Below are positions 1-64,000 of a stretch of DNA of 64,000 bases, piece by piece (position 1 is the first letter of the stretch; every line of letters begins with the position of its first letter). The notes under the pieces were generated by a model that had not been told where the DNA came from, ran no database searches, and worked only from the letters and a program-made list of their open reading frames with translations. The DNA lies in the NCBI GenBank assembly GCA_046263215.1, contig JBHELH010000318.1:778-64777 (forward strand). Reading direction: 5' to 3'. A program made the translations under genes and the position numbers. This DNA comes from Gemmatimonadaceae bacterium. Its GTDB lineage: Bacteria; Gemmatimonadota; Gemmatimonadetes; Gemmatimonadales; Gemmatimonadaceae.

Positions 1-261
1 GCCCGTCCAGGTCTTCCCGAAGTCGTCGCTCAGCCGAATGGTGCTCCCCCAGTGGTTGCTCTTCGCCGCGGCCAGGACGCGGCAGCGACCACCGCGTTCG
101 TCGTACGCGAGCGCGTAGACCGCCTCGCCCGGGAAATGCGGGCCGTCGATCTTCCACTTCTTGCGCGACTCGTCGGACGAGAGGATGAACGCGCCCTTCA
201 TGGTGCCGACGAGAACGAGGACGTCGCCGGCGGAGTAGCGGGGTTTGGTTCGTGGGGGCAT
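1..261 (-). CDS. BNR/Asp-box (sialidase-like beta-propeller) protein, N-terminal part; gene runs off the left edge
   Basis: Hand translation of minus strand from ATG at 261-259: MPPRTKPRYSAGDVLVLVGTMKGAFILSSDESRKKWKIDGPHFPGEAVYALAYDERGGRCRVLAAAKSNHWGSTIRLSDDFGKTWTG, open to base 1. It contains a canonical Asp-box SxDxGxTW (SDDFGKTW). It is not in the ORF track because no stop lies in the window. Confidence 0.6.
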   Translation of the reverse strand, partial: MPPRTKPRYSAGDVLVLVGTMKGAFILSSDESRKKWKIDGPHFPGEAVYALAYDERGGRCRVLAAAKSNHWGSTIRLSDDFGKTWTG

Positions 262-336
262 GGGAGATCGGGGGTGACGGCGGGAACTGCGTGGGCCAAC
301 GCTGTCGGTTTACCGAGCCGGGCGCAATATGGCCGA

Positions 337-1095
337 TCACTTCGGTCCCGCCAACAACGGGTCCTCGAGGCGCGCCATCACCCGCAGCGTCCTAATCTCC
401 ATCTCGAAGTACGGCTTCCCATCGAGCGTGATCCGGACGCTCCGCGGCCACCGCACGCCGTCGGCTTCGACGACCCCCGCGAGCCACACGTCCTCGACCG
501 CCGGGTTGCCGGTCATCGCGTCCGTCACGCGCGTGCGCAGATGCGCGAGTCGCCCGGTGTTGTCGACGAAGACGTCGACGTCGGGCCGCCCGGCCTGCGT
601 CACACGAACCCCGCGCTGGCCGAGCGAGTCGGGCGCGATGGCACTCAGCTGCGCGGCGGACGCGCGCAGCGGGACAAGCCGCATCACGCTGTACAGGTAG
701 AACTGCTGGCGTTCGTTCGCCAATACAGTCGGCGGCATCGGCGTCAGTTGCCCGCCACGCTCGAGCCACCCGCGGTCGCCGCTCAGGATCAGTCGCCGCA
801 CCGACGCCGGCCCGCGCGACGTCTCATACGTCGACACCACAGCACTCTCGGGCGGCTGCACGGCCCAGTGACCGGTGAGGCGAACCGTGCGGCCGCCCGC
901 GTGCACGGTCGCTTCCCCCTCCCACACGAGTGCGCGCGCCCGCTCGAGCGCCGCGCTCCCGCCCGCGCTCCCGATCGCCCGCGCCATGATCCCCTCGGGC
1001 GCCTCATTACCCACGGCCGCGCCCGCGCCACGCTGGGCGGCGCAGCCGAGGGACGCGATGCCGGCGAGGATCGCCACAGCCTGGCCCCCGTTCAT
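337..1095 (-). CDS. Putative lipoprotein, unknown function
   Basis: 252-aa ORF with a lipobox-like N-terminus, MNGGQAVAILAGIASLGC. Its ATG overlaps the stop of the upstream hydrolase gene (ATGA at 1092-1095), indicating translational coupling. Confidence 0.7.
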   Translation of the reverse strand: MNGGQAVAILAGIASLGCAAQRGAGAAVGNEAPEGIMARAIGSAGGSAALERARALVWEGEATVHAGGRTVRLTGHWAVQPPESAVVSTYETSRGPASVRRLILSGDRGWLERGGQLTPMPPTVLANERQQFYLYSVMRLVPLRASAAQLSAIAPDSLGQRGVRVTQAGRPDVDVFVDNTGRLAHLRTRVTDAMTGNPAVEDVWLAGVVEADGVRWPRSVRITLDGKPYFEMEIRTLRVMARLEDPLLAGPK

Positions 1096-1946
1096 GCGGA
1101 CGTCCGTTCCCGGAGAAACCGCGTCACGACTTCCGCGTACTCTTCCGGCCTGAGCACCGCGGCTGCGTGCCCCGTCCCCTGGAACCGGTGCACCTGCGCC
1201 ATAGGGTAGAGCGCGCGCAGCCGTTCTCGTGCCGCGGCCGGGAACAGCGGATCGTCATCCCCCTCGAGCAACAGCACGCGACCCGGCCACCCCGCGAGAT
1301 CGCCAGGCCCCCAGCTTCTCTGTTCCGCGAATTCCGCCTGGAGCCGAATGCGACTCACGATGTCGACCTTCGTCATCTGGTCGATGGCCTGGTCAAAGTA
1401 ACGGCGCCAGAACGGGTCCGCCGCGTCGAGCGTACGGCCGAGCCTCACCTTGAGCGCCTTGCGGAGCAGCGACGTCGGCATCGCCGCGACCACCGCGGCC
1501 GCGAGTCGGCGACGGCGTCCGTCAGGTGCGCCCGTGTGCGACAGCACGAGCGACGCCACGCGCTCCGGCGCGCGCCGCGCCAGCACCTGCGCGAGCAGCC
1601 CGCCGAACGAGCCGCCGCTGACGTGCGCGCGCTCGACGCGCTCGGCGTCGAGGATGCCGATGAGGCCGTCGATCATCTCGGCAAGCGACGTGACAGCCGG
1701 GTAATCGGGCGCGATCACTCGGAACCGCTGCTCGAAGAGGAGGATCTGCTGGAACGAGAACTCCGCCAGCCCCAGCGCGCCAGTCAACCGAAGGATCACC
1801 TGCTCGCCCGAGCCACCGGCGTAGTAGCTCCACTCGACCCCTTTCCGGCTGACGTGCCGCGGCGCGTGAGCGGCTCGGAACCTGGCCAAACCCTGCTCCA
1901 GCACGTTGGCCGTCGTGTTGGGAGTGGCGCTAAGTCGAGTATTCAT
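1092..1946 (-). CDS. Alpha/beta-fold hydrolase
   Basis: 284-aa ORF with nucleophile elbow GGSFGG (HVSGGSFGGLLAQ) and a C-terminal catalytic-His region (FQGTGHAA). The layout is typical of alpha/beta hydrolases. Confidence 0.85.
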   Translation of the reverse strand: MNTRLSATPNTTANVLEQGLARFRAAHAPRHVSRKGVEWSYYAGGSGEQVILRLTGALGLAEFSFQQILLFEQRFRVIAPDYPAVTSLAEMIDGLIGILDAERVERAHVSGGSFGGLLAQVLARRAPERVASLVLSHTGAPDGRRRRLAAAVVAAMPTSLLRKALKVRLGRTLDAADPFWRRYFDQAIDQMTKVDIVSRIRLQAEFAEQRSWGPGDLAGWPGRVLLLEGDDDPLFPAAARERLRALYPMAQVHRFQGTGHAAAVLRPEEYAEVVTRFLRERTSA

Positions 1947-2079
1947 ATATATTTGCCGGAGACGCTCAGGGTCCGGACCGCTTCCTGCATCCCTGGGTAC
2001 CTATTAGCAGCTGGACGTGACGGCCGAGGTTGGCCTTCCGTCTACCGTATGACAGCTCGACAACCTTTTCAGTTTTCAG

Positions 2080-2910
2080 TTGGTTTTTTTGTCTCGAACG
2101 CCACACGATTCGCCGTACCGCGACGACCCGTCGCCGAACGCCGCACCGCCGCGCAGCTCGTCATCCCGCCCCGCGCGCAAGTCGAACCGGCCGCGCAAGC
2201 AGGACCATCAGCATAAGTCACAGCCCGGAGCCCGGCCGGATAGCGGTCACGCCGCCAATGGCAAGCGCGGCTCACACAAGCCGCGCCCCGCGCATCCCAC
2301 GCGTCCGGCGCACCAGCCGCATCCTCCGCAGGCGCTGCGCGACACGCGCGCGCGAGAGAAACGGCACCCCATCGTCGCTAGCTCCGCTGCCCCGCCGACT
2401 GCTGCGCCGCCTGCTCGACGCCGCTCGCGCCGTCGAGGTCGCGGCGGCGGATCGGGAGCCGCGCCAATCCAGCTGACGTCGCACCCGACAGGACGGGCGG
2501 CCTACGCCGACACCCGCGCCTGGCTGCTCGAGCAGCATGGTCCCGTCTGCGCGTACTGTGCGCGGGAGTTCACGCCGCAGGTGATGACGCTCGACCACGT
2601 GGCGCCCCGCCGTGGTCAGACGGCCTACGACCGGCGCGACAACCTCGTGCTCGCCTGCCGCGGGTGCAACGAGGCGAAGCGCGATCTGTCACCGCTCGCC
2701 TACCTGCTCGCCGTTCGCAGCCGTGCCGCGAACCTGCTCCGCTACGGCACGCACCTCAGTCCCGGTCTGCTCGACCTCGCGCGGTCGCTGATGCCGAAGG
2801 ACCACGCCCACGCGGAGTCGAACGGCGGCAACGGCAACGGCGCCCACGCTGGCCGCGAGACGTTCGGCATCACGGACGACGACGACGGCGAGTCGCCGTA
2901 CCGCGACTGA
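2080..2910 (+). CDS. HNH endonuclease; 5' part uncertain (possible frameshift or unusual start)
   Basis: HNH motif CAYCAREFTPQVMTLDHVAPRRGQTAYDRRDNLVLACRGCNEAKRD at about 2530-2700. The only in-frame canonical starts are TTG at 2080/2089, preceded by a long Arg/Pro-rich stretch. Between 2400 and 2475 third-position GC favours a different frame (see findings). Confidence 0.7.
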   Translation: MVFLSRTPHDSPYRDDPSPNAAPPRSSSSRPARKSNRPRKQDHQHKSQPGARPDSGHAANGKRGSHKPRPAHPTRPAHQPHPPQALRDTRAREKRHPIVASSAAPPTAAPPARRRSRRRGRGGGSGAAPIQLTSHPTGRAAYADTRAWLLEQHGPVCAYCAREFTPQVMTLDHVAPRRGQTAYDRRDNLVLACRGCNEAKRDLSPLAYLLAVRSRAANLLRYGTHLSPGLLDLARSLMPKDHAHAESNGGNGNGAHAGRETFGITDDDDGESPYRD

Positions 2911-2926
2911 CGCTCAACGCGGCGAC

Positions 2927-3697
2927 CTAACGGCCGAAGCCCGCCCAGCGCCACTTGGCAGCAGGAGGGCGCAGCTCACACGGGAAGTGATCGTGCGCCG
3001 GTCGCTGCGCCCTCTGCTCCCTCGACTCGATCAGCTCGATCCGCTCGAAGCGCACCGGGTAAGCCGCTCGTATCCGCGCCACGTGCAGCTGGCGCCGGCG
3101 CGGTGAATCGGGTCTCCTCTCGTCGAACGGGGTCCAATCCGCCAGCGTATCGGCGCGCCGCTGATCCGGCAGCGCGCGGTACCAGACCGGGTCGATACCC
3201 GACGGCTGCACTCCCTGACGCCACTCGGATCGGACGTAGATCACACGTGTGGTGTCGACGCGGTTGGCTGAGTCACCGCGTAACGCGACGGGAGCGTCGA
3301 GTGTGAGGCGCCACCTCGAGAGCACAGGATGAGATCCACGCCCGCCCTGCAGTAGCTCCGGCACTCGAACCACGCGCCGTCCGGTCGCTTCGGCAACAAC
3401 GCGCACGGTGCACTCCGGGCTCAGCGGCACGTCGTACTCGGCGCCCGCCGGGATCGCGATTGTCAGGAATCGCAGGGCACCGGACGGTCCGGCTCGCACG
3501 CTGCCGTCGTCGGCGACGTGGTAGCCCATGTCGCGCGCGGGAATCGCCATGATCAGCGTCTGGAATCCCGCCGCGGAATAGAGCGGGACCAGGTACCGTG
3601 GCTCGAGGACGTCGAGGACGTGCTCGGGCCACGTGCGCGGTACCGGCTCGTACGGCGACTCGGCGAGGTAAACGCGCGGGCCCGGCGCGGCCGCCAC
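2927..3697 (-). CDS. Hypothetical protein; probably a lipoprotein whose true start is ATG 3764 (frameshifted)
   Basis: 256-aa ORF with a GTG start and no signal peptide. An ATG at 3764, 4 nt after the stop of the upstream gene, opens MKPSAESVSRVPALLPVAAFVGC (lipobox-like) in another frame. That frame merges with this ORF near 3690 if one base is removed. Confidence 0.65.
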   Translation of the reverse strand: MAAAPGPRVYLAESPYEPVPRTWPEHVLDVLEPRYLVPLYSAAGFQTLIMAIPARDMGYHVADDGSVRAGPSGALRFLTIAIPAGAEYDVPLSPECTVRVVAEATGRRVVRVPELLQGGRGSHPVLSRWRLTLDAPVALRGDSANRVDTTRVIYVRSEWRQGVQPSGIDPVWYRALPDQRRADTLADWTPFDERRPDSPRRRQLHVARIRAAYPVRFERIELIESREQRAQRPAHDHFPCELRPPAAKWRWAGFGR

Positions 3698-3768
3698 AGC
3701 CGACGAACGCCGCCACGGGGAGGAGCGCGGGGACTCGACTCACGGATTCGGCGCTGGGCTTCATTCGG

Positions 3769-4041
3769 TCATCCTCGATTGGACCGACTCTGCCACCACC
3801 GCCAAACTGAACCGGCGGCCAGGTCGCCGGCGATGACCAGCGCCAACCCGAGCGTAAAGAGCACGCCCGCGCCGCCGATCAAGCCGACGGCGAGCCGCCA
3901 ACCGAGGAAGCGCTGGGCGATGGCGGCGAACGCCGCCAGTGCGAGCCATACCAGCAGGAGTACCCACGCGAGCCGCGCAAGGTCGGCGCGGGTCGGATCT
4001 GGCTCCTCATCAGGCCGCGGCGCGCCGGAGGGCGGCTTCAC
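3769..4041 (-). CDS. Small membrane protein (2 predicted TM helices)
   Basis: Hydrophobic segments LAWVLLLVWLALAAFAAIA and LAVGLIGGAGVLFTLGLALVIAG. I chose GTG at 4041, 1 nt after the stop of the DUF2071 gene (4043-4045), rather than the TTG at 4071 used in the track. Confidence 0.6.
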   Translation of the reverse strand: MKPPSGAPRPDEEPDPTRADLARLAWVLLLVWLALAAFAAIAQRFLGWRLAVGLIGGAGVLFTLGLALVIAGDLAAGSVWRWWQSRSNRG

Positions 4042-4042
4042 G

Positions 4043-4804
4043 TCACCCCACGTGCTCGGGCAACCAGACAAGGACGTCCAGCCGCCGCGAGAATGAGAGC
4101 CGCGCCGGATCGGTCGTCAGCGTGAGTCCCGCCGCCGCGGCCATCGTGTCGCGCTCGATCTCGACCTCGGCGGGTTGCAACGGCCACGGGTGGTGGTGGA
4201 TCTCCGCGCGAAATACCCGCCGTGACGCGTCGAGTGCGTACAGGCAGTAGCGCTCGGTCAGCCAATGGTCGAGCGTGCCCGCCTTGCTGTGCGTCACGGC
4301 GCCCGTCGGCCGATACTGTGCGACGAACTCCGCCGCCGGCGCCGTGTGATGTGTGCGATGACTCCGATAGTGGATCGTCCCGTCGCGCGCCTCGCGTACG
4401 CTCATCGAGGCGCGGAAGTACGGCAGTCGGTACAGCGTGCGCGCACCGTACACCGCCAGGGGATTTCCTGCATCGAGGCTGAAAAAGTAGACGCCGGGCT
4501 TCCCGCCAACCGTGACGTACGTCCGCACGTTCAGCTCGGGAAAGGCCGACACCCATGGCAGCGGCGGTATCCCGCGCGGCCGCAGGTGGCTGAGGTAGAA
4601 CGGCGTCACCGACACCCACGCGACGCCCTTGTGTAAGTCGAGCGTCAGCTGCCGCGGCACGAGCGCGCGCAGTGCCTCGACCTCCGCCCGCCGGTGTATG
4701 AAGAGCAGGTTGCTCCACCGCTGCGCCATCACCCACGGCCCGCTCGGCAGCGGCCACGGACGATGCGCGACTTCGGCGAGCGGATGTGGGTCCAGCGTCG
4801 ACAT
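4043..4804 (-). CDS. DUF2071 (YqjF-like) family protein
   Basis: 253-aa ORF. The N-terminal W-M-Q-W-LLF-H pattern (PWVMAQRWSNLLFIHRR) and overall length match the DUF2071 family as I remember it. Confidence 0.8.
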   Translation of the reverse strand: MSTLDPHPLAEVAHRPWPLPSGPWVMAQRWSNLLFIHRRAEVEALRALVPRQLTLDLHKGVAWVSVTPFYLSHLRPRGIPPLPWVSAFPELNVRTYVTVGGKPGVYFFSLDAGNPLAVYGARTLYRLPYFRASMSVREARDGTIHYRSHRTHHTAPAAEFVAQYRPTGAVTHSKAGTLDHWLTERYCLYALDASRRVFRAEIHHHPWPLQPAEVEIERDTMAAAAGLTLTTDPARLSFSRRLDVLVWLPEHVG

Positions 4805-4824
4805 CGGACCGGTGAGGAGTTAGT

Positions 4825-5177
4825 CGGGAAGAACGTTACTCGGAAGACGGCGGAAGAGGGCGGAAGAGCGGGGAAGAGCGGGCACGCGGATGGCCGCGGA
4901 GGCAACCGCGATGGCCACGGATAACTCCGCGGGGGGTCCCGACTCCTCTCGCCGGCCCGAGAGAAGACCTTGGCTACACCCCCGGGACGCCACGGAGCGA
5001 GGGCGCTAGTCTCCTCGGCCAGTAGCGTCCCGAGCGTGTATAAGCAAAAGCATCGCCCGGGCTCGTGGCGGTATGCAGGCCCGACAGCCGAGGAGCCATC
5101 CGCGGCCATCGCCCTTCATCAATCCGCGCTCGTCCGCGTCCGCGCCCTTCCCCGGAACGACGTCGCTCTTCCGCTCT
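4825..5177. repeat. Composite nested-palindromic element, copy A (outer + middle modules)
   Basis: Tandem decamers (CGGAAGACGG CGGAAGAGGG CGGAAGAGCG GGGAAGAGCG), then CACGCGGATGGCCGCGGA and GAGAAGACCTTGGCTACACCCCCGGGACGC. Mirrored partners follow (AAGCATCGCCCGGGCTCGTGGCGG, ATCCGCGGCCATCGCCCTTCATCAATCCGCGCTCGTCCGCG, CGCTCTTCCGCTCTT). It shares these blocks with copies at 20161, 23330, 48672 and 62568. Confidence 0.9.
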
Positions 5178-7832
5178 TTAGCGACTCCTCCCCACCGCGC
5201 CCACGTTCCCCGCAACGTACAAATCGGACTCGACCCGGATGTAGCTGCACACGCCCCGCGTCGCGTCGGCGGAGATGCTCACGGCCATGCCGCACCCTTC
5301 GGGGAGCGGGGCGTAGAGCTCCGGGCGGCCCACTGGGCCGCGCATCCGCCACAGCTCGAGGTGCACCGACCCGTGGTCCGTGGCGAGCGCACGATTGCGT
5401 ACCAGGTAAATCCAGCCGTTGCGGTGCCAAGCGACTGGGAACGTCTCGCCGTGCGGACCGCGAATGCGCCGCCAGCGGCGCCCGTTGCCGAAGACGAGCC
5501 ACAATGTCGCCCGTTCGTCCCGCGGTCCGATCGTGCTCGCGAGGAGCTGCGTCCCATTCGGCGACGGCACGACGGAGAAATAGCCGGTGCCGACCGAGTC
5601 GGGCACGCGAAGGACCGACTCCGCCCGCCGTTGGAGGTTCACGAGCGCGATGCGTCGGAGGTCCTGGCCGTAGTAAGCGATGTGCCGTCCCGATGCCGAC
5701 CACTGCGCAGCGGCGGCTCCACCGCGCGGACCGACGGCGTCAGCGGCGGAGGTACCGGGACCGGGAAGCGAGCCGACGCGCTCCGCGACGCCGGTTCGCG
5801 CGTCAGCCATCACGAGCCGACGACTGACCGAGTCTTCGCGCGCGAACGTCAGGCGCGTCCCGTCGGGCGACCACGCCGGCGACTCCTCGCGCGCGCGGGA
5901 CGACGCGACGACCCTCGCCGAGCCGCCGCCGAACGCTACCGCGTGGATGTCCCGCTCCGCGCCACGCGTCGCCGTGTACGCGATCCACTGCCCGTCGGGC
6001 GATACGGCCGCGGCGGAGACGCGTACTGTTCCCTCGTCCAGCGCGCGCTCCTCGACGACACGCCGCGGCGCCGGGCCTCCGAGAACAAACGTCCGCGCCT
6101 GCGCGCCGGGACTGGTCTGCGTGTGGACGAGCCGGTCGACTCCAACGTCGAACGCGTCCGCCGCGAGTAGCGACGTCACGCGGGCCGCGCGGCCGACGGC
6201 GCTTCCGGACAGCAGGTCGATGCCGACACGCAGGAGATCGACAGCGCCGGCCGGCCCGGCGAGGGAGTACACAGCGTCCGAGCCCGCGGCCCAGCGAATC
6301 TTCCGCGCCCCCTCAGCCACTCGGCTCGGCGACCCGCCGGCGGCGGCGACGACCCAGAGCGCGTCGCCGGCGTCCGTGAACGCGAGCCAACGGCGGTCCG
6401 GCGACCAGGCCACCTCAATGACCGCACCGATCGAGTCGGGAAGCGTGATCCGACGCACCGGCTTACCGGACGCGAGGCTCACCATCTCGAGACGCCCGCG
6501 CTCGCGCGGCGCGCGAACGATGATCGTCGAGTCGGCGCCAGCGTCGAACGGTCGCGCCTCGTCGACCACCTTCCGGGCAGGACCGCCGCTCACAGATACG
6601 AGGTAGGTCGCCGCGGCTTCGGTGCTGTCGGGCGTCATCGTGACGACGAGCGCCTTACCGTCGCCGGTCCATCGGGCAGCCGAAATGCTGCGCGCGGACG
6701 GCACGAGGCGCACCGGCGCGCCGCCGTCGAGCCGCTGGACGATGAGCGCTCGGCCGCTGGCCACGTAAGCCACCGAACGCCCGTCCGGTGAGAGATCGGG
6801 GGACGTCGCCGTGCCCGTGAAGGTCAGCTGACGATGCGCGGCGGGAGCGAGCGTGGTCGTGCGGCGGCTCAGGACGACGCGTGAGCCCATCGCGACACCT
6901 GCCGCGACCATCAGGACGACCAACGACGCCCCGACCGCGACCCGCCAGCGTGAGCGCCTTCCGGCAGTTGTCGCCGCGGGATCGGCGGAGGGCAGGGCAG
7001 GCGTGGCCCTCCCACCGTGCAGCGCGGCCATGAACTCGCTCACCGTGTCGAACCGGTCCGCCGGCGCCTTCGACAGCGCGCGGTAGATCGCCCGCTCGAT
7101 GATGCGCGGTACGACGCGCACCGCGGTGAGCCGCGGTGGCGGCTCGTTCAGCACTCGCGCAATGAGTGCCGGCACGCTGGGCGCCGAGTACGGCGGCTCG
7201 CCGGCGAGCATCTCGTAGAGCACCGAGGCGAGGCTGTACTGGTCGCTCCGGCCGTCGACCGCGCGGCCACCGACGGCCTGCTCGGGGCTCATGTACGCCG
7301 GCGTTCCGAAGACCCCTGCCTCGACGGTCTGCTCCCGCGCCGCGCCGGCCAGGCCACGCGCGAGCCCGAAGTCGGCGACGAGCGGCTGACCGGCGTAGAG
7401 GAGGATCTTCTCCGGCTTGACGTCTCCGTGGACGATCCCGCGCCGGTGCGCGAACTCCAGAGCGGACGCCACGCCGCCGGCGATCCTGAGCGACTCGTCG
7501 ATGGGAAGCTGCCGCTCGCGCTCCAGCCGCTCACGTAGCGTCTCGCCTTCGGCGTGCGGCGTGACGAAGTAGACGACCCCGTCGGCGAAGCCGACGTCGA
7601 TCAGCGGCAGGATGTTCGGATGCTCCAGCCCGGCCGTCGCCTTGATGGCCTCGACCACTCGGTCGGTTCCGAGTGCCGCCGCAAGCTCAGGACGGAGCAC
7701 CTTGAGCGCGACCGCCTGCTCGGTCCGGAGGTCTCGCGCGAGGTAGACGATCGCGACGCCGGCGCGCCGCAGCTCGCGTTCGATGACGTAGCGACCGTTG
7801 AGAGCCGTTTGCTGGGACAGGGTCTGAGGCAC
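5178..7832 (-). CDS. Ser/Thr protein kinase fused to TolB-like PD40/WD40 beta-propeller repeats
   Basis: 884-aa ORF. Kinase motifs are VALKVL, IVHGDVKPEKILL, DFGLA and TPAYMSPEQ. A TM segment (VAVGASLVVLMVAAGVAMG) follows, then repeated SPDG-type PD40 motifs (SPDGRSVAY, WSPDRRWLAF, VSPDGQWIAY, WSPDGTRLTF). Confidence 0.95.
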   Translation of the reverse strand: MPQTLSQQTALNGRYVIERELRRAGVAIVYLARDLRTEQAVALKVLRPELAAALGTDRVVEAIKATAGLEHPNILPLIDVGFADGVVYFVTPHAEGETLRERLERERQLPIDESLRIAGGVASALEFAHRRGIVHGDVKPEKILLYAGQPLVADFGLARGLAGAAREQTVEAGVFGTPAYMSPEQAVGGRAVDGRSDQYSLASVLYEMLAGEPPYSAPSVPALIARVLNEPPPRLTAVRVVPRIIERAIYRALSKAPADRFDTVSEFMAALHGGRATPALPSADPAATTAGRRSRWRVAVGASLVVLMVAAGVAMGSRVVLSRRTTTLAPAAHRQLTFTGTATSPDLSPDGRSVAYVASGRALIVQRLDGGAPVRLVPSARSISAARWTGDGKALVVTMTPDSTEAAATYLVSVSGGPARKVVDEARPFDAGADSTIIVRAPRERGRLEMVSLASGKPVRRITLPDSIGAVIEVAWSPDRRWLAFTDAGDALWVVAAAGGSPSRVAEGARKIRWAAGSDAVYSLAGPAGAVDLLRVGIDLLSGSAVGRAARVTSLLAADAFDVGVDRLVHTQTSPGAQARTFVLGGPAPRRVVEERALDEGTVRVSAAAVSPDGQWIAYTATRGAERDIHAVAFGGGSARVVASSRAREESPAWSPDGTRLTFAREDSVSRRLVMADARTGVAERVGSLPGPGTSAADAVGPRGGAAAAQWSASGRHIAYYGQDLRRIALVNLQRRAESVLRVPDSVGTGYFSVVPSPNGTQLLASTIGPRDERATLWLVFGNGRRWRRIRGPHGETFPVAWHRNGWIYLVRNRALATDHGSVHLELWRMRGPVGRPELYAPLPEGCGMAVSISADATRGVCSYIRVESDLYVAGNVGAVGRSR

Positions 7833-7908
7833 CGTAGTCGGGCGTATAGACCTCGATCATACGGGCTCGACAGCAGCCCGGAAAGCCCCAATCTGTCCGC
7901 TGGCGGAC

Positions 7909-8760
7909 CTACCCCACGGCCGCGAGCGCTACCGGGCCGCTAGCCAGCCGGCCACGTCGCGCCAGAGAGTCGGCGTGACGCCCGGCCGGAAGAACCCGAA
8001 GTGGCCCAATCCGCGCCGCCCCCAGCTCTTCCGGAGCGATGCTCCAGCGCTGCTGCTTGCGGCTGCCGTACCGCGTGTGCAGCGCGTCGACGGCCGCTGG
8101 CGGAGCAAAGGGGTCGTCCATGAAGCCGATGGCGAGAATGGGCGCGGCGAACGCGCGGTGGCCCGACCAATCTCCGAGGTACGACGGCGTCCGGCACCAC
8201 CGCGCCCACTGGAGCGCGACGCCGCGCGGCAGGTCCTCGCCGAGCCGGAAGAGTCGCGCCGGGAAGTAGCCGGCGAGGTCGGTGACGAGCGGCATCGCGA
8301 CGTACCAGAGCACCGCGTACAGGTACCTCTTCGGCCGCGGCCAGTGGCCCCAGTACCCGCTCTGCGCGCCGACGGTCACGAGCCCGCGAACGCGGTCGCG
8401 GTTCGGGGCGAGGCCGACTGCCTGCCCGCCGAAGCTGTGGCCGACGACCAGGAGGCGTGCGTCCGGATAGCGCACGGTCGCCCAATCGATGACGCCCGCG
8501 AGGTCGCGCTCCCCCCACTCGCGCATCGTCACCCGGAAGGCGCGCAGCGACTTGGGACGGCTGTCTCCGGTGCCGCGCCAGTCCCACGTCACGACGGCGA
8601 AGCCTTCGGCGGCGAGAAACTCCGCGAACGGGCGATAGAGTCGGCGGCGGACGCCAGTCGCGGGAGCGATCAGGACCACCCGTTCGGCGCGCGCCCCGTC
8701 GCCGAACTCCGTGCCGGCGAGCGAGAACTCGTCGGTCGCGCGGATGGTGACGTCGATCAT
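7909..8760 (-). CDS. Alpha/beta hydrolase (COG4757-like); 3' end appears frameshifted
   Basis: 283-aa ORF with GHSFGG nucleophile elbow. After codon ...AARIG the ORF reads a poor-GC3 tail. Shifting one base at the GGG run (plus-strand CCC 8005-8007) gives IGHFGFFRPGVTPTLWRDVAGWLAAR and a stop at 7929-7931. Confidence 0.85.
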   Translation of the reverse strand: MIDVTIRATDEFSLAGTEFGDGARAERVVLIAPATGVRRRLYRPFAEFLAAEGFAVVTWDWRGTGDSRPKSLRAFRVTMREWGERDLAGVIDWATVRYPDARLLVVGHSFGGQAVGLAPNRDRVRGLVTVGAQSGYWGHWPRPKRYLYAVLWYVAMPLVTDLAGYFPARLFRLGEDLPRGVALQWARWCRTPSYLGDWSGHRAFAAPILAIGFMDDPFAPPAAVDALHTRYGSRKQQRWSIAPEELGAARIGPLRVLPAGRHADSLARRGRLASGPVALAAVG

Positions 8761-8820
8761 CGCCGCAAGCTACGACGGCACGCGCGGCGAGCGCGAACCA
8801 CCGGCCCGGCGGCGACGGCT

Positions 8821-9063
8821 TCAGTCGGCTGTCAATTGCCGATACCAGCGCCCGCACAACGTCGTGCGCGGCCCGTCATAGGACTGAGGGACGCGACACC
8901 CACGCGCCTCGAGGTCGCGGCGGACGGTCTGCGGCAGGTCGGCAAAGGCCGACGGTGCCAGGCGCTGGACGGCGCTCAGCGGGTCGCCCGTCGGGCGCTG
9001 CGCCGCGGAGCTGGGCGCCGCGGCCGCGAGGAGCGCGGCGGCAATAAGTGTAGGACGCGTCAT
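8821..9063 (-). CDS. Small secreted protein, unknown function
   Basis: Internal ATG at 9063 of track ORF 8821..9738 gives an 80-aa protein with signal peptide MTRPTLIAAALLAAAAPSSAAQ and two Cys. The rest of the track ORF overlaps the GT4 gene in another frame. Confidence 0.5.
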   Translation of the reverse strand: MTRPTLIAAALLAAAAPSSAAQRPTGDPLSAVQRLAPSAFADLPQTVRRDLEARGCRVPQSYDGPRTTLCGRWYRQLTAD

Positions 9064-9113
9064 GAAGGGCAGACGCCAGACGCCCGCGCAGGTAACGTCG
9101 AGGCGCCGGCTTG

Positions 9114-10796
9114 CTAGGGCGCGCTTGCGCCGGCCATCGCCGGTGCCATCACTGCCTCGGCGGCGATTGCGTCGAGCTCGCGCGCCAGCTTCCGGCCGAC
9201 GCTCGTCCAGTCGTGCCGCTCGCGTGCGGCGCGCGCGAGCACGTCCTTGTAGCGAACACCCATGCGCAGCGCGGTCGACGCCTTCCTCGCGATCTCTTTC
9301 ACGACGTGCTGCGGGTCGATGCGCATCGCCTCGACGATGTGCGGCGGGAGCAGGTCGGCGATCGCGTCGATGCTCGCCTTCATGCCGCCGAAGTTCGTGC
9401 CGAGCGGAAAGCACCCCGACGCCAGCGCCTCGAGGAAGACGAGCGGACCGGCCTCCTTGACCAGTGACGGGAAGATCCCAACGTCGCAGCACGGAAACAG
9501 GTGCTGGAGCTCCTGATGCGTCAGATAGCCGGTGAAGACGACGCGGTCCGCGCGCACGTGCTCGCGCGCGAGCTCCAGGTATCCGTCGAGCAGTCCTTGC
9601 CAGCGCAGGTCGTCGAAGAACTCGCTCACCTTCCCGAGTTCCGTCGCGCCGCCCGTTCCGTCGGGGTCTCCCTCGAGGATGCGCCCGCACTCGACGACGC
9701 GATCGACCAGCGCGAGGTCCCCGTGCTCCAGCGCCCATACGAACGCTTCCATGACCTCGCGCAGCGGTCCGTGTCCGACGACGAGCAGCCGCACCCCCGG
9801 ATCCTCGGCGAGCAGGAACGGTAGCGCCGCTAGTCCCGCTTGCACTCCCTTGGCCGAGATGAGACGGCCGACGAAGAGCATGATGGCGTCGTGCTCCCAG
9901 TCGATCTCCTCGAGCTTCTCCTCCAGGTCCGCGTCCGGCGCTTTCGTGTCGTATTGAATGCTCGTCAATGCCGCGCGGAGCTGCTCGGTGTCCTCAGCCC
10001 CGGTGACGGCTTCGAGCATCGCCGCGAGCTGCTCCGGCCGTCTGCCTCGGGACCTATCGGCCAGGCTGACCAACAGTCGGCCCATCTTCTCCCGCCGCCG
10101 CTCGCGCGGCACGGGCTCGAACTGCCAGGTGTGCACGCCCAGCGGGAGCGTCGTGAACTTGTCGTCGAGGCCTGGCACGTCACCGACGATTGCCTTCACG
10201 CGCGCGCGCATCTCCGCGCCGTGGACGAAGACGCGACCCGCCACGGTCAGCGTACGCTGCGCCCAGCGCAGGAACCGCTCGTCCTTCTTGAGCGCGTACT
10301 CGAGCTCACTCCCGTGCGGCATCACGGCGAACGGCACGCCCGCGGCCTCGCTCGAGCGCTGCGCGACGACCGCGAGGAGCGCCGCGTGGTTGGCGTGGAT
10401 CGCGTGAATGCCGTAGCGGCGCACGACGTCGTTCACGACCCGCACGTTGCGCTCGACGTACTCCTCGAGCGCCTCATCCGGGAGGTTGATCATCGGCACC
10501 GGGTTCGAGAACTCCTCGTACCGATCCCACACGAAGACCGGCAGCGTCTCGCCGAGCTGCGGCTTGTGCATGACGCACTTCCCGCGGTACGGCACCTCGC
10601 GCCTGAACAGCGTCTCCACCGTGCCATCCGGCTCGTACCGATACGCCTCGGCGATGCAGTCGTACTGCTCCGGGTGCGGCTCCTGACACACGAGGTGAAT
10701 CGTCTGCCCGTCCCTGCACAGCGACTCCACGACGCACCGCGTCCAGAGGTTGCTGCCCGAACCTTCGAGGAGGTAGCCGTGGAGAAGGCAGATCAT
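9114..10796 (-). CDS. Glycosyltransferase family 4 (GT-B fold)
   Basis: Start re-set to ATG 10796 (MICLLHGYLLEGSGSNLW...). The upstream 160 codons of the track ORF are Ser/Arg-rich junk overlapping the next gene. C-terminal GT4 signature: IFPSLVKEAGPLVFLEALASGCFPLG. Confidence 0.9.
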   Translation of the reverse strand: MICLLHGYLLEGSGSNLWTRCVVESLCRDGQTIHLVCQEPHPEQYDCIAEAYRYEPDGTVETLFRREVPYRGKCVMHKPQLGETLPVFVWDRYEEFSNPVPMINLPDEALEEYVERNVRVVNDVVRRYGIHAIHANHAALLAVVAQRSSEAAGVPFAVMPHGSELEYALKKDERFLRWAQRTLTVAGRVFVHGAEMRARVKAIVGDVPGLDDKFTTLPLGVHTWQFEPVPRERRREKMGRLLVSLADRSRGRRPEQLAAMLEAVTGAEDTEQLRAALTSIQYDTKAPDADLEEKLEEIDWEHDAIMLFVGRLISAKGVQAGLAALPFLLAEDPGVRLLVVGHGPLREVMEAFVWALEHGDLALVDRVVECGRILEGDPDGTGGATELGKVSEFFDDLRWQGLLDGYLELAREHVRADRVVFTGYLTHQELQHLFPCCDVGIFPSLVKEAGPLVFLEALASGCFPLGTNFGGMKASIDAIADLLPPHIVEAMRIDPQHVVKEIARKASTALRMGVRYKDVLARAARERHDWTSVGRKLARELDAIAAEAVMAPAMAGASAP

Positions 10797-10827
10797 GCCG
10801 GGCGTAGGTGCAAGAAGCTGGCGAGAA

Positions 10828-10854
10828 CGACTGCGGACTGCAGACTGCAGTCGG
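10828..10854. repeat. Short GACTGCG-type palindromic hairpin between DUF218 and GT4 genes
   Basis: CGACTGCGGACTGCAGACTGCAGTCGG contains the perfect palindrome GACTGCAG-A-CTGCAGTC. It uses the same heptamer as the repeats at 18029, 54268 and 61031. Confidence 0.7.
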
Positions 10855-11556
10855 CTAGAGCTCCACCTCCCGCTCCTGCCTCGCCCTGTGCCCCCGCAGG
10901 CCATGCGTCTCGACGACCCGGTGAACCCGGGCGATCTCGTTGACGCGCTCTTGGATCTCCTCACGCGAGACGGAAGGGTTCCGCGCGTAGCCGGGGTGCT
11001 CTTCGTGGATGAAGCGCTCGATCGCCTCGCGATCCCCCTCGGCGATCGGCCCGATCCACTCCATGAGGAAGGTGATGATGTCGCCCTCCGCGCGCGCTCG
11101 CGCGGCGATGATCGTCGCGTCGAGCTCCGTGGACGCCGGGGAGAAGGCAACGTCGTAGCTCGGCCCGAGGATCTTGCCGAAGACCCACGTCGTACGCGGG
11201 ACGTGGAAGTCGGACGTGACGACACGGATCGAGGTCCACTCGTTCGGCTCGAGGAACTTGCGGCCGACGAAGTACGCATTGCCGATCGTGTCGCGTGACT
11301 CCTCCTCGAGGAGGATCACGTCGGCGGGCGTACCGAGGGACTGGGCGTAGGCAGCCATCGCGGCGGCCTCGGAGACGGGCGGCGGTTCGCTCGCGGTCAG
11401 ATTGCAGCGGCCGCTGAAGATGACCCGCGGCGCGACGCCGGCGGCGCAGAGCATTGCGGCGCGTACGGCGCGCTGGCGGGCGTGCAGCGGGAGCGTGCCG
11501 TCCTCGTTGACCGTGGAGCCGAGGACGACGATCGCGTCCGCGTGATAGCCGCGCAC
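10855..11556 (-). CDS. YdcF/ElyC/SanA-like DUF218 protein
   Basis: DUF218 pattern: DAIVVLGSTV...IFSGRCN...SEAAAMAAYAQSLGTPADVILLEEESRDTIGNAYF. I chose GTG 11556 (preceded by GAAGAGGGAG), just downstream of the stop of the upstream gene (11564), rather than 11643. Confidence 0.85.
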   Translation of the reverse strand: MRGYHADAIVVLGSTVNEDGTLPLHARQRAVRAAMLCAAGVAPRVIFSGRCNLTASEPPPVSEAAAMAAYAQSLGTPADVILLEEESRDTIGNAYFVGRKFLEPNEWTSIRVVTSDFHVPRTTWVFGKILGPSYDVAFSPASTELDATIIAARARAEGDIITFLMEWIGPIAEGDREAIERFIHEEHPGYARNPSVSREEIQERVNEIARVHRVVETHGLRGHRARQEREVEL

Positions 11557-11563
11557 TCCCTCT

Positions 11564-11917
11564 TCAGCGGCTCTCGCGGACGAGTTTGACGAGGTAAACC
11601 GCCGTGCCGACGACGAGCCCGCCGGTGAAGCCGACGACTCCATCCGAGACGATCATGAGCTTCCTGTCGCTGCCGTGCTCGAACGCCAGCGCATACGCGA
11701 CGCCCAGCGCTCCCCCAATCGCGCCGCCCCAGCCGGCGTACCGGCCCAACTCGTAAAGGTCGACGGGCGGCACGCGAAGGTCGGTCTCGGCAGCGCCAGT
11801 ACGGGCGAGCGGAACAACCGCGCTTGGCGAGACGCGTGGACCCTGGGCGCGCGCCGAGCCCGGAGCGCCGAGGATCGTCACGGCGAACAGGGCGAACGCG
11901 AGGACGGCCGGTTTCAC
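11564..11917 (-). CDS. Small secreted/membrane protein, Gly-rich C-terminal hydrophobic region
   Basis: 117-aa ORF with signal peptide MKPAVLAFALFAVTILGAPGSARAQ and a C-terminal glycine-zipper-like segment (GWGGAIGGALGVAYA, GFTGGLVVGTAVYL). Confidence 0.55.
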   Translation of the reverse strand: MKPAVLAFALFAVTILGAPGSARAQGPRVSPSAVVPLARTGAAETDLRVPPVDLYELGRYAGWGGAIGGALGVAYALAFEHGSDRKLMIVSDGVVGFTGGLVVGTAVYLVKLVRESR

Positions 11918-12017
11918 CTCGCACCAATAAGTAGCGAGGCGGCCGCGCGGTAGTCCCGCTCGCGGTTTGCGATGACGAGCGACATCTCGAAGTACGGGCG
12001 AGTCGGCTGGCGACGCG

Positions 12018-12977
12018 CTACCGTGGCGCCACCCCCCATACCTCCACCCGTCCCATCACCGACACCGGCACCGCGACCTGCCCCCGCCGCGTGTCGACTC
12101 CGATGTCCGCCGGCTCCGGCACCGGTCGGATCACCTGCGCGGTCTGCTTCCCGTCGGCTCCGAGAATGTGTACGCTCGAGTCGCTCCAGCTCGAGACGAG
12201 GATCCGCCCGTCCGCGAGCGCCTCCACGCCGTCCCACTTTCCCTTCCCGCGCGCGAGCACGGTGCGCGCCGTGTCACCCTCGCGCAGCGTGTAGAGCGTG
12301 CTGGAGAACGGATCGAACGTCACGACGAGCCACCGCTTTCCGCGCCCGTCCCACGTGATTCCGTTCGGCCGGCCGAGGCGCGAGCCTTCGGCGATGACCG
12401 AGATCGACCGGCGCGGACCGACCGCGAACACGCGGTCGCCGCCGGCGTAGATGACGCCGAACTCGGTCATCTGAATTCCGGTGTCGGTCACGTAAATCCG
12501 CCCGTCCGGCCCGAGTGCGACGTCGTTGAGCAGCGTCGGTCGCTGCGCCGCGAAGTCGATTGTCGCTACCGGCGCGCCCGACCGCCGATCGAACCCGCGC
12601 AGTACGTCGATGTCCGCCACCCACAGCGTGTCACCGTGGATCGCCATCCCCTTCGGCGCATTGAGCGTTACGCCGTTCTTGCCCGACTCGGCGAACATCG
12701 TGAGCTGTGACGGCTCGCCCGCGGGGACGCGAACGATGTAACCGTTGTTGTCCTTCACCGACCCGAAGCCGTTCATCATCGAGATGAAGTACGCGTCCTG
12801 GTCAGGGTCGTAGCGTACCGACTCCGGGTCGCGCGCGCCGAGAATGGTGAGGACGCGGTGCGGGCGGGAGCTATTGGTGGATTCCAGGTCGAGCGCGGCT
12901 TCGCCGCGCGTGCAGCCGACGGCGGCGATGGTGATGCCCAGCGCATGAGCGACCGATACGAGAGCGCGTATCATCAT
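12018..12977 (-). CDS. Beta-propeller lipoprotein (SMP-30/gluconolactonase/NHL-like)
   Basis: Start re-set to ATG 12977 (MMIRALVSVAHALGITIAAVGC lipobox); the track start 13193 would overlap the divergent gene at 13083. Repeated propeller-like motifs: GPDGRIYVTDTG, PNGITWDG, DGVEALADGRILVSSW. Confidence 0.75.
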   Translation of the reverse strand: MMIRALVSVAHALGITIAAVGCTRGEAALDLESTNSSRPHRVLTILGARDPESVRYDPDQDAYFISMMNGFGSVKDNNGYIVRVPAGEPSQLTMFAESGKNGVTLNAPKGMAIHGDTLWVADIDVLRGFDRRSGAPVATIDFAAQRPTLLNDVALGPDGRIYVTDTGIQMTEFGVIYAGGDRVFAVGPRRSISVIAEGSRLGRPNGITWDGRGKRWLVVTFDPFSSTLYTLREGDTARTVLARGKGKWDGVEALADGRILVSSWSDSSVHILGADGKQTAQVIRPVPEPADIGVDTRRGQVAVPVSVMGRVEVWGVAPR

Positions 12978-13082
12978 ACCGCCGGGTGGAGCATGGGGTG
13001 TGCCCGGCAGCGTGCGCTCTAGCGGCTGGAACCGGACGGCGGCATCATCTTCCACCCCAATCTCCCCGAAGGAGACCACACA

Positions 13083-14468
13083 ATGGTGACGCCTATCTCC
13101 GCCGCAACGCCAACTGCGGACTTCGTCCCGGGATTCTCCGGAGAGCTGGTTGGTAGAGACAGCCTGGACTACGAGGTGGCGAGACGCGTTCATAACGGCC
13201 TAATCGACAAGCATCCGGTGCTCGTCGCGCGCTGCCGCAGCACAGCCGACGTCGCCGCTGCGGTGAGTTCTGCCCGCCGGCACGGGCTCGAGATCGCCGT
13301 GCGCGCGGGCGGGCACAACGTCGCCGGGCGCGCGACCGTGGACGACGGCCTGGTGATCGACCTCTCGCTGATGCGCGACGTTCGCGTCGATCCCGAAGCC
13401 CGCACGGCGCGCGCGCAGGGCGGAGCGACGTGGGGCGACTTCAACCGCGCGACGCAGGCGCACGGGCTGGCGACGACGGGCGGCATCATCTCGACGACCG
13501 GCGTCGCCGGCCTCACACTCGGCGGCGGCCTCGGATGGCTGCTCGGGCGGTACGGGCTGAGCGTCGACAACCTGCTGTCCGCGGAGGTCGTCACCGCCGA
13601 CGGCCGGACGTCGAGGGCGAGCGCGGAGGAAAACCCGGACCTCTTCTGGGCAATTCGCGGCGCGGGCGCGAACTTCGGCGTCGCGACGGCGCTGGAGTTC
13701 CGGCTGCACCCTGTCGGACCGATTATCACAGGCGGCCTGGTCGCCTATCCGGTGGATCAGGCGCGCGACGTCCTCCGCTTCTACCGCGAGCTGACGGCGC
13801 GGTCGTCGGACGACCTGACCGTGTACGTAGGACTCGTCCCGGCGCCCGACGGCTCGGGCGTCAAGCTCGCCGGAGTTCTCGCCTGTCACTGCGGCGACCT
13901 TCGCGACGGCGAGGCCGCGGTGCGCCCGATCAAGCAGTTCGGACCCCCCGCGATGGACGCGATGGGCCCGATGCCGTACGCCGACTTCAACTCGATGCTC
14001 GACGGCGGCTACCCGCGCGGGGCGCTCAACTACTGGAAGGCGACCTTCATCGACAGCCTGACCGACGACGTCATCGACGCAATGATCGACGCCTTCGCCC
14101 GGTGCCCCTCGCCGATGGGCCAGATCGTGCTCGAGCACGTGCACGGCGCGGCGGCGCGCGTCGATCCGCGCGCGACCGCGTTCGCGCACCGCGGCGTTGG
14201 CTACAGCGCGCTCGTGTTGGCGCAGTGGACGCAGCCGGCGGACACGGATCGCAACATCCGTTGGGCGCGTGAGTCGTACGCGGCGCTCGAGCCGTTCGGC
14301 GCCGGGGCCAGTTACGTCAACTACCTCGGCCACGACGAGGGTGATGACCGCGTGGTGAGTGCGTACGGCCCGAACTACGCGCGGCTTCGTGAGCTCAAGG
14401 GGAAGTACGACCCCGACAACGTCTTCCACCTCAATCAGAACATCCCGCCGGCGTCTTCCAGGTCGTGA
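13083..14468 (+). CDS. FAD-binding oxidoreductase (PCMH-type FAD domain + BBE-like C-terminus)
   Basis: 461-aa ORF. The FAD-binding region is AVRAGGHNVAGRATVDDGLVIDLSLM...TGGIISTTGVAGLTLGGGLGWL, and the C-terminal berberine-bridge-like motif is YDPDNVFHLNQNI. Confidence 0.9.
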   Translation: MVTPISAATPTADFVPGFSGELVGRDSLDYEVARRVHNGLIDKHPVLVARCRSTADVAAAVSSARRHGLEIAVRAGGHNVAGRATVDDGLVIDLSLMRDVRVDPEARTARAQGGATWGDFNRATQAHGLATTGGIISTTGVAGLTLGGGLGWLLGRYGLSVDNLLSAEVVTADGRTSRASAEENPDLFWAIRGAGANFGVATALEFRLHPVGPIITGGLVAYPVDQARDVLRFYRELTARSSDDLTVYVGLVPAPDGSGVKLAGVLACHCGDLRDGEAAVRPIKQFGPPAMDAMGPMPYADFNSMLDGGYPRGALNYWKATFIDSLTDDVIDAMIDAFARCPSPMGQIVLEHVHGAAARVDPRATAFAHRGVGYSALVLAQWTQPADTDRNIRWARESYAALEPFGAGASYVNYLGHDEGDDRVVSAYGPNYARLRELKGKYDPDNVFHLNQNIPPASSRS

Positions 14469-16234
14469 GGCGTGTGCCGCCGAAGCAGCTGCCCATGACC
14501 CGACTCGGATTTCTCTGCGGGCCACCGATTCTCGCCTGCGTCGCGGTGTGCTCAGCGTGCACGGCAGGTGTCGGACGTACCCCACCGCAACGCGAGATCC
14601 CGACAACGGCGACGGCCGCTGCGATTGGGAGCATCAGGGACGACGACCTACGACGACATACCGAGGTGCTCGCGTCCGACGCCTATGAGGGACGCGGTCC
14701 GGGCAGCCGCGGTGAAGACTCGACCGTGGCATACTTGACGAGGCAGTTCGTGCGCGCCGGCCTCCGCCCCGGGAACTCGGACCGCACCTACGTGCAGTGG
14801 GTTCCCCTGACCGCCGTCAGGGTGCGGGCCGCCGGGTCGTACACCGCGGGCGGGAAGACCGTCGAGCTCAGGTCACCGGAGGACTTCACCATCTCTCCCG
14901 GGCGCGCGGTGCCGGAGCTCGTCGTGCGGGGCTCCGATGTCGTGTTCGCGGGGTACGGGCTCGTGGCGTCGGAACACGGCTGGGATGCCTACCGCGGGCT
15001 CGACCTCCACGGCAAGACGGCGATGCTCCTCTTCGGCGACCCGCCCGCGTCGAGCGCTGGCGACTCGGCGAGGATCCGCAATCTCATCAACACGTGGCAG
15101 GCGCAAGGGCTCGGCAGCTGGCGGCAGCGTGTGCAGATGGCCGTGCAGCGCGGAGCCGCCGCGGTGATCACCGTGCACGAGACCGCAGCCGCGGGCCTGT
15201 CGTACGAGGCGATTGCGGGGTCGGGCACTCGCGAGCGGATGCAGCCGACACAGGCATCGGCCGACACGACGCGTCCTTTCCCCCTCGCGATCATGCGACT
15301 CGACGTCGCGAGGCGATTGATCGCCGCCGGCGGCGGTGACTTCGAGCGCCTGAAGCGGCAGGCGGCGGCGAGCGTGACCTTCACGCCGGTGCCGCTCGGC
15401 GTCGAGGTGAACTTTCGCGTCAGCTACTCGATGGGCGAGCTCCGCACGCGAAACGTCGTCGCGCGTCTCGACGGATCGGACCCGGCGCTCGCCCGGGAGT
15501 ACGTGTTGTATACCGCGCACTGGGACCATCTGGGGCGAGACGAAGCGCTCGCAGGCGACCAGACCTACAACGGCGCCATCGACAACGCCGGCGGAACCGC
15601 CCAGCTGCTCGAGATCGCGGAGGCGTTCACGAGGTTACGCCCGCCGCCGAGGCGCACCATCCTCTTCATGGCGACGGCGGCAGAAGAGCAGGGGCTCCTC
15701 GGCGCGCGGTACTACGCGACGCACCCCCTACATCCCCTCGAGCACACGGTCGCCGTGATCAACCTCGATTGGTTCTTCCCGTGGGGGCGCACCCGCGACG
15801 TCCTGAACATCGGCCACGGGAACACGACGCTCGACGACGTCCTCACCGACGCTGCGCGGCACCAGGGTCGCACCGTGACGCCCGACCCGTGGGCGGAGCA
15901 GAACTACTTCCTCCGGTCCGACCAGTTTCCGTTCGTGGAGCGGGGCATACCCGCGCTCTTCGTCGGGGCGGGCCTCGATTACACCGGACGGCCAGCCGAC
16001 TGGGGCAAGTCGATGATGAGCGAGTACGAGGCGAACCACTACCACCGCGTCTCCGACGAAATACGCCCCGGCTGGGACTACTCGGGCGCCGCCGAGGACG
16101 CGCGGCTCCTGTTCGACGTCGGATACCGCGTCGCGCAAAGCACGACCCGCCCGCGATGGAAGACCACGACTGCGTACCCCGCATTCAGGGCGGCGCACGC
16201 GGCGTTACTGCGGCGGGCGGGCGTTTCGCGATGA
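14465..16234 (+). CDS. M28 family metallopeptidase (secreted aminopeptidase-like)
   Basis: GTG start overlaps the previous stop (GTGA 14465-14468); an alternative ATG lies at 14495. M28 metal-ligand regions: YTAHWDHLG, NGAIDNAGGTAQLLEIAEAF, ILFMATAAEEQGLLGARYY. Confidence 0.9.
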   Translation: MRRVPPKQLPMTRLGFLCGPPILACVAVCSACTAGVGRTPPQREIPTTATAAAIGSIRDDDLRRHTEVLASDAYEGRGPGSRGEDSTVAYLTRQFVRAGLRPGNSDRTYVQWVPLTAVRVRAAGSYTAGGKTVELRSPEDFTISPGRAVPELVVRGSDVVFAGYGLVASEHGWDAYRGLDLHGKTAMLLFGDPPASSAGDSARIRNLINTWQAQGLGSWRQRVQMAVQRGAAAVITVHETAAAGLSYEAIAGSGTRERMQPTQASADTTRPFPLAIMRLDVARRLIAAGGGDFERLKRQAAASVTFTPVPLGVEVNFRVSYSMGELRTRNVVARLDGSDPALAREYVLYTAHWDHLGRDEALAGDQTYNGAIDNAGGTAQLLEIAEAFTRLRPPPRRTILFMATAAEEQGLLGARYYATHPLHPLEHTVAVINLDWFFPWGRTRDVLNIGHGNTTLDDVLTDAARHQGRTVTPDPWAEQNYFLRSDQFPFVERGIPALFVGAGLDYTGRPADWGKSMMSEYEANHYHRVSDEIRPGWDYSGAAEDARLLFDVGYRVAQSTTRPRWKTTTAYPAFRAAHAALLRRAGVSR

Positions 16235-17583
16235 GGCGCTGGCTTCGCCTCTGGTTCACATTCGAGGAGCGCGTCGGGCGCCGGGAGTATGTCGTGAGCG
16301 GTCTCGCCTTGGCGCTGATCAAGTACGCGGGGGACGCGCTGCTCGTCTGGGCGGTCGCTGGCCAAGTGTGGACGCCGGTCGACTACCTGACGACCGTGCA
16401 CTCCGTGCTGTCTTCGCGCTTCGCCGGCTCGCCGCGGTGGCTCGGGCCCGCGCTCGCCGCGTGGTCGCTGCCGTTCATGTGGATCGGCTTCAGCATGAGC
16501 CTACGACGGGCGCTCGATGCCGGGCGCACGGCGTGGCTCTCGCTGCTCTTTCTCATCCCCTACGTCACCTACGCGCTCATCGCGATGCTGAGCATCCTGC
16601 CGACCGCGGCGTTGCCTCGCCGCGTGGCGGCGCTCGTGCCGCGCGCGCACGAGCGGCGTCTGCCGAGCGCCTTGCTGTCGATCGCGGCGGGGGTCGGCGT
16701 CGCACTCGCGATGGTCACGCTCAGCATCCTCGCGTTTCGCAGCTACGGCGTCGCGCTCTTTCTCAGCACGCCGTTCGTGACCGGCGTCATCACGGGATTC
16801 CTGCTCAACCGGCGGTACCCGGCCCGCGCCCGGGAGACAAGGGAGGTCGTGGCGATGACCATCCTGGCCACCGCGGGCGCGCTGATTCTCACCGCGATCG
16901 AGGGTGGGCTCTGCGTCTTGATGGCGGCGCCACTCGCGCTGCCCATCGCCGTGCTCGGCGGCGCGGCGGGGCGGCACATCGCGCTCCGTGACCGGTCACG
17001 GAACGTCAACGCGCTCGCCGCGCTGGCCGTGGTGCCGGTCGTGGCGTCGACTGATGCCACCCGGGGGCCGACGCCACTCAGAGAGGTTCGCTCAGCCGTC
17101 GAGATCGACGCGCCGCCGGACGTCGTGTGGAGACACGTCATCGCCTTCCCGCCGCTCGCCGAGCCGCCGGCTCTCGTTTTCCGGCTCGGGGTCGCGTACC
17201 CGTTGCGCGCCGAGATCGTCGGCCGCGGCGTCGGCGCGGTGCGGCATTGCGTGTTCTCGACCGGCGCGTTCGTCGAGCCGATCACGGTGTGGGAGCCTGG
17301 CCGGCGAGTGAGCTTCGACGTCGCCGCGCAGCCCCCGCCACTCCACGAGTGGAGCCCATATGCCGGCGTCGTTCCGCCGCACCTCGACGGCTACTTCCGC
17401 TCACGTCGCGGCGAGTTCCGGCTCGTTCCGCTCGCTGGCGGACGCACGCGACTCGAAGGGAGCACGTGGTACGAGATGCGGCTCTACCCGGAGGCGTACT
17501 GGGTGCTGTTCGCCGACGCCCTCGTGTCGGGCATTCACAGGCGCGTGCTGCGCCACGTGCAGACGTTGGCTGAGGCGGACTAG
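16231..17583 (+). CDS. Membrane protein: DUF805-like N-terminus, multi-TM core, C-terminal SRPBCC/START-like domain
   Basis: Start re-set to ATG 16231, overlapping the previous stop (ATGA). The N-terminus is MRRWLRLWFTFEERVGRREYVVSG, followed by about 6 hydrophobic helices. The C-terminal 150 aa (VEIDAPPDVVWRHVIAF...GEFRLVPLAGGRTRLEGSTWY) look like a polyketide-cyclase/SRPBCC fold. Confidence 0.8.
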   Translation: MRRWLRLWFTFEERVGRREYVVSGLALALIKYAGDALLVWAVAGQVWTPVDYLTTVHSVLSSRFAGSPRWLGPALAAWSLPFMWIGFSMSLRRALDAGRTAWLSLLFLIPYVTYALIAMLSILPTAALPRRVAALVPRAHERRLPSALLSIAAGVGVALAMVTLSILAFRSYGVALFLSTPFVTGVITGFLLNRRYPARARETREVVAMTILATAGALILTAIEGGLCVLMAAPLALPIAVLGGAAGRHIALRDRSRNVNALAALAVVPVVASTDATRGPTPLREVRSAVEIDAPPDVVWRHVIAFPPLAEPPALVFRLGVAYPLRAEIVGRGVGAVRHCVFSTGAFVEPITVWEPGRRVSFDVAAQPPPLHEWSPYAGVVPPHLDGYFRSRRGEFRLVPLAGGRTRLEGSTWYEMRLYPEAYWVLFADALVSGIHRRVLRHVQTLAEAD

Positions 17584-17630
17584 ACAGGTGCGTCTAGGCG
17601 TCGAGCCGAAGAGCGGTGCTCACACGCATC

Positions 17631-18002
17631 TCACTTGGTCCTCGACGACAATACGAACCGGTTTCCATCGGCGTCCTTGAAGATCGCGGCCGTTCCCCAG
17701 TGCTCGGTCTTCGGCGGCATCGGGAACTCGACGCCCTTCGCCGAGAGCTCGTCGTAGGTCCGCTGCACGTCGTCGGCGACGAAGGTGATGTTGGTGACGT
17801 CGCCGATGCGGTCCTCCCAGCCGTCCGGGGTGAAGAGGACGATCCGCGTGTCGGCGCCGGGGATGCGCATCTCGATCCAGCGCTGCTTGTCGTCAAACGG
17901 CTGGTCGGTGGCGACGATGAAGCCGAGCTTCTCGCTGTAGAACGCGATCGCGCGATCCTGGTCGCGCACCGGCACGTTGGCGAACTTGATCCCTTTGATC
18001 AT
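17631..18002 (-). CDS. VOC/glyoxalase-bleomycin resistance family protein
   Basis: Start re-set to ATG 18002 (MIKGIKFANVPVRDQDRAIAFYSEKLGF...). The 123-aa length is typical of single-module VOC proteins. The upstream 30 codons of the track ORF run through a repeat arm. Confidence 0.9.
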   Translation of the reverse strand: MIKGIKFANVPVRDQDRAIAFYSEKLGFIVATDQPFDDKQRWIEMRIPGADTRIVLFTPDGWEDRIGDVTNITFVADDVQRTYDELSAKGVEFPMPPKTEHWGTAAIFKDADGNRFVLSSRTK

Positions 18003-18028
18003 CGCGGCACCCCCGGAGCGAGAGACGG

Positions 18029-18268
18029 TCGACTGCGCTCGACTGCGGACTGCGCACTGCGGACGAGGCGCCGCGAGCACCGGTTGTCGCACGTTCGGCG
18101 GCGTCGCCTGTCTGGAGGAATCTCCGGTGCCCCGGCGGCGAAGTCCAGTCCGGAGAGTGGTGCTCGGATAGCGTTTGCTATAGTATTCGCTACCACACTG
18201 CGTGCAGGCTGGCGACCGACCGAGGCCGTTAGCCCGCAGTCCGCAGTCCGCAGTCGGCCGTCCGCAGC
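18029..18268. repeat. GACTGCG-armed inverted repeat bracketing a divergent intergenic region
   Basis: The left arm is CGACTGCGCTCGACTGCGGACTGCGCACTGCGGAC (18029-18064). The right arm is CCGCAGTCCGCAGTCCGCAGTCGGCCGTCCGCAG (18233-18268). About 170 bp of unique sequence lies between them. Confidence 0.8.
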
Positions 18269-18320
18269 CCCTCTTCCCCTGTCGAGTCTAGCCGTCGACG
18301 ACTACGTCGTTCGCACGCTG

Positions 18321-18584
18321 ATGCCCGATCTCGTCGGGCACGACCGGCAGCCGTCGGCGTTCGTCGTCTTCCTGTTCCTTTGGGAGCGGAGCGCAGGCGC
18401 TCGCCAGCGCAACGTGCGGCTCAGCCTCCGCGAGATCGCGGAGGGCACGGGACTCTCCAAGCGAGCGGTCCAGACGGCAGTCGGCGTGCTCGCGCGGCGG
18501 CGGCTCGTGACGGCGCGGCGGGACGGGCCAACGACTGTGCCGGAGTATACGGTCCACCGCCCCTGGGCGCGGCGCGCGGGCTGA
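18321..18584 (+). CDS. Small winged-helix DNA-binding protein
   Basis: This is the C-terminal part of track ORF 17616..18584, and the only canonical in-frame start is ATG 18321. An HTH-like segment (SLREIAEGTGLSKRAVQTAVGVLARRRLV) is followed by a wing (TTVPEYTV). Confidence 0.6.
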   Translation: MPDLVGHDRQPSAFVVFLFLWERSAGARQRNVRLSLREIAEGTGLSKRAVQTAVGVLARRRLVTARRDGPTTVPEYTVHRPWARRAG

Positions 18585-18621
18585 GCGAGCACGGGCCGTA
18601 GGCCGAGCACGGGAGGCACTG

Positions 18622-19101
18622 ATGGCGTCGAGTAACAGCAACCGGATTGTGCTGGCCGCGGCCCTCGCGTCAGTGCTCGCGCCGGCGGCCCTCGCGCAGG
18701 CCCCGGACGGGTGTACCTACGACCGCTGTGCGCTCCGCTTCGAGGAGCCATTTGTCGTCCGCGGCCTCGGTGCGGAGCGCCTCGTCAGGCTAAGCTGGTG
18801 GTCGTCGCCCAGGCTCACGCCAATCATGCAACGGTCGGACTCCGCGCTGTATCACGCGCGGCTCGCCGAGGCGAGTCAGCGGCGCGGCGTGGTCGCGGGA
18901 GGGGTCAGCCTCGTCACGGCGGTTGCGGCGGCCGTGTGGGCCGCAAACACTGAAAGCGGGTTCGGGATACCGGACCCGGAACCGTTCGCCCTCCTGCTCG
19001 GGGCGGAAGTGATCGCGATCTACGGCCAGTTCCAGCTTCGCGACGCGAGGCGCTCGCTTGGCCGGGCGATCTGGTGGTACAACCGTCACCTGCCGCGCTG
19101 A
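18622..19101 (+). CDS. Secreted/membrane hypothetical protein
   Basis: 159-aa ORF with signal peptide MASSNSNRIVLAAALASVLAPAALAQA plus an internal hydrophobic helix. Its stop overlaps the start of the next gene (TGATG at 19099-19103). Confidence 0.65.
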   Translation: MASSNSNRIVLAAALASVLAPAALAQAPDGCTYDRCALRFEEPFVVRGLGAERLVRLSWWSSPRLTPIMQRSDSALYHARLAEASQRRGVVAGGVSLVTAVAAAVWAANTESGFGIPDPEPFALLLGAEVIAIYGQFQLRDARRSLGRAIWWYNRHLPR

Positions 19102-20159
19102 TGGCGCTCGCGGCGCCGGATACTCGACCTCGCCGCCGTCGCCGACGCACTGCGTTGATCTGGACTGTCGCCCTCCTTCTCGGCCTCCCGCTGCTCCTCG
19201 CCCTGTGCGCGTGGCTCTACGTCGTGCACATGCCGGGCGAGACAGGACGCCGGACGCTGTCGTCGCTCACCCCCGCGCAGCGGGAGGTACGGCGGCGGCT
19301 CGAGGCGCATGTACGCGAGCTCGCGGGCCGCATCGGTGAGCGGAACAGCGTGCACTACGAGGCGCTCGAGCAGGCGGCCGCGTACGTCGAGCGCGAGCTG
19401 GCGGCGCTCGGCTACACCGTGACGTCGCAGCGTTGGACGGGCGCCGGCGGCCAGGCGTTTCGGAACCTCGAGGTAACGCTCCCGGGCCGCGCGCGCCCGG
19501 CGGAGGTCCTCGTCGTCGGCGCGCACTACGACTCGAACCGCGGGACACCTGGCGCCGACGACAACGCGAGCGGCGTCGCGGCGATGATCGAGCTGGCCCG
19601 ACTGCTACGTGCCGACAGCGCGGCCGGCCACGCGCGCACGATCCGCTTCGTCGCGTTCGCGAACGAGGAGGTGCCGTTCTTCGGGACCGCCGACCAGGGC
19701 GCGCGTCGCTACGTCGCGGCGCTGAAGGAGCGTGGCGACGACGTACGCTCGATGCTCTCGATCGAGACGATCGGCTACTACGCGACCGGCCCGAAGACGC
19801 AGGTGTACCCGACGCCGCTCAACTGGTTCTACCCCGACACGGGCAACTTCATCGGGTTCGTCGGCGATCTGTCCTCGCGCGCGCTGGTGCACGAAGCGAT
19901 CGGCGCCTTCCGGAGACACACGTCGTTCCCGTCACACGGCGCCGCCGCTCCGGCGTCGATTCCGGGGGTCGGCTGGTCCGACCACGAGGCGTTCTGGGCG
20001 GCGGGCATTCCGGCAGTCATGATCACGGACACGGCGCCGTTCCGGAATCCCTACTACCACACGCGCGGCGACACGCCGGACCGGCTCGACTACGAGCGCA
20101 TGACTCACGTCGTCGACGGGCTAGTGGCGGTGGTCCGACACCTGGCGCGGGCTGACTGA
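19101..20159 (+). CDS. M28 family metallopeptidase, membrane-anchored
   Basis: Start re-set to ATG 19101. An N-terminal anchor (ALIWTVALLLGLPLLLALCAWLYV) is followed by M28 motifs VGAHYDS, GADDNASGVAAMIELARLL, FVAFANEEVPFFG and SDHEAFW. Confidence 0.9.
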   Translation: MALAAPDTRPRRRRRRTALIWTVALLLGLPLLLALCAWLYVVHMPGETGRRTLSSLTPAQREVRRRLEAHVRELAGRIGERNSVHYEALEQAAAYVERELAALGYTVTSQRWTGAGGQAFRNLEVTLPGRARPAEVLVVGAHYDSNRGTPGADDNASGVAAMIELARLLRADSAAGHARTIRFVAFANEEVPFFGTADQGARRYVAALKERGDDVRSMLSIETIGYYATGPKTQVYPTPLNWFYPDTGNFIGFVGDLSSRALVHEAIGAFRRHTSFPSHGAAAPASIPGVGWSDHEAFWAAGIPAVMITDTAPFRNPYYHTRGDTPDRLDYERMTHVVDGLVAVVRHLARAD

Positions 20160-20160
20160 C

Positions 20161-20570
20161 GGGGGAAGGGCGACGGCGTTTCGAGTTGTTCGTTGGGGCA
20201 CGCGGACGAGCGCGGATCGATGAAGGGCGGTGGCCGCGGATCGCTCCTCTGCGCTACAAGACTCCACGCCGCGACGAGCCCGGACGATGCTTTGGCTACA
20301 CCGCCGGGAGGCTACTCTCGCCCCTTCTGTCACCCCGCAGGAGCGAGCGAAGCGAGCGAGTGCGGGGCACCCGCGCAGCGGGCCGGCGCGTCCCGGGGGT
20401 GTAGCAAAGGTCTTCTCGCGGGCCGGCGAACGGAGCCCGGAACGTCCGCGCGGCTATCCGCGCGTGTTCGCCCTTCGCCGATCCGCGGCCATCCGCGTGC
20501 GCGCTTTTCCCCGCTCTTCCGCGCTCTTCCGCGCTCTTCCGCGCTCTTCCCCGAAACGCCCCTCGCCCGT
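20161..20570. repeat. Composite nested-palindromic element, copy B (inverted relative to copy A)
   Basis: Begins immediately after the M28 stop. Contains GGCGTTTCG...CACGCGGACGAGCGCGGATCGATGAAGGGCGGTGGCCGCGGAT, one arm of the core hairpin (CTGTCACCCCGCAGGAGCGAGCGAAGCGAGCGAGTGCGGGG), GCGTCCCGGGGGTGTAGCAAAGGTCTTCTC, and four CGCTCTTCCG decamers. It ends in CCGAAACGCCCCTCGCCC. Confidence 0.9.
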
Positions 20571-20586
20571 CCGCTCTCCGAGCGAA

Positions 20587-21201
20587 CTACCTTGCGTAGA
20601 ACTCCACCACCGACGCCACGTCCACCACGAACGGGACGTCCGCGCGGAGGGGGGAGGCGATGACGCGGCCCGCGAAATCGTCCGACGGGTCCTTGGCGAG
20701 GTACTGCGGGAGCCGGACCTGCGGCCCGCGGGTCATCGAGTCGACGACGGCCGGGTTCTCGCGGGCGCGCGGAGCGACAGTGACCGTGTCGCCCGGCTTC
20801 GTCAGATACGACGGCCGGTCGACCTTCTTGCCATTGACGCGCACATGTCCGTGGACTACCAGCTGGCGCGCCGCGGGGATCGTCGGCGTGAGGCCGAGCC
20901 GGAAGACGACGTTGTCGAGGCGGCGCTCGAGGTAGGCGAGCAGCGCATCGCCGGTGACGCCAGGCTGGCGGAGAGCCGCCTGCAGGTACCGGCGCAGTTG
21001 CGTCTCGGTCACGCCGTAGTTGAAGCGGATCTTCTGCTTCTCTTCGAGCTGCTTGCGGTACGCGCTCTTCTTCCGGCGGCCGGACGCGTGCCCGTGCTGC
21101 CCGGGCGGCTGCGGCCGGCGCTCACCCGACTTGCGGGTCAGACCCGGCAGCTGCACCCCGAGACGACGAACGATCTTGAGACGAGGCCCGCGATGTGGCA
21201 C
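20587..21201 (-). CDS. rpsD: 30S ribosomal protein S4
   Basis: Start re-set to GTG 21201, preceded by AGGGGAGGGAG. The product, (M)PHRGPRLKIVRRLG...YRKQLEEKQKIRFNYGVTETQ...RLDNVVFRLGL...ARQLVVHGHVRVNGKKVDRPSY, is 204 aa, a canonical S4 length and sequence. Confidence 0.95.
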   Translation of the reverse strand: MPHRGPRLKIVRRLGVQLPGLTRKSGERRPQPPGQHGHASGRRKKSAYRKQLEEKQKIRFNYGVTETQLRRYLQAALRQPGVTGDALLAYLERRLDNVVFRLGLTPTIPAARQLVVHGHVRVNGKKVDRPSYLTKPGDTVTVAPRARENPAVVDSMTRGPQVRLPQYLAKDPSDDFAGRVIASPLRADVPFVVDVASVVEFYAR

Positions 21202-21314
21202 ACTCCCTCCCCTGATTTCCTGAAATGGCTGGACGAGTCCTGAAATTTCGGTAGGGGCGACCCCGGCATGCAAGCCCCGGAACCCCAAAACCTTACGCTC
21301 CGACCCGACCTCGC

Positions 21315-22436
21315 GTGGCCCGACTGCTCTCCAAGGAGAATTGGCTCCTCGCGCTGCTGGTCTTCTTCCCGATCGCGCTCCTCCTCGAGTACGCGGTCCA
21401 CGCGTCGGCGCTCGCGACCTTCCTCGCCTCGGCGGCGGCCATCATTCCGCTCGCCGCGCTCATGGGCCGCGCGACGGAGCAACTCGCGGAACGGCTCGGC
21501 GAAGGGGTCGGCGGGCTGCTCAACGCGACCTTCGGCAATGCGGCCGAGCTGATCATCGCCATCGTCGCGCTGCGCGCCGGCCTCTTCGACCTCGTCAAGG
21601 CGTCGATCACCGGGTCGATCATCGGGAACATTCTCCTCGTTTTCGGCGCGAGCGCGCTCTGGGGCGGAGTCAAGTACGAGATGCAGCGCTTCAACAAGAC
21701 CGCCGCGTCGCTCAACGCCACGCTGCTCGTGCTGAGCGCGATCGGGCTCGTCGTGCCGGCGATCTTCCACCTCGTCGTCGGTATCGGCGGCTCCGCTCCC
21801 GCCTCGGCCGCGGCCGGCGGCATCACCGAGCAGACGCTGAGCCTCGAGATCGCGATCGTGCTGCTCGTGACGTACGCGCTGAGCCTCCTCTTCTCGCTGC
21901 GCACGCACAGCCACCTGTACGTCGGCGAGGCGGGCGAGCACACGGACGAGCTGGTGCCCGGCGCGCCGTCGGTGTCGAAAGCGGTGACGCTACTGCTCCT
22001 CGCGACCGCCGGCGTCGCCGTGATGAGTGAGTTGCTCGTCGGCGCAGTCGAGGAGACGGCGCGGGTGTTCGGGATGAACGAGGTCTTCGTCGGCGTGATC
22101 CTCGTCGCGCTCATCGGCAACGCTGCCGAGCACTCGTCGGCGATTCTCATGGCGGCGCGGAACAAGATGGACGCGGCGATCACGATCGCGATCGGCTCGT
22201 CGATCCAAGTCGCGCTCTTCGTCGGGCCGGTGCTCGTTCTCCTCAGCTACCTCATCGCGCCGTCGCCGATGGATCTGCGGTTCACGACGCTCGAAGTCGT
22301 CGCCGTCGGCATCTCGGTGTGGATCATGTCGCTCGTCGCGCAGGACGGCGAGTCGCACTGGATGGAAGGCGTGCAGCTCCTCGCGGTCTACGTCATCCTC
22401 GGGATGGCGTTCTATTGGTTGCCGATGCCGTCTTGA
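21315..22436 (+). CDS. cax: Ca2+/H+ antiporter (CaCA family)
   Basis: 373-aa polytopic ORF with the two alpha-repeat signatures [13 protein letters not shown] and [13 protein letters not shown]. Confidence 0.92.
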
Positions 22437-22473
22437 CGAGCAGTCCGCAATCTCCCACTACAGAGGCCCCCGC

Positions 22474-23076
22474 ATGCAATCGAAATTGCTTCTCCGTTGC
22501 CTGCTTCCTGCGTCGCTCGCGATCCTCGCACCGCCGTTCGCGCGTGCACAGGTGGCGGCAATAACCCGCGACACCGCGAGTTCGAGCGCGATGACGCCGC
22601 CGGGCACGTGGGGAGCGGAGCTCGGCATCGGGTCGGGCCAGAGCGCCATACTGCTCCGCTTTCGGTCTCCGACGTCGGCAGTCCTGCTCGGCGCCGAGTT
22701 GTTCTGGGTCGACGTCAGCGAGGAGCTGCCCGATGTGGCCGGAACGCGAACTGATCGGTCGACGACGGCCAACATCACAGGACGTCTCGGCTTCCGCCGC
22801 TACCGTGGCACGGCGGTGGGTGCCCGGCCGTTTACAAGCGTGGGCGTGTTGGCCGGGTATACCAGTGACCGGGGCGCTCCGGGATGGACAGCCGGCGCGT
22901 TTGCGGAGCTCGGCGCCAGCTACTTTTTCTCGCCGCACGTCAGCCTCGGCGCGGTGGGCGGTCTGCAGGCCATCTACGGGAGCGCGAGTCGTCCGTTCAA
23001 CAACGAGGACTTCACGCGTCGCCAGTTCCTGGTCCGCGCTAGCGCAGTGCAGCTACTCGGCGCGGTCTACTTCTGA
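22474..23076 (+). CDS. Outer-membrane beta-barrel protein
   Basis: 200-aa ORF with a signal peptide ending ARAQ, alternating hydrophobic beta-strand pattern, and a C-terminal aromatic signature LLGAVYF. Confidence 0.7.
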   Translation: MQSKLLLRCLLPASLAILAPPFARAQVAAITRDTASSSAMTPPGTWGAELGIGSGQSAILLRFRSPTSAVLLGAELFWVDVSEELPDVAGTRTDRSTTANITGRLGFRRYRGTAVGARPFTSVGVLAGYTSDRGAPGWTAGAFAELGASYFFSPHVSLGAVGGLQAIYGSASRPFNNEDFTRRQFLVRASAVQLLGAVYF

Positions 23077-23093
23077 ACCGGAGCCCGACATCG

Positions 23094-23327
23094 ATGCTAC
23101 GCTTCGCGGTGGTCGTCATGCCATTCCTCGCGGGCGTGACGGTTTTGAGCGGGCTCTATTTCATCTACGTGGGTGCGCGGACGGTCATCGCGGGCCGATA
23201 CGTCGCAATCGGCTTGGGCTTCATGGCGTTCGGGGGCGTCGGACTGATATTGGCGTATGCGTTGTGGAGCGTGCGACGGCAGATACTGGCGCGGGTGAGT
23301 CGGGTAGGTGGGGAGGGGCCGGGGTGA
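23094..23327 (+). CDS. Small membrane protein (2 TM)
   Basis: 77-aa ORF with two clear hydrophobic helices (FAVVVMPFLAGVTVLSGLYFIYV and VAIGLGFMAFGGVGLILAYALW). It lies 18 nt after the preceding gene. Confidence 0.5.
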   Translation: MLRFAVVVMPFLAGVTVLSGLYFIYVGARTVIAGRYVAIGLGFMAFGGVGLILAYALWSVRRQILARVSRVGGEGPG

Positions 23328-23329
23328 GG

Positions 23330-23812
23330 TCGGAGGGGACGGCGGAAGGGCATGGCGTTGTTCGTTGGGCACGGACGAGCGCGGATCGGCGAGGGGCGAA
23401 AGCGCGGATGGCTCCGCGGCCGTTCGGGGTCCCCCTCGCCGGGCCTTGAGAAGACCTCGCTACCGCCGCTCGGGACGCTCCGACCCCGCCGTGTTGTCAT
23501 CCCGCACGAGCGCAGCGAGTGTCGGGGTCTACTACGCGCGGGGCGTGGCCACCTACGGAGCAGTGCAAGTAGATCCCGACACTCGCTCGCTTCGCTCGCT
23601 CCTGCGGGATGACAAGAGAGGGCGAGAGAAGCCTCCCGGGGGGTGTAGCCACAGCATCCTCCGAGCTGTGGCCGTTGGGCATCTCGTAATGCCGAGGGAC
23701 TATCCACGCGTTTTCGTCTTTCGCCGATCCGCGCTCGTCCGCGCGCCGAGCGATCAAGCCCAACGATTACCTGGAAACGCCTTCGCCCTTCCGCCTTCCT
23801 CGCCCGACCCAG
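23330..23812. repeat. Composite nested-palindromic element, copy C (full, with complete core hairpin)
   Basis: Ends are GGCGGAAGGGCATGGCGTTGTTCGTTGGGCACGGACGAGCGCGGATCGGCGA ... TCGCCGATCCGCGCTCGTCCGCGCGCC...GGAAACGCCTTCGCCCTTCCGCC. The middle module is GAGAAGACCTCGCTACCGCC.../GGGGGGTGTAGCC. The core hairpin is at 23496-23613. The right end overlaps the last codons of the permease gene. Confidence 0.9.
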
Positions 23813-25161
23813 AACAGGTACACCGGCACCCCCGCCACCAGGATCAAAACGCCAACCCCCGCGTCGCGCGGGAACTGGTAAACGGTGCTCAGCGCCAACG
23901 TCCAGAACGCCGCCACGAAGATCAACGTCGTCACCGGGTGGCCCGGGGTCCGAAGACGAAAGGCGGTGTCCGGGGATCGCGGCTCGCCGGCGCCGCGCCG
24001 CTCTCGCGCCCGAAACACCAGCAGCGCCGCTCCCGTCAACCCGAAGAACATCGCGTCGATGGCCACGACGTAGTTGAGGATGCGCTCGTAGGGGAGGAAC
24101 GCGACGATCGAGGCAACGAGGCCCTGGAGCGCGATCGCGACCGCCGGCGCGTGCGTGCGCGGGTGCAGTGAGCCGACGCGACGGAAGAAGACGCCGTCGC
24201 GCGCCATCGCGAAGTAGACGCGCGGCGCGGTGAGCATGCCGTGACTCAGGTAGCCGACGGTGGAGACGGCGATGCCAGCGGCGATGAGGCCTGCGCCGGT
24301 GTCGCCGAGTGCGGCGCGCATCACGGCCGTCGCGGGTGCCGGCGTCGCGGCGAGACCGGAGGGCCCGAGCGCGCGGAGGCAGACGATGTTCACCGCGAGA
24401 TAGAGCACGACGACCCCGATCACGCCGACCAGCAGGCCGCGCGGGAGATCGCGCCGCGGGTCCTTGAGCTCACCAGCGACGAAGCTCGCGTTCTGCCAGC
24501 CGCCGAAGGCGAAGAGAACGGGAACGAGCGCGGCGGCGAACGACGCGGGTAGCGGGCGCTGGGCGGGCGGCGATGCAATGGCGTCGGGAGGCGTCGCTCC
24601 GCCTGTGGCGAGCCAGCCGATCGTCACCAGCGCGACGATCGCCGCGATCTTCAGGACCATCAATGCGCTCTGGACGTTGCTGCCGGTGCGCACGCCGAGC
24701 CAGTTCACGATCGTGAGAACCGCAAGCGTCGCGACGGCGATCGCCTGCTCCGGCGCCGCGAATCCGGCCAGCTCGTTGAAGTACCGCGCGAACGTCACCG
24801 CGACCGCCGCCATCCCGCCACTCTGGACCACGAGCAAGAGCGTCCAGCCGTAGAGGAATGCCGCCACCGGGTGAAAGGCGTCGCGGATGTACGCGTAGAC
24901 GCCGCCCACGGCGGGGCGGAGCGCCGCAAGCTCCGCGTACACGAACGCGCCAATCAACGCGACGACCCCGCCGGCCGCCCATGCGCCGAGGATCAGGGCA
25001 GGCGACTGGACGTGGCGAGCGACGACGTGCGGACTGACGAAGATGCCGGCGCCGATGATGCCGCCCATCACGAGCATCGTCGCGTCGAAGGCGTTGAGCC
25101 GCCGGGCGAGGCCGGGGTCCGCCGGGGGCGGCGTGGCGGGTCGGGGCGTGGCCGGCGACAT
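23767..25161 (-). CDS. APC-family amino acid permease
   Basis: Start re-set to ATG 25161 (MSPATPRPATPPP...). Typical APC N-terminal signature LNAFDATMLVMGGIIGAGIFVSP, and about 12 hydrophobic helices. Confidence 0.9.
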   Translation of the reverse strand: MSPATPRPATPPPADPGLARRLNAFDATMLVMGGIIGAGIFVSPHVVARHVQSPALILGAWAAGGVVALIGAFVYAELAALRPAVGGVYAYIRDAFHPVAAFLYGWTLLLVVQSGGMAAVAVTFARYFNELAGFAAPEQAIAVATLAVLTIVNWLGVRTGSNVQSALMVLKIAAIVALVTIGWLATGGATPPDAIASPPAQRPLPASFAAALVPVLFAFGGWQNASFVAGELKDPRRDLPRGLLVGVIGVVVLYLAVNIVCLRALGPSGLAATPAPATAVMRAALGDTGAGLIAAGIAVSTVGYLSHGMLTAPRVYFAMARDGVFFRRVGSLHPRTHAPAVAIALQGLVASIVAFLPYERILNYVVAIDAMFFGLTGAALLVFRARERRGAGEPRSPDTAFRLRTPGHPVTTLIFVAAFWTLALSTVYQFPRDAGVGVLILVAGVPVYLFWVGRGRRKGEGVSR

Positions 25162-25291
25162 CGGCGCCGCAGATTCTACGTCCGACCCAGTCCGGCGACA
25201 AGCAAACAGCGACGCGCGCGCGGGACCATCTGGCGCCGGACGCCACGGCGGGACATCGTGGAGCGCCGCTTTCAGCCACGGAGACCGACAC

Positions 25292-26224
25292 ATGCGCGCG
25301 ACGTCCGAACGCGTCCTCTGCACCCTCGCCGCCGTCCTCACGCTCGCCCTCGCGACGCTGGTCGCTACGCCGCGCGCGGCGTACGGTCAGGACCCCGCGG
25401 TCCGGGACACGGCGCGCGCGGACAGCGCGCAGATGTACATCCTCCGGACGCGCGACGGCTCGCTTTTCGTCGGACGGCTGATCCGGGCAACCGTGGATTC
25501 CGTCTACTTCGTGAGCTCCGGCGGACCGATCACGGTCCCGCGGTCCAGCATCCTCGAGCTCCGCCAAGTGGGCCGAGGCGCAATGCGTGCCGGGATCTAC
25601 TGGGCGCCGAACCCCAACGAGACGCGCCTCTTCATCGCGCCGACCGGCCGGATGCTCGCCCAGGGCGAGGGGTACTTTTCCGATACGTACTTGTTCCTGC
25701 TCCTCTTCGCCGGCGGCCTCTCATCGAACTTCACGCTCGGCGGCGGGCTCTCCATACTCCCCAGCGATGATTTCTTCAGGAACAACATCTATTACATCAC
25801 GCCGAAGATCGGCCTCATCCAGAAACCCAACGTCAACGTCGCAGCCGGCGCGTTCATCGGCTTTGCCGGTTGGGACTTCGACGGAAGTGAGGACGTCGGA
25901 TCGTTCGGCATCCTTTACGGCGTCGCCACCTTTGGCTCCGCCGACGGGAGCGTGACCATCGGGTCGGGCCTCGGATACGGAGGCGGCGACCTGGCGGACC
26001 GCCCGATCTTCATGCTCGGTGGAGAGAAGCGCATCGCGCGGCGGGCGTCGCTCGTGACTGAGAATTACGTCCTGCCCGGCGAGTCCAACGCGGCCGTCTC
26101 CTACGGAATCCGCTTCTTCGGGGAGAAGCTGGCGGTCGACCTCGCGTTCTGGAACGCGTTCGGCTCCGACGTGGACCCGATCTTTCCCGGCATCCCCTAC
26201 GTCGCCTTCGCCGTGAAATTCTGA
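25292..26224 (+). CDS. Hypothetical outer-membrane protein
   Basis: Start re-set to ATG 25292, giving signal peptide MRATSERVLCTLAAVLTLALATLVATPRAAYGQ. The Gly/aromatic-rich C-terminal half ends in the OMP-like YVAFAVKF. Confidence 0.7.
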   Translation: MRATSERVLCTLAAVLTLALATLVATPRAAYGQDPAVRDTARADSAQMYILRTRDGSLFVGRLIRATVDSVYFVSSGGPITVPRSSILELRQVGRGAMRAGIYWAPNPNETRLFIAPTGRMLAQGEGYFSDTYLFLLLFAGGLSSNFTLGGGLSILPSDDFFRNNIYYITPKIGLIQKPNVNVAAGAFIGFAGWDFDGSEDVGSFGILYGVATFGSADGSVTIGSGLGYGGGDLADRPIFMLGGEKRIARRASLVTENYVLPGESNAAVSYGIRFFGEKLAVDLAFWNAFGSDVDPIFPGIPYVAFAVKF

Positions 26225-26243
26225 GTGTGGCTGTCGTCGCGCC

Positions 26244-26380
26244 CTAGGCGCCGCCGAGCGCGCGGCGATCTCGCCACGACGCCACGATCTGCACGCCGCG
26301 GCGTACGTCGGCCTCGTTGCTCGGGAGCCCGAGCGACATCCGCACAGCGAATGAGAGATCCGAGCTCCTAGCTTCCAGTG
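26244..26380 (-). pseudogene. Possible 3' remnant of a class-V aminotransferase / cysteine desulfurase gene
   Basis: The last ~45 codons of track ORF 26244..26657 read STRALEARSSDLSFAVRMSLGLPSNEADVRRGVQIVASWRDR. This resembles the conserved C-terminus of IscS/NifS-type enzymes (..VL.A.G.....A...+R.SLG..T.E.+V). The upstream codons are Arg-rich junk, so only a fragment is present. Confidence 0.3.
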
Positions 26381-26431
26381 CCCGGGTACTCCGCGCCGCC
26401 GAAATCGCCATCGATCTTGCGCGCGGAACGC

Positions 26432-27052
26432 TCAACAGCCGCGTCGCAGGATGCGGCCGACGGCGGCAGCTTCGGAGCGTCGTGAGGGGAGGGGGGCGGT
26501 GGCCGGTGGCACCTGAGCGGACGGCGCGGGCGACACAACGGGGGTGCCGCCGAAGTAGCGGCTCAGCTCGAGCTGCTCCCGCTGCGCGGCATGATCCGCG
26601 GGAATAGCGGTCGTTGGGAGCGCGGAGAGGCGTGGCTCGGCGATCTGCTCGATCCACGCGAGCAATCCGCCGCGGAGGATGCGTACGTCGGCGACGCCCC
26701 GCGCACGCAGCGCCGTCGCCACTTCGGCAGCCTGATCGTCGCTCTCCGCGTACACGACGATCGTTTCGTCACGTGACGGCTTGCGACGGGTGAGCTCGCG
26801 CGGCGCGGCGCGGCGAGCGCCGGGAATGTGGTAGGCGACGAATTGGCTGTCCGGACGAACGTCGAGTAGGCGGAGGTTGTCCTTCCCGTCGCGAAGCCAG
26901 CGCGCGAGCTCGATCGCGGTGACGGCCGCTGCCTCGCGCTGCACCGTACGAGCGCGGCGTGAGGGATACGGATCGCCGGCGGCGACGGCAAGCGTGCCCA
27001 GCACGCCGCCGAGGATGGCAAGCGGCCGGTGCGCGCGCGAGCGTTCAGCCAT
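26432..27052 (-). CDS. Rhodanese-domain protein with N-terminal membrane anchor
   Basis: Start re-set to ATG 27052, overlapping the upstream stop by 8 nt. Anchor LAILGGVLGTLAVAA, then rhodanese fold LRLLDVRPDSQFVAYHIPGARR...IVVYAESDDQAAEVATALRARGVADVRILRGGLLAW. No active-site Cys loop was recognised, so it may be non-catalytic. Confidence 0.8.
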   Translation of the reverse strand: MAERSRAHRPLAILGGVLGTLAVAAGDPYPSRRARTVQREAAAVTAIELARWLRDGKDNLRLLDVRPDSQFVAYHIPGARRAAPRELTRRKPSRDETIVVYAESDDQAAEVATALRARGVADVRILRGGLLAWIEQIAEPRLSALPTTAIPADHAAQREQLELSRYFGGTPVVSPAPSAQVPPATAPLPSRRSEAAAVGRILRRGC

Positions 27053-27665
27053 TCGCCGCACCAGCACGCTCGAGTCGACCGACGCCGGCAAAGGCGCCGA
27101 GCGCGATCGCCACGACGGCGAAGACGACCACGCCGTACGGTACGCCCAACAGATCGGGAAAGGTCAGCGCGCCCTGCGGTGTGCTTCCGTAGAAGCGCTC
27201 GATCACCGGGAACGCTTCCCCGAAGAGCCAGACGCCGAGAAGCATCCCGCCGACGAGCGCGAGACCGTCGAGGCGTCCCGTCGCCGCGGCGACGCAGGAG
27301 GTGCCGGGACAGAGCCCGCCGACGACGAAACCGGCACCGAAGACGAGGCCACCCGCGAGCTGCGGAATCAGGAACGTCTCAGGCACATAGACGCGCGATA
27401 CGTCCACGACGCCCAGCCTGCCGAGCCAGAAGAGCCCGAGCATTGCCGTGAGGATCGCGCTGAACATCACCTTGAAGACGGTGAAGTCCGTGAGGTAGAA
27501 CTGCCCCGCGAGCTTGCGCGCGTTTCCCAGGCCGCCGCGCTCGAGGAACCAGCCGAAGGCGGCGCCGAGCAGTAGCGCCGTCGCGAGTGCCACGCCGTCG
27601 CCGATCCGACCGAGCCCGTAGAGTGGCGCGACGGGGTCGACCGTCACCGGGGTCGGCGTCGTCAT
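27045..27665 (-). CDS. YeeE/YedE-family sulfur-compound transporter subunit (half-size)
   Basis: Start re-set to ATG 27665 (ATGA overlap with the upstream stop). 206 aa, with the family's conserved Cys motif GGLCPGTSCVAAA and 4-5 TM helices. Confidence 0.88.
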   Translation of the reverse strand: MTTPTPVTVDPVAPLYGLGRIGDGVALATALLLGAAFGWFLERGGLGNARKLAGQFYLTDFTVFKVMFSAILTAMLGLFWLGRLGVVDVSRVYVPETFLIPQLAGGLVFGAGFVVGGLCPGTSCVAAATGRLDGLALVGGMLLGVWLFGEAFPVIERFYGSTPQGALTFPDLLGVPYGVVVFAVVAIALGAFAGVGRLERAGAANG

Positions 27666-28216
27666 CGCCACTGCCTGCGCACGAGTGGCGCGACAAGAAA
27701 CGCCGCCGCGAACGCGGCCGCGATGAATGTCCAGCTGCCGACGCTGAGGAGCGCTCCGCCCGTCAGCGCCTGCCCGCTCGTGCAGCCGCGAGCGAGCTTC
27801 GCGCCGATCCCCATCACCGCCCCACCGGCGACAGCGTACGCCACACGAGTGCCGCGGCCGGCGTGCGGGCCGCGCTCGACCGCGCCCCACTTGACGCGTC
27901 CGGACAACACGCCGGACAGCAGCGCGCCGAGTGTGATCCCAATGACCTCGAGCACGAGCCAATCGCGAAGGAGCCCTGCGCCCGTGACCGCGCCAGCGCC
28001 TGTGGCCGCGGCGTATCGCGCGTGGTACGGGCTCGCCGCGGCATGCGCCGGCGCGACGGCCGTCACCGTGGCGGTGACGACACTCGAGAAGGCCCCTGAA
28101 GCGCCGAGACCGCGACCCATGATGACGTACGCGAGGAGAAGGACGACGCCGATCCCGACGCCCGCCAGGTAGGGACTCATGTACGGCCGCGCGGCGCGGG
28201 CATGCTGCCGTGGCAT
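27662..28216 (-). CDS. YeeE/YedE-family sulfur-compound transporter subunit (half-size)
   Basis: Start re-set to ATG 28216, 4 nt after the upstream stop (alternative ATG at 28180). 184 aa, with conserved LARGCTSGQALTG motif and multiple TM helices. Confidence 0.88.
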   Translation of the reverse strand: MPRQHARAARPYMSPYLAGVGIGVVLLLAYVIMGRGLGASGAFSSVVTATVTAVAPAHAAASPYHARYAAATGAGAVTGAGLLRDWLVLEVIGITLGALLSGVLSGRVKWGAVERGPHAGRGTRVAYAVAGGAVMGIGAKLARGCTSGQALTGGALLSVGSWTFIAAAFAAAFLVAPLVRRQWR

Positions 28217-28220
28217 GATC

Positions 28221-29183
28221 TCAGCGCCCGTCGCCGCCGCTCCGGTGACCAGTCTTGCGCCCTCCTTCGACTGGTAGCTCTTTCCGCGCCGACCAGTCGT
28301 CGAACGACCCGTCGTACAACCGAGCTGTGTACCCGAGCGAGCGCGCCGCGAAGATGACTGCCGTCGCCTGCTGGCCAATGTGGCAATAGACAACAACGGT
28401 GTCACCGGGCTTGACGCCGGCTTTCCGGAAGAGCGTCGTGAGCGAGTCTGCACCGAGCAACCGTAGGTCATCTCCAAAGACGGAGTTGAACGGCAGGCTG
28501 ACGGCGCTCGGGATGTGGCCCGCTCGGTGCTCGCCGTGCGACGGCCCGTCGTAGAACATCGGCGCGCGCGCGTCGACGATCGTAACACCCGGCGCGCGGA
28601 TGCTCCGCTGCACGAAGGCATGGTCGACGGTGAGCTCAGCTCGCGTCGGACGCGCGGTGAGCCGTCCGGGCTTCGCCGCCGGAGGCGCGGCCGCGGTCAC
28701 CGGTCTGCCCTCCTGCTTCCAAAGCGGCATCCCGCCGTCGAGGAGCGAGGTCCGATCGCCGAGCCCGATCCAGTCGAGCGTCAGGACGACGCGCGTCGAC
28801 GGCGAGACCCAGTCCTTTCCGTAGTAGACGACGACCCGCGAGTCATCCGAGATGCCGAGGCCCTCCAGCCGCCTGCGAAGCTCCTCAGGGGCGAGCATCT
28901 CGAGCGCCAGCGTCCCCGGCGCGTGCGGCGTCGAGATGTCACGGAGGGAGACGAGCCGCGCCCCGGGAATGTGCTCGGCGCGGTATTCCCGCTCCTCGCC
29001 GACATGCAGGAGGACGAGGTCGGGATCGTTCAGGTGGTTGGCGAGCCACTCCGTGGAGACGAGAAGCGCCTCGCGTGGGCTCGCGACAGCGGCCGCTCGT
29101 ACGGTGACGGCCGGCGTTAGTACGTGGGCATCGACGATAGGCGTCACGATCGTGATGACGGCGGCCGCGACATGAATGAGCAC
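28221..29183 (-). CDS. Two-domain rhodanese sulfurtransferase (thiosulfate/3-mercaptopyruvate sulfurtransferase-like), exported
   Basis: Start re-set to GTG 29183, preceded by GAGGA at -11. Two rhodanese modules are present (LVSTEWLANHLNDPDLVLLHVG...; VTIVDARAPMFYDG...) with catalytic loop VVYCHIGQQATAV. The 5' 330 codons of the track ORF are junk. Confidence 0.9.
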   Translation of the reverse strand: MLIHVAAAVITIVTPIVDAHVLTPAVTVRAAAVASPREALLVSTEWLANHLNDPDLVLLHVGEEREYRAEHIPGARLVSLRDISTPHAPGTLALEMLAPEELRRRLEGLGISDDSRVVVYYGKDWVSPSTRVVLTLDWIGLGDRTSLLDGGMPLWKQEGRPVTAAAPPAAKPGRLTARPTRAELTVDHAFVQRSIRAPGVTIVDARAPMFYDGPSHGEHRAGHIPSAVSLPFNSVFGDDLRLLGADSLTTLFRKAGVKPGDTVVVYCHIGQQATAVIFAARSLGYTARLYDGSFDDWSARKELPVEGGRKTGHRSGGDGR

Positions 29184-29255
29184 GGGATGTCCTCGGAGGC
29201 GTGCGACTCGAGTCGTGCCGGCCGGGAAGGGATCGGCCGGCGAGCGTACGATATG

Positions 29256-29288
29256 AAACGGCCACCAGCGCGTGGTGGCCGTTTGTTG
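29256..29288. terminator. Hairpin terminator downstream of the response-regulator operon
   Basis: AAACGGCCACCAGCGCGTGGTGGCCGTTT has a 12-bp stem (9 core G/C-rich pairs plus 3 A-T pairs) and is flanked by T-containing runs on both strands. It begins ~20 nt after the stop (29309-29311) of the small frameshifted ORF. Confidence 0.55.
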
Positions 29289-29308
29289 CCGGAGTTGTGA
29301 TGGAAATG

Positions 29309-29615
29309 TCAGCGCGCGCCGGCGAGCGGATCCGCGAGCGGCCACTTGCCAACGAGCCGCAAGCGCAGCGCGGTGACCGACGTGCCAATAACCGGCTCCG
29401 ATCTGATGACGTCCACGCGGGGCCCGGACAGGCCGCGGAGGGCGGGGCCGCTGGCGAGCGGGACGACCGACAGTGAGAACTCGCGGGCTCTGAGGCTCGC
29501 TGCCACGCTCGACGAGGTAGACCCGGACAGGGTCGCTCGTGGCGTTGTCGAACAACAACAGCGCTTCCGGCCTCGCGCGGAGCGGAGGACGTGAAGCTTG
29601 CAAGTTGCAGTTCAC
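29309..29615 (-). CDS. Small unannotated ORF coupled to the response-regulator stop; interrupted by a 1-nt frame change
   Basis: GTG at 29615-29613 overlaps the regulator stop (GTGA). This frame has high third-position GC to about 29510 (..EALLLFDNATSDPVRVYLVE). High GC3 then continues in the frame of track ORF 29309..29506 (..SLSVVPLASGPALRGLSGPRVDVIRSEPVIGTSVTALRLRLVGKWPLADP), and a terminator follows. The plus-strand ORF 29346..29594 shares the same third positions, so strand assignment rests on context. Confidence 0.35.
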
Positions 29616-30298
29616 CTCTCGAACCGATACCCCACTTTCCACACCGTGACGATGTGTGACGGATCTGCGGGATCGTCCTCGAGCTTGCGACGCAGCTCGG
29701 CGACGTGCGAGTCGACGGTCCGCGAGACGACGAACGCGCCATAGCCCCAGACCTCCCGCAAGAGCTCCTGCCGCGTCACCACCTTCCCCTCGCGCGCGAT
29801 CAGCGCCATGAGGAGGTCGAACGCCTTCGGCGAGAGCTGCACCGGTCGGCCCCGGCGCGTCACGGTTCGCGCCGTCGGGTCGACGACGACGGCGCCGAAG
29901 CGGATCTGTGCGTCCCCCTCCCGGGCGTCGCGTGCCGCCGAGCGCCGCAGGAGCGCGCCGACGCGCTCGAGGAGCTCGAGGACACCGAACGGCTTCGTCA
30001 CGTACTGGTCGGCGTCGAGTCGGAAACCGCGCACCTTGTCCGCCTCCTCGCCACGCGCGGTGAGAATCATGACCGGCACGTTGTTCCGGTCGCCGCGGAT
30101 CGCGCGCAGGACCTCGTAGCCGTCGATCCCCGGCAGCATGAGGTCGAGGATGACGAGGTCGGGGCACCACTCGCGCGCGAGCGCCAGCCCGCGTCGCCCG
30201 TCTTCGGCGACCTGCACCTCGTGACCCTCGAGGCCGAGGTTGTACTCGATGCCGGCGGCGAGAGCGGCGTTGTCCTCGATGACGAGGATGCGGGGCAT
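29612..30298 (-). CDS. OmpR-family two-component response regulator
   Basis: 228-aa ORF with a receiver domain (ILVIEDN..., DLVILDLMLPGIDG, TARG, KPF) and a winged-helix output domain (VSRTVDSHVAELRRKLE...IVTVWKVGYRF). Confidence 0.95.
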   Translation of the reverse strand: MPRILVIEDNAALAAGIEYNLGLEGHEVQVAEDGRRGLALAREWCPDLVILDLMLPGIDGYEVLRAIRGDRNNVPVMILTARGEEADKVRGFRLDADQYVTKPFGVLELLERVGALLRRSAARDAREGDAQIRFGAVVVDPTARTVTRRGRPVQLSPKAFDLLMALIAREGKVVTRQELLREVWGYGAFVVSRTVDSHVAELRRKLEDDPADPSHIVTVWKVGYRFER

Positions 30299-30300
30299 GC

Positions 30301-30395
30301 GAGGGGTGGAGGGTGGAGGGTGGAGCGAGCTTCGGTCAGGAAGGCCTCGGCATGAGGGGGACGGCCTTCTGCACCCTCAACCCTCCACCTTCCAC
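30301..30395. repeat. GGTGGAG-armed hairpin spanning the His-kinase stop and the regulator start region
   Basis: The plus-strand left arm is GAGGGGTGGAGGGTGGAGGGTGGAG (30301-30325) and the right arm is CACCCTCAACCCTCCACCTTCCAC (30372-30395). An inner stem is GAAGGCC/GGCCTTC. Confidence 0.8.
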
Positions 30396-32120
30396 GCTCG
30401 CCGGTACGGGAAGCTCAACGACGAAGGCCGCTCCTCCTGCGGACCCCTCCTCCACCCACGCCTTCCCGTCGTGCTCGTCCACGATCTCCCGCACCACCGT
30501 CAAGCCGATTCCGCTCCCGCCTGCACCCTCGCGCGCGGCGCTCCCGCGTTGGAAAGGACGCCAGATCGACTCGCGCTCGCCGGCGGGGACGCCGGGGCCT
30601 TGGTCCTCGACGGCGACGCGGATGGTGTCCGCGGATGGCGACGTCACTCGAACGCGCACAGTCTGACCGACGGGGCCGTACTTGACCGCGTTGTCGAGGA
30701 GGTTGAGGAGGACCTGGCGGAAGGTGCCGGGGCGCATCTGGACCTCTGCGACCGGGGTCGGTTCGGCGAGCTCCACGACGACCTGCGCCCTGCGCACCGC
30801 GGCGAGCGGTTCGAACTCGGCCACGATCTCCGCCGTCTCATGGGGGACGTTCACCAGGCCGCGGGGGGTCGATCTGTCGGCGGGTCCGCGCGCGCCGCGA
30901 GCGAAGCGCAGTACGTTCTCGACGAGGTGCGACAGGCGGCGCGTCTCGCGGTCGATGTGCTCGACGGCGCGTGTGCGCTGCGCGTCGGTAGCGAAACGGC
31001 CGAGCCGCATCGTCTCGACGTAGAGTCGGATCTGCGCGAGCGGCGTGCGCAGCTCGTGCGACACGCTGGACACGAAATCGGCCCGGATGCGCGCCAGCTC
31101 CCCCTCGCGCCGGAGCTGCGCGACGGCGACGATCGAGAGCGCCGCCGCGAGCGCGAGCAGCGCGAGGAGGAAGGGCAGGCGCGAGCGCGGCAGACCGCCG
31201 ATCAGCAAGTCCCCCGCGAGGTCCGGCCGGATCTGCGCGTGGATCACCATCCCGCCGTAGCTCGCGGCCATCGTCTGCGACGCGTCGAGATCCCAGCCGC
31301 GCCGCTTGTCCGAGGAGAAGAGGAGCGGCCCGTGACCGCGCATCATCACCTCGACGGACATCATCTCGCGGTTCGAGCGACCCGCGGTGAGCGCGGCCGG
31401 GAGAATGCCCTGCCGGTCCAGGACGCGACCCATGAGACCCTCGAAGTCCTTCGCCGCGTACTCGACGCCGTAAATGATCGTGTCGCCCCACGCCGTCGGC
31501 ATGAGCGTGTACGCGAGGTAGCGAGGCTTGTCGCGGTACTCGCCGATGACGTAGGCGAAACCCCAGTCGGAGCGGAATCCGGAGCGCACGAGCGCCGTCA
31601 GTGTGTCGTTGACCCAGGCGCGCTCGGCCGGCGTATAGCCGGTGATCGCCGCGGCGGGCCCGCCGTGGGGAGGCGGGAGGTCGACGACCCAGCCGACGTC
31701 CGGACGCTCGCTCATGTTGACGCCGACGCCGAGCGTGTCGGTGCCGAGCTTGAAGCCGAAGAAGATCCCCGGGTTCGGCCCGTACCCGGCGCGGTGACAG
31801 AAGCAGCGGTCGTCCCAGTCCAGGTAGTGGGCGAGCCCGCTCGCATTCGGGATGCTAGGCGAGGTGTGCACCTGGTGGCCGTGGTTCACGGCTCCGAGCA
31901 CCTCGCGCGCGGCCGCGGTCAGGACTTCGCGCAAGTGCTGCTGGTAGCTCCAGGCGGCGAAGCTGGCATATCCCTGGAGCGCGCGCTCGGCGGTCGCACG
32001 CTGTGAGCGAACGGCGCGCTGGGCGTCGACGGCCGCGATCGCCGTGACGCCGATGCTGACGAGGAGGAGCGCGAGCGGCCAGCGGAGGCGAGCGGACGCG
32101 GGAAGGGACAGCCGGGCCAT
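30336..32120 (-). CDS. Sensor histidine kinase (periplasmic sensor, HisKA + HATPase_c)
   Basis: Start re-set to ATG 32120 (MARLSLPASARLRWPLALLLVSIGVTAIAAV). A second TM helix is followed by the H-box FVSSVSHELRTPLAQI, N-box LLNLLDNAVKYG, and G-boxes DQGPGV and GGSGIGLTVV. Confidence 0.92.
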   Translation of the reverse strand: MARLSLPASARLRWPLALLLVSIGVTAIAAVDAQRAVRSQRATAERALQGYASFAAWSYQQHLREVLTAAAREVLGAVNHGHQVHTSPSIPNASGLAHYLDWDDRCFCHRAGYGPNPGIFFGFKLGTDTLGVGVNMSERPDVGWVVDLPPPHGGPAAAITGYTPAERAWVNDTLTALVRSGFRSDWGFAYVIGEYRDKPRYLAYTLMPTAWGDTIIYGVEYAAKDFEGLMGRVLDRQGILPAALTAGRSNREMMSVEVMMRGHGPLLFSSDKRRGWDLDASQTMAASYGGMVIHAQIRPDLAGDLLIGGLPRSRLPFLLALLALAAALSIVAVAQLRREGELARIRADFVSSVSHELRTPLAQIRLYVETMRLGRFATDAQRTRAVEHIDRETRRLSHLVENVLRFARGARGPADRSTPRGLVNVPHETAEIVAEFEPLAAVRRAQVVVELAEPTPVAEVQMRPGTFRQVLLNLLDNAVKYGPVGQTVRVRVTSPSADTIRVAVEDQGPGVPAGERESIWRPFQRGSAAREGAGGSGIGLTVVREIVDEHDGKAWVEEGSAGGAAFVVELPVPASVEGGGLRVQKAVPLMPRPS

Positions 32121-32167
32121 CGGCCTCAAGATGGGACCGGCCTCGCGGGCGCGACAATGGCGGATTT

Positions 32168-32665
32168 GTGAGGGATCTGTGCAGGGCTCCGGACGCGGGG
32201 CCGAAGCCCGCCGGCTTGCGTCGGGGCGATCTGCCGGCGTTGATTTTCGTCGTGGGCGCGACACTGATCGAATCGCCGGATGAGCACCATTGGGTGCTTC
32301 TCGACCACCAAGTGACACAGCTTGTGATCGAGGCGGGCTCCTTTCGTATCCAGACGTGGTCACTCGACGCGTCGGCGGAGATCCGGTGCGCAGCGCCGTT
32401 CACGCTCCGTCAGCCGTCCGGAGCGGAGCGGCTGATCGATCCGTCTGAGACGGAGACGTTGGCCCCGGTGCTCACGTTGCTGCGGCGGCGGCTGGAGAGC
32501 ATCACGGTCACGCGCGACGGGGAGCTGACGGCGGCGTTCAGCGGCGGCGTGACCCTCGTCGTCGGCGGTCGCCGGCGGACACCTGCCTGGGAGGTGCAGG
32601 GCGGGGGCGCCCTCGAGGGGATGAGCTACAGCGGCGCGCTGCCGACGGGGGCCGAGCGGGGATAG
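32168..32665 (+). CDS. Hypothetical protein (DUF6188-like by pattern); start uncertain
   Basis: 165-aa ORF. More likely starts are TTG 32240 or GTG 32252 (..VGATLIESPDEHHWVLL). The pattern ..LVIEAGSFRIQTW...APFTLRQPSG...LAPVLTLL...ITVTRDGELTAAFSGG..AWEVQG resembles DUF6188 proteins as I recall them. Confidence 0.55.
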   Translation: MRDLCRAPDAGPKPAGLRRGDLPALIFVVGATLIESPDEHHWVLLDHQVTQLVIEAGSFRIQTWSLDASAEIRCAAPFTLRQPSGAERLIDPSETETLAPVLTLLRRRLESITVTRDGELTAAFSGGVTLVVGGRRRTPAWEVQGGGALEGMSYSGALPTGAERG

Positions 32666-32697
32666 CAACGCGCGCGAGTGTCGGGATGACTAACGGC

Positions 32698-33549
32698 TCA
32701 CTTCATCCGCACTGTCACTAGCAACGGCCGGTGATCCGACGCCGCGGTCTCGAGAACGATCGCGCTCGCGCACGTCGCACTCCCCGTGAGATACAGGTAA
32801 TCGATGCGCTTCGTCGGCGCGTCGGCCGGGTACGTGAAGCCGTCGCCGTGGCCGCACTCGAGCCACGCGTCGCGCAGCCCGCCCGTCCGCACCTCGGCTT
32901 GCACTTCGCTGTCCGGCGTCGAGTTGAGGTCGCCGCCGACCAGCACCAAGGGTGCCGCGTCGCGGGCGATCGCGAGGACGGTGCGAATCTCTTGCCGGCG
33001 GTAGTGGTCGTCGCGCGACGCGTCGAGGTGCGTGTTCACGAGCGTCAGGTCAGCGCCGGGCACGCGCACGGTCACCCGCTGCGCACCGCGCGGCTCGTAT
33101 GAGCCGCCTGAGCGGCGCTGCGGAGGCTCGACGGGGAGCCGCGTCAGCGTCTGGTGGGTGATCGGCCACCGGGAGAGCGTGGCGATCCCGTATTCGCCGC
33201 CGTCGTAGTCGAGCGTCTTCCCGAATGCGACCGCGAAGCCGGTGCGCCTCGCGAGCGTGTCCGGCTGATCGACCTGACCGGAGCGACGCGTGTAGCGGTC
33301 GACTTCCTGCAGCAGCACGACGTCGGCTCGTACCTCGCGCACGAGGTCGGCCACGCGCGAGAGGTTGTCTCGTCCCGCAGCGTCCTTCCCGGCGTGCACG
33401 TTGTACACGAGCACGCGCATCTCGCGCGGCGTCGCCGGGACGTGCGGTCGTGCACAGGACGCGCCGACCGCGACCGCGAAGACCCAACAAATGACGGCGC
33501 GGCGCCATGACGCGTCTCCCCTCTGCCCGAATCGACCGCGCAGTCTCAT
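32698..33549 (-). CDS. Endonuclease/exonuclease/phosphatase (EEP) family lipoprotein
   Basis: 283-aa ORF with lipobox AVAVGASC and EEP motifs VLVYNVHAG, VVLLQEVD, LVNTHLD, GGDLNS and SDHRPLLV. Confidence 0.9.
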   Translation of the reverse strand: MRLRGRFGQRGDASWRRAVICWVFAVAVGASCARPHVPATPREMRVLVYNVHAGKDAAGRDNLSRVADLVREVRADVVLLQEVDRYTRRSGQVDQPDTLARRTGFAVAFGKTLDYDGGEYGIATLSRWPITHQTLTRLPVEPPQRRSGGSYEPRGAQRVTVRVPGADLTLVNTHLDASRDDHYRRQEIRTVLAIARDAAPLVLVGGDLNSTPDSEVQAEVRTGGLRDAWLECGHGDGFTYPADAPTKRIDYLYLTGSATCASAIVLETAASDHRPLLVTVRMK

Positions 33550-33620
33550 TTCAAGACGCCCTCTCAGAAGGAATGCGCAATCATGAATACTCGCTCCCTG
33601 CCCATCGGTACTCTGGCCAG

Positions 33621-33688
33621 GAGGTAGAGAGGAAGGAGGAAGGAGGAGGGAGGAGCGAGGGGAGAGTGGTGGGGACTCCTCCCTCCTC
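33621..33688. repeat. Purine-rich (GGAAGGA/GGAGGGA)-armed hairpin, copy 1
   Basis: GAGGTAGAGAGGAAGGAGGAAGGAGGAGGGAGGAG...GGGGACTCCTCCCTCCTC. It shares AGAGAGGAAGGAGGAAGGAGGA and ACTCCTCCCTCCTCA with the inverted copy at 51014-51095, and overlaps the stop of the M48 gene. Confidence 0.8.
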
Positions 33689-35120
33689 AGCCCCTTACGA
33701 CTCGCTTCATGCGCCGACCGGCGCGCAGCGTCGAGTTGGCGCCGGCGATGCGGTTCAGCAGGGCAACTTCCTCCGCATCGACGGCTGACGGGTAGCGGCG
33801 GTTGAACTCCGCGAACGTCGTCGCCCGGCCGAGGCGAACGATGTTGATCCGGTTCGGCCGCACCTCGAGCAGCCGCGAGTCCGCAACGGGTGCGAAGCTG
33901 CCGACGGCTTGGCGAAAAGCTTCGGTGTGACCGTTGCCGGCCTGGCTAGTCGCGACGCCCACGATCTGGTAGGTCCGCCCGCCATAGCCGATCCATGCCG
34001 CGACGCCGGTCCCGGCGCTCGCGTTCGTCGTCGCGCGGAACGGCACGACGACGAACGCATTGCCGCTGACGCTATCCGTTGCGGTGTTTCCCGTCGCACG
34101 GACGCCGGGTTGTCCGAGAAACCGCTCTGCCGCCTCGTCCGGGCCCGCCTGCTCGACGACCGCGAGCTGCATTGCCGCCTCCCGGTCCGGGCTTGTCGCG
34201 ACCACGGCCTGGGCGAGGCTGCGGTAGCTCCACCCGGCTGGGAGCTCGAGGCGGAAGCGGAGATCCGGATGCACGAACGTCGGGCCTCGGAAGAACCCCT
34301 GCCGCGGGTCGTGGCCGTAGACCAGGTCTTCGATCTGCTCCAGGTACTCGCTCCGGTTCAGACTCAGCGAATCGGGCGGGTCCAAGACCGCACCGGCTCG
34401 CCGCGTGGCCGTCTCGACGCGGTCGCCCGGGTCGGGGTGTGTCACGAGCCAGGACGGAAGCGCACTCCGCCCGCCGATTGTCTCGAGGCGGCCGAGCGCG
34501 GAGAAGACGCCGCCCATCTCACGGACGTCGTAGCCCGCAGCGAGCATGTTCCGGAAGCTCATGTCGTCCGCCTGTCGCTCGGCGTCGGGTCCGTGCTCGA
34601 CGAAGAGCAGACCGGCGCCCGCGGCCGCGCCGCCGCCGAGCGATCGTAGCTCCGCGACCGGAACCGCCCAGACGCCAAGCTGCGCCCCGGCCTGCCGCGT
34701 GAGCGCTTGGATGCCGTGCTTGGCGTTCACGTGCGCGATCTCGTGGGCGATGACACCGGCCAGCTCCGCCTCCGAGTTGATGACGCCGAGCATCCCGCGC
34801 GTGACGAAGACGTACCCGCCGGGGAGTGCGAATGCGTTCGGCATCGGGTCGTCGACGACGCGGAAGGTCCACGGGAGCTGGGACCGTTCGGACGCCGCGG
34901 CCAGTCTCGCCCCGACCTGCTGGACGTAGTCCTGGAGAGCTTGATCGGCGACGAGCCCCAACGTCCGCGTCACCTCGCGCGCGGCCCGCTGTCCGGCCCG
35001 GATCTCCTGCGCCTCGGAGAGTCGGGGTGCGAGAATGCCCGTCCCGCCGGTGCCAGGCGCTCCGGCGCAGGCGGTGGTCGAGACGACCCCGAAGACCGCG
35101 ATGGTGCGGATCGCGCCCAT
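33687..35120 (-). CDS. M48-family zinc metalloprotease, exported
   Basis: HEXXH motif VIAHEIAHVNAKHG and signal peptide MGAIRTIAVFGVVSTTACAG. Start set to ATG 35120, because the TTG 35156 of the track lies inside the U-tract of the upstream terminator. Confidence 0.9.
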   Translation of the reverse strand: MGAIRTIAVFGVVSTTACAGAPGTGGTGILAPRLSEAQEIRAGQRAAREVTRTLGLVADQALQDYVQQVGARLAAASERSQLPWTFRVVDDPMPNAFALPGGYVFVTRGMLGVINSEAELAGVIAHEIAHVNAKHGIQALTRQAGAQLGVWAVPVAELRSLGGGAAAGAGLLFVEHGPDAERQADDMSFRNMLAAGYDVREMGGVFSALGRLETIGGRSALPSWLVTHPDPGDRVETATRRAGAVLDPPDSLSLNRSEYLEQIEDLVYGHDPRQGFFRGPTFVHPDLRFRLELPAGWSYRSLAQAVVATSPDREAAMQLAVVEQAGPDEAAERFLGQPGVRATGNTATDSVSGNAFVVVPFRATTNASAGTGVAAWIGYGGRTYQIVGVATSQAGNGHTEAFRQAVGSFAPVADSRLLEVRPNRINIVRLGRATTFAEFNRRYPSAVDAEEVALLNRIAGANSTLRAGRRMKRVVRG

Positions 35121-35145
35121 GCCCCACTTCCTATCGATGGGTGGC

Positions 35146-35184
35146 CGGAAAAACAAGGCGGGGCGGCTTCCGGGCCGCCCCGCG
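35146..35184 (-). terminator. Rho-independent terminator after the L,D-transpeptidase gene
   Basis: Minus strand reads GCGGGGCGGCCCGGAAGCCGCCCCGCCTTGTTTTTCC: a GC-rich stem followed by a T5 run, ~35 nt after the stop at 35220. Confidence 0.75.
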
Positions 35185-35219
35185 CGAGGTGCTCGCGACG
35201 CTCACGCGCCGGATTCGAA

Positions 35220-36167
35220 CTAGTAGATGTACACGTGGGTCCCGATGGGGATGTTGTTGTACAGCCACTCGATGTCCTCGGCCTTCAGCCGCACGCACCC
35301 ATGCGTCGCGGCCGTCCCGATCGTGTTCTCGTAGGGCGTGCCGTGGAGGAGGAAGCCATTGCCGAGGTCCAGCTTGTACTTCCCGAGCTCCCCTTCGATC
35401 CGCCGGTTCTTCGTGCCGAGCGGCGGGATGAAGAGCGTGTTCTCGAAGACGATCTCCTCGTCGAGCGGGAGCGGCGCCCATTCATAGCCAGGGATGATCA
35501 GCCCGACGACGCTGTCGCGGACCGCAATCCGGCGACCGTCGGAAAGCCGGTATCCCCTCTTCGGCAGCGCGCGCAGCTTGAGCCCGTGGTCGCGCGCGAC
35601 CTCGGCGTAGTGCCAATCGGGCGGAATCCAGGCCGGGTCGGCCTCCTTCCGGCGGACGATGCGTCGGCCGCGCGGCGTGTCGAACTCCCACCGCCGCCCC
35701 TGGTACTCGAACTCGCTGCGCATGACCGTCGCCGCCGGGGCGACGCGGAGCGTGTCCTGGTCGTTGAGGACCCAGAGCTGCTTGTCGAACAGTGAGACGA
35801 CGACGCGGAGGCCCTTCGCATCCCGGGCCATCCGGTAGGCCTTGACGAACTCGATGCTGTCCTTGCGCGAGATGAATCGCCGGCGGGAGATGGCCGACCT
35901 CGTCGGCGCGGTGCGTGGAATCCCCATTCCCGAGCGCGCGACGTCACCGGGCCGTGTCACCGTGGCGACCGACCGGCGGGCCCACTCCTCGCCCGAGGAG
36001 GTGACCGGGCGGGGATCCGGCTCCGGCTGCGGCGGCTCCTGGGCGCGGACCGTGCCCGTCGTGGTGCACGCCGACGCGGCGACCCCAAGAAGGGCGAGAG
36101 CGACCGTCGCGCGGGTGACCCCGGAGAACGCCCGGCTGGTGGCGGTGAAGATACGTCTTCCCTTCAT
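35220..36167 (-). CDS. L,D-transpeptidase (YkuD domain) lipoprotein
   Basis: Start re-set to ATG 36167 (MKGRRIF...ALALLGVAASAC lipobox). YkuD catalytic motif: LHGTPYENTIGTAATHGCVRL. Confidence 0.9.
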   Translation of the reverse strand: MKGRRIFTATSRAFSGVTRATVALALLGVAASACTTTGTVRAQEPPQPEPDPRPVTSSGEEWARRSVATVTRPGDVARSGMGIPRTAPTRSAISRRRFISRKDSIEFVKAYRMARDAKGLRVVVSLFDKQLWVLNDQDTLRVAPAATVMRSEFEYQGRRWEFDTPRGRRIVRRKEADPAWIPPDWHYAEVARDHGLKLRALPKRGYRLSDGRRIAVRDSVVGLIIPGYEWAPLPLDEEIVFENTLFIPPLGTKNRRIEGELGKYKLDLGNGFLLHGTPYENTIGTAATHGCVRLKAEDIEWLYNNIPIGTHVYIY

Positions 36168-36328
36168 TTTCGATGTGTCCTTCGTGATCGTCTGCAGCTC
36201 GAGTGCGTTCGTTTTGTGTACCCGACTGTGGGCTATACGATCGCTTGTCGGCAATGGATTCTAACGATTTCGGTTCGAGCCGGCCCGATTTAATGCACTG
36301 CTGCCGAGTCCGCCAGTCCCTGACGTAG

Positions 36329-36366
36329 GAAAACGGGTGGTACAGAACTCTGCACCACCCGTTTCC
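36329..36366 (-). terminator. Bidirectional-looking rho-independent terminator after the OMP gene
   Basis: Minus strand reads GAAACGGGTGGTGCAGAGTTCTGTACCACCCGTTTTCC. A second hairpin (GCCGGCGG...CCGCCGGC at 36384-36420, with the T-run on the plus strand) lies closer to the stop. Confidence 0.65.
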
Positions 36367-36435
36367 ATATCTGCTCGATTTGTGCCAGCCGGCGGCGTGC
36401 GGAGTCCGCCGGCTTTTTCCTTCGGTCAGCTCAAC

Positions 36436-37332
36436 TTAGAACGTCAGGCCGATGATGATCGGCACGAAGCTCCGGTTGCTGCCGACGCCCATCCAGCGCG
36501 CCTCGAGGAAGACGTTCGACGGGCCGAAGCCGAAGCCGACGCCACCGCCGAGGTTCCAGCCGAAGTCGTCCGACCACTCGTCGCAGTTACCCGCGGTAGG
36601 CGACTCGCCCTCCTCACCGCAGCTGACCTGCGCGGTCGTAGCTCTCTCCGGGCCAAACAGCAGGTTCTTGTGACGGTAGTAGCTGCCGCCGCCGACCGCA
36701 TAGAGCTCGGCGCGACCGCCCGTCTCGACGCCGTAGAGCGGGAAGCGCAGCTTGCCGTTCAGGTGGGCGCTGAGGATCGACGGATCGGCCGCGAGGGCCG
36801 CGTACTGGCTGCGCTCACTGAACTGATCGTAGGCCACGTCGAACCGGACGCCGAACGGGCTGCCGATCGGGTCCCAGCCGAGCATACCGGTCACGTTGAA
36901 GCCGGGCTCGAAGGTCGTGTTGAGCTGCTGACGTGGGGCGGTCAGACCGCCGCCGAGGCCCCAGTAGAATCCGCCCATGCGGACGGTCGGGAAGACGGGT
37001 GACTGCTGTACCGTCACCGTGTCGGTGCGGCTGACCGTGACCGTGTCCGTGCGCATGCGGAAGACCGTATCGCTGCGGACCTGGAAGACGGTGTCGACGC
37101 GCACCTGAACCGGGACTTCCTTGCCGGTCGTCGGGATCGCGACGTCCGAGCGGGCCGCGGCCGCACGCCGCGCCGCCGCCCGACGCGCCGCCGCCCGACG
37201 CGCCGCCGCACGACGGCGAGCCGCCGCGGTGTCCGTCGGCGCCTGCGCCTGTACGTACGAGCTGGACCCGTCGACGGCCAGCAGCGCTGCGGCCAAGCCG
37301 AGCGCACACGCTGTCGAGAAACGAAAACGCAT
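36436..37332 (-). CDS. Outer-membrane beta-barrel protein with repetitive N-terminal linker
   Basis: 298-aa ORF with signal peptide MRFRFSTACALGLAAALLA, tandem AARRA repeats and DTV(F/T)V repeats. An OmpA-like 8-strand-type barrel region ends IIIGLTF. Confidence 0.8.
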   Translation of the reverse strand: MRFRFSTACALGLAAALLAVDGSSSYVQAQAPTDTAAARRRAAARRAAARRAAARRAAAARSDVAIPTTGKEVPVQVRVDTVFQVRSDTVFRMRTDTVTVSRTDTVTVQQSPVFPTVRMGGFYWGLGGGLTAPRQQLNTTFEPGFNVTGMLGWDPIGSPFGVRFDVAYDQFSERSQYAALAADPSILSAHLNGKLRFPLYGVETGGRAELYAVGGGSYYRHKNLLFGPERATTAQVSCGEEGESPTAGNCDEWSDDFGWNLGGGVGFGFGPSNVFLEARWMGVGSNRSFVPIIIGLTF

Positions 37333-37784
37333 ACTGTGCTTCTCCTCTAATCGGCCGCCCTGCGCTCATTGCCCCCGCGGGCGTACAGCGGGCGGGATGC
37401 GACCTGTCTGCATCCCGGACGACGGGTATCGTCGCGGCACCGCGCCCGTCCGACGGCAGGCTGCGTGCCGTTGCGGACGTATGCGCGGGATTTCCACAAG
37501 TCTGATGCGCAACAGTTCAAGCGAGTGCAGATCTTTCGAGCCCACCGTTCCCGGGCTGTTGAGTGACTTGCGTCACGCATGTGACGTGCGCCTGCGATGC
37601 GTGGGTTTCTCTCTATTTGCCCGTGCGCACCCACTCCGTCAGGGGCGCTATCACTGTAGAGGCCGCTCGTCGCGCACACGCGTGCCTCTCGCATCAACTG
37701 CAACTGCTCGCGTCGCGCACACGCTCACACATTCAGAGTGCGACGTCAAGGGGTAAGTAGATCGCTCGCCGCCTGCGGCGGCGG

Positions 37785-38077
37785 CGCTATCCGCTATCGG
37801 TCGCGCTGCGCGCGACGCTATCAGCTATGCGTTATCAGCTATCACCAGTTCGGATGGCCCGGCGCTTCGCGCCGGGCGTTTCATTTGAATGTGCTCAGCA
37901 TAACCACGTAGCTCCGAGCGGAGTCACAGGCCGCGCGCACTCGCGGCGCAGGCCAACTTCGTTGTGCGCAGGATCACCAAATGCAGCAAAGCCCGGCCGC
38001 GCATGCGCGGCCGGGCACACCAAAGTACCGATAGCTGATAGCTGATAGCGGATAGCGTCGCGCGCCGAGCGCGCGAC
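37785..38077. repeat. GCTATCR-armed ~290-bp inverted repeat enclosing two facing terminator hairpins
   Basis: The left arm is CGCTATCCGCTATCGGTCGCGCTGCGCGCGACGCTATCAGCTATGCGTTATCAGCTATCACC. The right arm is CGATAGCTGATAGCTGATAGCGGATAGCGTCGCGCGCCGAGCGCGCGAC. Confidence 0.85.
37981..38016 (-). terminator. Rho-independent terminator of the amidohydrolase gene
   Basis: Minus strand reads GCCCGGCCGCGCATGCGCGGCCGGGCTTTGCTGCATTTGG, ~105 nt after the stop at 38121. A mirror hairpin with a plus-strand T-run (GGCCCGGCGCTTCGCGCCGGGCGTTTCATTTG, 37856-37888) has no plus-strand gene upstream. Confidence 0.65.
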
Positions 38078-38120
38078 TGTGTCACACCGAGACGTGTCCC
38101 TGTGCTACTGCGCCCGCCCC

Positions 38121-39605
38121 CTACGGCGCCGCTGCGTATCGCGCCGCGAGCTCCTCGAGGCCCGTGCGCAGCTCGTCGGCGCTCACCCAGCGGCCGCGCA
38201 CCATCACGCCCGCGCGCCGCGTGAGGTTGCCGACATCGTCGAGCGGGTTGGCGTCCAACAGGACGAGGTCCGCCCGGCTGCCCACGGCGACGGTGCCGAA
38301 GCGCCCATCGAGTTTGAGCTCCTCGGCCGCGTAGCGCCCGACGTTCTTCGTCCCGCTCTCGAGCACCTGGTAGGGCGTGAGCCCCGCCGACACGGCGAGC
38401 GAGAGCTCGCGGTGGAGCGAGAACCCGGGCACGCTGAAGAGCTGTGGGGAGTCGGTCCCCATGAGCAGAGGCGCGCCCGCATCGCCGAGCGCCTTGAGCA
38501 TCCGGCGGCGCGCCGTCATGAACTGAGCCGCGAGCTCCGGCGTCACACCCTGCTGCGCGTCCTGGTTGATCCTGTTCCGCTTCGTGTTCGTCCAGGTAAC
38601 GACCGTCTGGCGCGGCACGTAGCGGTTCTCCGGACGCCGCGCCAGCTCCTCGGGCGACGTGCGGTCGAACAAGTTCTCCCACAGCGCGGCTGTCGGAACG
38701 TTCCACACGCCGGCGGCGCGCGACAGGCGCGCGAGCTCGCCGAAGCGCGACTCGTCGACGTTGCGGATCAAGTCGGCCAGCGTGGCGCCGCCCCCCTGTA
38801 GCCGCACCGCCGTCGTCTCTGGCACCGATGCCTCGAGGTAGCCGTCCATGTGGTCGATGGTCGACTGGCGCGCCGCGATCGCGTGGCGCAGACCGACGGC
38901 CTGTGGAACGTGCCCGGCCCACGTGATGCTGACCTCGCGCGCCGTCGCGACGATCGCGTCGTACGTCTCGCGCGAGAGCCCGGGGTGGATCTTCAGCAGA
39001 TCGTAGCCCGCCGCCTTGTGCGCGCGGACGAGCTTCGCCGCCGTGTCCGGATTGGGCGCGGAGTTCCCGTTGAGCGACGGCGCGGCGACGTACATCGTCG
39101 GCCCGAGCAGCTCGTTGGCCGCGAGACGATCGCGCAGTACAAGCTGGTTGGGAGCGCCGAGCATCGCGCGGATCGTGGTGATGCCGTTGGCGATGTAAAG
39201 GAAGAAGATGTCGCGGTTGAGCCGCTCGTCGGCATTGCCCTGCGCCTGCGCGGGGAGCACGTGCGCGTGCATCTCGGCCAGTCCGGGCATGAGGTACTTC
39301 CCGCGCCCGTCTATACGAACGGCACCGGCAGGTATGCCGGTGCCGCGCGTGGGCCCAACGGCCTCGATCCGGTCACCGCGCACGATGACGGTCTGACCGG
39401 CGACAACGCGCTGGCGGTCCATCGGGATGACGTTGACATCGATGAAAGCGACGGCCGGTGCGCCGGCGGGCGCACGACGGGGCGCAGACGCGGCGGCGGA
39501 CGATGCGCTCTGCGCCGTCGCGACCGACGTCGCGACGGACAGCAGCAGCCCGGTGGCGACCGGCGCCAGCGCAGCGCGCGCGGAGGGTAGGCCAGAAGGA
39601 GGCAT
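38121..39605 (-). CDS. Amidohydrolase-family metallo-hydrolase, exported
   Basis: 494-aa ORF with a signal peptide, then the composite-domain pattern VIVRGDRIEAVGP and the metal-binding YLMPGLAEMHAHV motif of the amidohydrolase superfamily. Confidence 0.9.
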   Translation of the reverse strand: MPPSGLPSARAALAPVATGLLLSVATSVATAQSASSAAASAPRRAPAGAPAVAFIDVNVIPMDRQRVVAGQTVIVRGDRIEAVGPTRGTGIPAGAVRIDGRGKYLMPGLAEMHAHVLPAQAQGNADERLNRDIFFLYIANGITTIRAMLGAPNQLVLRDRLAANELLGPTMYVAAPSLNGNSAPNPDTAAKLVRAHKAAGYDLLKIHPGLSRETYDAIVATAREVSITWAGHVPQAVGLRHAIAARQSTIDHMDGYLEASVPETTAVRLQGGGATLADLIRNVDESRFGELARLSRAAGVWNVPTAALWENLFDRTSPEELARRPENRYVPRQTVVTWTNTKRNRINQDAQQGVTPELAAQFMTARRRMLKALGDAGAPLLMGTDSPQLFSVPGFSLHRELSLAVSAGLTPYQVLESGTKNVGRYAAEELKLDGRFGTVAVGSRADLVLLDANPLDDVGNLTRRAGVMVRGRWVSADELRTGLEELAARYAAAP

Positions 39606-39779
39606 GGGCGGGGACGGGGGAAGCGCGACGAGATGGGAGAGAGAGGACAGAGATACGATAGCGGCCGGGCGTGGGCGCGCTACCGAGAAATCGTTCGGCG
39701 GATGTTAGGAAATACACGAGACGGAGGGGAGCGGGAGTTGGCCACTCCGCGTCCCGCTCCCCCTCCCACGGCTCCTCTT

Positions 39780-40439
39780 CTATCTCGTGTCGCGGGGGCT
39801 TTCGTCTCGCGACCGATACCGCACCGTCCCGCTAGTCGGGCGCGGCGCCTCCGCGTCGTCCTCGAGCAGTTGGTCGCGTCGGCGCTCGATGCGCACTTCG
39901 CGCTCCGTCGCGCGGCGCGCCGCTTCGCGCTCTGCCGCCTCGCGCGCGCTCCGCCGCGCGAAGTGCACGTCGGCGTCGCCGTGCGGCAGAACGTAATCGC
40001 GATCGTCGGCCCAGCCACGGTCACCGTACGCCCGCTCGTATCGCTCGCCGAATTGCCGCGCGTCCTCGTCACCCGAACCGTGGTCTGCCAGCGACGGAAG
40101 CTCCTCGTCCTGAAGATCCCCGGTATCGAGCCGCACGACACGTGCGGTCCGGTCGATCATCGCCGCGCGCACCGGCGCGAAGCTGTGCCGGTTGCCGTTG
40201 CGGACGTCGATGTCGAGCATCACGACCTCGCCCGCCTCCGCGTCGACCAGCAGCTCGGCGACCTCGCCGAGCTGGCGGCCGCTGATGGTCCGCACCTCCC
40301 AGCCACGGATGTCCGGCTCGCCGTCGGCGACCCTGTACGAGCCCAACTCGCTCAACCGAACGAGCCGCACGCCCTTGCGCACGTACGGGCCGACGCCGGC
40401 GGCGTCGCTGCGGCCGCGGCCTTTATCCTTCTTCGCCAT
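39780..40439 (-). CDS. PRC-barrel domain protein
   Basis: Start re-set to ATG 40439 (MAKKDKGRGRS...). PRC-barrel-like core: GSYRVADGEPDIRGWEVRTISGRQLGEVAELLVDAEAGEVVMLDIDV. The C-terminal tail is charged. Confidence 0.8.
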   Translation of the reverse strand: MAKKDKGRGRSDAAGVGPYVRKGVRLVRLSELGSYRVADGEPDIRGWEVRTISGRQLGEVAELLVDAEAGEVVMLDIDVRNGNRHSFAPVRAAMIDRTARVVRLDTGDLQDEELPSLADHGSGDEDARQFGERYERAYGDRGWADDRDYVLPHGDADVHFARRSAREAAEREAARRATEREVRIERRRDQLLEDDAEAPRPTSGTVRYRSRDESPRDTR

Positions 40440-40617
40440 ACCGACCTCCGAGTGCGGGCTGGATCGCGCCGGTCGTCGGCGGAGCGCCGGCGGGTGCGGT
40501 CGTGGTGCGTCCCGGATACAGGAAGTACCAGGCGAGCACGGCAACGATGAGAAGGGCAAGCAGCAGCCATAGCCATCCGAGCCCGCGACCTTTCCGCTCG
40601 ATGCGAATCTCCGCCAT
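40423..40617 (-). CDS. Small single-pass membrane protein
   Basis: An internal ATG 40617 of the track ORF gives MAEIRIERKGRGLGWLWLLLALLIVAVLAWYFLYPG... (64 aa). It overlaps the PRC-barrel start by 17 nt. Confidence 0.5.
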   Translation of the reverse strand: MAEIRIERKGRGLGWLWLLLALLIVAVLAWYFLYPGRTTTAPAGAPPTTGAIQPALGGRYGEEG

Positions 40618-40704
40618 GCGTTTCTCCGAGTCTTCCGGCGTCGTGTCTTCGTTGTGCTCCCCGCACGCGATGATCGAGAGTGCAAGCGTGGCGCCAGAAG
40701 GCAA

Positions 40705-40750
40705 GAAAAGCCCCCCAGGGCGGCACGCCGCAAACCTGAGGGGCCTTCAA
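40705..40750 (-). terminator. Orphan terminator-like hairpin in the leader upstream of the small-membrane/PRC-barrel genes
   Basis: Minus strand reads GCCCCTCAGGTTTGCGGCGTGCCGCCCTGGGGGGCTTTTCTTGCC: 9 of 10 stem pairs plus a U-rich tail. No credible minus-strand CDS lies upstream of it within the 510-bp gap. Confidence 0.45.
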
Positions 40751-41127
40751 TCGCTGGCGGGATTCGATCTTTTTTTCGGTGCCACGGACGTGCGTGGCGC
40801 GATCGACTTCCCTTACCCTTGCCGCACGGTTACAGCTCAGGTGCTTCGGAATTCACGAAGCGAACGGTTGTGGCCAGCGACCTCACAACCGACCCGCCGA
40901 CGCCGAACCGCCGACGAGCTGCCCACCGGTAGCGTCCCACCGGGAAGGCCCACGCCCGACGAAGTACCGTGTCGTCGAGCGCTGCGCCATTATCGGGGAC
41001 CAGGGCGGGAGCCGTCAATCGAGAAAATATCCCGAAGGGAGCAGCCTCGGCCGGCCGGTGACGCCGCGCTCGCTCCCGACTAGAATTCGCGCTCTCGGCC
41101 CGCCCAACAGATGAGCCCAATGCCCCG

Positions 41128-42246
41128 ATGACCTTCAGAATCGCGCTCGCCACTCTCGCGCTGCCCGCAGTGCTCGCGGCGCAGCAGTCGTCCGGCGCGT
41201 CGTCGCGCACGCCTGCTGGTACACGTACGGCACGTCCCGTCCTCATCGACTCCGCGCGGGCTCGCATGCTCTATGTGAGCAACCGGCCGGACGACCACCC
41301 GGTCCCCGACTTCGACGCACAGCTTCGCAGCAAGGCGCGTACGGACAGCATCTACCGCGCGCACGCGCGCGGGAACTACGAGTTCCAGAAGGTGAAGTAC
41401 CGGAGCCGCGCCGATGGCATGGAGATCCCCGCGTACGTCTTTCAGCCGCTTCAGCGGCGCGGCGCGCGCGGGCACGCCGCGATGATCTGGGTGCACGGGG
41501 GCGTGCACGGCGACTGGAGCGAGGGAATGATGCCGTTCGTGAAGGAGGCGGTGCAGCGCGGCTACGTCATCGTCGCTCCCGAGTACCGCGGGTCGACCGG
41601 CTACGGCCCGCAGCACTACTTCGCGATCGACTACGGCGGCAAGGAAATCGACGACGTGATCAGCGCGTACGACTACATCACGCAGAGCCTCCCGCACGTC
41701 GACCCGGACCGCGTGGGCATGATGGGCTGGAGCCACGGCGGATTCATCACCGCGCACTCGCTCTTCCGCGACCAACACCCGTTCAAAGCCGGCGCGGCGA
41801 TCGTTCCGGTCACGAACCTGCTCCACCGGCTGAGCCGAAAGGGACCCCGGTACCAGCGGTCCTTCGCGACGCAGCAGACGATCCAAGGGCTCCCGTTCGA
41901 GAAGCCCGAGGAGTACATCCGGCGCTCGCCGCTCTTCCACGTCGACAAGCTGCGCGTGCCGATCCTCGTCCACGTCGCGACGAACGACGAGGACGTGAAC
42001 TTCGACGAGGACGTGCAACTCGTCTACGCGCTCCGATCGCAGAAGCCCGACCTCGCCGAGACCAAGGTCTACGTCGACCCCGCGCCGTGGGGGAACAGCG
42101 TCGGCCACGCCTTCAGTCGCCGCGTCGACCTGGCGACGCTTCAGCGCGTGGACAGCCCGGAGCAGATCGACTCGTGGAACCGAACGTGGGTGTTCTTCGA
42201 GTGGATCTTGCGACCGTACGAGGATCGGTCCAAGGCGAACAGATAG
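41128..42246 (+). CDS. S9 (prolyl oligopeptidase family) serine peptidase / alpha-beta hydrolase, exported
   Basis: 372-aa ORF with a signal peptide, nucleophile elbow GWSHGG, and a typical YRGSTGYG region upstream. Confidence 0.9.
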   Translation: MTFRIALATLALPAVLAAQQSSGASSRTPAGTRTARPVLIDSARARMLYVSNRPDDHPVPDFDAQLRSKARTDSIYRAHARGNYEFQKVKYRSRADGMEIPAYVFQPLQRRGARGHAAMIWVHGGVHGDWSEGMMPFVKEAVQRGYVIVAPEYRGSTGYGPQHYFAIDYGGKEIDDVISAYDYITQSLPHVDPDRVGMMGWSHGGFITAHSLFRDQHPFKAGAAIVPVTNLLHRLSRKGPRYQRSFATQQTIQGLPFEKPEEYIRRSPLFHVDKLRVPILVHVATNDEDVNFDEDVQLVYALRSQKPDLAETKVYVDPAPWGNSVGHAFSRRVDLATLQRVDSPEQIDSWNRTWVFFEWILRPYEDRSKANR

Positions 42247-42306
42247 CGAGCTGCGAGCTGTGAACCAGAGGCCCGACGGTCCTAGCTCGCAGCTCACAGC
42301 TCGCAG
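42246..42306. repeat. GCGAGCT-armed hairpin between convergent genes
   Basis: GCGAGCTGCGAGCTGTGAACCAGAGGCCCGACGGTCCTAGCTCGCAGCTCACAGCTCGCAG. The right arm supplies the last codons (..KNCEL stop) of the MpaB-like gene. Confidence 0.8.
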
Positions 42307-43073
42307 TTCTTATCGAGACCACGCACGTGTCCCAAGTGCTCTCGCGGTACCAACGCGAGCCGTGCGACCGGAGCGAGGCGGAGGTGTCTGAGCGCGCGGT
42401 ACGCGGCGATCGCGGGCCGCGTCCACCCTGTGCGGCGGGGGAGGCGCAGCAGGTCGGCGACGAGTCGCGGCGAGAGCAGCGCCTGAAGGTGTCGGAGGAG
42501 CCCGTACCGCCAGGGACCGAGCTGCTCGCGGTAGCGCGCGTACAACGCCGCCGTGTGTTCACTGTACGCGAGGTCATCGCGCATGTGTCGCTCGCGGTCG
42601 GGTCGCCAGTCGGCGTACGTCGGCGGGAGCCGCGCGATAGCGAGGCCTTCTCCGACGCGACGGAAGACGTCATACAGGTCGTCGCGCTCCGCTGGCGTGA
42701 GCGCACCGCGCAGCAGCGTCTCCGCGCGCTCGGAGTAGTCGATGAGCAGGTAGAGGACATCGCGATGGGCCCAGTCGGGGATTTGCGCTCCGCGCGACTG
42801 CTCGACGGCCGCGTGGGCCGTGCGAATCCGCGCGAGCGTCTGCTCCGCAGTGGCCCGGCTCGCGAAAACGATCTCCTGAGCGTACGCCGCCGTGCGGAAG
42901 AGGCGTCCGATTGGGTCGGCGGGGATCGCGCCGGTGAAGAAGAGCCAGTCGACCGCCCGATTCAACGCGAACTCCGCCGCCGCGCCCGCGAAGACGAGGA
43001 GCACGGCGTCGGCGTCGCCCCAAATCCGTCGCACTACCGACCCCCGGGGGACAAACGCGTCCGGCGACGTCAC
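42294..43073 (-). CDS. DUF2236 / MpaB-family oxygenase-like protein
   Basis: Start re-set to GTG 43073, overlapping the upstream stop (GTGA). Family-like N-terminus GSVVRRIWGDADAVLLVFAGAAAEFALNRAVDWL. Confidence 0.8.
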   Translation of the reverse strand: MTSPDAFVPRGSVVRRIWGDADAVLLVFAGAAAEFALNRAVDWLFFTGAIPADPIGRLFRTAAYAQEIVFASRATAEQTLARIRTAHAAVEQSRGAQIPDWAHRDVLYLLIDYSERAETLLRGALTPAERDDLYDVFRRVGEGLAIARLPPTYADWRPDRERHMRDDLAYSEHTAALYARYREQLGPWRYGLLRHLQALLSPRLVADLLRLPRRTGWTRPAIAAYRALRHLRLAPVARLALVPREHLGHVRGLDKNCEL

Positions 43074-44218
43074 CGCGCGAGGGTCGACTCCGCGAACCGG
43101 CCGAGCCTGAACGGCGACAGATCGAATGAGCTCGTCCCCCGCGTCGTGAGGTCGGCGGCGATCTCGCCGATGGCGCTGGCGAACTTGAACCCGTGACCGG
43201 AGCATGGGCTCAGGATGAGTGCCTCGGGACGCGCGGGGTGCGCGTCGACGAGGAAATCGCGGTCGGGAGTGTTGGTGTACAGGCACACGCGCGCCTCGAG
43301 CTGTCGGCCGGCGGCGTGTGGCATGAGGCGTGACAGCAACGCGCGGATGCCCGCGTCCTCTTCGGGCGTCGTCGTCCGGCGCACGGACGTCGGGTCGGTC
43401 GTCTCCCCCTCGTGGTGCACCCCGGCCTTGACGCCGTCACCGACGTCGGGGAAGGTCGCCACCATGCGGTCGCGCTCGAACTCCCAGAGCGCGAGTGGAC
43501 AGCGCGACGCGGCGTGCAACTCACGCCGCGACGATGGCTCGAACCAGTGGAACATCTGTCGCTCGACCACGAGCGGCAGCGGCAAGTCGGGGACGAGCTC
43601 GCGGAGCCAGGGACCCGCCGCGAGCACGACGCGCGCCGCGCCGTAGGTCGTCGCGCTGGTGGTGATCGTGACGCCGCCGCCCCCCACACTCCAGCGCACG
43701 ACGCGCTCGCCGGTGCGCACCGCCGCCCCGTTCTGCTGCGCGAGCTGCAGGTAAGTCTCGACACACGCTTCCGGAAGCAGAAGCCCGGCGCGCAGCTCGA
43801 ACAGCGCCGCGTGGTCGTCGGGTGGAGCGTAGGCGGGCCACCGGCGCCGGACCTCGTCGGCGCCGAGCAGCTCGTGCGCCACGTCGTACTCGATAGCGCT
43901 CCGCCGCGCGCCGGCGACGATCGCCCCGTCGGCCGGCCCGATCATCAAGCCGCCGGTCCGGTGGAAGAGCGTCCGTCCCGACTCGCTTTCTAGCTCGTCC
44001 CACAGCTCGTACGCCCGGCGGACGAGTGGCACATACAGGGGATGCTCGAAGTACGCCTCGCGGATGATGCGGGTGCGCCCGTGCGTCGAGCCCACCGTGT
44101 GGGGCGGCACGAGCTGGTCGATGCCGAGCACGCGCACACCGCGACGCGTGAGATGGTGGAGCGTTGCGCTCCCCATCGCGCCCAGGCCGACGACGACGAC
44201 ATCGACGTTCGTCTTCAC
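43070..44218 (-). CDS. solA: Monomeric sarcosine oxidase / N-methyl-L-tryptophan oxidase-like FAD enzyme
   Basis: 382-aa ORF with dinucleotide fold VDVVVVGLGAMGSA, STHGRTRIIREAY, and the covalent-FAD Cys motif SPCSGHGFKF. Confidence 0.9.
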   Translation of the reverse strand: MKTNVDVVVVGLGAMGSATLHHLTRRGVRVLGIDQLVPPHTVGSTHGRTRIIREAYFEHPLYVPLVRRAYELWDELESESGRTLFHRTGGLMIGPADGAIVAGARRSAIEYDVAHELLGADEVRRRWPAYAPPDDHAALFELRAGLLLPEACVETYLQLAQQNGAAVRTGERVVRWSVGGGGVTITTSATTYGAARVVLAAGPWLRELVPDLPLPLVVERQMFHWFEPSSRRELHAASRCPLALWEFERDRMVATFPDVGDGVKAGVHHEGETTDPTSVRRTTTPEEDAGIRALLSRLMPHAAGRQLEARVCLYTNTPDRDFLVDAHPARPEALILSPCSGHGFKFASAIGEIAADLTTRGTSSFDLSPFRLGRFAESTLAR

Positions 44219-44224
44219 ATTTCG

Positions 44225-44722
44225 TTAGTCGCGACGGAACTGCGCAACGAGCCGGGACCCCGCGGCCGCAAGAATCCCCTGCGTAACGGAGAAAAGTACG
44301 ACCGCGCCAACCCTCCCGAGCGACTGATCAAACTCCTCGGTGATGAGATGCTCGAGCCCAACGCCGACGGCCACGCCGGCGGCGGCCCCGAGAAAGGCGC
44401 CAGCTAGGGACGGATCCGTGCCCGCCCACCGGCCGGCGACCATCGTGCCGAGAGTCGCGCCGGCGACGCCAATGATACCGGTGATGCCGAGGCGCCGGAG
44501 CGTGCAGACGACATCGTCCTCGGATGGGCAGTCGTCGGGCTTGGCAATCGCGAGTCCGATCGCGATGCCGAGCGCCGACCCAACGGTGCCGCCGAGTGCC
44601 TCGGTGGCGAAGGCACTGACACCGGTGACCGCCGCCGGTGCCGCGCGCTGCGCTTGAACGGCAGACGCGGGCAGCACGATCAGGAGAAGGAGAAACGCGT
44701 TGGACTTTCCGGGCAATGACAC
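44225..44722 (-). CDS. Gly/Ala-rich membrane protein, unknown function
   Basis: 165-aa ORF with signal peptide MSLPGKSNAFLLLLIVLPASAVQAQ and several glycine-zipper-like hydrophobic segments. It lies 6 nt after the solA-like stop. Confidence 0.6.
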   Translation of the reverse strand: MSLPGKSNAFLLLLIVLPASAVQAQRAAPAAVTGVSAFATEALGGTVGSALGIAIGLAIAKPDDCPSEDDVVCTLRRLGITGIIGVAGATLGTMVAGRWAGTDPSLAGAFLGAAAGVAVGVGLEHLITEEFDQSLGRVGAVVLFSVTQGILAAAGSRLVAQFRRD

Positions 44723-44848
44723 TCCACACCTCCGCAGCTGATCCCGTGCCGCGTCACAGCTGGTGTCGCGACACCTCAGCTCTTAACCCCGCCGACACTC
44801 GTAACAGTTTTCACCCCCCTAGCCACGGCCCGAATGCCGGCCGCCCGC

Positions 44849-47398
44849 TCAGTTCCGCGGCCGGACGTGCCTCGTTGGAACTGCTTGAAAGGGGTCGTCG
44901 GGCCAGTAATGCTTCGGGTAACGCCCCTTGAGTTCCTTCTTCACGTCGAAGTAGCCTCTCCGCCAGAAGCCGGCGAGATCGGTAGTGACCTGAACGGGAC
45001 GGCGCGCCGGTGAGAGCAGGTGGAGCGTCAGCGGAACGCGGCCACGCGCGATACGGGGTGTCTCCGTCAGCCCAAAGAGCTCCTGTAGCCGCACCGCGAG
45101 GACCGGGGACTGCGGGTCGCTGTAGTCTATCCGAATGCGCGAGCCGCTTGGCACCATGAGGTGCGACGGCGCCAGCTCGTCGAGCGCCGCGCGCTGCTCC
45201 CAGGTGAGGGCACCGAGCAGGATCGACGCGAGGTCGAGCCGCCGCAGCTCCTCCCGCCGTGTGAGGCCGTACACGTGGGGGCCGAGCCAGGCGGCGAGTG
45301 TCGCGGTGAGCGTGGCGTCGGACATGTCTGGCCACGTCGGGTCGAGCTGGTGCAGGAAGGAGATACGCTGCTGGAGTTGGCGCGCGCCGTCGGTCCACGA
45401 CAGCCCACGGAGTCCGTCGTTCGCAAGGCCGCCCAGCAGCGCCGCCACTACGGCCCCCGGGTCGGGCGACGAGAGCGCTCGTTCCCGCAGGATGATGGCG
45501 CCGAGCCGCTCGCGTTCCTTCGCCCGTACCATTCCGGCTTCCGCGTCCCAGGTGACCTCCTGGTCGTACCCTATCTGATGCCCGAAATGCGCCTCGATCT
45601 CGTCGAGTGCGATGGCGGCCGCAAGGTAGATCCGCGACTCCGGTGGTTGACCGCCCAGCTCCGCCACGACCACGTACGGCTCGGCCGACAGTGCCTGCGG
45701 TGACGGAAAGGCCGCACCCACGCCGTTTCGAAGAAGGAATCGTCCGGTCGTGGAGCGCGAGTCGTCGGGATCGCCTCGGCGTTGCGCGATGCGGTCGGGG
45801 TAGGCGAAGGCGAGAAGCAAACCGGTAGGGTCGACAGTGGATGGCCGAGGGTCGAGGCGGAGCGTGCGGGCGAGATCCCGGGACATGGCCAGCGCGCGTT
45901 GAACGGCCCCGCGATCCACGGTCGCGCCGTGTGCGTGCGCGCGAGGTGCGCCGCCGCGGGCCGCGTCGTGTAGAGTCTCGACGCGGAGCCTCAGGTCTGC
46001 GTCTACCGCAGCGCCGGCGTCGAAACGGAAGACGTCGCGCTCGCTCACCAGCGCCGCTACGTCGCAGGCGAGCGCACCATGTCCGATGCGCACGCCCGTG
46101 ACAAGCATGTGCGCGAGCCGCGGGTGAATAGCGAGTCGCGTCATTTGTCGGCCGTGCTCGGTGATGCGACCGTCGGCGCCGAGCGCGCCAAGCTGCGTGA
46201 GGAGCTCGCGCGCCTGCGCGATCGCGGCCGTGGGGGGCGGGTCGAGCCAGCGCAGCTGCGCGGGGTCGACCACGCCGGCTTCCGCGAGCTCGAGTGCGAG
46301 CGGAGCGAGGTCGGCGTCGAGAATCTCTGGTCGGCCGTGGGCCGCTAGCTGTTGCTCCTCCTGCTCGCCCCAGAGCCGGTAGCAGACGCCCGGGGCGACG
46401 CGCCCGGCGCGGCCGCGGCGCTGGTCCGCCGAGGCGCGTGTGACACGCACCGTCTCGAGCCGCGTCATCCCGGAGCGCGGCGAAAACCGGGGAACGCGCA
46501 TCAAGCCGCCGTCGACGACGACGCGGACGCCTTCGATCGTCAGGCTGGTCTCGGCGATCGAGGTCGCGAGAACGATCTTGCGTGTCCCCGGTGGGCTCGG
46601 CTCGATCGCGCGGTCCTGCGCGTCCTGCGCAAGGTCCCCGAAGAGCGGGGCGACGTAAACGCCTCGTGGCAGCTGCGAGTCCGCAAGAAGGGCCTCGACT
46701 TGCCGGATCTCGGCGGCGCCGGGAAGAAAGACGAGGACGTCACCCTCGTCCTCCGCAAGTGTACGACGGACAACGGCCGCGACGGCGGGCTCGAACGGAC
46801 GGTCCGCGGCGCGCGCGATGTGTCGCGTTTCCACGGGAAAGCTTCGGCCCGCGCTGGTGACGATCGGAGCCCTGCCGTCGGCCACGTCGCCGATGAGTGC
46901 AGCGACCGGCGCGCCGTCGAGCGTCGCGGACATCACGAGGAGGCGGAGATCCTCGCGCAAGAGCGCGCGGGTCTGCAGGGCGAGCGCGAGCCCGAGGTCG
47001 GCATGCAGGCTGCGCTCGTGGAACTCGTCGAAGACGACGAGACCTACATCTTCGAGCCCGGGGTCGGCCTGGACGAGGCGCGTCAGCACACCCTCGGTGA
47101 CGACCTCGATGCGTGTACGCGTGGACACCTTTGTGTCCATGCGCACGCGATAGCCGATCGTTTCGCCGACACGCTCGCCGAGCGACCGTGCCATGAACCC
47201 CGCGGCTGCGCGCGCGGCGAGTCGGCGGGGCTCGAGTAGCACAATCTTCCGCCCAGCCAGCCAGGGCTCGTTGAGGAGCGTGAGTGGGACACGCGTCGTC
47301 TTGCCTGCGCCTGGTGGAGCCTGGAGGACGGCGCCGTGGTGATCGCGAAGGGCCGCGCGGAGAATAGGGACGACGGATTCAATCGGAAGATCGGGCAC
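44849..47398 (-). CDS. hrpB: ATP-dependent RNA helicase HrpB (DEAH-box)
   Basis: 849-aa ORF with Walker A APPGAGKTT and a DEFHERS motif. The C-terminal HrpB-specific region ends ...GRYPKHYWPDDP. Confidence 0.95.
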   Translation of the reverse strand: MPDLPIESVVPILRAALRDHHGAVLQAPPGAGKTTRVPLTLLNEPWLAGRKIVLLEPRRLAARAAAGFMARSLGERVGETIGYRVRMDTKVSTRTRIEVVTEGVLTRLVQADPGLEDVGLVVFDEFHERSLHADLGLALALQTRALLREDLRLLVMSATLDGAPVAALIGDVADGRAPIVTSAGRSFPVETRHIARAADRPFEPAVAAVVRRTLAEDEGDVLVFLPGAAEIRQVEALLADSQLPRGVYVAPLFGDLAQDAQDRAIEPSPPGTRKIVLATSIAETSLTIEGVRVVVDGGLMRVPRFSPRSGMTRLETVRVTRASADQRRGRAGRVAPGVCYRLWGEQEEQQLAAHGRPEILDADLAPLALELAEAGVVDPAQLRWLDPPPTAAIAQARELLTQLGALGADGRITEHGRQMTRLAIHPRLAHMLVTGVRIGHGALACDVAALVSERDVFRFDAGAAVDADLRLRVETLHDAARGGAPRAHAHGATVDRGAVQRALAMSRDLARTLRLDPRPSTVDPTGLLLAFAYPDRIAQRRGDPDDSRSTTGRFLLRNGVGAAFPSPQALSAEPYVVVAELGGQPPESRIYLAAAIALDEIEAHFGHQIGYDQEVTWDAEAGMVRAKERERLGAIILRERALSSPDPGAVVAALLGGLANDGLRGLSWTDGARQLQQRISFLHQLDPTWPDMSDATLTATLAAWLGPHVYGLTRREELRRLDLASILLGALTWEQRAALDELAPSHLMVPSGSRIRIDYSDPQSPVLAVRLQELFGLTETPRIARGRVPLTLHLLSPARRPVQVTTDLAGFWRRGYFDVKKELKGRYPKHYWPDDPFQAVPTRHVRPRN

Positions 47399-47413
47399 AG
47401 GGGGAAGCTGCCG

Positions 47414-47461
47414 GGTGTTGGGTGCCGGATGCCAGGTGGCGGGGCCCTGGCACCCGACACC
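47414..47461. repeat. Hairpin in the hrpB / alaX divergent intergenic region
   Basis: GGTGTTGGGTGCCGGATGCCAGG...CCTGGCACCCGACACC, followed by a second GACACC unit. Confidence 0.6.
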
Positions 47462-47483
47462 CGGCGCCTGACACCTTTCGCTG

Positions 47484-48671
47484 ATGACGGCCCGACTCTA
47501 TTACACGGATTCCTATCTGACGACGTTCGACGCCCAGGTCGTCGAGCGCGGCGAGGCCGGGCGCCGCGTCTACCTCGATCGCACGGCGTTCTATCCGACG
47601 TCGGGCGGACAGCCGGCCGACGCCGGGACGATCGACGGCATCCAGGTCGCCGACGTGGTCGATGAGGGTGAGCGTATCGCCCACATGCTCAGCGAGCCGC
47701 TCGCCGACACCACCATCGGTGTGTCAGGAGCGATCGACTGGTCGCGCCGCTTCGACCACATGCAGCAGCACACTGGGCAGCACCTGCTGTCGGCCGTGAT
47801 CGCCGAGATGCTCGGCCACCAGACCGTCAGCGTGCACTTCGGCGCCCACGCGTCGTCCCTCGACCTGGACGTCGATTCGGTCGGGCGGGAGCATGTCGTC
47901 GCGGTCGAGAGACGAGCGAACGAGCTCGTCGTCGCCAACCGGCTGGTCACGATCTCGTTCGAGGAGGCGGCGTCGGTGGACGGGCTTCGCAGAGCGTCAG
48001 CGCGAGAAGGGACGCTCCGCGTCGTCGCGATCGAGGGTGTCGACCGCAGCGCGTGCGGCGGAACTCACGTGCGCGCGACGGGCGAGATCGGTCCGATCCT
48101 CGTCCGGAAGATCGATCGGGTGAAGAAACAGGTGCGGCTGGAGTTCGTGTGCGGGCTGAGAGCGGTGCGCCGCGCGCGCGCCGACTTCGAGCTACTGTCG
48201 CGGCTCGGGCAGGGGCTCTCGGCGTCGATCGACGAGATTCCGGCGCTCGTCGAGTCGCAGGCCGATCGGCTGCGTGCGGCCGACGGGCAGCGTCGGCGGC
48301 TGGAGGCCGAGCTGCATGCGTATCGCGCACGGCTCCTGTACGAGGCTGCCGAGCGCGACGAGTCCGGCGTGCGCCGCGCGGTGCAACGCCGCGAGACGGG
48401 ATCGCTCGAGGCGCTTCGCGGGCTCGCGCAGGCGTACTGCGTTCTCCCCAAGGCAGTGCTCATCGGTGCCGTCGACGATCCGCCGGCGGTTCTCCTCGCC
48501 GCATCGGAGGATTCCGGGATCGACGCGGGACGCGTGCTCAAGGCGGCCTTAGCGAGCGTCGGCGGCCGGGGCGGCGGATCGCCGCGCATGGCGCAGGGAA
48601 GCGTGCCGGGCGCGGAAGTCATCCCGAAAGTGATCGAGGCAGTGGTGGAGGCGGTGCGTGCGGCGAGGTAG
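47484..48671 (+). CDS. alaX: AlaX-L type alanyl-tRNA editing protein (AlaRS second additional domain + DHHA1)
   Basis: 395-aa ORF with N-terminus LYYTDSYLTTFDAQV, zinc/editing motifs HMQQHTGQHLLSA and CGGTHV, and a C-terminal GGGSPRMAQG DHHA1-like motif. Confidence 0.9.
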   Translation: MTARLYYTDSYLTTFDAQVVERGEAGRRVYLDRTAFYPTSGGQPADAGTIDGIQVADVVDEGERIAHMLSEPLADTTIGVSGAIDWSRRFDHMQQHTGQHLLSAVIAEMLGHQTVSVHFGAHASSLDLDVDSVGREHVVAVERRANELVVANRLVTISFEEAASVDGLRRASAREGTLRVVAIEGVDRSACGGTHVRATGEIGPILVRKIDRVKKQVRLEFVCGLRAVRRARADFELLSRLGQGLSASIDEIPALVESQADRLRAADGQRRRLEAELHAYRARLLYEAAERDESGVRRAVQRRETGSLEALRGLAQAYCVLPKAVLIGAVDDPPAVLLAASEDSGIDAGRVLKAALASVGGRGGGSPRMAQGSVPGAEVIPKVIEAVVEAVRAAR

Positions 48672-48840
48672 GAGGGCGGAAGGGCGAGGGCGTTGCGGGG
48701 AAGAGCGGGAAGAACGCGCACGCGGATGGCCGCGGAGGAAACTGCGATGGCCGCCGAGAGCCCCGCGGGGTGCTCCGGGCTCCGCGTGCACGCTCTTCCC
48801 CGCTCTTTCCCGAAACGCACAACGCCGTCGCTGTTCCGCC
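48672..48840. repeat. Composite palindromic element, copy D (minimal, outer module only)
   Basis: GGAGGGCGGAAGGGCGAGGGCGTTGCGGGGAAGAGCGGGAAGAACGCGCACGCGGATGGCCGCGGAGG...CCGGGCTCCGCGTGCACGCTCTTCCCCGCTCTTTCCCGAAACGCACAACGCCGTCGCTGTTCCGCCC. It starts immediately after the alaX stop. Confidence 0.9.
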
Positions 48841-49133
48841 CTTTAATAAGGTATGCGGCGCGCTAGTAACCGAACGCCGCCGTGCGAGAACGGTTCAGGG
48901 CGGCGTTGCACAAGAATGGTTCGCGCGGCGCGCTCGACTTGATCGGCGGTCATGTGCGCGACGTTGCGGCGGCGGACATTCGCGAATCCCACTTCCTCTA
49001 AATGACAACGTTGTTAGCTTGAGAGCCCTCGTCGGACTTCGCGCGCTCGCACGCTTTCGCGACGACGCCTCGTGAGTCTCGAGCCCCTCCTCACAGGTCG
49101 ACACGCTCACACGCTCACACGCTCCGCCCCTCC

Positions 49134-50876
49134 ATGCGCGTCAACTGCCACGCCCACATCTACAACCTGCGGTCCGTCATCACGCGCCGGACGAACTCGC
49201 TCATCGTCGATCGTCTCACTCGGGAAGGATTTCCGCCGTTCGCGACCGCGGCCGTGTCGGAGCTACTCGAGGAGTACCAGTTCCGGCCCGAGTATCTCGT
49301 CGAGGAAGAGCTGTTGACGCGGTTGCTGCGCAAGATGGTGCGGCAGCCGACCTTCCGGAGCTTCGTGCTGGGTGACGGCGCGCTCCCGCCGGAGATTCGC
49401 CTGCTCGCGGAGGCGCGCTCGACGGAGGCGTTGAATGGCGACGCGTTGCGCGCGCTCCTCGACAAGCTCTCGGCCTCGTTCAACCGGGCCGCCAACGGCG
49501 ACAGTCGCGGGACCTCGCTCTCCGACCTCGTGGAGACCCTGCGCCTCGCGATGCAGCCCGAGATCGCCGACGTCGCGGACCGCCTACTCCAGCGGATGCG
49601 GCCTGACGATGCCCTCGTCGCGCTCGCGACCGATCTCACCGCGCAGGACGAGGGTGAGGGCGAGCAGAAGCTCTTCTGGAATCAGCTTGTTGGCACTCGC
49701 GCGGCAGCGTTGCGCCACCCAGGTCGTGTCCTCCCCTTCGTCGGCGTCGACACGCAGCGCGCCGAGCACTTCGAGACCCTGCAGCACGCCGTGGAGCGGT
49801 TCGGGTTCGTCGGCGTCAAGCTCTACCCGCCGCTGGGATCGCAGGTCGACACGCCGGCGATGGACAAGATCTACTCGTTCTGCATCGAGCACGAGCTGCC
49901 GATCGTCGTTCACTGCTCGCGCGGGGGGTTCCAGGCGCGGCGCGAGATGGCGGACAACGCTCGGCCTGAGCTCTGGCGTCCGGTCCTCGCCGAGTACCCG
50001 GAGCTCCGCGTCTGCTTCGCCCACTTCGGCGGCTGGGCCGGGCTCGGGCAGCCGGACGGCGACCCGTGGGCGCAAGAGATCATGGCACTGATGCGCGACT
50101 TCGAGTGGGTCTTCGCCGACGTCTCCGGCCACGTCGACATGATGCAGGGCGGCGAGCGCGAGGCGACGTACTTCCGCAACCTCAAGCGCCTGCTCGCCGA
50201 GGCGCCGTACGCGAATCGGATCCTCTTCGGGACCGACTCGTGGGTGGCGCGGCTCCGGCTCGCGGACGAGCACTACTGGCAATACTTCGCCGCGCGCCTC
50301 AGCGACGCCGAGTTCCAGTGGATCACCGAGGACACGCCGCGGCTGTTCCTCGGCCTCCCGAACGACGCGGGTATCGGCGAGCGCGCAAACATGCGGCGTT
50401 TCGTCTCCTTCATTGTGGAAAACCGCGACCGGCTCGGCGCGGAGCCCACACGCTGGGTGCGGCAACTCGTGGATCGCTTCCACGGCTCGACCACATTCAC
50501 AGTCAGCCGCACCGATTCCGGCTGGTCGCCGAACAACGAGGCGCACTACCAGACGTATCGCTTCTTCCGCCGCGAGCAGCTCGCGGGCGAGCACGAGCGC
50601 ATGCTGTTCGAGGAGACGAAGCACCTCCGGCTGCGGCAGATGCTCTACTGGAACCGCGATCACGACGGCGCCGATATCTTCCAGCGGAAGTGCTACATGC
50701 TGGCGGAGAACTTCGACGACTACCTCCGCAAGAAGGGCGCGGCGGACGAGAACGGGTCGGACCGGTCCAGAGCGGTGGCGAAGCTCGCGGGAGCGGTGGC
50801 CGAAGGGGGGAGGACGCTCGCGGATGTGGGGCGGATCGTGGACGCGCTGTACCGCTTCAGGGCGGAGGGGAATTGA
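49134..50876 (+). CDS. Amidohydrolase-2 (TIM-barrel metal hydrolase) with large N-terminal insertion and ~170-aa unique C-terminal extension
   Basis: 580-aa ORF with metal-ligand pattern NCHAHIY, VKLYPPLG, IVVHCS, CFAHFGGW and FGTDSW. There is no signal peptide. Confidence 0.85.
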   Translation: MRVNCHAHIYNLRSVITRRTNSLIVDRLTREGFPPFATAAVSELLEEYQFRPEYLVEEELLTRLLRKMVRQPTFRSFVLGDGALPPEIRLLAEARSTEALNGDALRALLDKLSASFNRAANGDSRGTSLSDLVETLRLAMQPEIADVADRLLQRMRPDDALVALATDLTAQDEGEGEQKLFWNQLVGTRAAALRHPGRVLPFVGVDTQRAEHFETLQHAVERFGFVGVKLYPPLGSQVDTPAMDKIYSFCIEHELPIVVHCSRGGFQARREMADNARPELWRPVLAEYPELRVCFAHFGGWAGLGQPDGDPWAQEIMALMRDFEWVFADVSGHVDMMQGGEREATYFRNLKRLLAEAPYANRILFGTDSWVARLRLADEHYWQYFAARLSDAEFQWITEDTPRLFLGLPNDAGIGERANMRRFVSFIVENRDRLGAEPTRWVRQLVDRFHGSTTFTVSRTDSGWSPNNEAHYQTYRFFRREQLAGEHERMLFEETKHLRLRQMLYWNRDHDGADIFQRKCYMLAENFDDYLRKKGAADENGSDRSRAVAKLAGAVAEGGRTLADVGRIVDALYRFRAEGN

Positions 50877-50880
50877 CAGG

Positions 50881-50935
50881 GCTTGTGAGCTTGTGAGCTT
50901 GTGAGGGCCCGGCTCCTCAAAAGCTCATAAGCTCG
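50881..50935. repeat. GCTTGTGA-armed hairpin after the amidohydrolase gene
   Basis: GCTTGTGA x3, GGGCCCGGCTC, then CTCAAAAG CTCATAAG CTCGC (8-nt units mirrored). Confidence 0.75.
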
Positions 50936-51013
50936 CCGCAGTAGGTGTCGCCGGAGCAGGCCGCGGGGGAGCGGGAGATCGACGGGCGGGGCGACATCTA
51001 CTCGCTGTTGGCT

Positions 51014-51095
51014 GGTGAGGAGGGAGGAGTGAATAGCTTGCGCCCACTTCTCCTTTCGCGTTCCTCCTTCCTCCTTCCTCTCTCCTCCTCCCTCA
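51014..51095. repeat. Purine-rich (GGAGGGA/GGAAGGA)-armed hairpin, copy 2 (inverted relative to 33621)
   Basis: GGTGAGGAGGGAGGAGTG...TTCCTCCTTCCTCCTTCCTCTCTCCTCCTCCCTCA. It covers the SD-like sequence, the GTG 51029 start and the first ~22 codons of the downstream gene. Confidence 0.8.
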
Positions 51096-52672
51096 TTCCT
51101 GCCGTCAACGTGCTCGCCTTCCTACTTCTTTCGGCCACAGTCAGCGCGCAGTCGCCAGCGCCGCGTGCGACGACTGACCCGGCGCTGACGCTCGACACGT
51201 ACGCCGCGAAAGCGGTGCGGGACTGGCAGGTAACCGGGCTCGCCCTCGCGGTGGTGAAGGATGGCCGGGTCGTCCTCGCCAAGGGTTACGGCGTCCGCGA
51301 GCTGGGCCGGTTGGCCCCCGTCGACACGCAGACGCTCTTCGCGATCGGGTCGACGACAAAGGCGATGACGGCGGCGGCGCTCGGCATGCTCGTCGACGAG
51401 GGGAACGTTCGGTGGGACGATCCCGCCACGCGGTACCTCCCCGCGTTCCAGACCGGCGACCCCTACGTCACGCGCGAGATCACCGTCCGCGATCTGCTGA
51501 CCCACCGCGCCGGCCTCGGGAACGCGGACTTTCTATGGTATGAGTCGGATCTCACCGCCGCCGAGGTGAGGCGCCGGGTGCGAATGCTGCGGCCGGCGTA
51601 CTCGTTCCGCTCAAGCTTCATCTACCAGAACGTCATGTACGCCCTCGCCGGAGACGTCGTCGAGGCGGCCAGCGGGATGCCGTGGGAGGAGTTCGTCCGT
51701 CGGCGGATCTTCACGCCACTCGGAATGACGCGCACTGTCGCGACGCTCCGGGAAGCCGAGGCGCGCGAGAACGTGGCCTCGCCGCACGATTGGGTAGATG
51801 GAGCCGTCCGCGCCATCAGGAATGCGAGCGTCGATCCTGTCGCGCCGGCCGGCTCGATCTGGTCGAGTGTGGCCGACATGGCGAGGTGGATGCGCTTCAT
51901 GCTCGACACCGCGCGCGCCGCCGACGGCCGACAGCTCATTAAAACGGGGACGTGGTCCGAGCTGCTCAAGCCGCAGACGATCGTCACGCCGCAGGGGTTC
52001 TATCCGACCGCGCGCCTGACGCGGCCGCACTGGACGACCTACGCCCTCGGCTGGTTCCAGCATGACTACAACGGCCGCGCGGTCAGCTTCCACACGGGAA
52101 GCATCGACGGCATGGTCGCCATCATCGGACTCATCCCCGACGAGCGGCTCGGCGTCGCCGTGCTGGCCAACCTCGACCACGCCGAGGTGAGGCACGCATT
52201 GATGTATACGGTGTTCGATCTTTGGGCACCGGCACCGGTGCGCGCGGTGAGCAACCACCCGCCTTCGGCGGGCCTACGTGAAGTGCGCGACTGGAGCTCC
52301 GAGCTGCTCAGGCTCTACGGCGGCATTCGGGCGCAGGCGGATTCAGCGAGGATGCGCCAGGTAGCACAACGCGTGGCGGGGACGCGGCCAACGCTGCCGC
52401 TCGAGCGCTATGCGGGGACGTATGTCGATTCGCTCCATGGCGCGGCGACGGTGACCCACGAGCGGGGGCAACTCATGCTGCGCCGCGGCGCGCGCACCGC
52501 CGTGCTCGAGCATTGGCACTACGACACGTTCCGCGCGCGCTGGGCCAACGCCTGGCAGGGAACGTCGACTCTGACGTTTGTCATCGGCGCGCGTGGGACG
52601 CCGGAGCGTCTCGAGATCGGCAGCGCGACGTTCCGCCGAAGCGAGCGCGGCCCCGACGCAGGCACGCCGTAG
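51029..52672 (+). CDS. Serine hydrolase, class C beta-lactamase/DD-peptidase family with C-terminal beta-domain; start uncertain
   Basis: S-x-x-K active site (FAIGSTTKAMTAAA) and YxN region (IYQNVMY), with a signal-like segment AVNVLAFLLLSATVSAQS. GTG 51029 is preceded by GGAGGGAGGA; the track start 50945 has no support. Confidence 0.88.
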   Translation: MNSLRPLLLSRSSFLLPLSSSLIPAVNVLAFLLLSATVSAQSPAPRATTDPALTLDTYAAKAVRDWQVTGLALAVVKDGRVVLAKGYGVRELGRLAPVDTQTLFAIGSTTKAMTAAALGMLVDEGNVRWDDPATRYLPAFQTGDPYVTREITVRDLLTHRAGLGNADFLWYESDLTAAEVRRRVRMLRPAYSFRSSFIYQNVMYALAGDVVEAASGMPWEEFVRRRIFTPLGMTRTVATLREAEARENVASPHDWVDGAVRAIRNASVDPVAPAGSIWSSVADMARWMRFMLDTARAADGRQLIKTGTWSELLKPQTIVTPQGFYPTARLTRPHWTTYALGWFQHDYNGRAVSFHTGSIDGMVAIIGLIPDERLGVAVLANLDHAEVRHALMYTVFDLWAPAPVRAVSNHPPSAGLREVRDWSSELLRLYGGIRAQADSARMRQVAQRVAGTRPTLPLERYAGTYVDSLHGAATVTHERGQLMLRRGARTAVLEHWHYDTFRARWANAWQGTSTLTFVIGARGTPERLEIGSATFRRSERGPDAGTP

Positions 52673-52806
52673 ATCGCGCGGCGTCCGCGCCCCCGCGCCC
52701 GCACCCGCGGCTGGACCCGGCGGTCGTCCGCGGCGGCGTCGCAAGCACGGAACGTGCGGCGGCGGCCTCACTTTTCTGAGATCGCCGCGACGAGAGGGAG
52801 AACAGC

Positions 52807-53865
52807 ATGAGTCCGGGCAAGGCAGTCAAGACGGTTGCGGCGCTGGCGCTCGTCGCCGGCGTCGGCGTTGGCGCATCGATCGCCGCTCGGCGAGCGGGGC
52901 CGCTGCCGGGAGCGGGCGCGCCGCAGTTGATCGGGTTGCCGATCGCGGCACAGCAGGCGGCTCGCGATGACGGCGAGGCAACCGTCATTCGCGTCGCGCG
53001 TCAGGCTACGCCGGCTGTCGTTGCCGTCAGCGTGCGCGGTGGCTCGGGCTCCGGCGTGATCGTGCGCCGCGACGGCGTTGTCATCACGAACGCCCACGTG
53101 GTCGGCAACGCGGCCGACGTGGAGATTGGGCTCGCCGATGGGCGGCGCGTCGCGGGACGCGTCCTCGGCCGCGACCCGAGCGTCGACATCGTCGTCGTTC
53201 GAATCCCGGCGGCCGACCTACCGGTCGCGCCGCTCGCCGACTCCGATCAGCTGCAGGTAGGACAGACAGCCATCGCCATCGGCAATCCGATCGGTCTCGA
53301 GCGAACGGTGACGACGGGCGTCGTCTCGGCAGTGAACCGCAGCCCCCGAGGGTTCGAGCTCGGGGGCCTGATCCAAACCGACGCCGCGATCAACCCCGGG
53401 AACTCCGGCGGCCCGCTCCTCGACTCGCAAGGGCGCGTCATGGGGATCAACACCGTCATCGTCCGGGGCACGACCGGGCTCGGCTTCGCGATCCCGATCA
53501 ACCTCGCGCGGGACATCGCGGAGCAGGTGCTGACGACGGGACGCATCCGCCGGACCTACCTGGGCATCGTGCCTGACGATCTGATCCCCGAGCTCGCGCA
53601 GCAGTACAACCTGCCGGTACGCGAGGGGATCATCGTCCGGCACGTCGAGCCGGGGTCACCCGCCGCGCGCGCAGGGCTTCAGCTCGCGGACATCATCACG
53701 CGCATCGAGGGGCAGCCGGTGGCGACGAGCGGTGACCTGCGCCGGATCCTCCGCAGCCGCAGGCCAGGCGACACCGTTCGGCTCACGGTCGTGCGGGTCG
53801 CGGGCCGGGATCGAGCAACGACACTGACGTTGACGGCCCGACTCGGGGAAGCGACGGAAGGGTGA
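52807..53865 (+). CDS. HtrA/DegP-family S1C serine protease with one PDZ domain
   Basis: 352-aa ORF with catalytic triad contexts TNAHVV, DIVVVRI and GNSGGPLL. The C-terminal PDZ contains YLGIV...GIIVRHVEPGSPAARAGL. Confidence 0.93.
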   Translation: MSPGKAVKTVAALALVAGVGVGASIAARRAGPLPGAGAPQLIGLPIAAQQAARDDGEATVIRVARQATPAVVAVSVRGGSGSGVIVRRDGVVITNAHVVGNAADVEIGLADGRRVAGRVLGRDPSVDIVVVRIPAADLPVAPLADSDQLQVGQTAIAIGNPIGLERTVTTGVVSAVNRSPRGFELGGLIQTDAAINPGNSGGPLLDSQGRVMGINTVIVRGTTGLGFAIPINLARDIAEQVLTTGRIRRTYLGIVPDDLIPELAQQYNLPVREGIIVRHVEPGSPAARAGLQLADIITRIEGQPVATSGDLRRILRSRRPGDTVRLTVVRVAGRDRATTLTLTARLGEATEG

Positions 53866-53881
53866 GGAGACGCGGCTGATC

Positions 53882-54220
53882 ATGAACTCTCTCATCTGCG
53901 AAGCGATCCGGAAGATGCGCCTGCTGATGTTCGGCTACGGCGACTTCGTGCGCGTTGTCGAGCCGCACATGTTCGGGGTGAACAGTGCAGGGCACGAGAT
54001 GCTGAGCGCTTGGCTGCGGCCGGGGCACAGCCGGAGCGATCCGGACGGTGGGTGGCGGAACTACCTCACGTCGGACATCACGAACTTGCAGATGCTCGAC
54101 GAAACATTTGCCCGGCCGCGCGAGGGGTTCAACGCGGCCGATCCGCGGATGCGCGAGATTTACTGCCAGCTCGGAGCGACCGGCGCGGCAGTCGCGGCTC
54201 GCCCTGACGAGAGCCGGTGA
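53882..54220 (+). CDS. Small stand-alone WYL-like (Sm/SH3-type barrel) protein
   Basis: 112-aa ORF. The pattern LLMFGYGDFVRVVEPHMFGVNSAGHEMLSAWL...GGWRNYLTSDITNLQMLDETF matches the WYL-domain logic (R-V-EP, aromatic-x-L strand, F/L-x-x-I-x-x-L-x-x-L-x-x-F). Confidence 0.65.
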   Translation: MNSLICEAIRKMRLLMFGYGDFVRVVEPHMFGVNSAGHEMLSAWLRPGHSRSDPDGGWRNYLTSDITNLQMLDETFARPREGFNAADPRMREIYCQLGATGAAVAARPDESR

Positions 54221-54267
54221 GCGGCGTCGGTCGCCTAAGCGCGTGTGGCGGAGAACAGCAGTCGGAG

Positions 54268-54373
54268 ACGACTGCGGACTGCGGAGTGCGGACTAGAACC
54301 CCCGGGATGCCCCTGTCACCGGCTCGGAGCGTCCCAGGGATTTGTGTCCGCAGTTCGCAGTCCGCAATCGGAC
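54268..54373. repeat. GACTGCG-armed hairpin with conserved core, copy 1
   Basis: GACGACTGCGGACTGCGGAGTGCGGACTAGAACCCCCGGGATGCCCCT...GAGCGTCCCAGGG...GTCCGCAGTTCGCAGTCCGCAATCGGAC. The core and arms are homologous to 61031-61160. Confidence 0.85.
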
Positions 54374-54384
54374 GCGGTCGTCCC

Positions 54385-55275
54385 TCACCCCCTCACGAGA
54401 ATCAAGTATCGCGACCCGGCCCAGAACTGATCGGGCGCAGTGACGCGCAGCGTGCCGGCCACCTTGCCCCCGTCCACCGTATCGGGCCTCACCAACTCGA
54501 TGCTGTGGCGGGACACAATCCGGTATCGGCCCGGCGGGAGCGGGATCGTGCGCGTCTTCGACATGTCGATCGCATTGAACGCGCCAGGCGGCAGGCGGCG
54601 CGCCGGCTGGATCGAACGCGGACCGGCGACGAGGTAGCGACGGCCGCCCTCGCGCTCGATCACGCCGCGCTCGAGGAGCTCCTTCTCAGTCGCGGCGACG
54701 TAGTAGACGGTGTTCGCCGAATCGCTGAGGCGGGCGAGGCGCGCGGCGAGGCGTGCGGTGTCCGCGGCGAGCGTCGCGACCGTGCCCTCCAGCGCGGCGA
54801 TCCGGGCGTTGAGCGCACGCTGCTCCTCCACCGCTGTCGTGCGCAGCGAATCGAGTCGCGCCGTCAGCGACGCCGCGCGCCCGTTGAGCGCTGACTCGCG
54901 GCCCGCCAGCCGCGTCACCCGCTGCCGCGCGCGCTCCAAGCGCGCTTCGCTCGAGTCGAGCTGCGCGAGGATGTCGCGCACGCGCCGGGCGAGCGCCTCA
55001 CGCTCGCGCTTCGCCTCGGCGATCTTGGACTCACCCGCCGCGCCCGTGCTCAGCTCCACGCGCAGCCGGCCCGCGCGCGCGAGCTCGTTGTTGAGCTCAC
55101 CCACGAACTCCATAACGGCCATCGATTCGGCGAGGAGCGTCGCCTGCGCGACGTCGACGCTGTCGCGCGGCGCCGGCGCGTTGCGCGTGCCGCGGCCCGC
55201 CACCACCGACTCCGCGGCGCCGTCGCTGCACGCCGCCGCGCCGGCGATGGCGGCAACCACCCAGACCCGTTTCAT
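54385..55275 (-). CDS. Coiled-coil lipoprotein, unknown function
   Basis: ATG 55275 gives a MKRVWVVAAIAGAAAC lipobox. A long Ala/Arg/Leu/Glu heptad-like central region is followed by a beta-rich C-terminal ~100 aa. Confidence 0.75.
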   Translation of the reverse strand: MKRVWVVAAIAGAAACSDGAAESVVAGRGTRNAPAPRDSVDVAQATLLAESMAVMEFVGELNNELARAGRLRVELSTGAAGESKIAEAKREREALARRVRDILAQLDSSEARLERARQRVTRLAGRESALNGRAASLTARLDSLRTTAVEEQRALNARIAALEGTVATLAADTARLAARLARLSDSANTVYYVAATEKELLERGVIEREGGRRYLVAGPRSIQPARRLPPGAFNAIDMSKTRTIPLPPGRYRIVSRHSIELVRPDTVDGGKVAGTLRVTAPDQFWAGSRYLILVRG

Positions 55276-55556
55276 TGGAACCTCTCCCATGCTCTACGGG
55301 TCCCGTAGCAGTACTTGCTCGGGATCCGTCCAGTTTCCCCCGTTGCGGCGCGGCTGCGCCGCCGCTCACCCGCTTCGCGGGTACCCGCCGACGCGCAGAA
55401 TAGTGCGCGCGTGCGCGGCGGAGCGACGTGACGAGGATCACGCGTGCGGCTGCGGGCTGCGCGCCGCGGGCCGTGGCCCTGGCGCCGAGGCAGCGGCGTG
55501 ACAGGTTTCATTGACGCAGGATCCCCACAGCCGTCGCTCAGATCGAGGTCGGAGAC

Positions 55557-58500
55557 ATGACACGCCCGCACCTTGGCCCACGAACGATCGCCGCCGTCTC
55601 ACGCCGCGTCATCGGCGTGACCCAAGTCACCACGCTCGCGATGGCCGCCACGGCCGTGGGCGCGCTTCCGCTCTTCGCGCAGGCTCGGCCGGTGCCCGCG
55701 GGCGAGCGGCGGCCACCGGAGCGCGTCAGGCCTGTCGGCTCGCTCGTCACCCGCTCCGACCTGGCCGGTCTCACGCCGGACACCGTCTCTGTCTTCGACC
55801 CCGCGGCGTTCAAGGCGCTGCGCTACCGAATGGTTGGCCCGGCCCGCGGCGGGCGAGTGACCGCGGTGACGGGCGTGCCGCAGCAGCCGCACACGTTCTA
55901 CATGGGCGCGACCGGTGGCGGCGTCTGGAAGACGACCGACGGCGGGATCACGTGGGTCAACGTCTCCGACCCGTACTTCGAGGTGGGATCGATCGGCTCG
56001 ATCGACGTCGCGGACAGCGACCCGAACATCGTCTACGTCGGCACGGGATCAGAAGGACTCCGGAGCAACGTCTCGATCGGCAAGGGCGTGTACAAGTCGA
56101 CCGACGCGGGACGCACGTGGACGCACGTCGGGCTGCGCGAGACGGGGCAGATCGGCGCTGTCGTGATCCACCCGACGAATCCGGAGATCGCGTACGTCGC
56201 CGCCCTCGGCGACCCGTTCCGTCCGACCAACGAGCGCGGCGTGTACCGCACGCGGGACGGCGGGCGCACCTGGCAGCGCGTGCTCTACGTCAGCGACTCG
56301 ACGGGAGCCGTCGACATCGAACTTCAACCTGGGAACCCCAGCGTCGTCTACGCGACGATGTGGCGCGCGGAGCGGAAGCCGTGGACGATCATCAGTGGCG
56401 CGCGCGAGGGTGGCATTTACAAGAGCACCGACGGCGGAGACGACTGGCGGAAGCTGACGAACGGGCTTCCCAATCAGCTCGTCGGAAAGAGCGACCTCGC
56501 CGTCTCACCGGCGATGCCGAACCGGCTCTACGTGCTGATCGAGGCGAAGCCGGGCGGCGGGTTGTACCGCTCGGATGACGCGGGCGAGAGCTTCTCGGCG
56601 GTCAACACGACGACGCCGGGCTTGATCACACGCCCGTTCTACTACACGAATGTCGACGCGGACCCGCTGGACGCCGACGTCGTCTACGTCGGCACCGAGG
56701 CGTTCTACAAGTCGACCGACGGCGGCCGCACCTTCCGCACGATGCGCACCCCGCACGGCGACAACCACGACCTCTGGATCAACCCGAACAACTCGAATGT
56801 CATGATCCAGTCGAACGACGGCGGCGCGAACGTGTCACTGGACGCCGGCCGCACCTGGTCGACGCAGTACAACCAGCCGACCGCCGAGCTATACCAGGTC
56901 TACGTCGACAACCAGTACCCGTATCGCCTGTACGGGGCGCAGCAGGACAACTCGACGCTCATCCTGCCGAGCCGCCCGCTGACGGCGAGTCCGCCCGATG
57001 ACCCAATGCAGCAATGGCGCCAGGGCCCGGGCTGTGAGACCGGTCCCATCATCCCTCACGCCACCAATCCGGACACCGTCTATGGCTCCTGTAAAGGACA
57101 GTACAGCCGGATGTCGCTGCGCACCGGCCAGGAGAAGCAGTACTGGGTCGGCGCGCAGTCGCTGTACGGGAACCCGGGGAAGGACCTCATCTACCGGTTC
57201 CAGCGCGTCTCGCCGATGGAGATCTCGCCGCACGACGCGACGACGCTCTACTACGGCTCGCAGCACGTGCATCGCACGCGCGACGAAGGGGTCACGTGGG
57301 AGCGCATCAGTCCCGATCTCACCGCGAACGAGCCGCAGTACCAGCAGCGCGTCTCCGGCGAGCCGATCACCATCGACGTCACGGGCGAGGAGTTCTACAG
57401 CACGCTCTACGCGATCCGCGAGTCGCCGCTCGAGCGGGGCGTGATCTGGACGGGCGCGAACGACGGCCCGTTCCACCTCTCGCGCGATAACGGCCGGACG
57501 TGGACGAACGTCACGCCTCGCGGATTGCCGCCCGGGGGACGCGTGCAGAACATCGAGCCGTCACCCAACCGCCGCGGCTCGGCGTACTACGCGGTGCACC
57601 GCTACCTTCTCGGCGACTGGCGGCCGTACATCTATCGTACGAACGACTACGGCCGGACGTGGACGCTCCTCACGCCGGGCACCAACGGCATCCCGGCCGA
57701 TCACCCGACGCGCGTCGTGCGCGAGGACCCCGACCGGCCCGGGCTCCTCTACGCCGGCACAGAGTTCGGCGTGTTCGTCTCGTTCGACGACGGCCAGCGG
57801 TGGCACTCACTCCAGCTCAACCTGCCGCGCACGCCGGTCACCGACATGAAGGTGCACCGCAAGGACCTCGTGCTCTCTACGCAGGGCCGGTCGTTCTGGA
57901 TCCTCGACGACTTGACGCCGCTGCACCAGGTTGGCGACCGGGTGCTGGCGGCACGGGCCCACCTGTTCCGTCCCCGCACTGCGTACCGCATGCGTTATTC
58001 GACGCGGTTCGGCGGCGCGGAGTCGGAGCGGCCGGCAGCGCCTGACGAGCCGCAGTATCCGCCGCCCGGCGCGGTGATCGACTACTGGCTCCGCGGTGAC
58101 GCCCAGGGACCGGTCGCGCTCGAGATTCTCGACCCGACCGGGAAGGTGATTCGTAGCTTCTCGAGCGAGGCGCCCGCCCCGGCCACGTCGCGCGCCGCGC
58201 AGGACTCCGCGGCGACGCGGCAGGAGGAAGAGCCCGGGATGCGCGCACCAACACCGGAGCGTCTTGGCGCGGCGAAGCTGCCCGTCGGCCCGGGACTCAA
58301 TCGATTCACCTGGGACTTCGCCTACGCGGGTCCGTGGGACGCGAATGCGCAGCGTAGTGGGCGCAACGGCCCGCTCGCGGCGCCGGGTGCGTACACCGTG
58401 CGCGTGACGAGCGGCGACTGGACTGCGACTCAGCCCCTCGAGGTCCGAATGGACCCGCGCCTCGCGCGCGACGGCGTGACGCTCGCCCAGCTGCGCGAGC

Positions 58501-58841
58501 AGCTCGAGCACAATCTCCGCGTTCGCGACCTGGTGAGCGAGGTGAACCTCGCCGTCGCGCGGCTACAACGAGCGAAACGCCGTCTGCAAGCGACGACGGG
58601 GAACGCCGCCGCGGCCGACACGCTCCAACGCTTGACGGCACTCGAGGCGAAGCTCGTCACGCCGCCCATCCGCTACAGTCAGCCCGCCCTCCAGGCGCAC
58701 ATCGCGTATCTGTACGGTCTCACCACTCGCGCGGACCAGGAGATAGGGCAAGACGCGGTGGAGCGGCTCCGTGTGTTGAAGCGGGAGTTGGATGCGCGGT
58801 TGGCGGAGTTGAGGGGGATTCTAGGGGCGGGCGGGAGATAG
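55557..58841 (+). CDS. Very large Asp-box/BNR-repeat (sortilin/VPS10-like double beta-propeller) exported protein
   Basis: 1094-aa ORF with at least 9 Asp-boxes (YKSTDAGRTW, YRTRDGGRTW, YKSTDGGDDW, YKSTDGGRTF, SLDAGRTW, TRDEGVTW, SRDNGRTW, TNDYGRTW, SFDDGQRW). Confidence 0.93.
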   Translation: MTRPHLGPRTIAAVSRRVIGVTQVTTLAMAATAVGALPLFAQARPVPAGERRPPERVRPVGSLVTRSDLAGLTPDTVSVFDPAAFKALRYRMVGPARGGRVTAVTGVPQQPHTFYMGATGGGVWKTTDGGITWVNVSDPYFEVGSIGSIDVADSDPNIVYVGTGSEGLRSNVSIGKGVYKSTDAGRTWTHVGLRETGQIGAVVIHPTNPEIAYVAALGDPFRPTNERGVYRTRDGGRTWQRVLYVSDSTGAVDIELQPGNPSVVYATMWRAERKPWTIISGAREGGIYKSTDGGDDWRKLTNGLPNQLVGKSDLAVSPAMPNRLYVLIEAKPGGGLYRSDDAGESFSAVNTTTPGLITRPFYYTNVDADPLDADVVYVGTEAFYKSTDGGRTFRTMRTPHGDNHDLWINPNNSNVMIQSNDGGANVSLDAGRTWSTQYNQPTAELYQVYVDNQYPYRLYGAQQDNSTLILPSRPLTASPPDDPMQQWRQGPGCETGPIIPHATNPDTVYGSCKGQYSRMSLRTGQEKQYWVGAQSLYGNPGKDLIYRFQRVSPMEISPHDATTLYYGSQHVHRTRDEGVTWERISPDLTANEPQYQQRVSGEPITIDVTGEEFYSTLYAIRESPLERGVIWTGANDGPFHLSRDNGRTWTNVTPRGLPPGGRVQNIEPSPNRRGSAYYAVHRYLLGDWRPYIYRTNDYGRTWTLLTPGTNGIPADHPTRVVREDPDRPGLLYAGTEFGVFVSFDDGQRWHSLQLNLPRTPVTDMKVHRKDLVLSTQGRSFWILDDLTPLHQVGDRVLAARAHLFRPRTAYRMRYSTRFGGAESERPAAPDEPQYPPPGAVIDYWLRGDAQGPVALEILDPTGKVIRSFSSEAPAPATSRAAQDSAATRQEEEPGMRAPTPERLGAAKLPVGPGLNRFTWDFAYAGPWDANAQRSGRNGPLAAPGAYTVRVTSGDWTATQPLEVRMDPRLARDGVTLAQLREQLEHNLRVRDLVSEVNLAVARLQRAKRRLQATTGNAAAADTLQRLTALEAKLVTPPIRYSQPALQAHIAYLYGLTTRADQEIGQDAVERLRVLKRELDARLAELRGILGAGGR

Positions 58842-58845
58842 CGGG

Positions 58846-58980
58846 GCTTGAGAGTTTGTCGGCTTGTGGGCTTGTGGGCTTTTGAGCGGGCGTTGTTAGG
58901 AAGCTCCTCGGCATAAGAAAGGGTCCCCAGTCGGGGACCCTTTCCTCTCAAGCTCTCAAGCCCACAAGCTCACAAGCTTG
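58846..58980. repeat. GCTTGTGG/GCTTGAGA-armed hairpin enclosing a bidirectional terminator
   Basis: The left arm is five 8-nt units (GCTTGAGA GTTTGTCG GCTTGTGG GCTTGTGG GCTTTTGA). The inner hairpin is AAAGGGTCCCCAGTCGGGGACCCTTT (58918-58943). The right arm is CTCAAGCT CTCAAGCC CACAAGCT CACAAGCT. Confidence 0.85.
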
Positions 58981-58984
58981 TTCT

Positions 58985-59557
58985 CTACGGCACTCGACGC
59001 TTCTTCACGTCCACCGTATGTCCGATAATTCCGCCGAGCACACCGCCGGCGGCGGCGCCGATGACGGCGCCTTTGACCTTGTTCTTGCTGGTCGCGGCGC
59101 CAATGACCGCGCCCGCGGCCGCGCCGATCGCAGCGTCGCGCCTGGTGTTCCGCTCGACGACCACTCGCCCCTCGCTGCGCGTGCCGACGTCGACGTCACC
59201 GGCCGAGGCCGTGCTCGTGCGGCCGCTGCTCGTCGAGCGGCGGCGCGTGGATGTCGGCGTCGTGCGCGTACCGCGGCGCGCGGGGCTCGACGCCGTCCGA
59301 CGGCTCGAGGTCGCCGAGCTGGCCGTCCGTCGGGCCGGCGCGGGAGCGGCCACCGGTGCGGGCTCCTCCTGCGTGGCCGGCGCCGTCTCGAACGCCGACA
59401 CGCTATCGAGGCTCTGATAGGGGCGCGCCTGCGTAGCGAGGTTCAGGTCGCGCGACAAAGCCGTGTCGCTGGCAAGTGTGCTCGCATTCTGCCCTCGGTC
59501 ACAGGCCGCGAGACCCGCCATCGCGAGCCCGATCATGATCGCATTGAGTTTCCGCAT
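58985..59557 (-). CDS. Lipoprotein with Ser/Thr/Arg-rich linker and C-terminal glycine-zipper domain
   Basis: 190-aa ORF with lipobox IGLAMAGLAAC, a low-complexity RRTASS repeats region, and a C-terminal AAIGAAAGAVIGAATS...GAVIGAAAGGVLGGIIG glycine zipper. Confidence 0.75.
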   Translation of the reverse strand: MRKLNAIMIGLAMAGLAACDRGQNASTLASDTALSRDLNLATQARPYQSLDSVSAFETAPATQEEPAPVAAPAPARRTASSATSSRRTASSPARRGTRTTPTSTRRRSTSSGRTSTASAGDVDVGTRSEGRVVVERNTRRDAAIGAAAGAVIGAATSKNKVKGAVIGAAAGGVLGGIIGHTVDVKKRRVP

Positions 59558-59989
59558 CGCTCCCTCCCGTTGCTTCGCTCGTACCCCGCATTCCGCCGTT
59601 TGTTTGCGAGCACTGCCGTTCGCTCGAGGAAGCTAGGAAGGGCAGGGGACATGCCAAACGGCCCTGCGCGACTCGTCTTCGGCCGGACTCGGCGGACGAT
59701 CGTAACTGTTCTGGCTGCAATGACTTCCAGAATGTAACAATCCTCGTCGAGTCCGTTACGAGGACCTCCAAGCGGGCCTGGATGTACTAGATTTCACCTC
59801 CGCCAAACGTATGCATATGGACCCTGTTGAGCTCGGTTCATATGCGTTCGTGCTTCGCGGCGAAGGGCCCGCTATCTGTGGGCCAAGTAACAGGTTCGGA
59901 AGGGATAGCGATCGGAAGGCCGAGCTCCATGTAGCGAACTCTAGTGTTCACAGTGCTCTCGACGAGCACCAGAGATTACGGATCGGGCG

Positions 59990-61036
59990 ATGATCAAGAG
60001 ACGTAACATTCTGGCATTGCTGCTGGCCGGCGGTCTGGTCAGTTGCGGGGAGACGCCCGGCATTCGGGACGTTTCGCCGAGCTCGGCCGTGGACATGCTG
60101 GCCGGCGTCGTCGAGAACGTCGCGAGCGCCGTGACGGGGAAGGGTCACCTCGGCTTCGACACCGGGATCTATCCGGGCGACGAGACGATGCGTGTGTGGC
60201 GCGCGACCGCACCGTACAAGTGGGTCGGCTATTACCTCCCGGCTCCCTGCCACAAGGACGACTCCTGGGCCGGCAAGCGTGCCCAGCTCACCGACATGGG
60301 CTGGGGGCTCGCGGTCATCTACGTCGGTCAGCAAACGTGGTCGGGCGTCCCCGCCAAGCACTCGACGGTCTACCGCACGACGTACAAGACCAAGACGGTC
60401 ACCAAGTACGTCAGCAAGCGCGTGAAGACCTACGTCAAGAAGAATGGCAAGCGCGTGCCGAAGTACGTGACGAAGCGTGTGCCGACCCGGGTCAAGCAGC
60501 GGGTTCCAGTCCGCACGCCGGTGCGCGTCGCGTTCGAGGAGTCGAAGCACGGACTCATGAGCTGCCAGCGGAACCTCGTCACGCAGTCGCGTGGCGCGCT
60601 CGAGGCGGCTGACGCGATCGCGAAGACCGCCGGCGAGGGCTTCCCGCGCGGCACGGTGATCTTCCTCGACATCGAGCGGATGGATGTGACGCCGAAGGCG
60701 ATGCGTGACTACTACAAGGAGTGGGTCGCGCGCGTGCTCGCGGACGGACGCTTCGTGCCGGGGATCTACGCGCACACGCACAACGCCTCGCTCATCTACC
60801 GGGACGTGAAGGCGGTCTACGCGGGTGCTGGTCGAACCGAGGAGCCGCCGTTCTGGATCGCCGGCGGGCGCAACTTCGCGCCGACGAAGGCGCCGAAGGA
60901 GATCGGGCACGCGTTCGCGGCCGTGTGGCAGGGCGTGCTCGACGTCGTCCAGGAGTGGAACGGCCACAAGGTCAAGATCGATGTCAACGTCGCTGAGACG
61001 CCGTCGCCGTCGCTGCACCGGGTCGAGGCGGACTAG
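59990..61036 (+). CDS. DUF1906 (Rv2525c-like glycoside-hydrolase-like) lipoprotein with Lys/Val/Thr-rich insertion
   Basis: 348-aa ORF with lipobox LLLAGGLVSC and DUF1906 opening GFDTGIYPGDETMRVWRATAPYKWVGYYL. It is a paralog of the next gene apart from a ~65-aa basic insert (aa ~122-186). Confidence 0.85.
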   Translation: MIKRRNILALLLAGGLVSCGETPGIRDVSPSSAVDMLAGVVENVASAVTGKGHLGFDTGIYPGDETMRVWRATAPYKWVGYYLPAPCHKDDSWAGKRAQLTDMGWGLAVIYVGQQTWSGVPAKHSTVYRTTYKTKTVTKYVSKRVKTYVKKNGKRVPKYVTKRVPTRVKQRVPVRTPVRVAFEESKHGLMSCQRNLVTQSRGALEAADAIAKTAGEGFPRGTVIFLDIERMDVTPKAMRDYYKEWVARVLADGRFVPGIYAHTHNASLIYRDVKAVYAGAGRTEEPPFWIAGGRNFAPTKAPKEIGHAFAAVWQGVLDVVQEWNGHKVKIDVNVAETPSPSLHRVEAD

Positions 61037-61160
61037 ACCAGACTAGACCGACTGCGGACTGCGGACTGCGGACTGCGGACTAGAACCCTCGGGATGCTCC
61101 TAAAGCGCTAGAAGCGTCCCGAGGCCGTGAGTCCGCAGTTCGCAATCCGCAGTCGTTTTT
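61031..61160 (+). terminator. GACTGCG-armed hairpin with conserved core, copy 2, ending in T5 (likely terminator between the paralogs)
   Basis: GACTAGACCAGACTAGACC(GACTGCG)x4 GACTAGAACCCTCGGGATGCTCCT...GAAGCGTCCCGAGG...GTCCGCAGTTCGCAATCCGCAGTCGTTTTT. Confidence 0.75.
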
Positions 61161-61189
61161 CGGTACGGTTCTTCCGTCGACTGCGGCGC

Positions 61190-62116
61190 GTGACTAATCC
61201 ACTACGCTTCGCATTGCTGCTCGTGCTCGCCTCGGGTTGCGCGCGGGTCGCGACGACACGCCCTCGGCCGGTAACGCAGAGCTTCGCCGGTTTCGACGTC
61301 GCCATTTATCCGGGCGAGGCCGCGATGCGCGCGTGGCTGCGGCCGAACTCGCCCTACTACTGGGTCGGCTACTACCTCCCCGCGCCCTGCCACCGCGACA
61401 CGTCGTGGGCCGGTAAGCGCGCGACCCTCGCCGGGATGGGTTGGGGACTCGCGGTGCTCTACGTCGGTCAGCAGGCGTGGGAAGGCGTCCCCGAACGGGT
61501 CGCGGCGGCAGACACCGCGCGTCCGGCGGGAGACACGGCGGGCGCCGCGGCGGGCGTGCAACGCAACATCGTGTGTTCGCGCACGCTGCTCACCGCGGCG
61601 CAGGGATTAGCCGAGGCGAACGACGCCATCACCAAAGCATCCGCCGACGGCTTCCCGCGCGGCACGCACATCTTCCTCGACATCGAGCGGATGACGACGA
61701 TCCCGCAGGCGATGCGGGACTACTACCGCGCGTGGGTGGCGCGCGTGCTGGCCGACGGGCGTTTCCGTCCCGCGATCTACGCGCACCAGCGCAACGCGGC
61801 CGAAATTTACGGGGACGTTCGCGCGACATTCGACGCGGCCGGCGTCCGCGACGAGCCGTCATTTTGGGTGTCGAGCCCCGCAGCGGCCACCCTGACCAGC
61901 TCGCCGTCCGAGGTCGGCTTCCGTTTCGCGCGTGTTTGGCAGCACGCGCTCGATGCGTCGCAGACGTTCAACGGCGTCACGTTGCGGCGAATCGACGCGA
62001 ACGTCTCCGACAGCCCGTCGCCGTCGGCGGCAGGGCCTGTCATCGCGAACTCAGGGCAGAGCGCGGCACGCGGGCCCGCGGGAGCGCCGCCTGGGCTGGT
62101 GACGGTCTCGCCGTGA
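61190..62116 (+). CDS. DUF1906 (Rv2525c-like) lipoprotein, paralog 2
   Basis: Start re-set to GVG 61190 read as GTG (VTNPLRFALLLVLASGC lipobox); the track start 61127 lies inside the repeat arm. Long blocks are collinear with the upstream paralog (WVGYYLPAPCH.D.SWAGKRA.L..MGWGLAV.YVGQQ.W.GVP; GFPRGT.IFLDIERM...P.AMRDYY..WVARVLADGRF.P.IYAH). Confidence 0.85.
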   Translation: MTNPLRFALLLVLASGCARVATTRPRPVTQSFAGFDVAIYPGEAAMRAWLRPNSPYYWVGYYLPAPCHRDTSWAGKRATLAGMGWGLAVLYVGQQAWEGVPERVAAADTARPAGDTAGAAAGVQRNIVCSRTLLTAAQGLAEANDAITKASADGFPRGTHIFLDIERMTTIPQAMRDYYRAWVARVLADGRFRPAIYAHQRNAAEIYGDVRATFDAAGVRDEPSFWVSSPAAATLTSSPSEVGFRFARVWQHALDASQTFNGVTLRRIDANVSDSPSPSAAGPVIANSGQSAARGPAGAPPGLVTVSP

Positions 62117-62153
62117 CGGGCCGCCGGCGCCCCACGCAGCACGCACGCGGACG

Positions 62154-62564
62154 ATGCGACACGGATTGATGTACCAGGGTGGGTTCGAGCAGAACTTCGC
62201 GACGCTCGAGCCTGGCGCGCGCACCTTCCGCACGTCGGACGGCGCGGAGCAGTCGATTCCCGACTGGCCGGAGACAGTCGACGGTGTACGCTTCGGCTAC
62301 ATGGAGCGTCGCGGTCGGAAGTTCCTGCTCGTGCGTCTCCAATTCGATGAGCACGACGTCGTCCTCCGCACGCCGGTGGCGCTCGACCGGATGCGGCACA
62401 TGGGCAACCAGCGCTTCGCCCCGCGGCCGATCCTGCTGACCGACGCCAACGCGTCAGCGCTGCTCGACGACGTGATCGAGTGCAACCCCGAGCAGAGCAC
62501 CGAGATCGCACTGTTGATCAACCGCGTGAACCAGGTGAGGCGTGGTCGGGTAGTGTCGTCGTAG
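62154..62564 (+). CDS. Hypothetical cytoplasmic protein
   Basis: 136-aa ORF with good third-position GC, 37 nt after the paralog stop. I recognised no family. Confidence 0.6.
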   Translation: MRHGLMYQGGFEQNFATLEPGARTFRTSDGAEQSIPDWPETVDGVRFGYMERRGRKFLLVRLQFDEHDVVLRTPVALDRMRHMGNQRFAPRPILLTDANASALLDDVIECNPEQSTEIALLINRVNQVRRGRVVSS

Positions 62565-62567
62565 GGC

Positions 62568-63032
62568 TCGGGCTGCGAGGGCGGAGGGGCGAGGGCGTTT
62601 CGGGGAAACAGCGTGGCCGCGGATGACGCGGATGACGCGGAAACGCGCTGATCGCTCCGTGGGACGGTCCGGCCTCCGCTCGCTGGCCCCTGGAAGACCT
62701 TTGCTACACCCCCGGGACGCCACGAGGCACCCTCCCTGTCATCCCGCAGGAGCGAGCGAAGCGAGCGAGTGTCGGGATCTACTTTACGTGCCCTGTGGGT
62801 AGCCACGCTGCAGTGGAAGTAGATCCCGACACTCGCGGCCGCATGCGGCGGCGCTCCTGCGGGATGACAGGGACGGGGCGAGGGTGGCTCCCCGCGGGTG
62901 TAGCCGAGGCATCGTCCGGGCTCGTGGCGGCGCGGAGCCTGGAGCGCAGAGGGGCGATCCGCGCTCTTCCGCGTCATCCGCGTCATCCGCGGCCGCGCCG
63001 TTCGCGAACGACGCCCTCGCCCTTCCGCCGTC
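62568..63032. repeat. Composite nested-palindromic element, copy E (full; best-preserved core hairpin)
   Basis: GCGAGGGCGGAGGGGCGAGGGCGTTTCGGGG...GGCCGCGGATGACGCGGATGACGCGG...GGAAGACCTTTGCTACACCCCCGGGACGC...core hairpin 62736-62870...GGGTGTAGCCGAGGCATCGTCCGGGCTCGTGGCGG...CCGCGTCATCCGCGTCATCCGCGGCC...CGAACGACGCCCTCGCCCTTCCGCCGTCGC. Confidence 0.9.
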
Positions 63033-63038
63033 GCTTCC

Positions 63039-63572
63039 CTACCGCTTCGGCAGATCGGGACAGTTCTCTCGCCGCCGGGTGTCGGTCAATCCGAAGATGC
63101 GCCAGCCTGCGGGGCGGCGAACCATCTGGAAGGCATCGACTCCGCAGTGGTTCTTTCGGTCGCCGATGTAGAAGGTGTAATCGACCCACGCGACCGCGTA
63201 GGGACCGTCGATGAGGACGCGCTCGTTGGCGATTCGCTCGTCATAGACTTCCGCGTGCGGCGTGCCGATCGCGCGCAAGAACATGCCGAGCGAGTCGTCG
63301 GAGACGGTGAGTGCGCCCTGACGGACGCCGACGCTCTGGAGGCGCGCCCCGGGCTCGAAAAGCGCCCGCGCCGCGCTGCTGTCCTGCGCGCGCATCGCGT
63401 CGAACAGACGCTGGACGACGTCGACCACCTCGCGCTCGCGAGCACCAAGTGTGGCGGTCTGCGACCGAGAGCTCGCGGCAACGGTTGCCGATGACGAGGC
63501 GCTACTGCGCGGCGCCGGCACCGTACAGGCGGCGGCGAGCAAAGCTGTGGCGGCGAGAGGTGCGCAACGCAT
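63039..63572 (-). CDS. NTF2-like (SnoaL/DUF4440-type) lipoprotein
   Basis: Start re-set to ATG 63572 (MRCAPLAATALLAAAC lipobox). NTF2-like core: VVDVVQRLFDAMRAQD...ERVLIDGPYAVAWVDYTFYIG...GVDAFQMVRRPAGWRIFGLTD. Confidence 0.75.
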   Translation of the reverse strand: MRCAPLAATALLAAACTVPAPRSSASSSATVAASSRSQTATLGAREREVVDVVQRLFDAMRAQDSSAARALFEPGARLQSVGVRQGALTVSDDSLGMFLRAIGTPHAEVYDERIANERVLIDGPYAVAWVDYTFYIGDRKNHCGVDAFQMVRRPAGWRIFGLTDTRRRENCPDLPKR

Positions 63573-63666
63573 TAGCTGAGGCGTGAAGGCGTCGGAGAGA
63601 ACGTGACGGCGACGCCCCGTGCTGTCCAGCGTCCGTCGCGGGGGCTTACAGTTTCCGAACCGCGGC

Positions 63667-63945
63667 TCACCAGTCGCCGCGCTCCTCGCCACGCCGGTAC
63701 GCGCGCAGCAGCGTGAAGACGATTCCGGTATTGCCGACGATCACCCCGGAGTAGAACGCGAGCCTCGCGTAGCGGTCGTCGGTCGTATGCATCGACCAGC
63801 CGAGCAGGTAGAGACCGATCAGCATCCACATCACGCACAGCGCGCCCGTGCGGACCATGTCGCGTCGTCGGACGCGCTCGGCCTCCAGCTCCGCGGCCTC
63901 TCGGGCCCGGGCCATCTCCTCGAGCAACTCTTTGCGAAGCGGCAT
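63667..63945 (-). CDS. Small membrane protein (2 TM); 5' limit uncertain near window edge
   Basis: ATG 63945 gives MPLRKELLEEMARAREAAELEAERVRRRDMVRTGALCVMWMLIGLYLLGW...FYSGVIVGNTGIVFTLL. The track ORF starts at TTG 63996 and the frame is open to the window end. Confidence 0.5.
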   Translation of the reverse strand: MPLRKELLEEMARAREAAELEAERVRRRDMVRTGALCVMWMLIGLYLLGWSMHTTDDRYARLAFYSGVIVGNTGIVFTLLRAYRRGEERGDW

Positions 63946-64000
63946 GCGACCGGCCCGCGCGGTGGAATCGATCGACGAGTGGATCCGACCAAACAAATGC

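What the first reader, a model, noticed from the sequence alone, without database searches (positions are those of the whole stretch)
62568..63032. Five-copy family of nested-palindromic composite elements sitting exactly at gene ends
Five intergenic loci (4825-5177, 20161-20570, 23330-23812, 48672-48840, 62568-63032) share long near-identical sequence blocks, and each locus is itself a long imperfect palindrome. Reading inward, the shared blocks are as follows. (i) Outermost inverted ends, approximately GGCGGAAGGGCGAGGGCGTT(T)CG ... CGAAACGCCCTCGCCCTTCCGCC. (ii) Sub-terminal tandem 9-10-mers mirrored on the other arm (CGGAAGAGCG x3-4; in this copy GCGGATGAC x2). (iii) CACGCGGATGGCCGCGGA or the related CACGCGGACGAGCGCGGATCG. 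(iv) GAGAAGACCTTTGCTACACCCCCGGGACGC, paired with GGGTGTAGCC..GCATCGTCCGGGCTCGTGGCGG. (v) A central hairpin with ~45-nt arms. No copy holds a credible gene. The track ORFs that cross them (4729..5109, 20193..20663, 23165..23707, 62297..62986) translate similarly only because the DNA is repeated. Each copy fills the space next to a stop codon. Copy A abuts the kinase stop, B starts 2 nt after the M28 stop, C lies between a small gene stop and the permease stop, D starts right after the alaX stop, and E lies between two convergent stops. I cannot match this architecture to any described MITE, REP/BIME or Rfam family from memory. It could be a non-autonomous mobile element that targets terminator hairpins, a family of complex terminators or mRNA stabilisers, or a structured RNA.
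Basis: seen in the sequence. Interest (0 to 1): 0.8.

Follow-up and report, generated by a model that had tools for sequence, protein, structure and literature searches.

The report
Nested hairpin repeats at gene ends
Five gene-end spacers of an uncultured Gemmatimonadaceae genome hold old copies of one long DNA-hairpin repeat, and three copies carry at their tip a long-loop variant of the hairpin motif recognised by the recently described Ssn single-strand DNA nucleases.

Summary
Five intergenic loci share the same blocks in the same order, and each is a long imperfect palindrome (DNA fold z-scores: E -17.6, D -8.4, A -2.9). "Near-identical" is overstated: blocks are 80-97% identical, whole copies only 54-75%.

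The innermost layer of B, C and E is not novel in kind. It is a long-loop variant of the Ssn-related motif (SRM/NTS hairpin; Chenal et al. 2025). Its 24-mer occurs in 36 metagenome contigs and 5 Gemmatimonadales MAGs with unrelated flanks. In related contigs the same ends enclose or flank a ~100-aa GIY-YIG gene. That gene matches the NTS-flanked Neisseria ssnA locus (tblastn E 1e-14).

The outer shell was found only in this lineage. It is old: elements sit right after the AlaX stop in relatives with 75-77% AlaX identity. It gave no hit in Rfam, the genome collection or the protein database. It has no U-tract terminators, and its arm mismatches show no bias towards either RNA strand.

Best reading: a BIME/NIME-like mosaic of DNA hairpin repeats living at gene 3' ends, reshaped by slippage, central deletion and SRM insertion at the hairpin tip. 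This is a new variant of a known kind. How the shell spreads, and whether it has an RNA 3'-end role, remain untested.

The parts
4825..5192 (.). Copy A. Shell only, no SRM: decamer array, CACGCGGATGGCCGCGGA block and asymmetric core. Lies between the kinase stop (5178-5180, - strand) and the start of the DUF2071 gene (4804).
   Evidence: Fold z -2.85.
20160..20575 (.). Copy B. The shell is in the opposite orientation to A, C, D and E. A single SRM unit sits at the centre. Lies between the convergent M28 peptidase (stop 20157-20159) and rpsD (stop 20587-20589).
20328..20369 (+). Single SRM-like hairpin unit in B: TGTCACCCCGCAGGAGCGAGCGAAGCGAGCGAGTGCGGGGCA.
20505..20553 (.). Decamer array (CGCTCTTCCG, about 5 copies), present only on the right arm of B.
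   Evidence: (family D4).
23330..23812 (.). Copy C. Shell plus an SRM doublet at the centre. The right outer arm overlaps the 3' end of the permease ORF (23767-25341, - strand).
23495..23614 (-). SRM doublet in C. It is REPIN-like: two inverted SRM units around a spacer. The long-loop unit is on the right arm.
48672..48842 (.). Copy D. Short form holding the outer layers only. Starts directly after the AlaX stop (48669-48671). Longer or partial elements occupy the orthologous site in relatives L061 and L064.
   Evidence: Fold z -8.4.
62560..63049 (.). Copy E (the reported finding, 62568-63032). The most complete copy, an almost continuous 490-nt hairpin. Its arms overlap the stops of ORF 62154-62564 (+) and ORF 63039-63692 (-).
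   Evidence: Fold z -17.6.
62737..62869 (+). SRM doublet in E: TGTCATCCCGCAGGAGCGAGCGAAGCGAGCGAGTGTCGGGATCTAC - spacer - GTAGATCCCGACACTCGC..GCTCCTGCGGGATGACA.
62618..62641 (.). 9-mer array GCGGATGAC on the left arm of E. It is mirrored at 62957-62991, where it reads CGTCATCCG, resembling the SRM/NTS 5' head.
62693..62724 (+). Asymmetric core block GAAGACCTTTGCTACACCCCCGGGACGCCACG. The same block occurs in A at 4963-4994, in B at 20388-20417 on the - strand, and in degenerate form in C.
   Evidence: (family D13).
62884..62935 (+). Partner core block GGTGGCTCCCCGCGGGTGTAGCC..GCATCGTCCGGGCTCGTGGCGG. It is arm-specific and conserved in A, B, E and L001.
   Evidence: (family D5).

Best explanation
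The five loci are diverged copies of one lineage-specific family of intergenic 'foldback' mosaic repeats. They act at the DNA level and are comparable to enterobacterial BIMEs and neisserial NIME/dRS3-NTS arrays.

Every copy has the same shell. From the outside in: GC-rich inverted ends, a length-variable array of 9-10-nt repeats, GCGGAT-rich blocks, and an asymmetric core (GAAGACCTTTGCTACACCCCCGGGACGC on one arm, GGGTGTAGCC..CGTCCGGGCTCGTGGCGG on the other).

In B, C and E the tip of this hairpin is occupied by a separate element, an Ssn-related motif (SRM). This is the GTCAT-headed hairpin that Ssn-family GIY-YIG nucleases bind and cut as single-stranded DNA. Here it is a variant with a 21-nt loop. 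B holds one unit. C and E hold REPIN-like inverted doublets.

Shown: the SRM doublet exists on its own in many Gemmatimonadales contigs with unrelated flanks and no target-site duplication. Versions ~490-600 bp long carry an ssnA-like gene between the same ends. The spacers of gene-less doublets retain sequence found inside the gene-carrying units.

Inferred: the doublets are non-autonomous derivatives copied in trans through a single-strand hairpin intermediate, with a preference for the apex of existing palindromes.

Shown: the shell is old and long-lived at gene 3' ends. Copies are 54-75% identical, and the site after the AlaX stop is also occupied in relatives L061 and L064 (75-77% AlaX identity).

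Inferred: the shell is reshaped locally by repeat slippage, by central deletion (D looks like a deleted form of the longer L061 element), and by arm-to-arm correction. It is confined to the space up to the stop codons by selection on the coding sequence. A secondary role as a U-tract-less transcript 3'-end hairpin is possible but untested.
For: Family and palindrome:
- establish the shared blocks and order. Searches give the fold z-scores.

Inner layer is an independent element:
- Its 24-mer occurs in 36 metagenome contigs and in 18 stretches from 5 Gemmatimonadaceae/Gemmatimonadales MAGs, the only hits among 185,579 species genomes.
- Its boundaries are sharp at TGTCA...TGACA and the flanks are unrelated.
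- The right arm, which the search did not select for, is also highly conserved.
- No direct duplication is seen at 37 flank pairs.

Link to Ssn:
- A GIY-YIG gene lies inside the element in L016 and L024, and between two doublets in L056. Pfam PF01541 scores E 7.5e-16.
- tblastn against the N. gonorrhoeae locus gives E 1e-14 and 42% identity. That locus is flanked by canonical NTS repeats such as CCGTCATTCCCGCACAGGCGGGAATCTAGA.
- The properties of the Ssn family are taken from PMC11893778.
- Internal sequence of the gene-carrying units matches doublet spacers (scores 20-24 against a control maximum of 11-13).

Apex preference:
- All 5 SRM ends in the window lie in B, C and E (0.42 expected by chance), at the same point of the shell.
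- A different outer family with CGGCTCT heptad arms, in L002, also carries SRM doublets at its centre in 2 of 3 copies.

Age of the shell:
- A copy sits at a non-orthologous site in L001.
- Elements occupy the orthologous site right after the AlaX stop in L061 and L064.

DNA level rather than RNA level:
- No Rfam hit.
- G.T versus A.C arm mismatches are 42 vs 37.
- No hairpin plus T-run at any copy.
Against: - No ssnA-like gene lies in the 64-kb window, and the rest of this MAG could not be read, so a cognate nuclease in this genome is assumed.
- The published SRM search pattern does not match the unit (0 hits).
- The SRM sits at the same shell position in B, C and E. This could be one ancestral insertion inherited by copying of the whole composite rather than three targeted insertions. 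The 'orientation' differences between copies could be arm-to-arm conversion.
- Only about 8 of 37 doublets elsewhere are nested in a larger palindrome, so the apex preference is not strong genome-wide.
- Nothing shows how the shell itself disperses.
- Occupancy of the same gene-end site across deep divergence is as well explained by a selected function as by tolerance.
- Metagenome and MAG copies were collected with an exact left-arm 24-mer, so conservation of the left arm is partly by construction.
Confidence: 0.6

Rival explanations
1. Unit MITE. The whole composite, shell plus SRM, is one non-autonomous transposable element that moves as a unit. The SRM was acquired once. A and D are internal-deletion derivatives.
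For: - Block order is the same in all copies and in L001.
- The SRM sits at the same shell position in B, C and E.
- D is a centrally shortened version of the longer element at the orthologous site in L061.
Against: - Copies are only 54-75% identical, and the AlaX site is occupied across relatives with 75-77% AlaX identity, so there has been no recent burst.
- No TSD or defined ends are visible.
- The SRM demonstrably exists and spreads without the shell.
- SRM doublets also sit in an unrelated heptad-armed shell.
- SRM-bearing copies are not closer to one another in shell sequence than to A.
Confidence: 0.2
2. Functional gene-end hairpins. The elements are selected cis-elements, either U-tract-less terminators or 3'-end stabilisers or insulators between convergent genes. 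Their sequences are homogenised by gene conversion. The SRM is an opportunistic lodger. This reading does not exclude the best explanation.
For: - Every copy starts at or within a few nt of a stop codon.
- A strong hairpin occupies the orthologous site after the Amidohydro_2 stop in the window and in L001, with unrelated sequence.
- The element after the AlaX stop is retained in several lineages.
- Canonical hairpin plus T-run terminators are no commoner than in shuffles, so another 3'-end signal may be used.
Against: - Sizes of 170-490 nt far exceed what termination needs.
- There are no T-runs.
- Both orientations occur relative to the upstream gene.
- Arm mismatches show no bias towards either RNA strand.
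- Copy A has decayed (z -2.85).
- No expression data are available.
Confidence: 0.25
3. A structured non-coding RNA family.
For: Strongly negative folding z-scores and conserved arm-specific blocks.
Against: - No Rfam family at the gathering or E-value thresholds.
- The RNAalifold covariation term is unfavourable (+5.86).
- The SRM stems are almost invariant, with one covarying pair only.
- Symmetric palindromes fold equally on both strands.
- There is no wobble bias.
Confidence: 0.03
4. Assembly artefact or chance resemblance.
For: MAG contigs can carry chimeric inverted repeats, and contig L064 ends inside an element.
Against: - There are five loci in one contig, plus homologous elements in independent assemblies from NCBI, ENA, JGI and Logan.
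- Motif counts are far above shuffles.
Confidence: 0.01

Closest known systems
Ssn-related motifs (SRM), i.e. the Neisseria NTS/dRS3 repeats, with SsnA GIY-YIG ssDNA nucleases (Chenal et al. 2025, PMC11893778)
   Same: - The inner unit has the GTCAT head, a CCCGC/GCGGG-type stem and an ATCTA tail, like the NTS. Compare GTCATTCCCGCACAGGCGGGAATCTAGA in L065.
- It is multi-copy and intergenic.
- In related contigs it flanks or encloses a ~100-aa single-domain GIY-YIG gene that matches the NTS-flanked Neisseria locus (E 1e-14).
   Different: - The loop is 21 nt (16-27 nt in variants) instead of 0-5 nt, so the published SRM pattern misses it.
- The usual form is an inverted doublet of 120-135 nt with a spacer.
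- The host phylum is Gemmatimonadota, which the paper's main text does not mention.
- It is lodged at the apex of a larger palindrome.
- Cleavage by a cognate Ssn is untested.
REP / BIME / REPIN with RAYT (Y1 transposase) systems of Proteobacteria
   Same: - Short imperfect palindromes sit at gene 3' ends and combine into ordered mosaics.
- Inverted doublets form long hairpins (REPIN-like).
- The associated nuclease gene is flanked by its own repeats.
- There is no target-site duplication.
   Different: - The associated enzyme is a GIY-YIG nuclease, not an HUH/Y1 transposase. No RAYT was looked for or seen.
- The GTAG head is not conserved; GTAG, GCAG, CTAG and GTGG all occur.
- Composites are much longer (170-490 nt) and form a single nested palindrome rather than an alternating array.
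Neisserial intergenic mosaic elements (NIMEs: RS units bounded by dRS3). Recalled from Parkhill et al. 2000, not re-read here.
   Same: SRM-type hairpins are combined with other lineage-specific repeat blocks in intergenic mosaics.
   Different: NIMEs are arrays in direct order, not onion-like palindromes. There is no sequence similarity in the non-SRM parts.
MITEs such as Correia/NEMIS, and nested MITEs
   Same: Small non-coding elements with terminal inverted repeats. A gene-carrying parent and deletion derivatives exist. Elements are nested within one another.
   Different: No TSD. The parent encodes a GIY-YIG nuclease, not a DDE transposase. Shell copies are old and occupy the same site across deep divergence.
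Eukaryotic Foldback (FB) transposons (analogy only, from general knowledge)
   Same: Long inverted arms are built from tandem short repeats of variable number.
   Different: Eukaryotic and kilobase-sized, with a different (or no) coding capacity. No homology is implied.

Membership tests
SRM/NTS hairpin repeats (Ssn system) | Oriented hairpin with a conserved 5' GTCAT head, a GC-rich inverted repeat and a 3' ATCYR-type tail | tested here: met
   The unit reads TGTCAT-CCCGCA-[loop]-TGTCGGG-ATCTAC in B, C, E and >40 other loci. It is directly comparable to the NTS copies around the N. gonorrhoeae ssnA locus.
SRM/NTS hairpin repeats (Ssn system) | Matches the published degenerate SRM search pattern HGTCWYN(0-2)YYVSBRHN(0-5)WNVSBRGN(0-2)RNCYNB | tested here: not met
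   0 matches in the window on both strands (Markov control mean 0.9). The loop is 21 nt, against the 0-5 nt the pattern allows.
SRM/NTS hairpin repeats (Ssn system) | Repeats flank a single-domain ~100-aa GIY-YIG (ssnA) gene on both sides | tested here: met
   Met in related contigs: L016 and L024 have the gene between the two halves of the element, and L056/L057 have the gene between two full doublets. It is not seen in the window itself, which holds no GIY-YIG gene.
SRM/NTS hairpin repeats (Ssn system) | The associated protein belongs to the Ssn clade (cd10448; the paper's working criterion is tblastn E<1e-10 to Nm SsnA) | tested here: inconclusive
   The reverse search gives tblastn E 1e-14 at 42% identity over 95% of the protein, to the NTS-flanked N. 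gonorrhoeae locus. CDD assignment could not be run, NCBIfam gave no hit, and the closest PDB entries are only UPF0213 proteins at E~1e-3.
SRM/NTS hairpin repeats (Ssn system) | Cut next to the hairpin by the cognate Ssn, as ssDNA only and on one strand only | not testable with these tools
   Needs biochemistry.
REP/BIME/REPIN-RAYT | Associated RAYT (IS200/IS605-like Y1 transposase) gene flanked by the repeats | not tested
   No profile search for Y1_Tnp was run on the loci. The gene actually found between the repeats is GIY-YIG.
REP/BIME/REPIN-RAYT | Conserved GTAG tetranucleotide at the foot of the REP hairpin | tested here: not met
   GTAG is the commonest form at the inner stem (GTAGATCCC), but it varies (GCAG, CTAG, GTGG, ATAG) and covaries with the opposite arm.
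REP/BIME/REPIN-RAYT | Ordered mosaics of palindromic units in intergenic regions at gene 3' ends | tested here: met
Classical (DDE-type) MITE | Terminal inverted repeats plus a target-site duplication | tested here: not met
   TIRs are present. No direct duplication was found at 37 SRM-doublet flank pairs; several flanks simply continue the palindrome, for example ccc|ggg. No TSD is visible at the shell ends.
Intrinsic (Rho-independent) terminator | GC-rich hairpin followed directly by a T/U run | tested here: not met
   None of the five copies is called. Counts in the two 20-kb regions are at or below shuffle expectation: 2 against 7.3, and 10 against 5.8.
Any Rfam RNA family | Match to a curated covariance model | tested here: not met
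   0 hits at gathering threshold in the window and in 7 related loci. In E-value mode only junk appears, at E 0.3-8.

The most novel reading that the evidence does not exclude
Gemmatimonadaceae carry a working 'SRM-ssnA-SRM' mobile unit of ~0.5-0.6 kb. Its gene-less inverted doublets (120-135 nt, no TSD) are copied in trans by the Ssn ssDNA nuclease, preferentially into the single-stranded tips of existing palindromes. The mirrored 7-10-nt repeat arms seen around these hairpins at many gene ends are a by-product of that hairpin-directed cutting and repair. This would be the first evidence that Ssn nucleases act as REP/RAYT-like mobilising enzymes that build self-extending foldback elements. 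Chenal et al. only raised this as a hypothesis.
Probability: 0.3. Interest if true: 0.7.

Novelty: new variant of a known kind. Interest (0 to 1): 0.5.

Why it matters
Ssn nucleases were described in 2025 as site-specific ssDNA cutters with flanking hairpin repeats. Whether the repeat-gene-repeat unit is mobile was left open.

These Gemmatimonadaceae loci supply what that question needs. There are gene-carrying units and their gene-less doublet derivatives. Many insertion sites have sharp boundaries and no duplication. The doublets repeatedly lodge at hairpin tips. A motif variant exists that the published search pattern misses, so SRM abundance is probably underestimated.

The shell shows that long palindromes of 170-490 nt can persist at gene ends across deep divergence in a 70% G+C genome. 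That bears on how such genomes end transcripts without U-tracts, and on why MAG assemblies break at these sites.

The finding is mainly of interest to people working on bacterial repeats and mobile DNA. It is not a new category.

Tried and rejected
- Rfam (gathering on the window and 7 loci; E-value mode on E): nothing.
- Genome-collection scan for the core 22-mer CTTKGCTACACCCCCGGGACGC: 0 hits. The shell is absent from 185,579 species representatives at exact-match level.
- Viral-contig scans for two shell blocks: 0 hits, and one chance hit inside a coding region.
- Searching the translated spurious ORF of copy A to fish out other shell copies: 0 hits.
- Looking up the window's own AlaX protein to reach the rest of the MAG: not on record. 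JGI contigs of the closest relatives had no DNA available.
- Covariation: RNAalifold on the six shell copies gave a poor consensus and an unfavourable covariation term. The SRM alignment is almost invariant, with one covarying pair. Neither supports nor refutes a structure. One count of structure pairs attempt failed on string length.
- Inner/outer orientation differences as proof of independent insertion: rejected as decisive. The doublet is itself palindromic, and the 'orientation' only reflects which arm holds the long loop.
- My early note that L001 lacks an element after AlaX: revised. The three-way alignment suggests a degraded right-arm remnant there.
- GIY-YIG with MITE/REP as a new association: literature searches with those terms found nothing. 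A later search then found the Ssn paper, so the association is already known.
Full report
SOURCE. The window is 70% G+C. Its AlaX-like protein (47484-48671) is 100% identical to an NCBI protein annotated 'MAG: DHHA1 domain-containing protein [Gemmatimonadaceae bacterium]' on a 65,533-bp contig. The window therefore comes from an uncultured Gemmatimonadaceae genome. That MAG is not in the gene-position index, so only these 64 kb of it could be read.

THE OBSERVATION. All five loci exist as described. A blastn of the five against the whole window finds many mutual matches and nothing elsewhere at E<1e-3. Examples are A vs B(-) at 154 nt/82% and 98 nt/84%, B vs E(-) at 113 nt/84%, D vs A at 73 nt/86%, and B vs E at 36 nt/97%. 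A MAFFT alignment of A(+), B(-), C(+), D(+), E(+) and a copy from a relative (L001) shows one block order, with nested length differences at the centre. Each locus is an imperfect palindrome. Folded as ssDNA, E gives -202.7 kcal/mol (z -17.6), D gives z -8.4 and A gives z -2.85. Pfam confirms the flanking genes and the 'at the stop codon' placement. Whole copies within the window are 54-75% identical. Arm complementarity is 61-83%. The 10-mer array is on one arm only in B and is absent in C and E.

THE INNERMOST LAYER IS A SEPARATE ELEMENT. The 29-mer CCCGCAGGAGCGAGCGAAGCGAGCGAGTG is exact in B, C and E. A 24-mer from it occurs in 36 JGI metagenome contigs. It also occurs in 18 stretches from five Gemmatimonadaceae/Gemmatimonadales MAGs, which are the only hits among 185,579 species genomes. 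In these loci the element has sharp ends: TGTCATCCCGCAGGAGCGAGCGAAGCGAGCGAGTGTCGGGATCTAC - variable spacer of ~35-45 nt - GTAGATCCCGACACTCGC - 2-16 nt - GCTCCTGCGGGATGACA. The sequence outside TGTCA...TGACA is unrelated from locus to locus. The right arm was not used for the search, and it is nearly invariant too. Single 45-nt units occur (L039, L040). Tandem arrays of units occur (L013, L020). Clusters of doublets occur (five in L011, three in L035). No direct target duplication is seen at 37 flank pairs.

LINK TO A NUCLEASE GENE, AND TO THE LITERATURE. In L016 and L024 the two halves of the element enclose ~400-500 bp carrying a ~100-aa ORF on the opposite strand. L019/L031 show the left half plus the same gene up to the contig end. 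The ORFs are GIY-YIG domains (PF01541, E 7.5e-16 to 2e-11). In L056/L057 a homologous gene sits between two complete doublets. In a Thermoanaerobaculia MAG (L058) and in another MAG (L059), homologues are flanked by shorter GTCATCCTGAGCGCAGCGAAGGATC-type hairpins. The first 20-40 nt inside the gene-carrying units recur in the spacers of gene-less doublets. One example is ...CTACCTTCGTGCCCATTATAG in L019 against L018. Scores are 20-24 against a shuffled maximum of 11-13. This fits doublets being internal-deletion derivatives, or the gene having entered a doublet.

Literature searches for GIY-YIG with MITE/REP terms found nothing. A later search then found Chenal et al. 2025 (PMC11893778). That paper describes Ssn proteins as ~94-aa single-domain GIY-YIG nucleases (cd10448) that bind and cut ssDNA next to a hairpin repeat. 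The repeat is the NTS, CGTCATTCCCGCGMAVGCGGGAATCYRG, or more generally an 'SRM'. It is present in hundreds of mostly intergenic copies and flanks the ssnA gene. The authors note that NTS-ssnA-NTS looks like an IS and compare it with REP/RAYT/BIME, but they do not show mobility.

The Gemmatimonadaceae protein hits the N. gonorrhoeae chromosome at E 1e-14 with 42% identity over 95% of its length. That locus is flanked by canonical NTS copies such as CCGTCATTCCCGCACAGGCGGGAATCTAGA. Placed beside TGTCAT-CCCGCA-[21 nt]-TGTCGGG-ATCTAC, the correspondence of head, stem and tail is plain. The published degenerate SRM pattern allows only a 0-5-nt loop and finds nothing in the window. The inner layer is therefore a long-loop SRM variant in a phylum the paper's main text does not mention.

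SRM AT THE HAIRPIN TIP. In the window, SRM ends occur only in B, C and E (5 matches against 0.42 expected). They always sit a few nt from the conserved GGGCGAGRG block of the shell. A has the 'empty' version of that junction. In another Gemmatimonadaceae population (L002, L003, L021, L029, L030) a different shell has arms of CGGCTCT/GCCGAGA heptads. That shell also carries SRM doublets at its centre in some copies and not in others. This favours repeated lodging at palindrome tips. Even so, only about 8 of 37 doublets overall are nested in a larger palindrome. The three window cases could also descend from one insertion.

THE SHELL. The core 22-mer has no exact match in the genome collection. 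Shell blocks are absent from viral contigs apart from one chance hit. The translated shell ORF has no protein homologue. Shell homologues were found only in close relatives reached through AlaX synteny. L001 (72% AlaX identity) has an A-like copy at a different site, after a kinase gene (9385-9650; z -6.1). L061 (75%) has a ~300-nt A-like element starting right after the AlaX stop, which is the orthologous site of D (z -3.2). L064 (77%) has module-i-like sequence directly after the AlaX stop, and the contig ends 55 nt later. At that site L001 keeps what looks like a degraded right arm. So the shell is old. D is best read as a centrally shortened form. The decamer array between the outer end and the GCACGCGGA block is a lineage- and arm-specific expansion: it is absent in L061, C and the left arm of B, has two copies on each arm in D, and five on one arm in B.

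DNA OR RNA. There is no Rfam hit. No canonical terminator lies at any copy. Arm mismatches are 42 G.T against 37 A.C, so neither strand is favoured as an RNA. Covariation analyses were uninformative. Hairpins do occupy the same gene-end positions with unrelated sequences in the window and in L001, after the Amidohydro_2 stop. A 3'-end function for gene-end hairpins in general therefore cannot be excluded.

WIDER PATTERN. Hairpins whose two arms are mirrored arrays of 7-10-nt repeats are common here. The window has 9 mirrored against 2 direct tandem-repeat pairs within 600 nt. The other Gemmatimonadaceae loci listed for having at least one mirrored pair have 16 against 2. Several centres share a YCGGGAYGC...GCGTCCCGR core. 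Tandem short repeats also adjoin ssnA/SRM loci in other phyla (L040, L058, L059). I could not test whether Ssn-type cutting drives this.

VERDICT. The elements are a BIME/NIME-like mosaic of DNA hairpin repeats. Their inner layer belongs, as a long-loop variant, to the recently described SRM/Ssn system. Their shell is a lineage-specific, long-lived foldback repeat. The rating is new variant of a known kind, interest 0.5. The most novel reading left open is Ssn-driven copying of SRM doublets into hairpin tips, which builds and extends the foldbacks. I put that at about 0.3.

Noticed in passing
window 18018-18267, 54247-54378, 61027-61155 (partial at 10806-10853): A second foldback family. Its arms are mirrored GACTGCG/CCGCAGT heptads around a core CCCGGGATGC...GCGTCCCRGGG, which resembles the core of the five-copy family. 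All copies are intergenic.
   Followed up: partly
window 30304-30399, 37797-38076, 50881-50934, 58844-58978: Further single-locus hairpins whose arms are mirrored arrays of 7-8-nt repeats (GGGTGGA, GCTATCA, GCTTGTGA, GGGCTTGT). 37797-38076 encloses two GC hairpins with T/A runs that look like a bidirectional terminator. Overall the window has 9 mirrored against 2 direct repeat pairs.
   Followed up: partly
window 50877-50944 and L001 8373-8450: The orthologous site after the Amidohydro_2 stop holds a strong hairpin in both genomes, but the sequences are unrelated. The position is conserved and the sequence is not.
   Followed up: partly
window 23767-23812: The last ~15 codons of the amino-acid permease ORF (the Pfam domain ends at residue 492 of 524) overlap the outer arm of copy C. 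The repeat may supply the C-terminal tail and the stop codon.
   Followed up: no
window 22390-22410: A mini hairpin, ACGTCATCCTCGGGATGGCGT followed by a T-rich tail, with a GTCATCC head. It could be a short-loop SRM-like site. It was picked up only by the terminator scan.
   Followed up: no
window 59990-61036 and 61127-62116: Two adjacent paralogous genes. The second has an Rv2525c-like glycoside-hydrolase domain. They share 76-77% DNA identity over 155-207 nt blocks (families D1 and D2) and are separated by a family-2 foldback at 61027-61155.
   Followed up: no
L011 (five doublets in 7.2 kb), L035 3456-3919 (three in a row), L013 and L020 (tandem single units): SRM units and doublets form dense local clusters and head-to-tail arrays in some soil Gemmatimonadaceae contigs.
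   Followed up: partly
L064 4555-4609; GIY-YIG hit list: The contig ends 55 nt after the AlaX stop, inside the repeat. Most ssnA-like proteins lie on contigs under 3 kb. These repeats appear to break short-read assemblies.
   Followed up: no
L065 (NZ_CP119142.1 1881113-1882603); also H7: Two 2.17-Mb N. gonorrhoeae chromosomes are filed as plasmids in PLSDB. In this strain the ssnA reading frame looks interrupted: the only intact ORF is 71 aa from an internal TTG, while tblastn similarity begins upstream of it.
   Followed up: partly
L059 about 1700-1960; L058 2320-2480; L040 about 120-200: Tandem short repeats lie next to ssnA/SRM loci in other phyla. Examples are GGCGAAGGGC arrays that resemble the shell's outer end, ~36-nt repeats and CCGCCTGA octamers.
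   Followed up: no

Follow-up and report, generated by a model that had tools for sequence, protein, structure and literature searches.

The core hairpin at positions 62737-62869 of the window, meaning the whole 64,000-nucleotide stretch of Gemmatimonadaceae DNA analysed here, probably belongs, as a gene-less and non-autonomous copy, to a family of small palindromic elements with TGTCAT...ATGACA boundaries. The gene-carrying members of this family hold a GIY-YIG nuclease, in an arrangement that resembles the REP/REPIN-RAYT systems. Bracketing of the nuclease gene by the hairpin arms is tight and specific, and we infer from it that the nuclease may act on the arms or move them. A broader proposal, which we put forward only tentatively, is that TGTCAT-hairpin repeats represent the non-autonomous side of a class of bacterial mobile element not described before, whose sole gene encodes a Slx1-like GIY-YIG protein of about 95 residues, with recognition by structure and a conserved loop, and spread via host repair of nicks. 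No published account of the link between arms and GIY-YIG genes was found in the literature covered, which lay mostly outside subscription journals.

The hairpin is genuine, and its coordinates and sequence match those given for it in an initial annotation made from the sequence alone. Its arms pair at both ends, as had been described. The outer part GTCATCCCGCAGGAGCG occurs exactly at 62738-62754 (+) and 62852-62868 (-), and the inner part GAGTGTCGGGATCTACT is found at 62767-62783 (+) and 62818-62834 (-), with chance expectations per window, allowing up to three mismatches, of 0.98 and 0.09, respectively. A 147-nt stretch containing the element, copy E, folds at -110.8 kcal/mol compared to -59.0 +/- 4.1 for shuffled sequences (z = -12.6), and the opposite strand behaves similarly (z = -12.4). 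The ends of the element read T/GTCAT…ATGAC/A, and boundaries across the family are sharp, with conservation ending at T(-1) and A(+1) in 72 aligned copies. The two arm centres are unrelated, again as first reported: the left centre is AGCGAAGCGAGC, while the right carries a GC-rich self-palindromic insert, CCGCCGCATGCGGCCGC. The left arm folds independently, with a GNA triloop, GCGAAGC, at its apex. The loop of about 34 nt proposed in the initial annotation lies inside a spacer of 42 nt, measured between the two GATC feet. This is also the modal spacer length across 76 paired elements, and spacers of the family share a conserved GTGGCCGGCCAC centre, with ends that are self-complementary and pair, so the earlier picture of a long, variable loop is not borne out.

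Copy E forms the apex of a composite imperfect palindrome (inverted repeat I2), which occupies the entire gap between convergent ORFs at 62154-62564 (+) and 63039-63692 (-) and folds at -382.6 kcal/mol (z = -18.2). Tandem runs of GCGGATGAC and, as its mirror, GTCATCCGC lie on either side of the core; they resemble outward-facing arm termini and may be related to the arms. Copy C, nested inside a composite palindrome of its own, has the same design as E, as had been noted, to which we add that it is inverted relative to E (83% in complementary alignment, 78% in direct). Copy B is a single arm, as claimed, and retains the basal stem CCCCGCA/TGCGGGG despite its missing partner. No GIY-YIG gene is present in the 64-kb window. 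Searches for tRNA and tmRNA found none, and Rfam covariance models gave nothing at gathering score across the window, with chance-level matches only (E >= 0.25) under permissive settings for 62500-63100.

Table 1 Coordinates of the core elements, arms and associated repeats in the window.
Feature	Position	Strand	Description
Core element E	62737..62869	.	TGTCAT...ATGACA; gene-less palindromic repeat unit, 133 nt
Left arm of E	62738..62779	+	42 nt; GTCATCCCGCAGGAGCG-AGCGAAGCGAGC-GAGTGTCGGGATC
Spacer of E	62780..62821	.	42 nt; TACTTTACGTGCCCTGTGGGTAGCCACGCTGCAGTGGAAGTA
Right arm of E	62822..62868	-	47 nt; outer and inner parts as left arm
Composite imperfect palindrome	62560..63049	.	490 nt; inverted repeat I2; apex is core E
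GCGGATGAC tandem run	62613..62637	.	read from sequence
GTCATCCGC x2	62964-62988		mirror of GCGGATGAC run; read from sequence
Core element C	23495..23614	.	nested inside composite palindrome C; 34-nt arm 23496-23529 (+), 42-nt spacer, 42-nt arm 23572-23613 (-)
Solo arm B	20329..20367	+	GTCACCCCGCAGGAGCGAGCGAAGCGAGCGAGTGCGGGG

The hairpins form a discrete repeat family that is common in Gemmatimonadaceae. Arms of the Gemmatimonadaceae type were found in at least 111 stretches from at least 17 assemblies, labelled Gemmatimonadaceae, Gemmatimonadales, Gemmatimonadetes/Gemmatimonadota or simply 'bacterium', and independent copies occur outside any larger element; the arm is thus neither confined to one genome nor tied to the composite. 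Its assignment to the GTCATYCYGAGCGnAGCGnnGGATC repeats holds. TGTCAT-hairpin repeats of this kind give rise to spurious ORFs that recur as 'hypothetical proteins' (VILSEAKNL, DSSLRSE, AQDDK and similar). The arms are extragenic and numerous, occurring as inverted doublets, singlets, tandem clusters and stuttered half-arms; among 83 candidate units with two termini, one was a false match. Contigs frequently end at arms. Most family copies stand outside larger palindromes and lack palindromic flanks, so nesting in palindromes was rejected as a general rule, and palindromic extension of 2-3 nt around the elements shows a weak excess only. Presence of the repeat varies between orthologues: it is absent downstream of the window gene 41062-42246 and present downstream of its orthologue in locus L104. 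Identity of the two orthologous loci, L068 and L104, reaches only 73-75%, a level at which presence or absence can be read, but not exact insertion sites. Two proteins flanking elements in the window were sought for empty-site comparison and were not on record.

The arms are hairpins in their own right, each made up of a single-stranded TGTCA tail that is conserved, a stem that covaries, and a conserved GAGCGNAGCGAG loop with a GNA-triloop tip. The stem sequence varies between lineages yet remains complementary. The initial annotation had proposed a covariation analysis, and the stem does covary. In short arms chosen without any pairing criterion, 93.1% of cells are paired compared to 86.4% in shuffles, and 24 cells are changed on both sides compared to 6.7; neither value is reached in any of 500 shuffles, and pairing falls to 21-55% in slid registers. 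Predicted apical loops in 116 unique arms are mostly triloops (97/117), of which 73 are GNA, and GCGN(N)AGC is present in 57 of these arms. The GNA apex is kept in 50 of 82 arms with enlarged centres, compared to 2.2 in shuffles. Nearest-neighbour DNA folding of single arms gave a result no better than shuffles for four of five (z from -0.06 to -1.9) and z = -2.8 for one short arm; this method may miss the special stability reported for sheared G-A/GNA loops, and the energies are unexceptional here. As thermodynamic support was not obtained for single arms, the case for a local fold rests on covariation. The stem covariation, the conservation in at least 17 assemblies and the lack of a U-tract agree with the earlier suggestion of a recognised hairpin rather than a simple terminator.

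The only mobility-type gene found bracketed by arms encodes a GIY-YIG nuclease of about 95 aa, of the Slx1/UPF0213 type. There are three such cases with the Gemmatimonadaceae-type arm. In L046, a 95-aa ORF is enclosed by two arms; in L027, a 55%-identical ORF lies between two complete core elements; and in L118, the ORF again lies between complete core elements, with stuttered half-arms adjoining. A further 80 metagenome loci were retrieved by the nuclease alone, not by the arm, and in at least 57 of these a short GTCATYCTGAGCGNAGCGAAGRATC arm brackets the gene. The top flanking 7-mers at the 80 loci are GTCATTC, TGTCATT, AGCGAAG, TTGTCAT and GTCATCC. We see an arm density of 3.46 per kb near the GIY-YIG gene compared to 0.19 per kb beyond 500 nt, and arms are contained in 54/78 upstream and 44/77 downstream windows compared to 2/104 controls. 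Hexapeptides derived from read-through into arms are found in 35 of 270 family proteins and in none of the reversed-sequence controls. The arm-flanked gene is seen both in metagenome contigs and in MAGs whose labels cover several phyla, and the arm stems are lineage-specific; the family-wide tag is TGTCAT at the outer end of the arms.

Arms greatly outnumber genes, with two genes in 111 arm-anchored Gemmatimonadaceae-type loci and one, likewise arm-bracketed, in 120 arm-anchored viral loci. Where there is a gene, the locus is intergenic, with neighbours such as the PCRF/RF-1 and class II tRNA-synthetase genes or hsdR and hsdM, and the ORF has a GC content about 11 points below that of its own locus. 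One locus keeps the identical position in 18 contigs drawn from many samples, so there is no visible sign that the gene hops. Near-identical strains differ solely in having one, two or three tandem copies of a 61-nt arm unit beside the gene. Spacers of gene-less elements bear only a modest likeness to the inner ends of the gene-carrying element from the same MAG; derivation of the gene-less elements by deletion from the L046 element was considered and set aside, as this similarity is only suggestive.

The nuclease is 93-100 aa in length and comprises the nuclease domain alone, with no auxiliary or separate DNA-binding domain. Residues Y7, Y17, G19, R27, H31, E64 and N83 are invariant. Profile searches matched 1ZG2 (E = 1.3e-8) and 1YWL, and all matches listed carry PF01541. 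The predicted structure (pLDDT 95.5) is closest to UPF0213 (1ZG2), followed by Slx1 bound to branched DNA (6SEH, 7CQ4), and no I-TevI chain is among the 50 structural matches listed. Sequence and model together show the GIY-YIG fold and motifs (two Tyr, Arg and Glu) in a minimal single domain. The nuclease family is highly conserved, and its cluster representatives number 26,465 at E <= 0.001, of which 10,252 reach E <= 1e-10.

Gene-carrying copies have this Slx1/UPF0213-type nuclease gene between, or flanked by, the same arms that make up the gene-less copies. The nuclease may recognise an arm as extruded hairpin, cruciform or single-stranded DNA and nick at or near it. GIY-YIG nucleases hydrolyse DNA and cannot join strands, so the spread of the elements would have to depend on host repair, which is conjecture on our part. 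Host repair and recombination of the breaks could then copy the elements, duplicate them into terminal 'stutter' arrays, and spread them. Insertion may prefer the tips of existing palindromes, which would produce the nested 490-nt structure seen in the window. The whole would amount to a REP/REPIN-RAYT-like relationship whose enzyme is a hydrolytic, structure-selective nuclease. If the element also served as a hairpin at RNA 3' ends between convergent genes, that role would be secondary.

The most serious alternative, which we nonetheless consider unlikely, is invasion of the repeat by the GIY-YIG gene as a free-standing endonuclease of the homing type, the repeats being spread and maintained by something else. 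Such an enzyme would cut gene-less elements in or near the spacer and be copied in by recombination across the arms. In agreement with this, the gene in L046 takes the place of the 42-nt spacer, in an insert whose inner ends are similar to spacer ends. The ORF is foreign-looking in GC content while the surrounding arms are of local type, and the rarity of genes relative to arms would look the same for a gene that invades repeats. Homing is, moreover, the classic lifestyle of selfish GIY-YIG genes (PMC1564403). However, the protein is a catalytic domain alone and lacks a separate DNA-binding domain like those that homing enzymes carry, and its fold matches Slx1/UPF0213 and not I-TevI. Rather than sitting within one element, the gene has complete doublets or arm arrays on either side in L027, L118 and many metagenome loci, and no other mobilising gene was found in the 2.0 Mb collected around arms or GIY-YIG genes.

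It is rather improbable that the hairpin is an immobile structural element serving the host, be it an RNA 3'-end hairpin, a stabiliser of mRNA, an insulator that separates convergent genes or a site bound by a host protein, and that its link to the nuclease is incidental. The very strong folding energy would suit such a role, as would the placement of the arm-bearing composites B, C and E of the window between convergent genes (A and D lie between same-strand genes). Convergent gaps are also somewhat over-represented among classified elements in the family (16/34, compared to 58/188 background gaps), a trend that we treat as weak because it comes from a crude home-made gene caller. Against this, there is no U-tract at the hairpin and no terminator-like site on either strand of 62000-63700, and presence of the repeat differs at orthologous loci. 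Contigs often break at arms, which also form tandem clusters and stuttered half-arms, and the frequency of arms beside the nuclease gene relative to controls is hardly incidental.

Less probable still is mobilisation in trans by an HUH Y1 transposase of the RAYT type, with its gene at another site in the genome, although a RAYT or other HUH/tyrosine transposase was the partner first suggested for this hairpin. Imperfect palindromes in inverted doublets, singlets and clusters, their extragenic location and the lack of target-site duplication all fit a REP/REPIN element, and a GTAG-like foot, AGTAGATCCC, is found at the inner end of many arms, GTAG overlapping it in roughly half. The tag conserved throughout the family is nevertheless the outer TGTCAT and not GTAG. 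Known RAYT genes carry their own flanking repeats, and the flanked gene here is the GIY-YIG nuclease. Neither tblastn with E. coli RayT nor a scan for the HUH...Y..NP motif detected a RAYT in the 2.0 Mb around arms and GIY-YIG genes, a search in which the E. coli control was detected but which distant RAYTs could escape. An ordinary MITE whose parent is a DDE-transposase insertion sequence sharing its terminal inverted repeats (TGTCATCCCGC termini) would explain the small size, high copy number and location between genes, but is highly improbable given that target-site duplications are at chance level (0-4 of about 77 elements, for k = 2-8 nt and three boundary offsets), that all-against-all clustering of ORFs in the 111 loci gave no recurrent transposase-like gene, the recurring neighbours being spurious ORFs of the repeat itself and members of large paralogous families (kinases, histidine kinases, MacB/FtsX, permeases, beta-lactamase-fold proteins and peptidases), and that no longer element with the same ends besides the GIY-YIG one was noted in the partly inspected list of longer pairs.

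If the broader proposal of an undescribed class of mobile element is true, this would be a second and mechanistically different counterpart of REPIN-RAYT. If the nuclease drives the repeats, a REP/RAYT-like relationship would have arisen on an enzyme unable to rejoin DNA, and how such elements move could be tested directly with one 95-residue protein and a 30-nt oligonucleotide. The link also gives annotators a handle for masking the repeats, which leave read-through tails on database proteins. Structures of bacterial 'UPF0213 / Slx1-like' GIY-YIG proteins have been solved since 2005, and we know of no role for them; the arm link offers a concrete and testable function.

Several known systems share features with the arms and their nuclease. 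GIY-YIG homing endonucleases such as I-TevI and the Seg proteins have the same core in a small, selfish-looking cassette between housekeeping genes, but the arm-linked nuclease has no DNA-binding domain, no intron and no conserved target gene. To our knowledge, homing enzymes are not accompanied by families of gene-less hairpin repeats. The arm apex, which reads GCGAAGC, GCGCAGC, GCGGAGC or GCGATAGC, is alike in sequence motif to mini-hairpin DNA (GCGNAGC or GCGNNAGC), with a free middle base between fixed GCG and AGC flanks, as in the published motif. That motif was described from phage and plasmid replication origins and engineered oligonucleotides (review PMC13037366), whereas in the arms it is embedded in a repeat family. 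The standalone prokaryotic Slx1-like proteins (UPF0213; 1ZG2, 1YWL) have the same minimal GIY-YIG domain and the closest fold. This group has been treated as vertically inherited repair proteins, and selfish GIY-YIG enzymes as derived from the UvrC lineage (Dunin-Horkawicz et al. 2006, PMC1564403). Unlike the proteins described there, the arm-linked branch is bracketed by hairpin repeats and has a GC content below its surroundings; it also keeps the invariant C-terminal Asn (N83), which Slx1 lacks according to the same study.

The closest parallel in organisation is REP/REPIN-RAYT (TnpA_REP, PF01797) of E. coli and Pseudomonas fluorescens. Shared features are short imperfect palindromes, doublets that form long hairpins, singlets and tandem clusters, an extragenic location, many copies, no target-site duplication, and a small nuclease gene that is flanked by the repeats and far outnumbered by them. 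The two differ in that the RAYT is an HUH tyrosine enzyme that cuts and rejoins DNA, whereas the gene here encodes a hydrolytic GIY-YIG nuclease. The tag also differs, being GTAG in REP/REPIN and TGTCA plus the GAGCGNAGCGAG loop in the arms, and the arm family, whose stems are lineage-specific, is found in MAGs assigned by their labels to several phyla.

The sequence at 62736-62870 matches the hairpin described in the initial annotation, including the unlike centres of its two arms. This is copy E of a gene-less TGTCAT...ATGACA palindromic unit, the core element, which comprises two inverted arms and a spacer. The fold of a 147-nt stretch reaches -110.8 kcal/mol (z = -12.6 against dinucleotide shuffles), with the opposite strand equally good, and the hairpin is the tip of a larger 490-nt imperfect palindrome (z = -18.2) that fills the entire gap between the convergent ORFs 62154-62564 (+) and 63039-63692 (-). 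As described, copy C (23496-23613) is built in the same way and copy B (20329-20367) is a single arm; the latter retains the basal stem CCCCGCA/TGCGGGG despite its absent partner. The genes flanking the palindromic composites A-E of the window are ordinary chromosomal ones, ribosomal protein S4, an amino-acid permease, an M28 peptidase and a Ser/Thr kinase among them.

The five composites combine shared outer modules (GGGCGGAAGGGCGAGGGCGTT and GAAGACCTTTGCTACACCCCCGGGACGCC, for example) in varying ways. In copy A the GCTACACCCCCGGG module is present but the tip lacks the core element, and copy D has outer modules only. The outer module includes, at 62613-62637, a 9-nt tandem of GCGGATGAC, mirrored by GTCATCCGC at 62964-62988, and related CGCGGAT/ATCCGCG motifs are seen at 4890-4925, 5095-5140, 20205-20240 and 20455-20500. 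Judged by sequence, this tandem module looks like the outward-facing arm termini (GTCATCCCGC), and it may consist of older arms that have decayed, or of products of stuttering. Composites A and B are edged on the outside (4841-4880; 20492-20553) by 10-nt tandem repeats of CGCTCTTCCG and its complement GGAAGAGCGG. The window also holds a second, unrelated intergenic repeat family, in which tandem GACTGCG/GACTGCGG units form inverted pairs, an unrelated 67-nt inverted repeat pair (I6, 37797-37863/38010-38076; 76% complementary, 146 nt between), and adjacent paralogous genes at 59990-61036 and 61127-62116 (direct repeats D1/D2; DNA 76-77% identical), whose ~330-350-aa proteins have the common core 'YPG...YYLPAPCH..SWAGKRA...GWGLAV.YVGQQ'.

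Coordinates of repeats and nuclease ORFs in the window or, where an L-number is given, in loci collected around arms or GIY-YIG genes.
Feature	Position or locus	Remark
Outer 17-mer GTCATCCCGCAGGAGCG	62738 (+), 62868 (-)	exact matches, far above chance
Inner 17-mer GAGTGTCGGGATCTACT	62767 (+), 62834 (-)	exact matches, far above chance
Modular composite palindrome	4841-5139	fills whole intergenic gap
Modular composite palindrome	20158-20553	fills whole intergenic gap
Modular composite palindrome	23340-23811	fills whole intergenic gap
Modular composite palindrome	48659-48812	fills whole intergenic gap
Modular composite palindrome	62560-63049	fills whole intergenic gap
GACTGCG/GACTGCGG repeat family	10806-10853, 18018-18288, 54247-54370, 61027-61155	repeat families D3, D6, D7, I9, I11, I19
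66-86-nt-spacer subfamily	L005, L011, L017, L018, L036, L050, L055, L071, L079, L104, L106	
GIY-YIG ORF	L046 142-429	GC 0.50 vs locus 0.62
GIY-YIG ORF	L027 1975-2253	GC 0.62 vs locus 0.73
GIY-YIG ORF	L118 2501-2790	GC 0.55 vs locus 0.66

A search for a slightly degenerate form of the arm, run on one representative genome per species, recovered at least 111 stretches from at least 17 assemblies, frequently at contig ends. Among the matches listed, assemblies were labelled Gemmatimonadaceae, Gemmatimonadales, Gemmatimonadetes/Gemmatimonadota or merely 'bacterium', and two contributed at least 15 stretches each. Confinement of the arm to this genome, or to the larger palindrome, had been named as refuting the reading; the arm is confined to neither, as most copies outside the window lack the palindromic flanks and the arm is therefore independent of the larger element. 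The arm-anchored loci contain 76 paired elements and 83 candidate two-terminus units, one of them a false match. Similarity between copies breaks off sharply between T and GTCAT at one end and between ATGAC and A at the other; no target-site duplication was found at these boundaries, and orthologous loci differ in the presence of the element. In IMG/VR, the short arm TGTCATYCTGAGCGNAGCGAAGRATC, a variant seen beside GIY-YIG genes in other lineages, occurs in at least 120 stretches of viral-classed contigs (L203-L322).

Contrary to the first claim, the loop is not freely variable: from one GATC foot to the other, the spacer measures 42 nt in 25 of the 76 pairs and 41-44 nt in 48, its ends pair (TACTGTCC...GGGACAGTA) and its palindromic centre GTGGCCGGCCAC is conserved. 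A second subfamily, chiefly from one assembly (DATANT), has an asymmetric 66-86-nt spacer (GCTCTCCCTCGCGGCCGTT...CACGGGACGTGAAGGC) in both orientations. The most frequent arm is 34 nt long (GTCATCCCGCAGGAGCG-NAGC-GAGTGTCGGGATC); there are also a 26-nt form (GTCATCCCGC-GCGAAGC-GTCGGGATC), a 42-nt form in which the GAGCG unit is duplicated, and 44-52-nt forms with a GC-rich stem insert. Arm forms are often unlike within one element, so the arm centre is not kept by pairing with the opposite arm. With nearest-neighbour DNA parameters, four of five arms were no better than shuffles (z -0.06 to -1.9) and one short arm reached -2.8, so a local fold is argued from comparative evidence, on which each arm folds independently. 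Triloops account for 97 of the 117 predicted apical loops in 116 unique arms, 73 of the 97 being G-N-A, and the GNA apex is kept in 50 of 82 enlarged-centre arms, against 2.2 (maximum 6) with a shuffled centre. The apex reads GCGAAGC, GCGCAGC, GCGGAGC or GCGATAGC, which is the GCGNAGC/GCGNNAGC "mini-hairpin DNA" motif of documented stability as single-stranded DNA (PMC13037366). In an alignment of 75 elements the arms are nearly invariant, and the few compensatory changes are compatible with both arm-to-arm pairing and a local fold.

The initial annotation had suggested as partner a RAYT, the HUH Y1 transposase of REP/REPIN systems, or another HUH enzyme, and this was not borne out. A tblastn search with E. 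coli RayT (from NC_000913) and a HUH...Y..NP motif scan returned only the E. coli control in 720 kb around arms, and likewise detected the control and no RAYT in 2.0 Mb around arms or GIY-YIG genes. ORF clustering of the 111 loci yielded no recurrent transposase; the clusters were either spurious ORFs of the repeat itself or large paralogue families of housekeeping genes.

What does lie between some arms is a nuclease gene. In locus L046, two perfect arms (76-109 +, 507-540 -) flank a lower-GC insert of 397 nt that replaces the 42-nt spacer and encodes a 95-aa GIY-YIG nuclease (N-terminus MRQYYVYILASRSRRLYVG...). An ORF 55% identical to it lies between two complete core elements in another assembly (L027), and in L118, reached via a protein homologue, the gene lies between two complete Gemmatimonadaceae-type core elements, adjoining three stuttered half-arms. 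These ORFs are ~11 points lower in GC than their own loci, and the arms around them are of the local GC-rich type. Homologues numbered 579 matches, often on very short contigs and with PF01541 on every match listed; their mis-called N- and C-terminal tails spell the arm (VILSEAKNL, DSSLRSE, AQDDK, VIPHERSE), and an arm-derived hexapeptide occurs in 35 of 270 family proteins, against 0 in reversed sequences. A Burkholderiales-labelled MAG has three direct arms (TGTCATTCTGAGCGNAGCGAAGAATC) before the gene and three inverted after it, as does L113.

We also fetched 80 metagenome loci by protein alignment alone. An unbiased count of their flank 7-mers was headed by GTCATTC, TGTCATT, AGCGAAG, TTGTCAT and GTCATCC. 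A strict hairpin detector found an arm within 250 nt of the gene in 57 of the 80, with arm density falling from 3.46 per kb near the gene to 0.19 per kb at distances above 500 nt. Under a relaxed detector, 54 of 78 windows upstream and 44 of 77 windows downstream were arm-positive, vs 2 of 104 control windows. These counts are lower bounds, because most of the eight apparent negatives inspected by eye bear variant arms missed by the detectors. The 120 arm-anchored viral-contig stretches contain one GIY-YIG gene, likewise arm-bracketed. Arms are far more numerous than genes, and nearly all family genes examined are bracketed by arms. Our confidence in the association of arm and nuclease gene is high.

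In arms adjoining GIY-YIG genes, TGTCA tail and GAGCGNAGCGA loop are constant, while the stem varies (ATTCT/AGAAT, ATCCT/AGGAT, ATTCC/GGAAT, ATGCT/AGCAT, ATCCC/GGGAT, ACCCT/AGGGT, and longer forms such as ATTCCCGC...GCGGGAAT). The Gemmatimonadaceae stem (ATCCCGCA...TGTCGGGAT) is one longer form on the common tail and loop, confirming the resemblance already seen to GTCATYCYGAGCGnAGCGnnGGATC-type repeats. The recommended covariation analysis used 37 distinct 27-mers chosen by tail and loop alone, pairing not being a criterion. Paired cells made up 93.1% vs 86.4% in shuffles, and 24 cells were changed on both sides vs 6.7; 0 of 500 shuffles reached either value, and slid registers gave 21-55%. 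Stems that covary between a fixed tail and a fixed loop are the hallmark of a hairpin recognised either by a protein or as a folded single strand.

The nuclease has invariant GIY-YIG catalytic positions at Y7, Y17, G19, R27, H31, E64 and N83. It belongs to a large family (26,465 cluster representatives at E <= 0.001; 10,252 at E <= 1e-10), no NCBIfam model names the ~95-aa protein, and the profile's PDB matches are only the structural-genomics "UPF0213" proteins 1ZG2 and 1YWL. Among the best 50 matches of a structure model (pLDDT 95.5), 1ZG2 is nearest, followed by Slx1, including Slx1-Slx4 on branched and 5'-flap DNA (6SEH, 7CQ4); UvrC is weaker than either, and no I-TevI chain appears. Dunin-Horkawicz et al. 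2006 regarded the standalone Slx1-like proteins of prokaryotes as repair enzymes passed on vertically, and traced selfish GIY-YIG enzymes to the UvrC lineage (PMC1564403); an arm-bracketed Slx1-like branch does not fit that vertical-repair picture.

Arms are also sites of rearrangement. Stuttered half-arms (e.g. TGTCATTCTGAGC + ~8 nt, period 21-22 nt) occur on both outer sides of gene-carrying units, and comparable stutters adjoin gene-less elements. Several samples yielded one GIY-YIG locus, lying between the hsdR and hsdM genes of a type I restriction system (L199-L202, ~1783-2060), in four versions identical over the gene and its upstream flank. In three of them the only difference is whether a 61-nt arm unit is present in 2 or 3 tandem copies; in the fourth there is 1 copy, and the DNA downstream of the array is different. 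The arms are therefore recurrent rearrangement sites on short time-scales, while the gene's position is unchanged.

The data establish the anatomy of the element, show that it is dispersed as a discrete unit with no target-site duplication, and demonstrate both covariation of the stem and specific bracketing, by the same arms, of an intact Slx1-like GIY-YIG gene; beyond this we propose a mechanism. Shape, together with the conserved tail and loop, would let the nuclease recognise an arm that is extruded as a hairpin in a cruciform or in single-stranded DNA, and the enzyme would nick at or near it; one arm per element strand would present the GNA-loop orientation at the 5' end. We somewhat favour the view that the nuclease acts on arms. 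GIY-YIG enzymes hydrolyse DNA and are unable to join strands, so copying must rely on host repair, possibly through homing-like gene conversion between copies, slippage that would give stutters, and now and then capture at breaks elsewhere. The nesting in the window and a few other genomes would be explained if the elements preferred palindrome tips. These details of element spread are tentative and may well prove wrong.

In the chief competing reading, a plausible one, the gene would be a homing-type invader and the repeat would be spread by something else. As an RNA hairpin, the element may have a secondary role at the 3' ends of convergent genes. A U-tract is absent and orientation bias is weak. 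For the core element we rejected a DDE-type MITE (target-site duplication absent), an intrinsic terminator (hairpin without U-tract) and membership of an Rfam family.

In the literature searched, mostly outside subscription journals, we found no discussion of the repeat sequence and no link of GIY-YIG, UPF0213 or YhbQ proteins to REP, REPIN or MITE-like repeats. Should the nuclease mobilise the elements, they would constitute a new class of bacterial mobile element. The functionally closest system is REP/REPIN-RAYT, which the element resembles in architecture, in the imbalance of copy number, in lying outside genes, in lacking a target-site duplication and in having a nuclease gene between its own repeats. 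However, the element does not belong to that family, since a RAYT is not the gene flanked here and the conserved tag is different.
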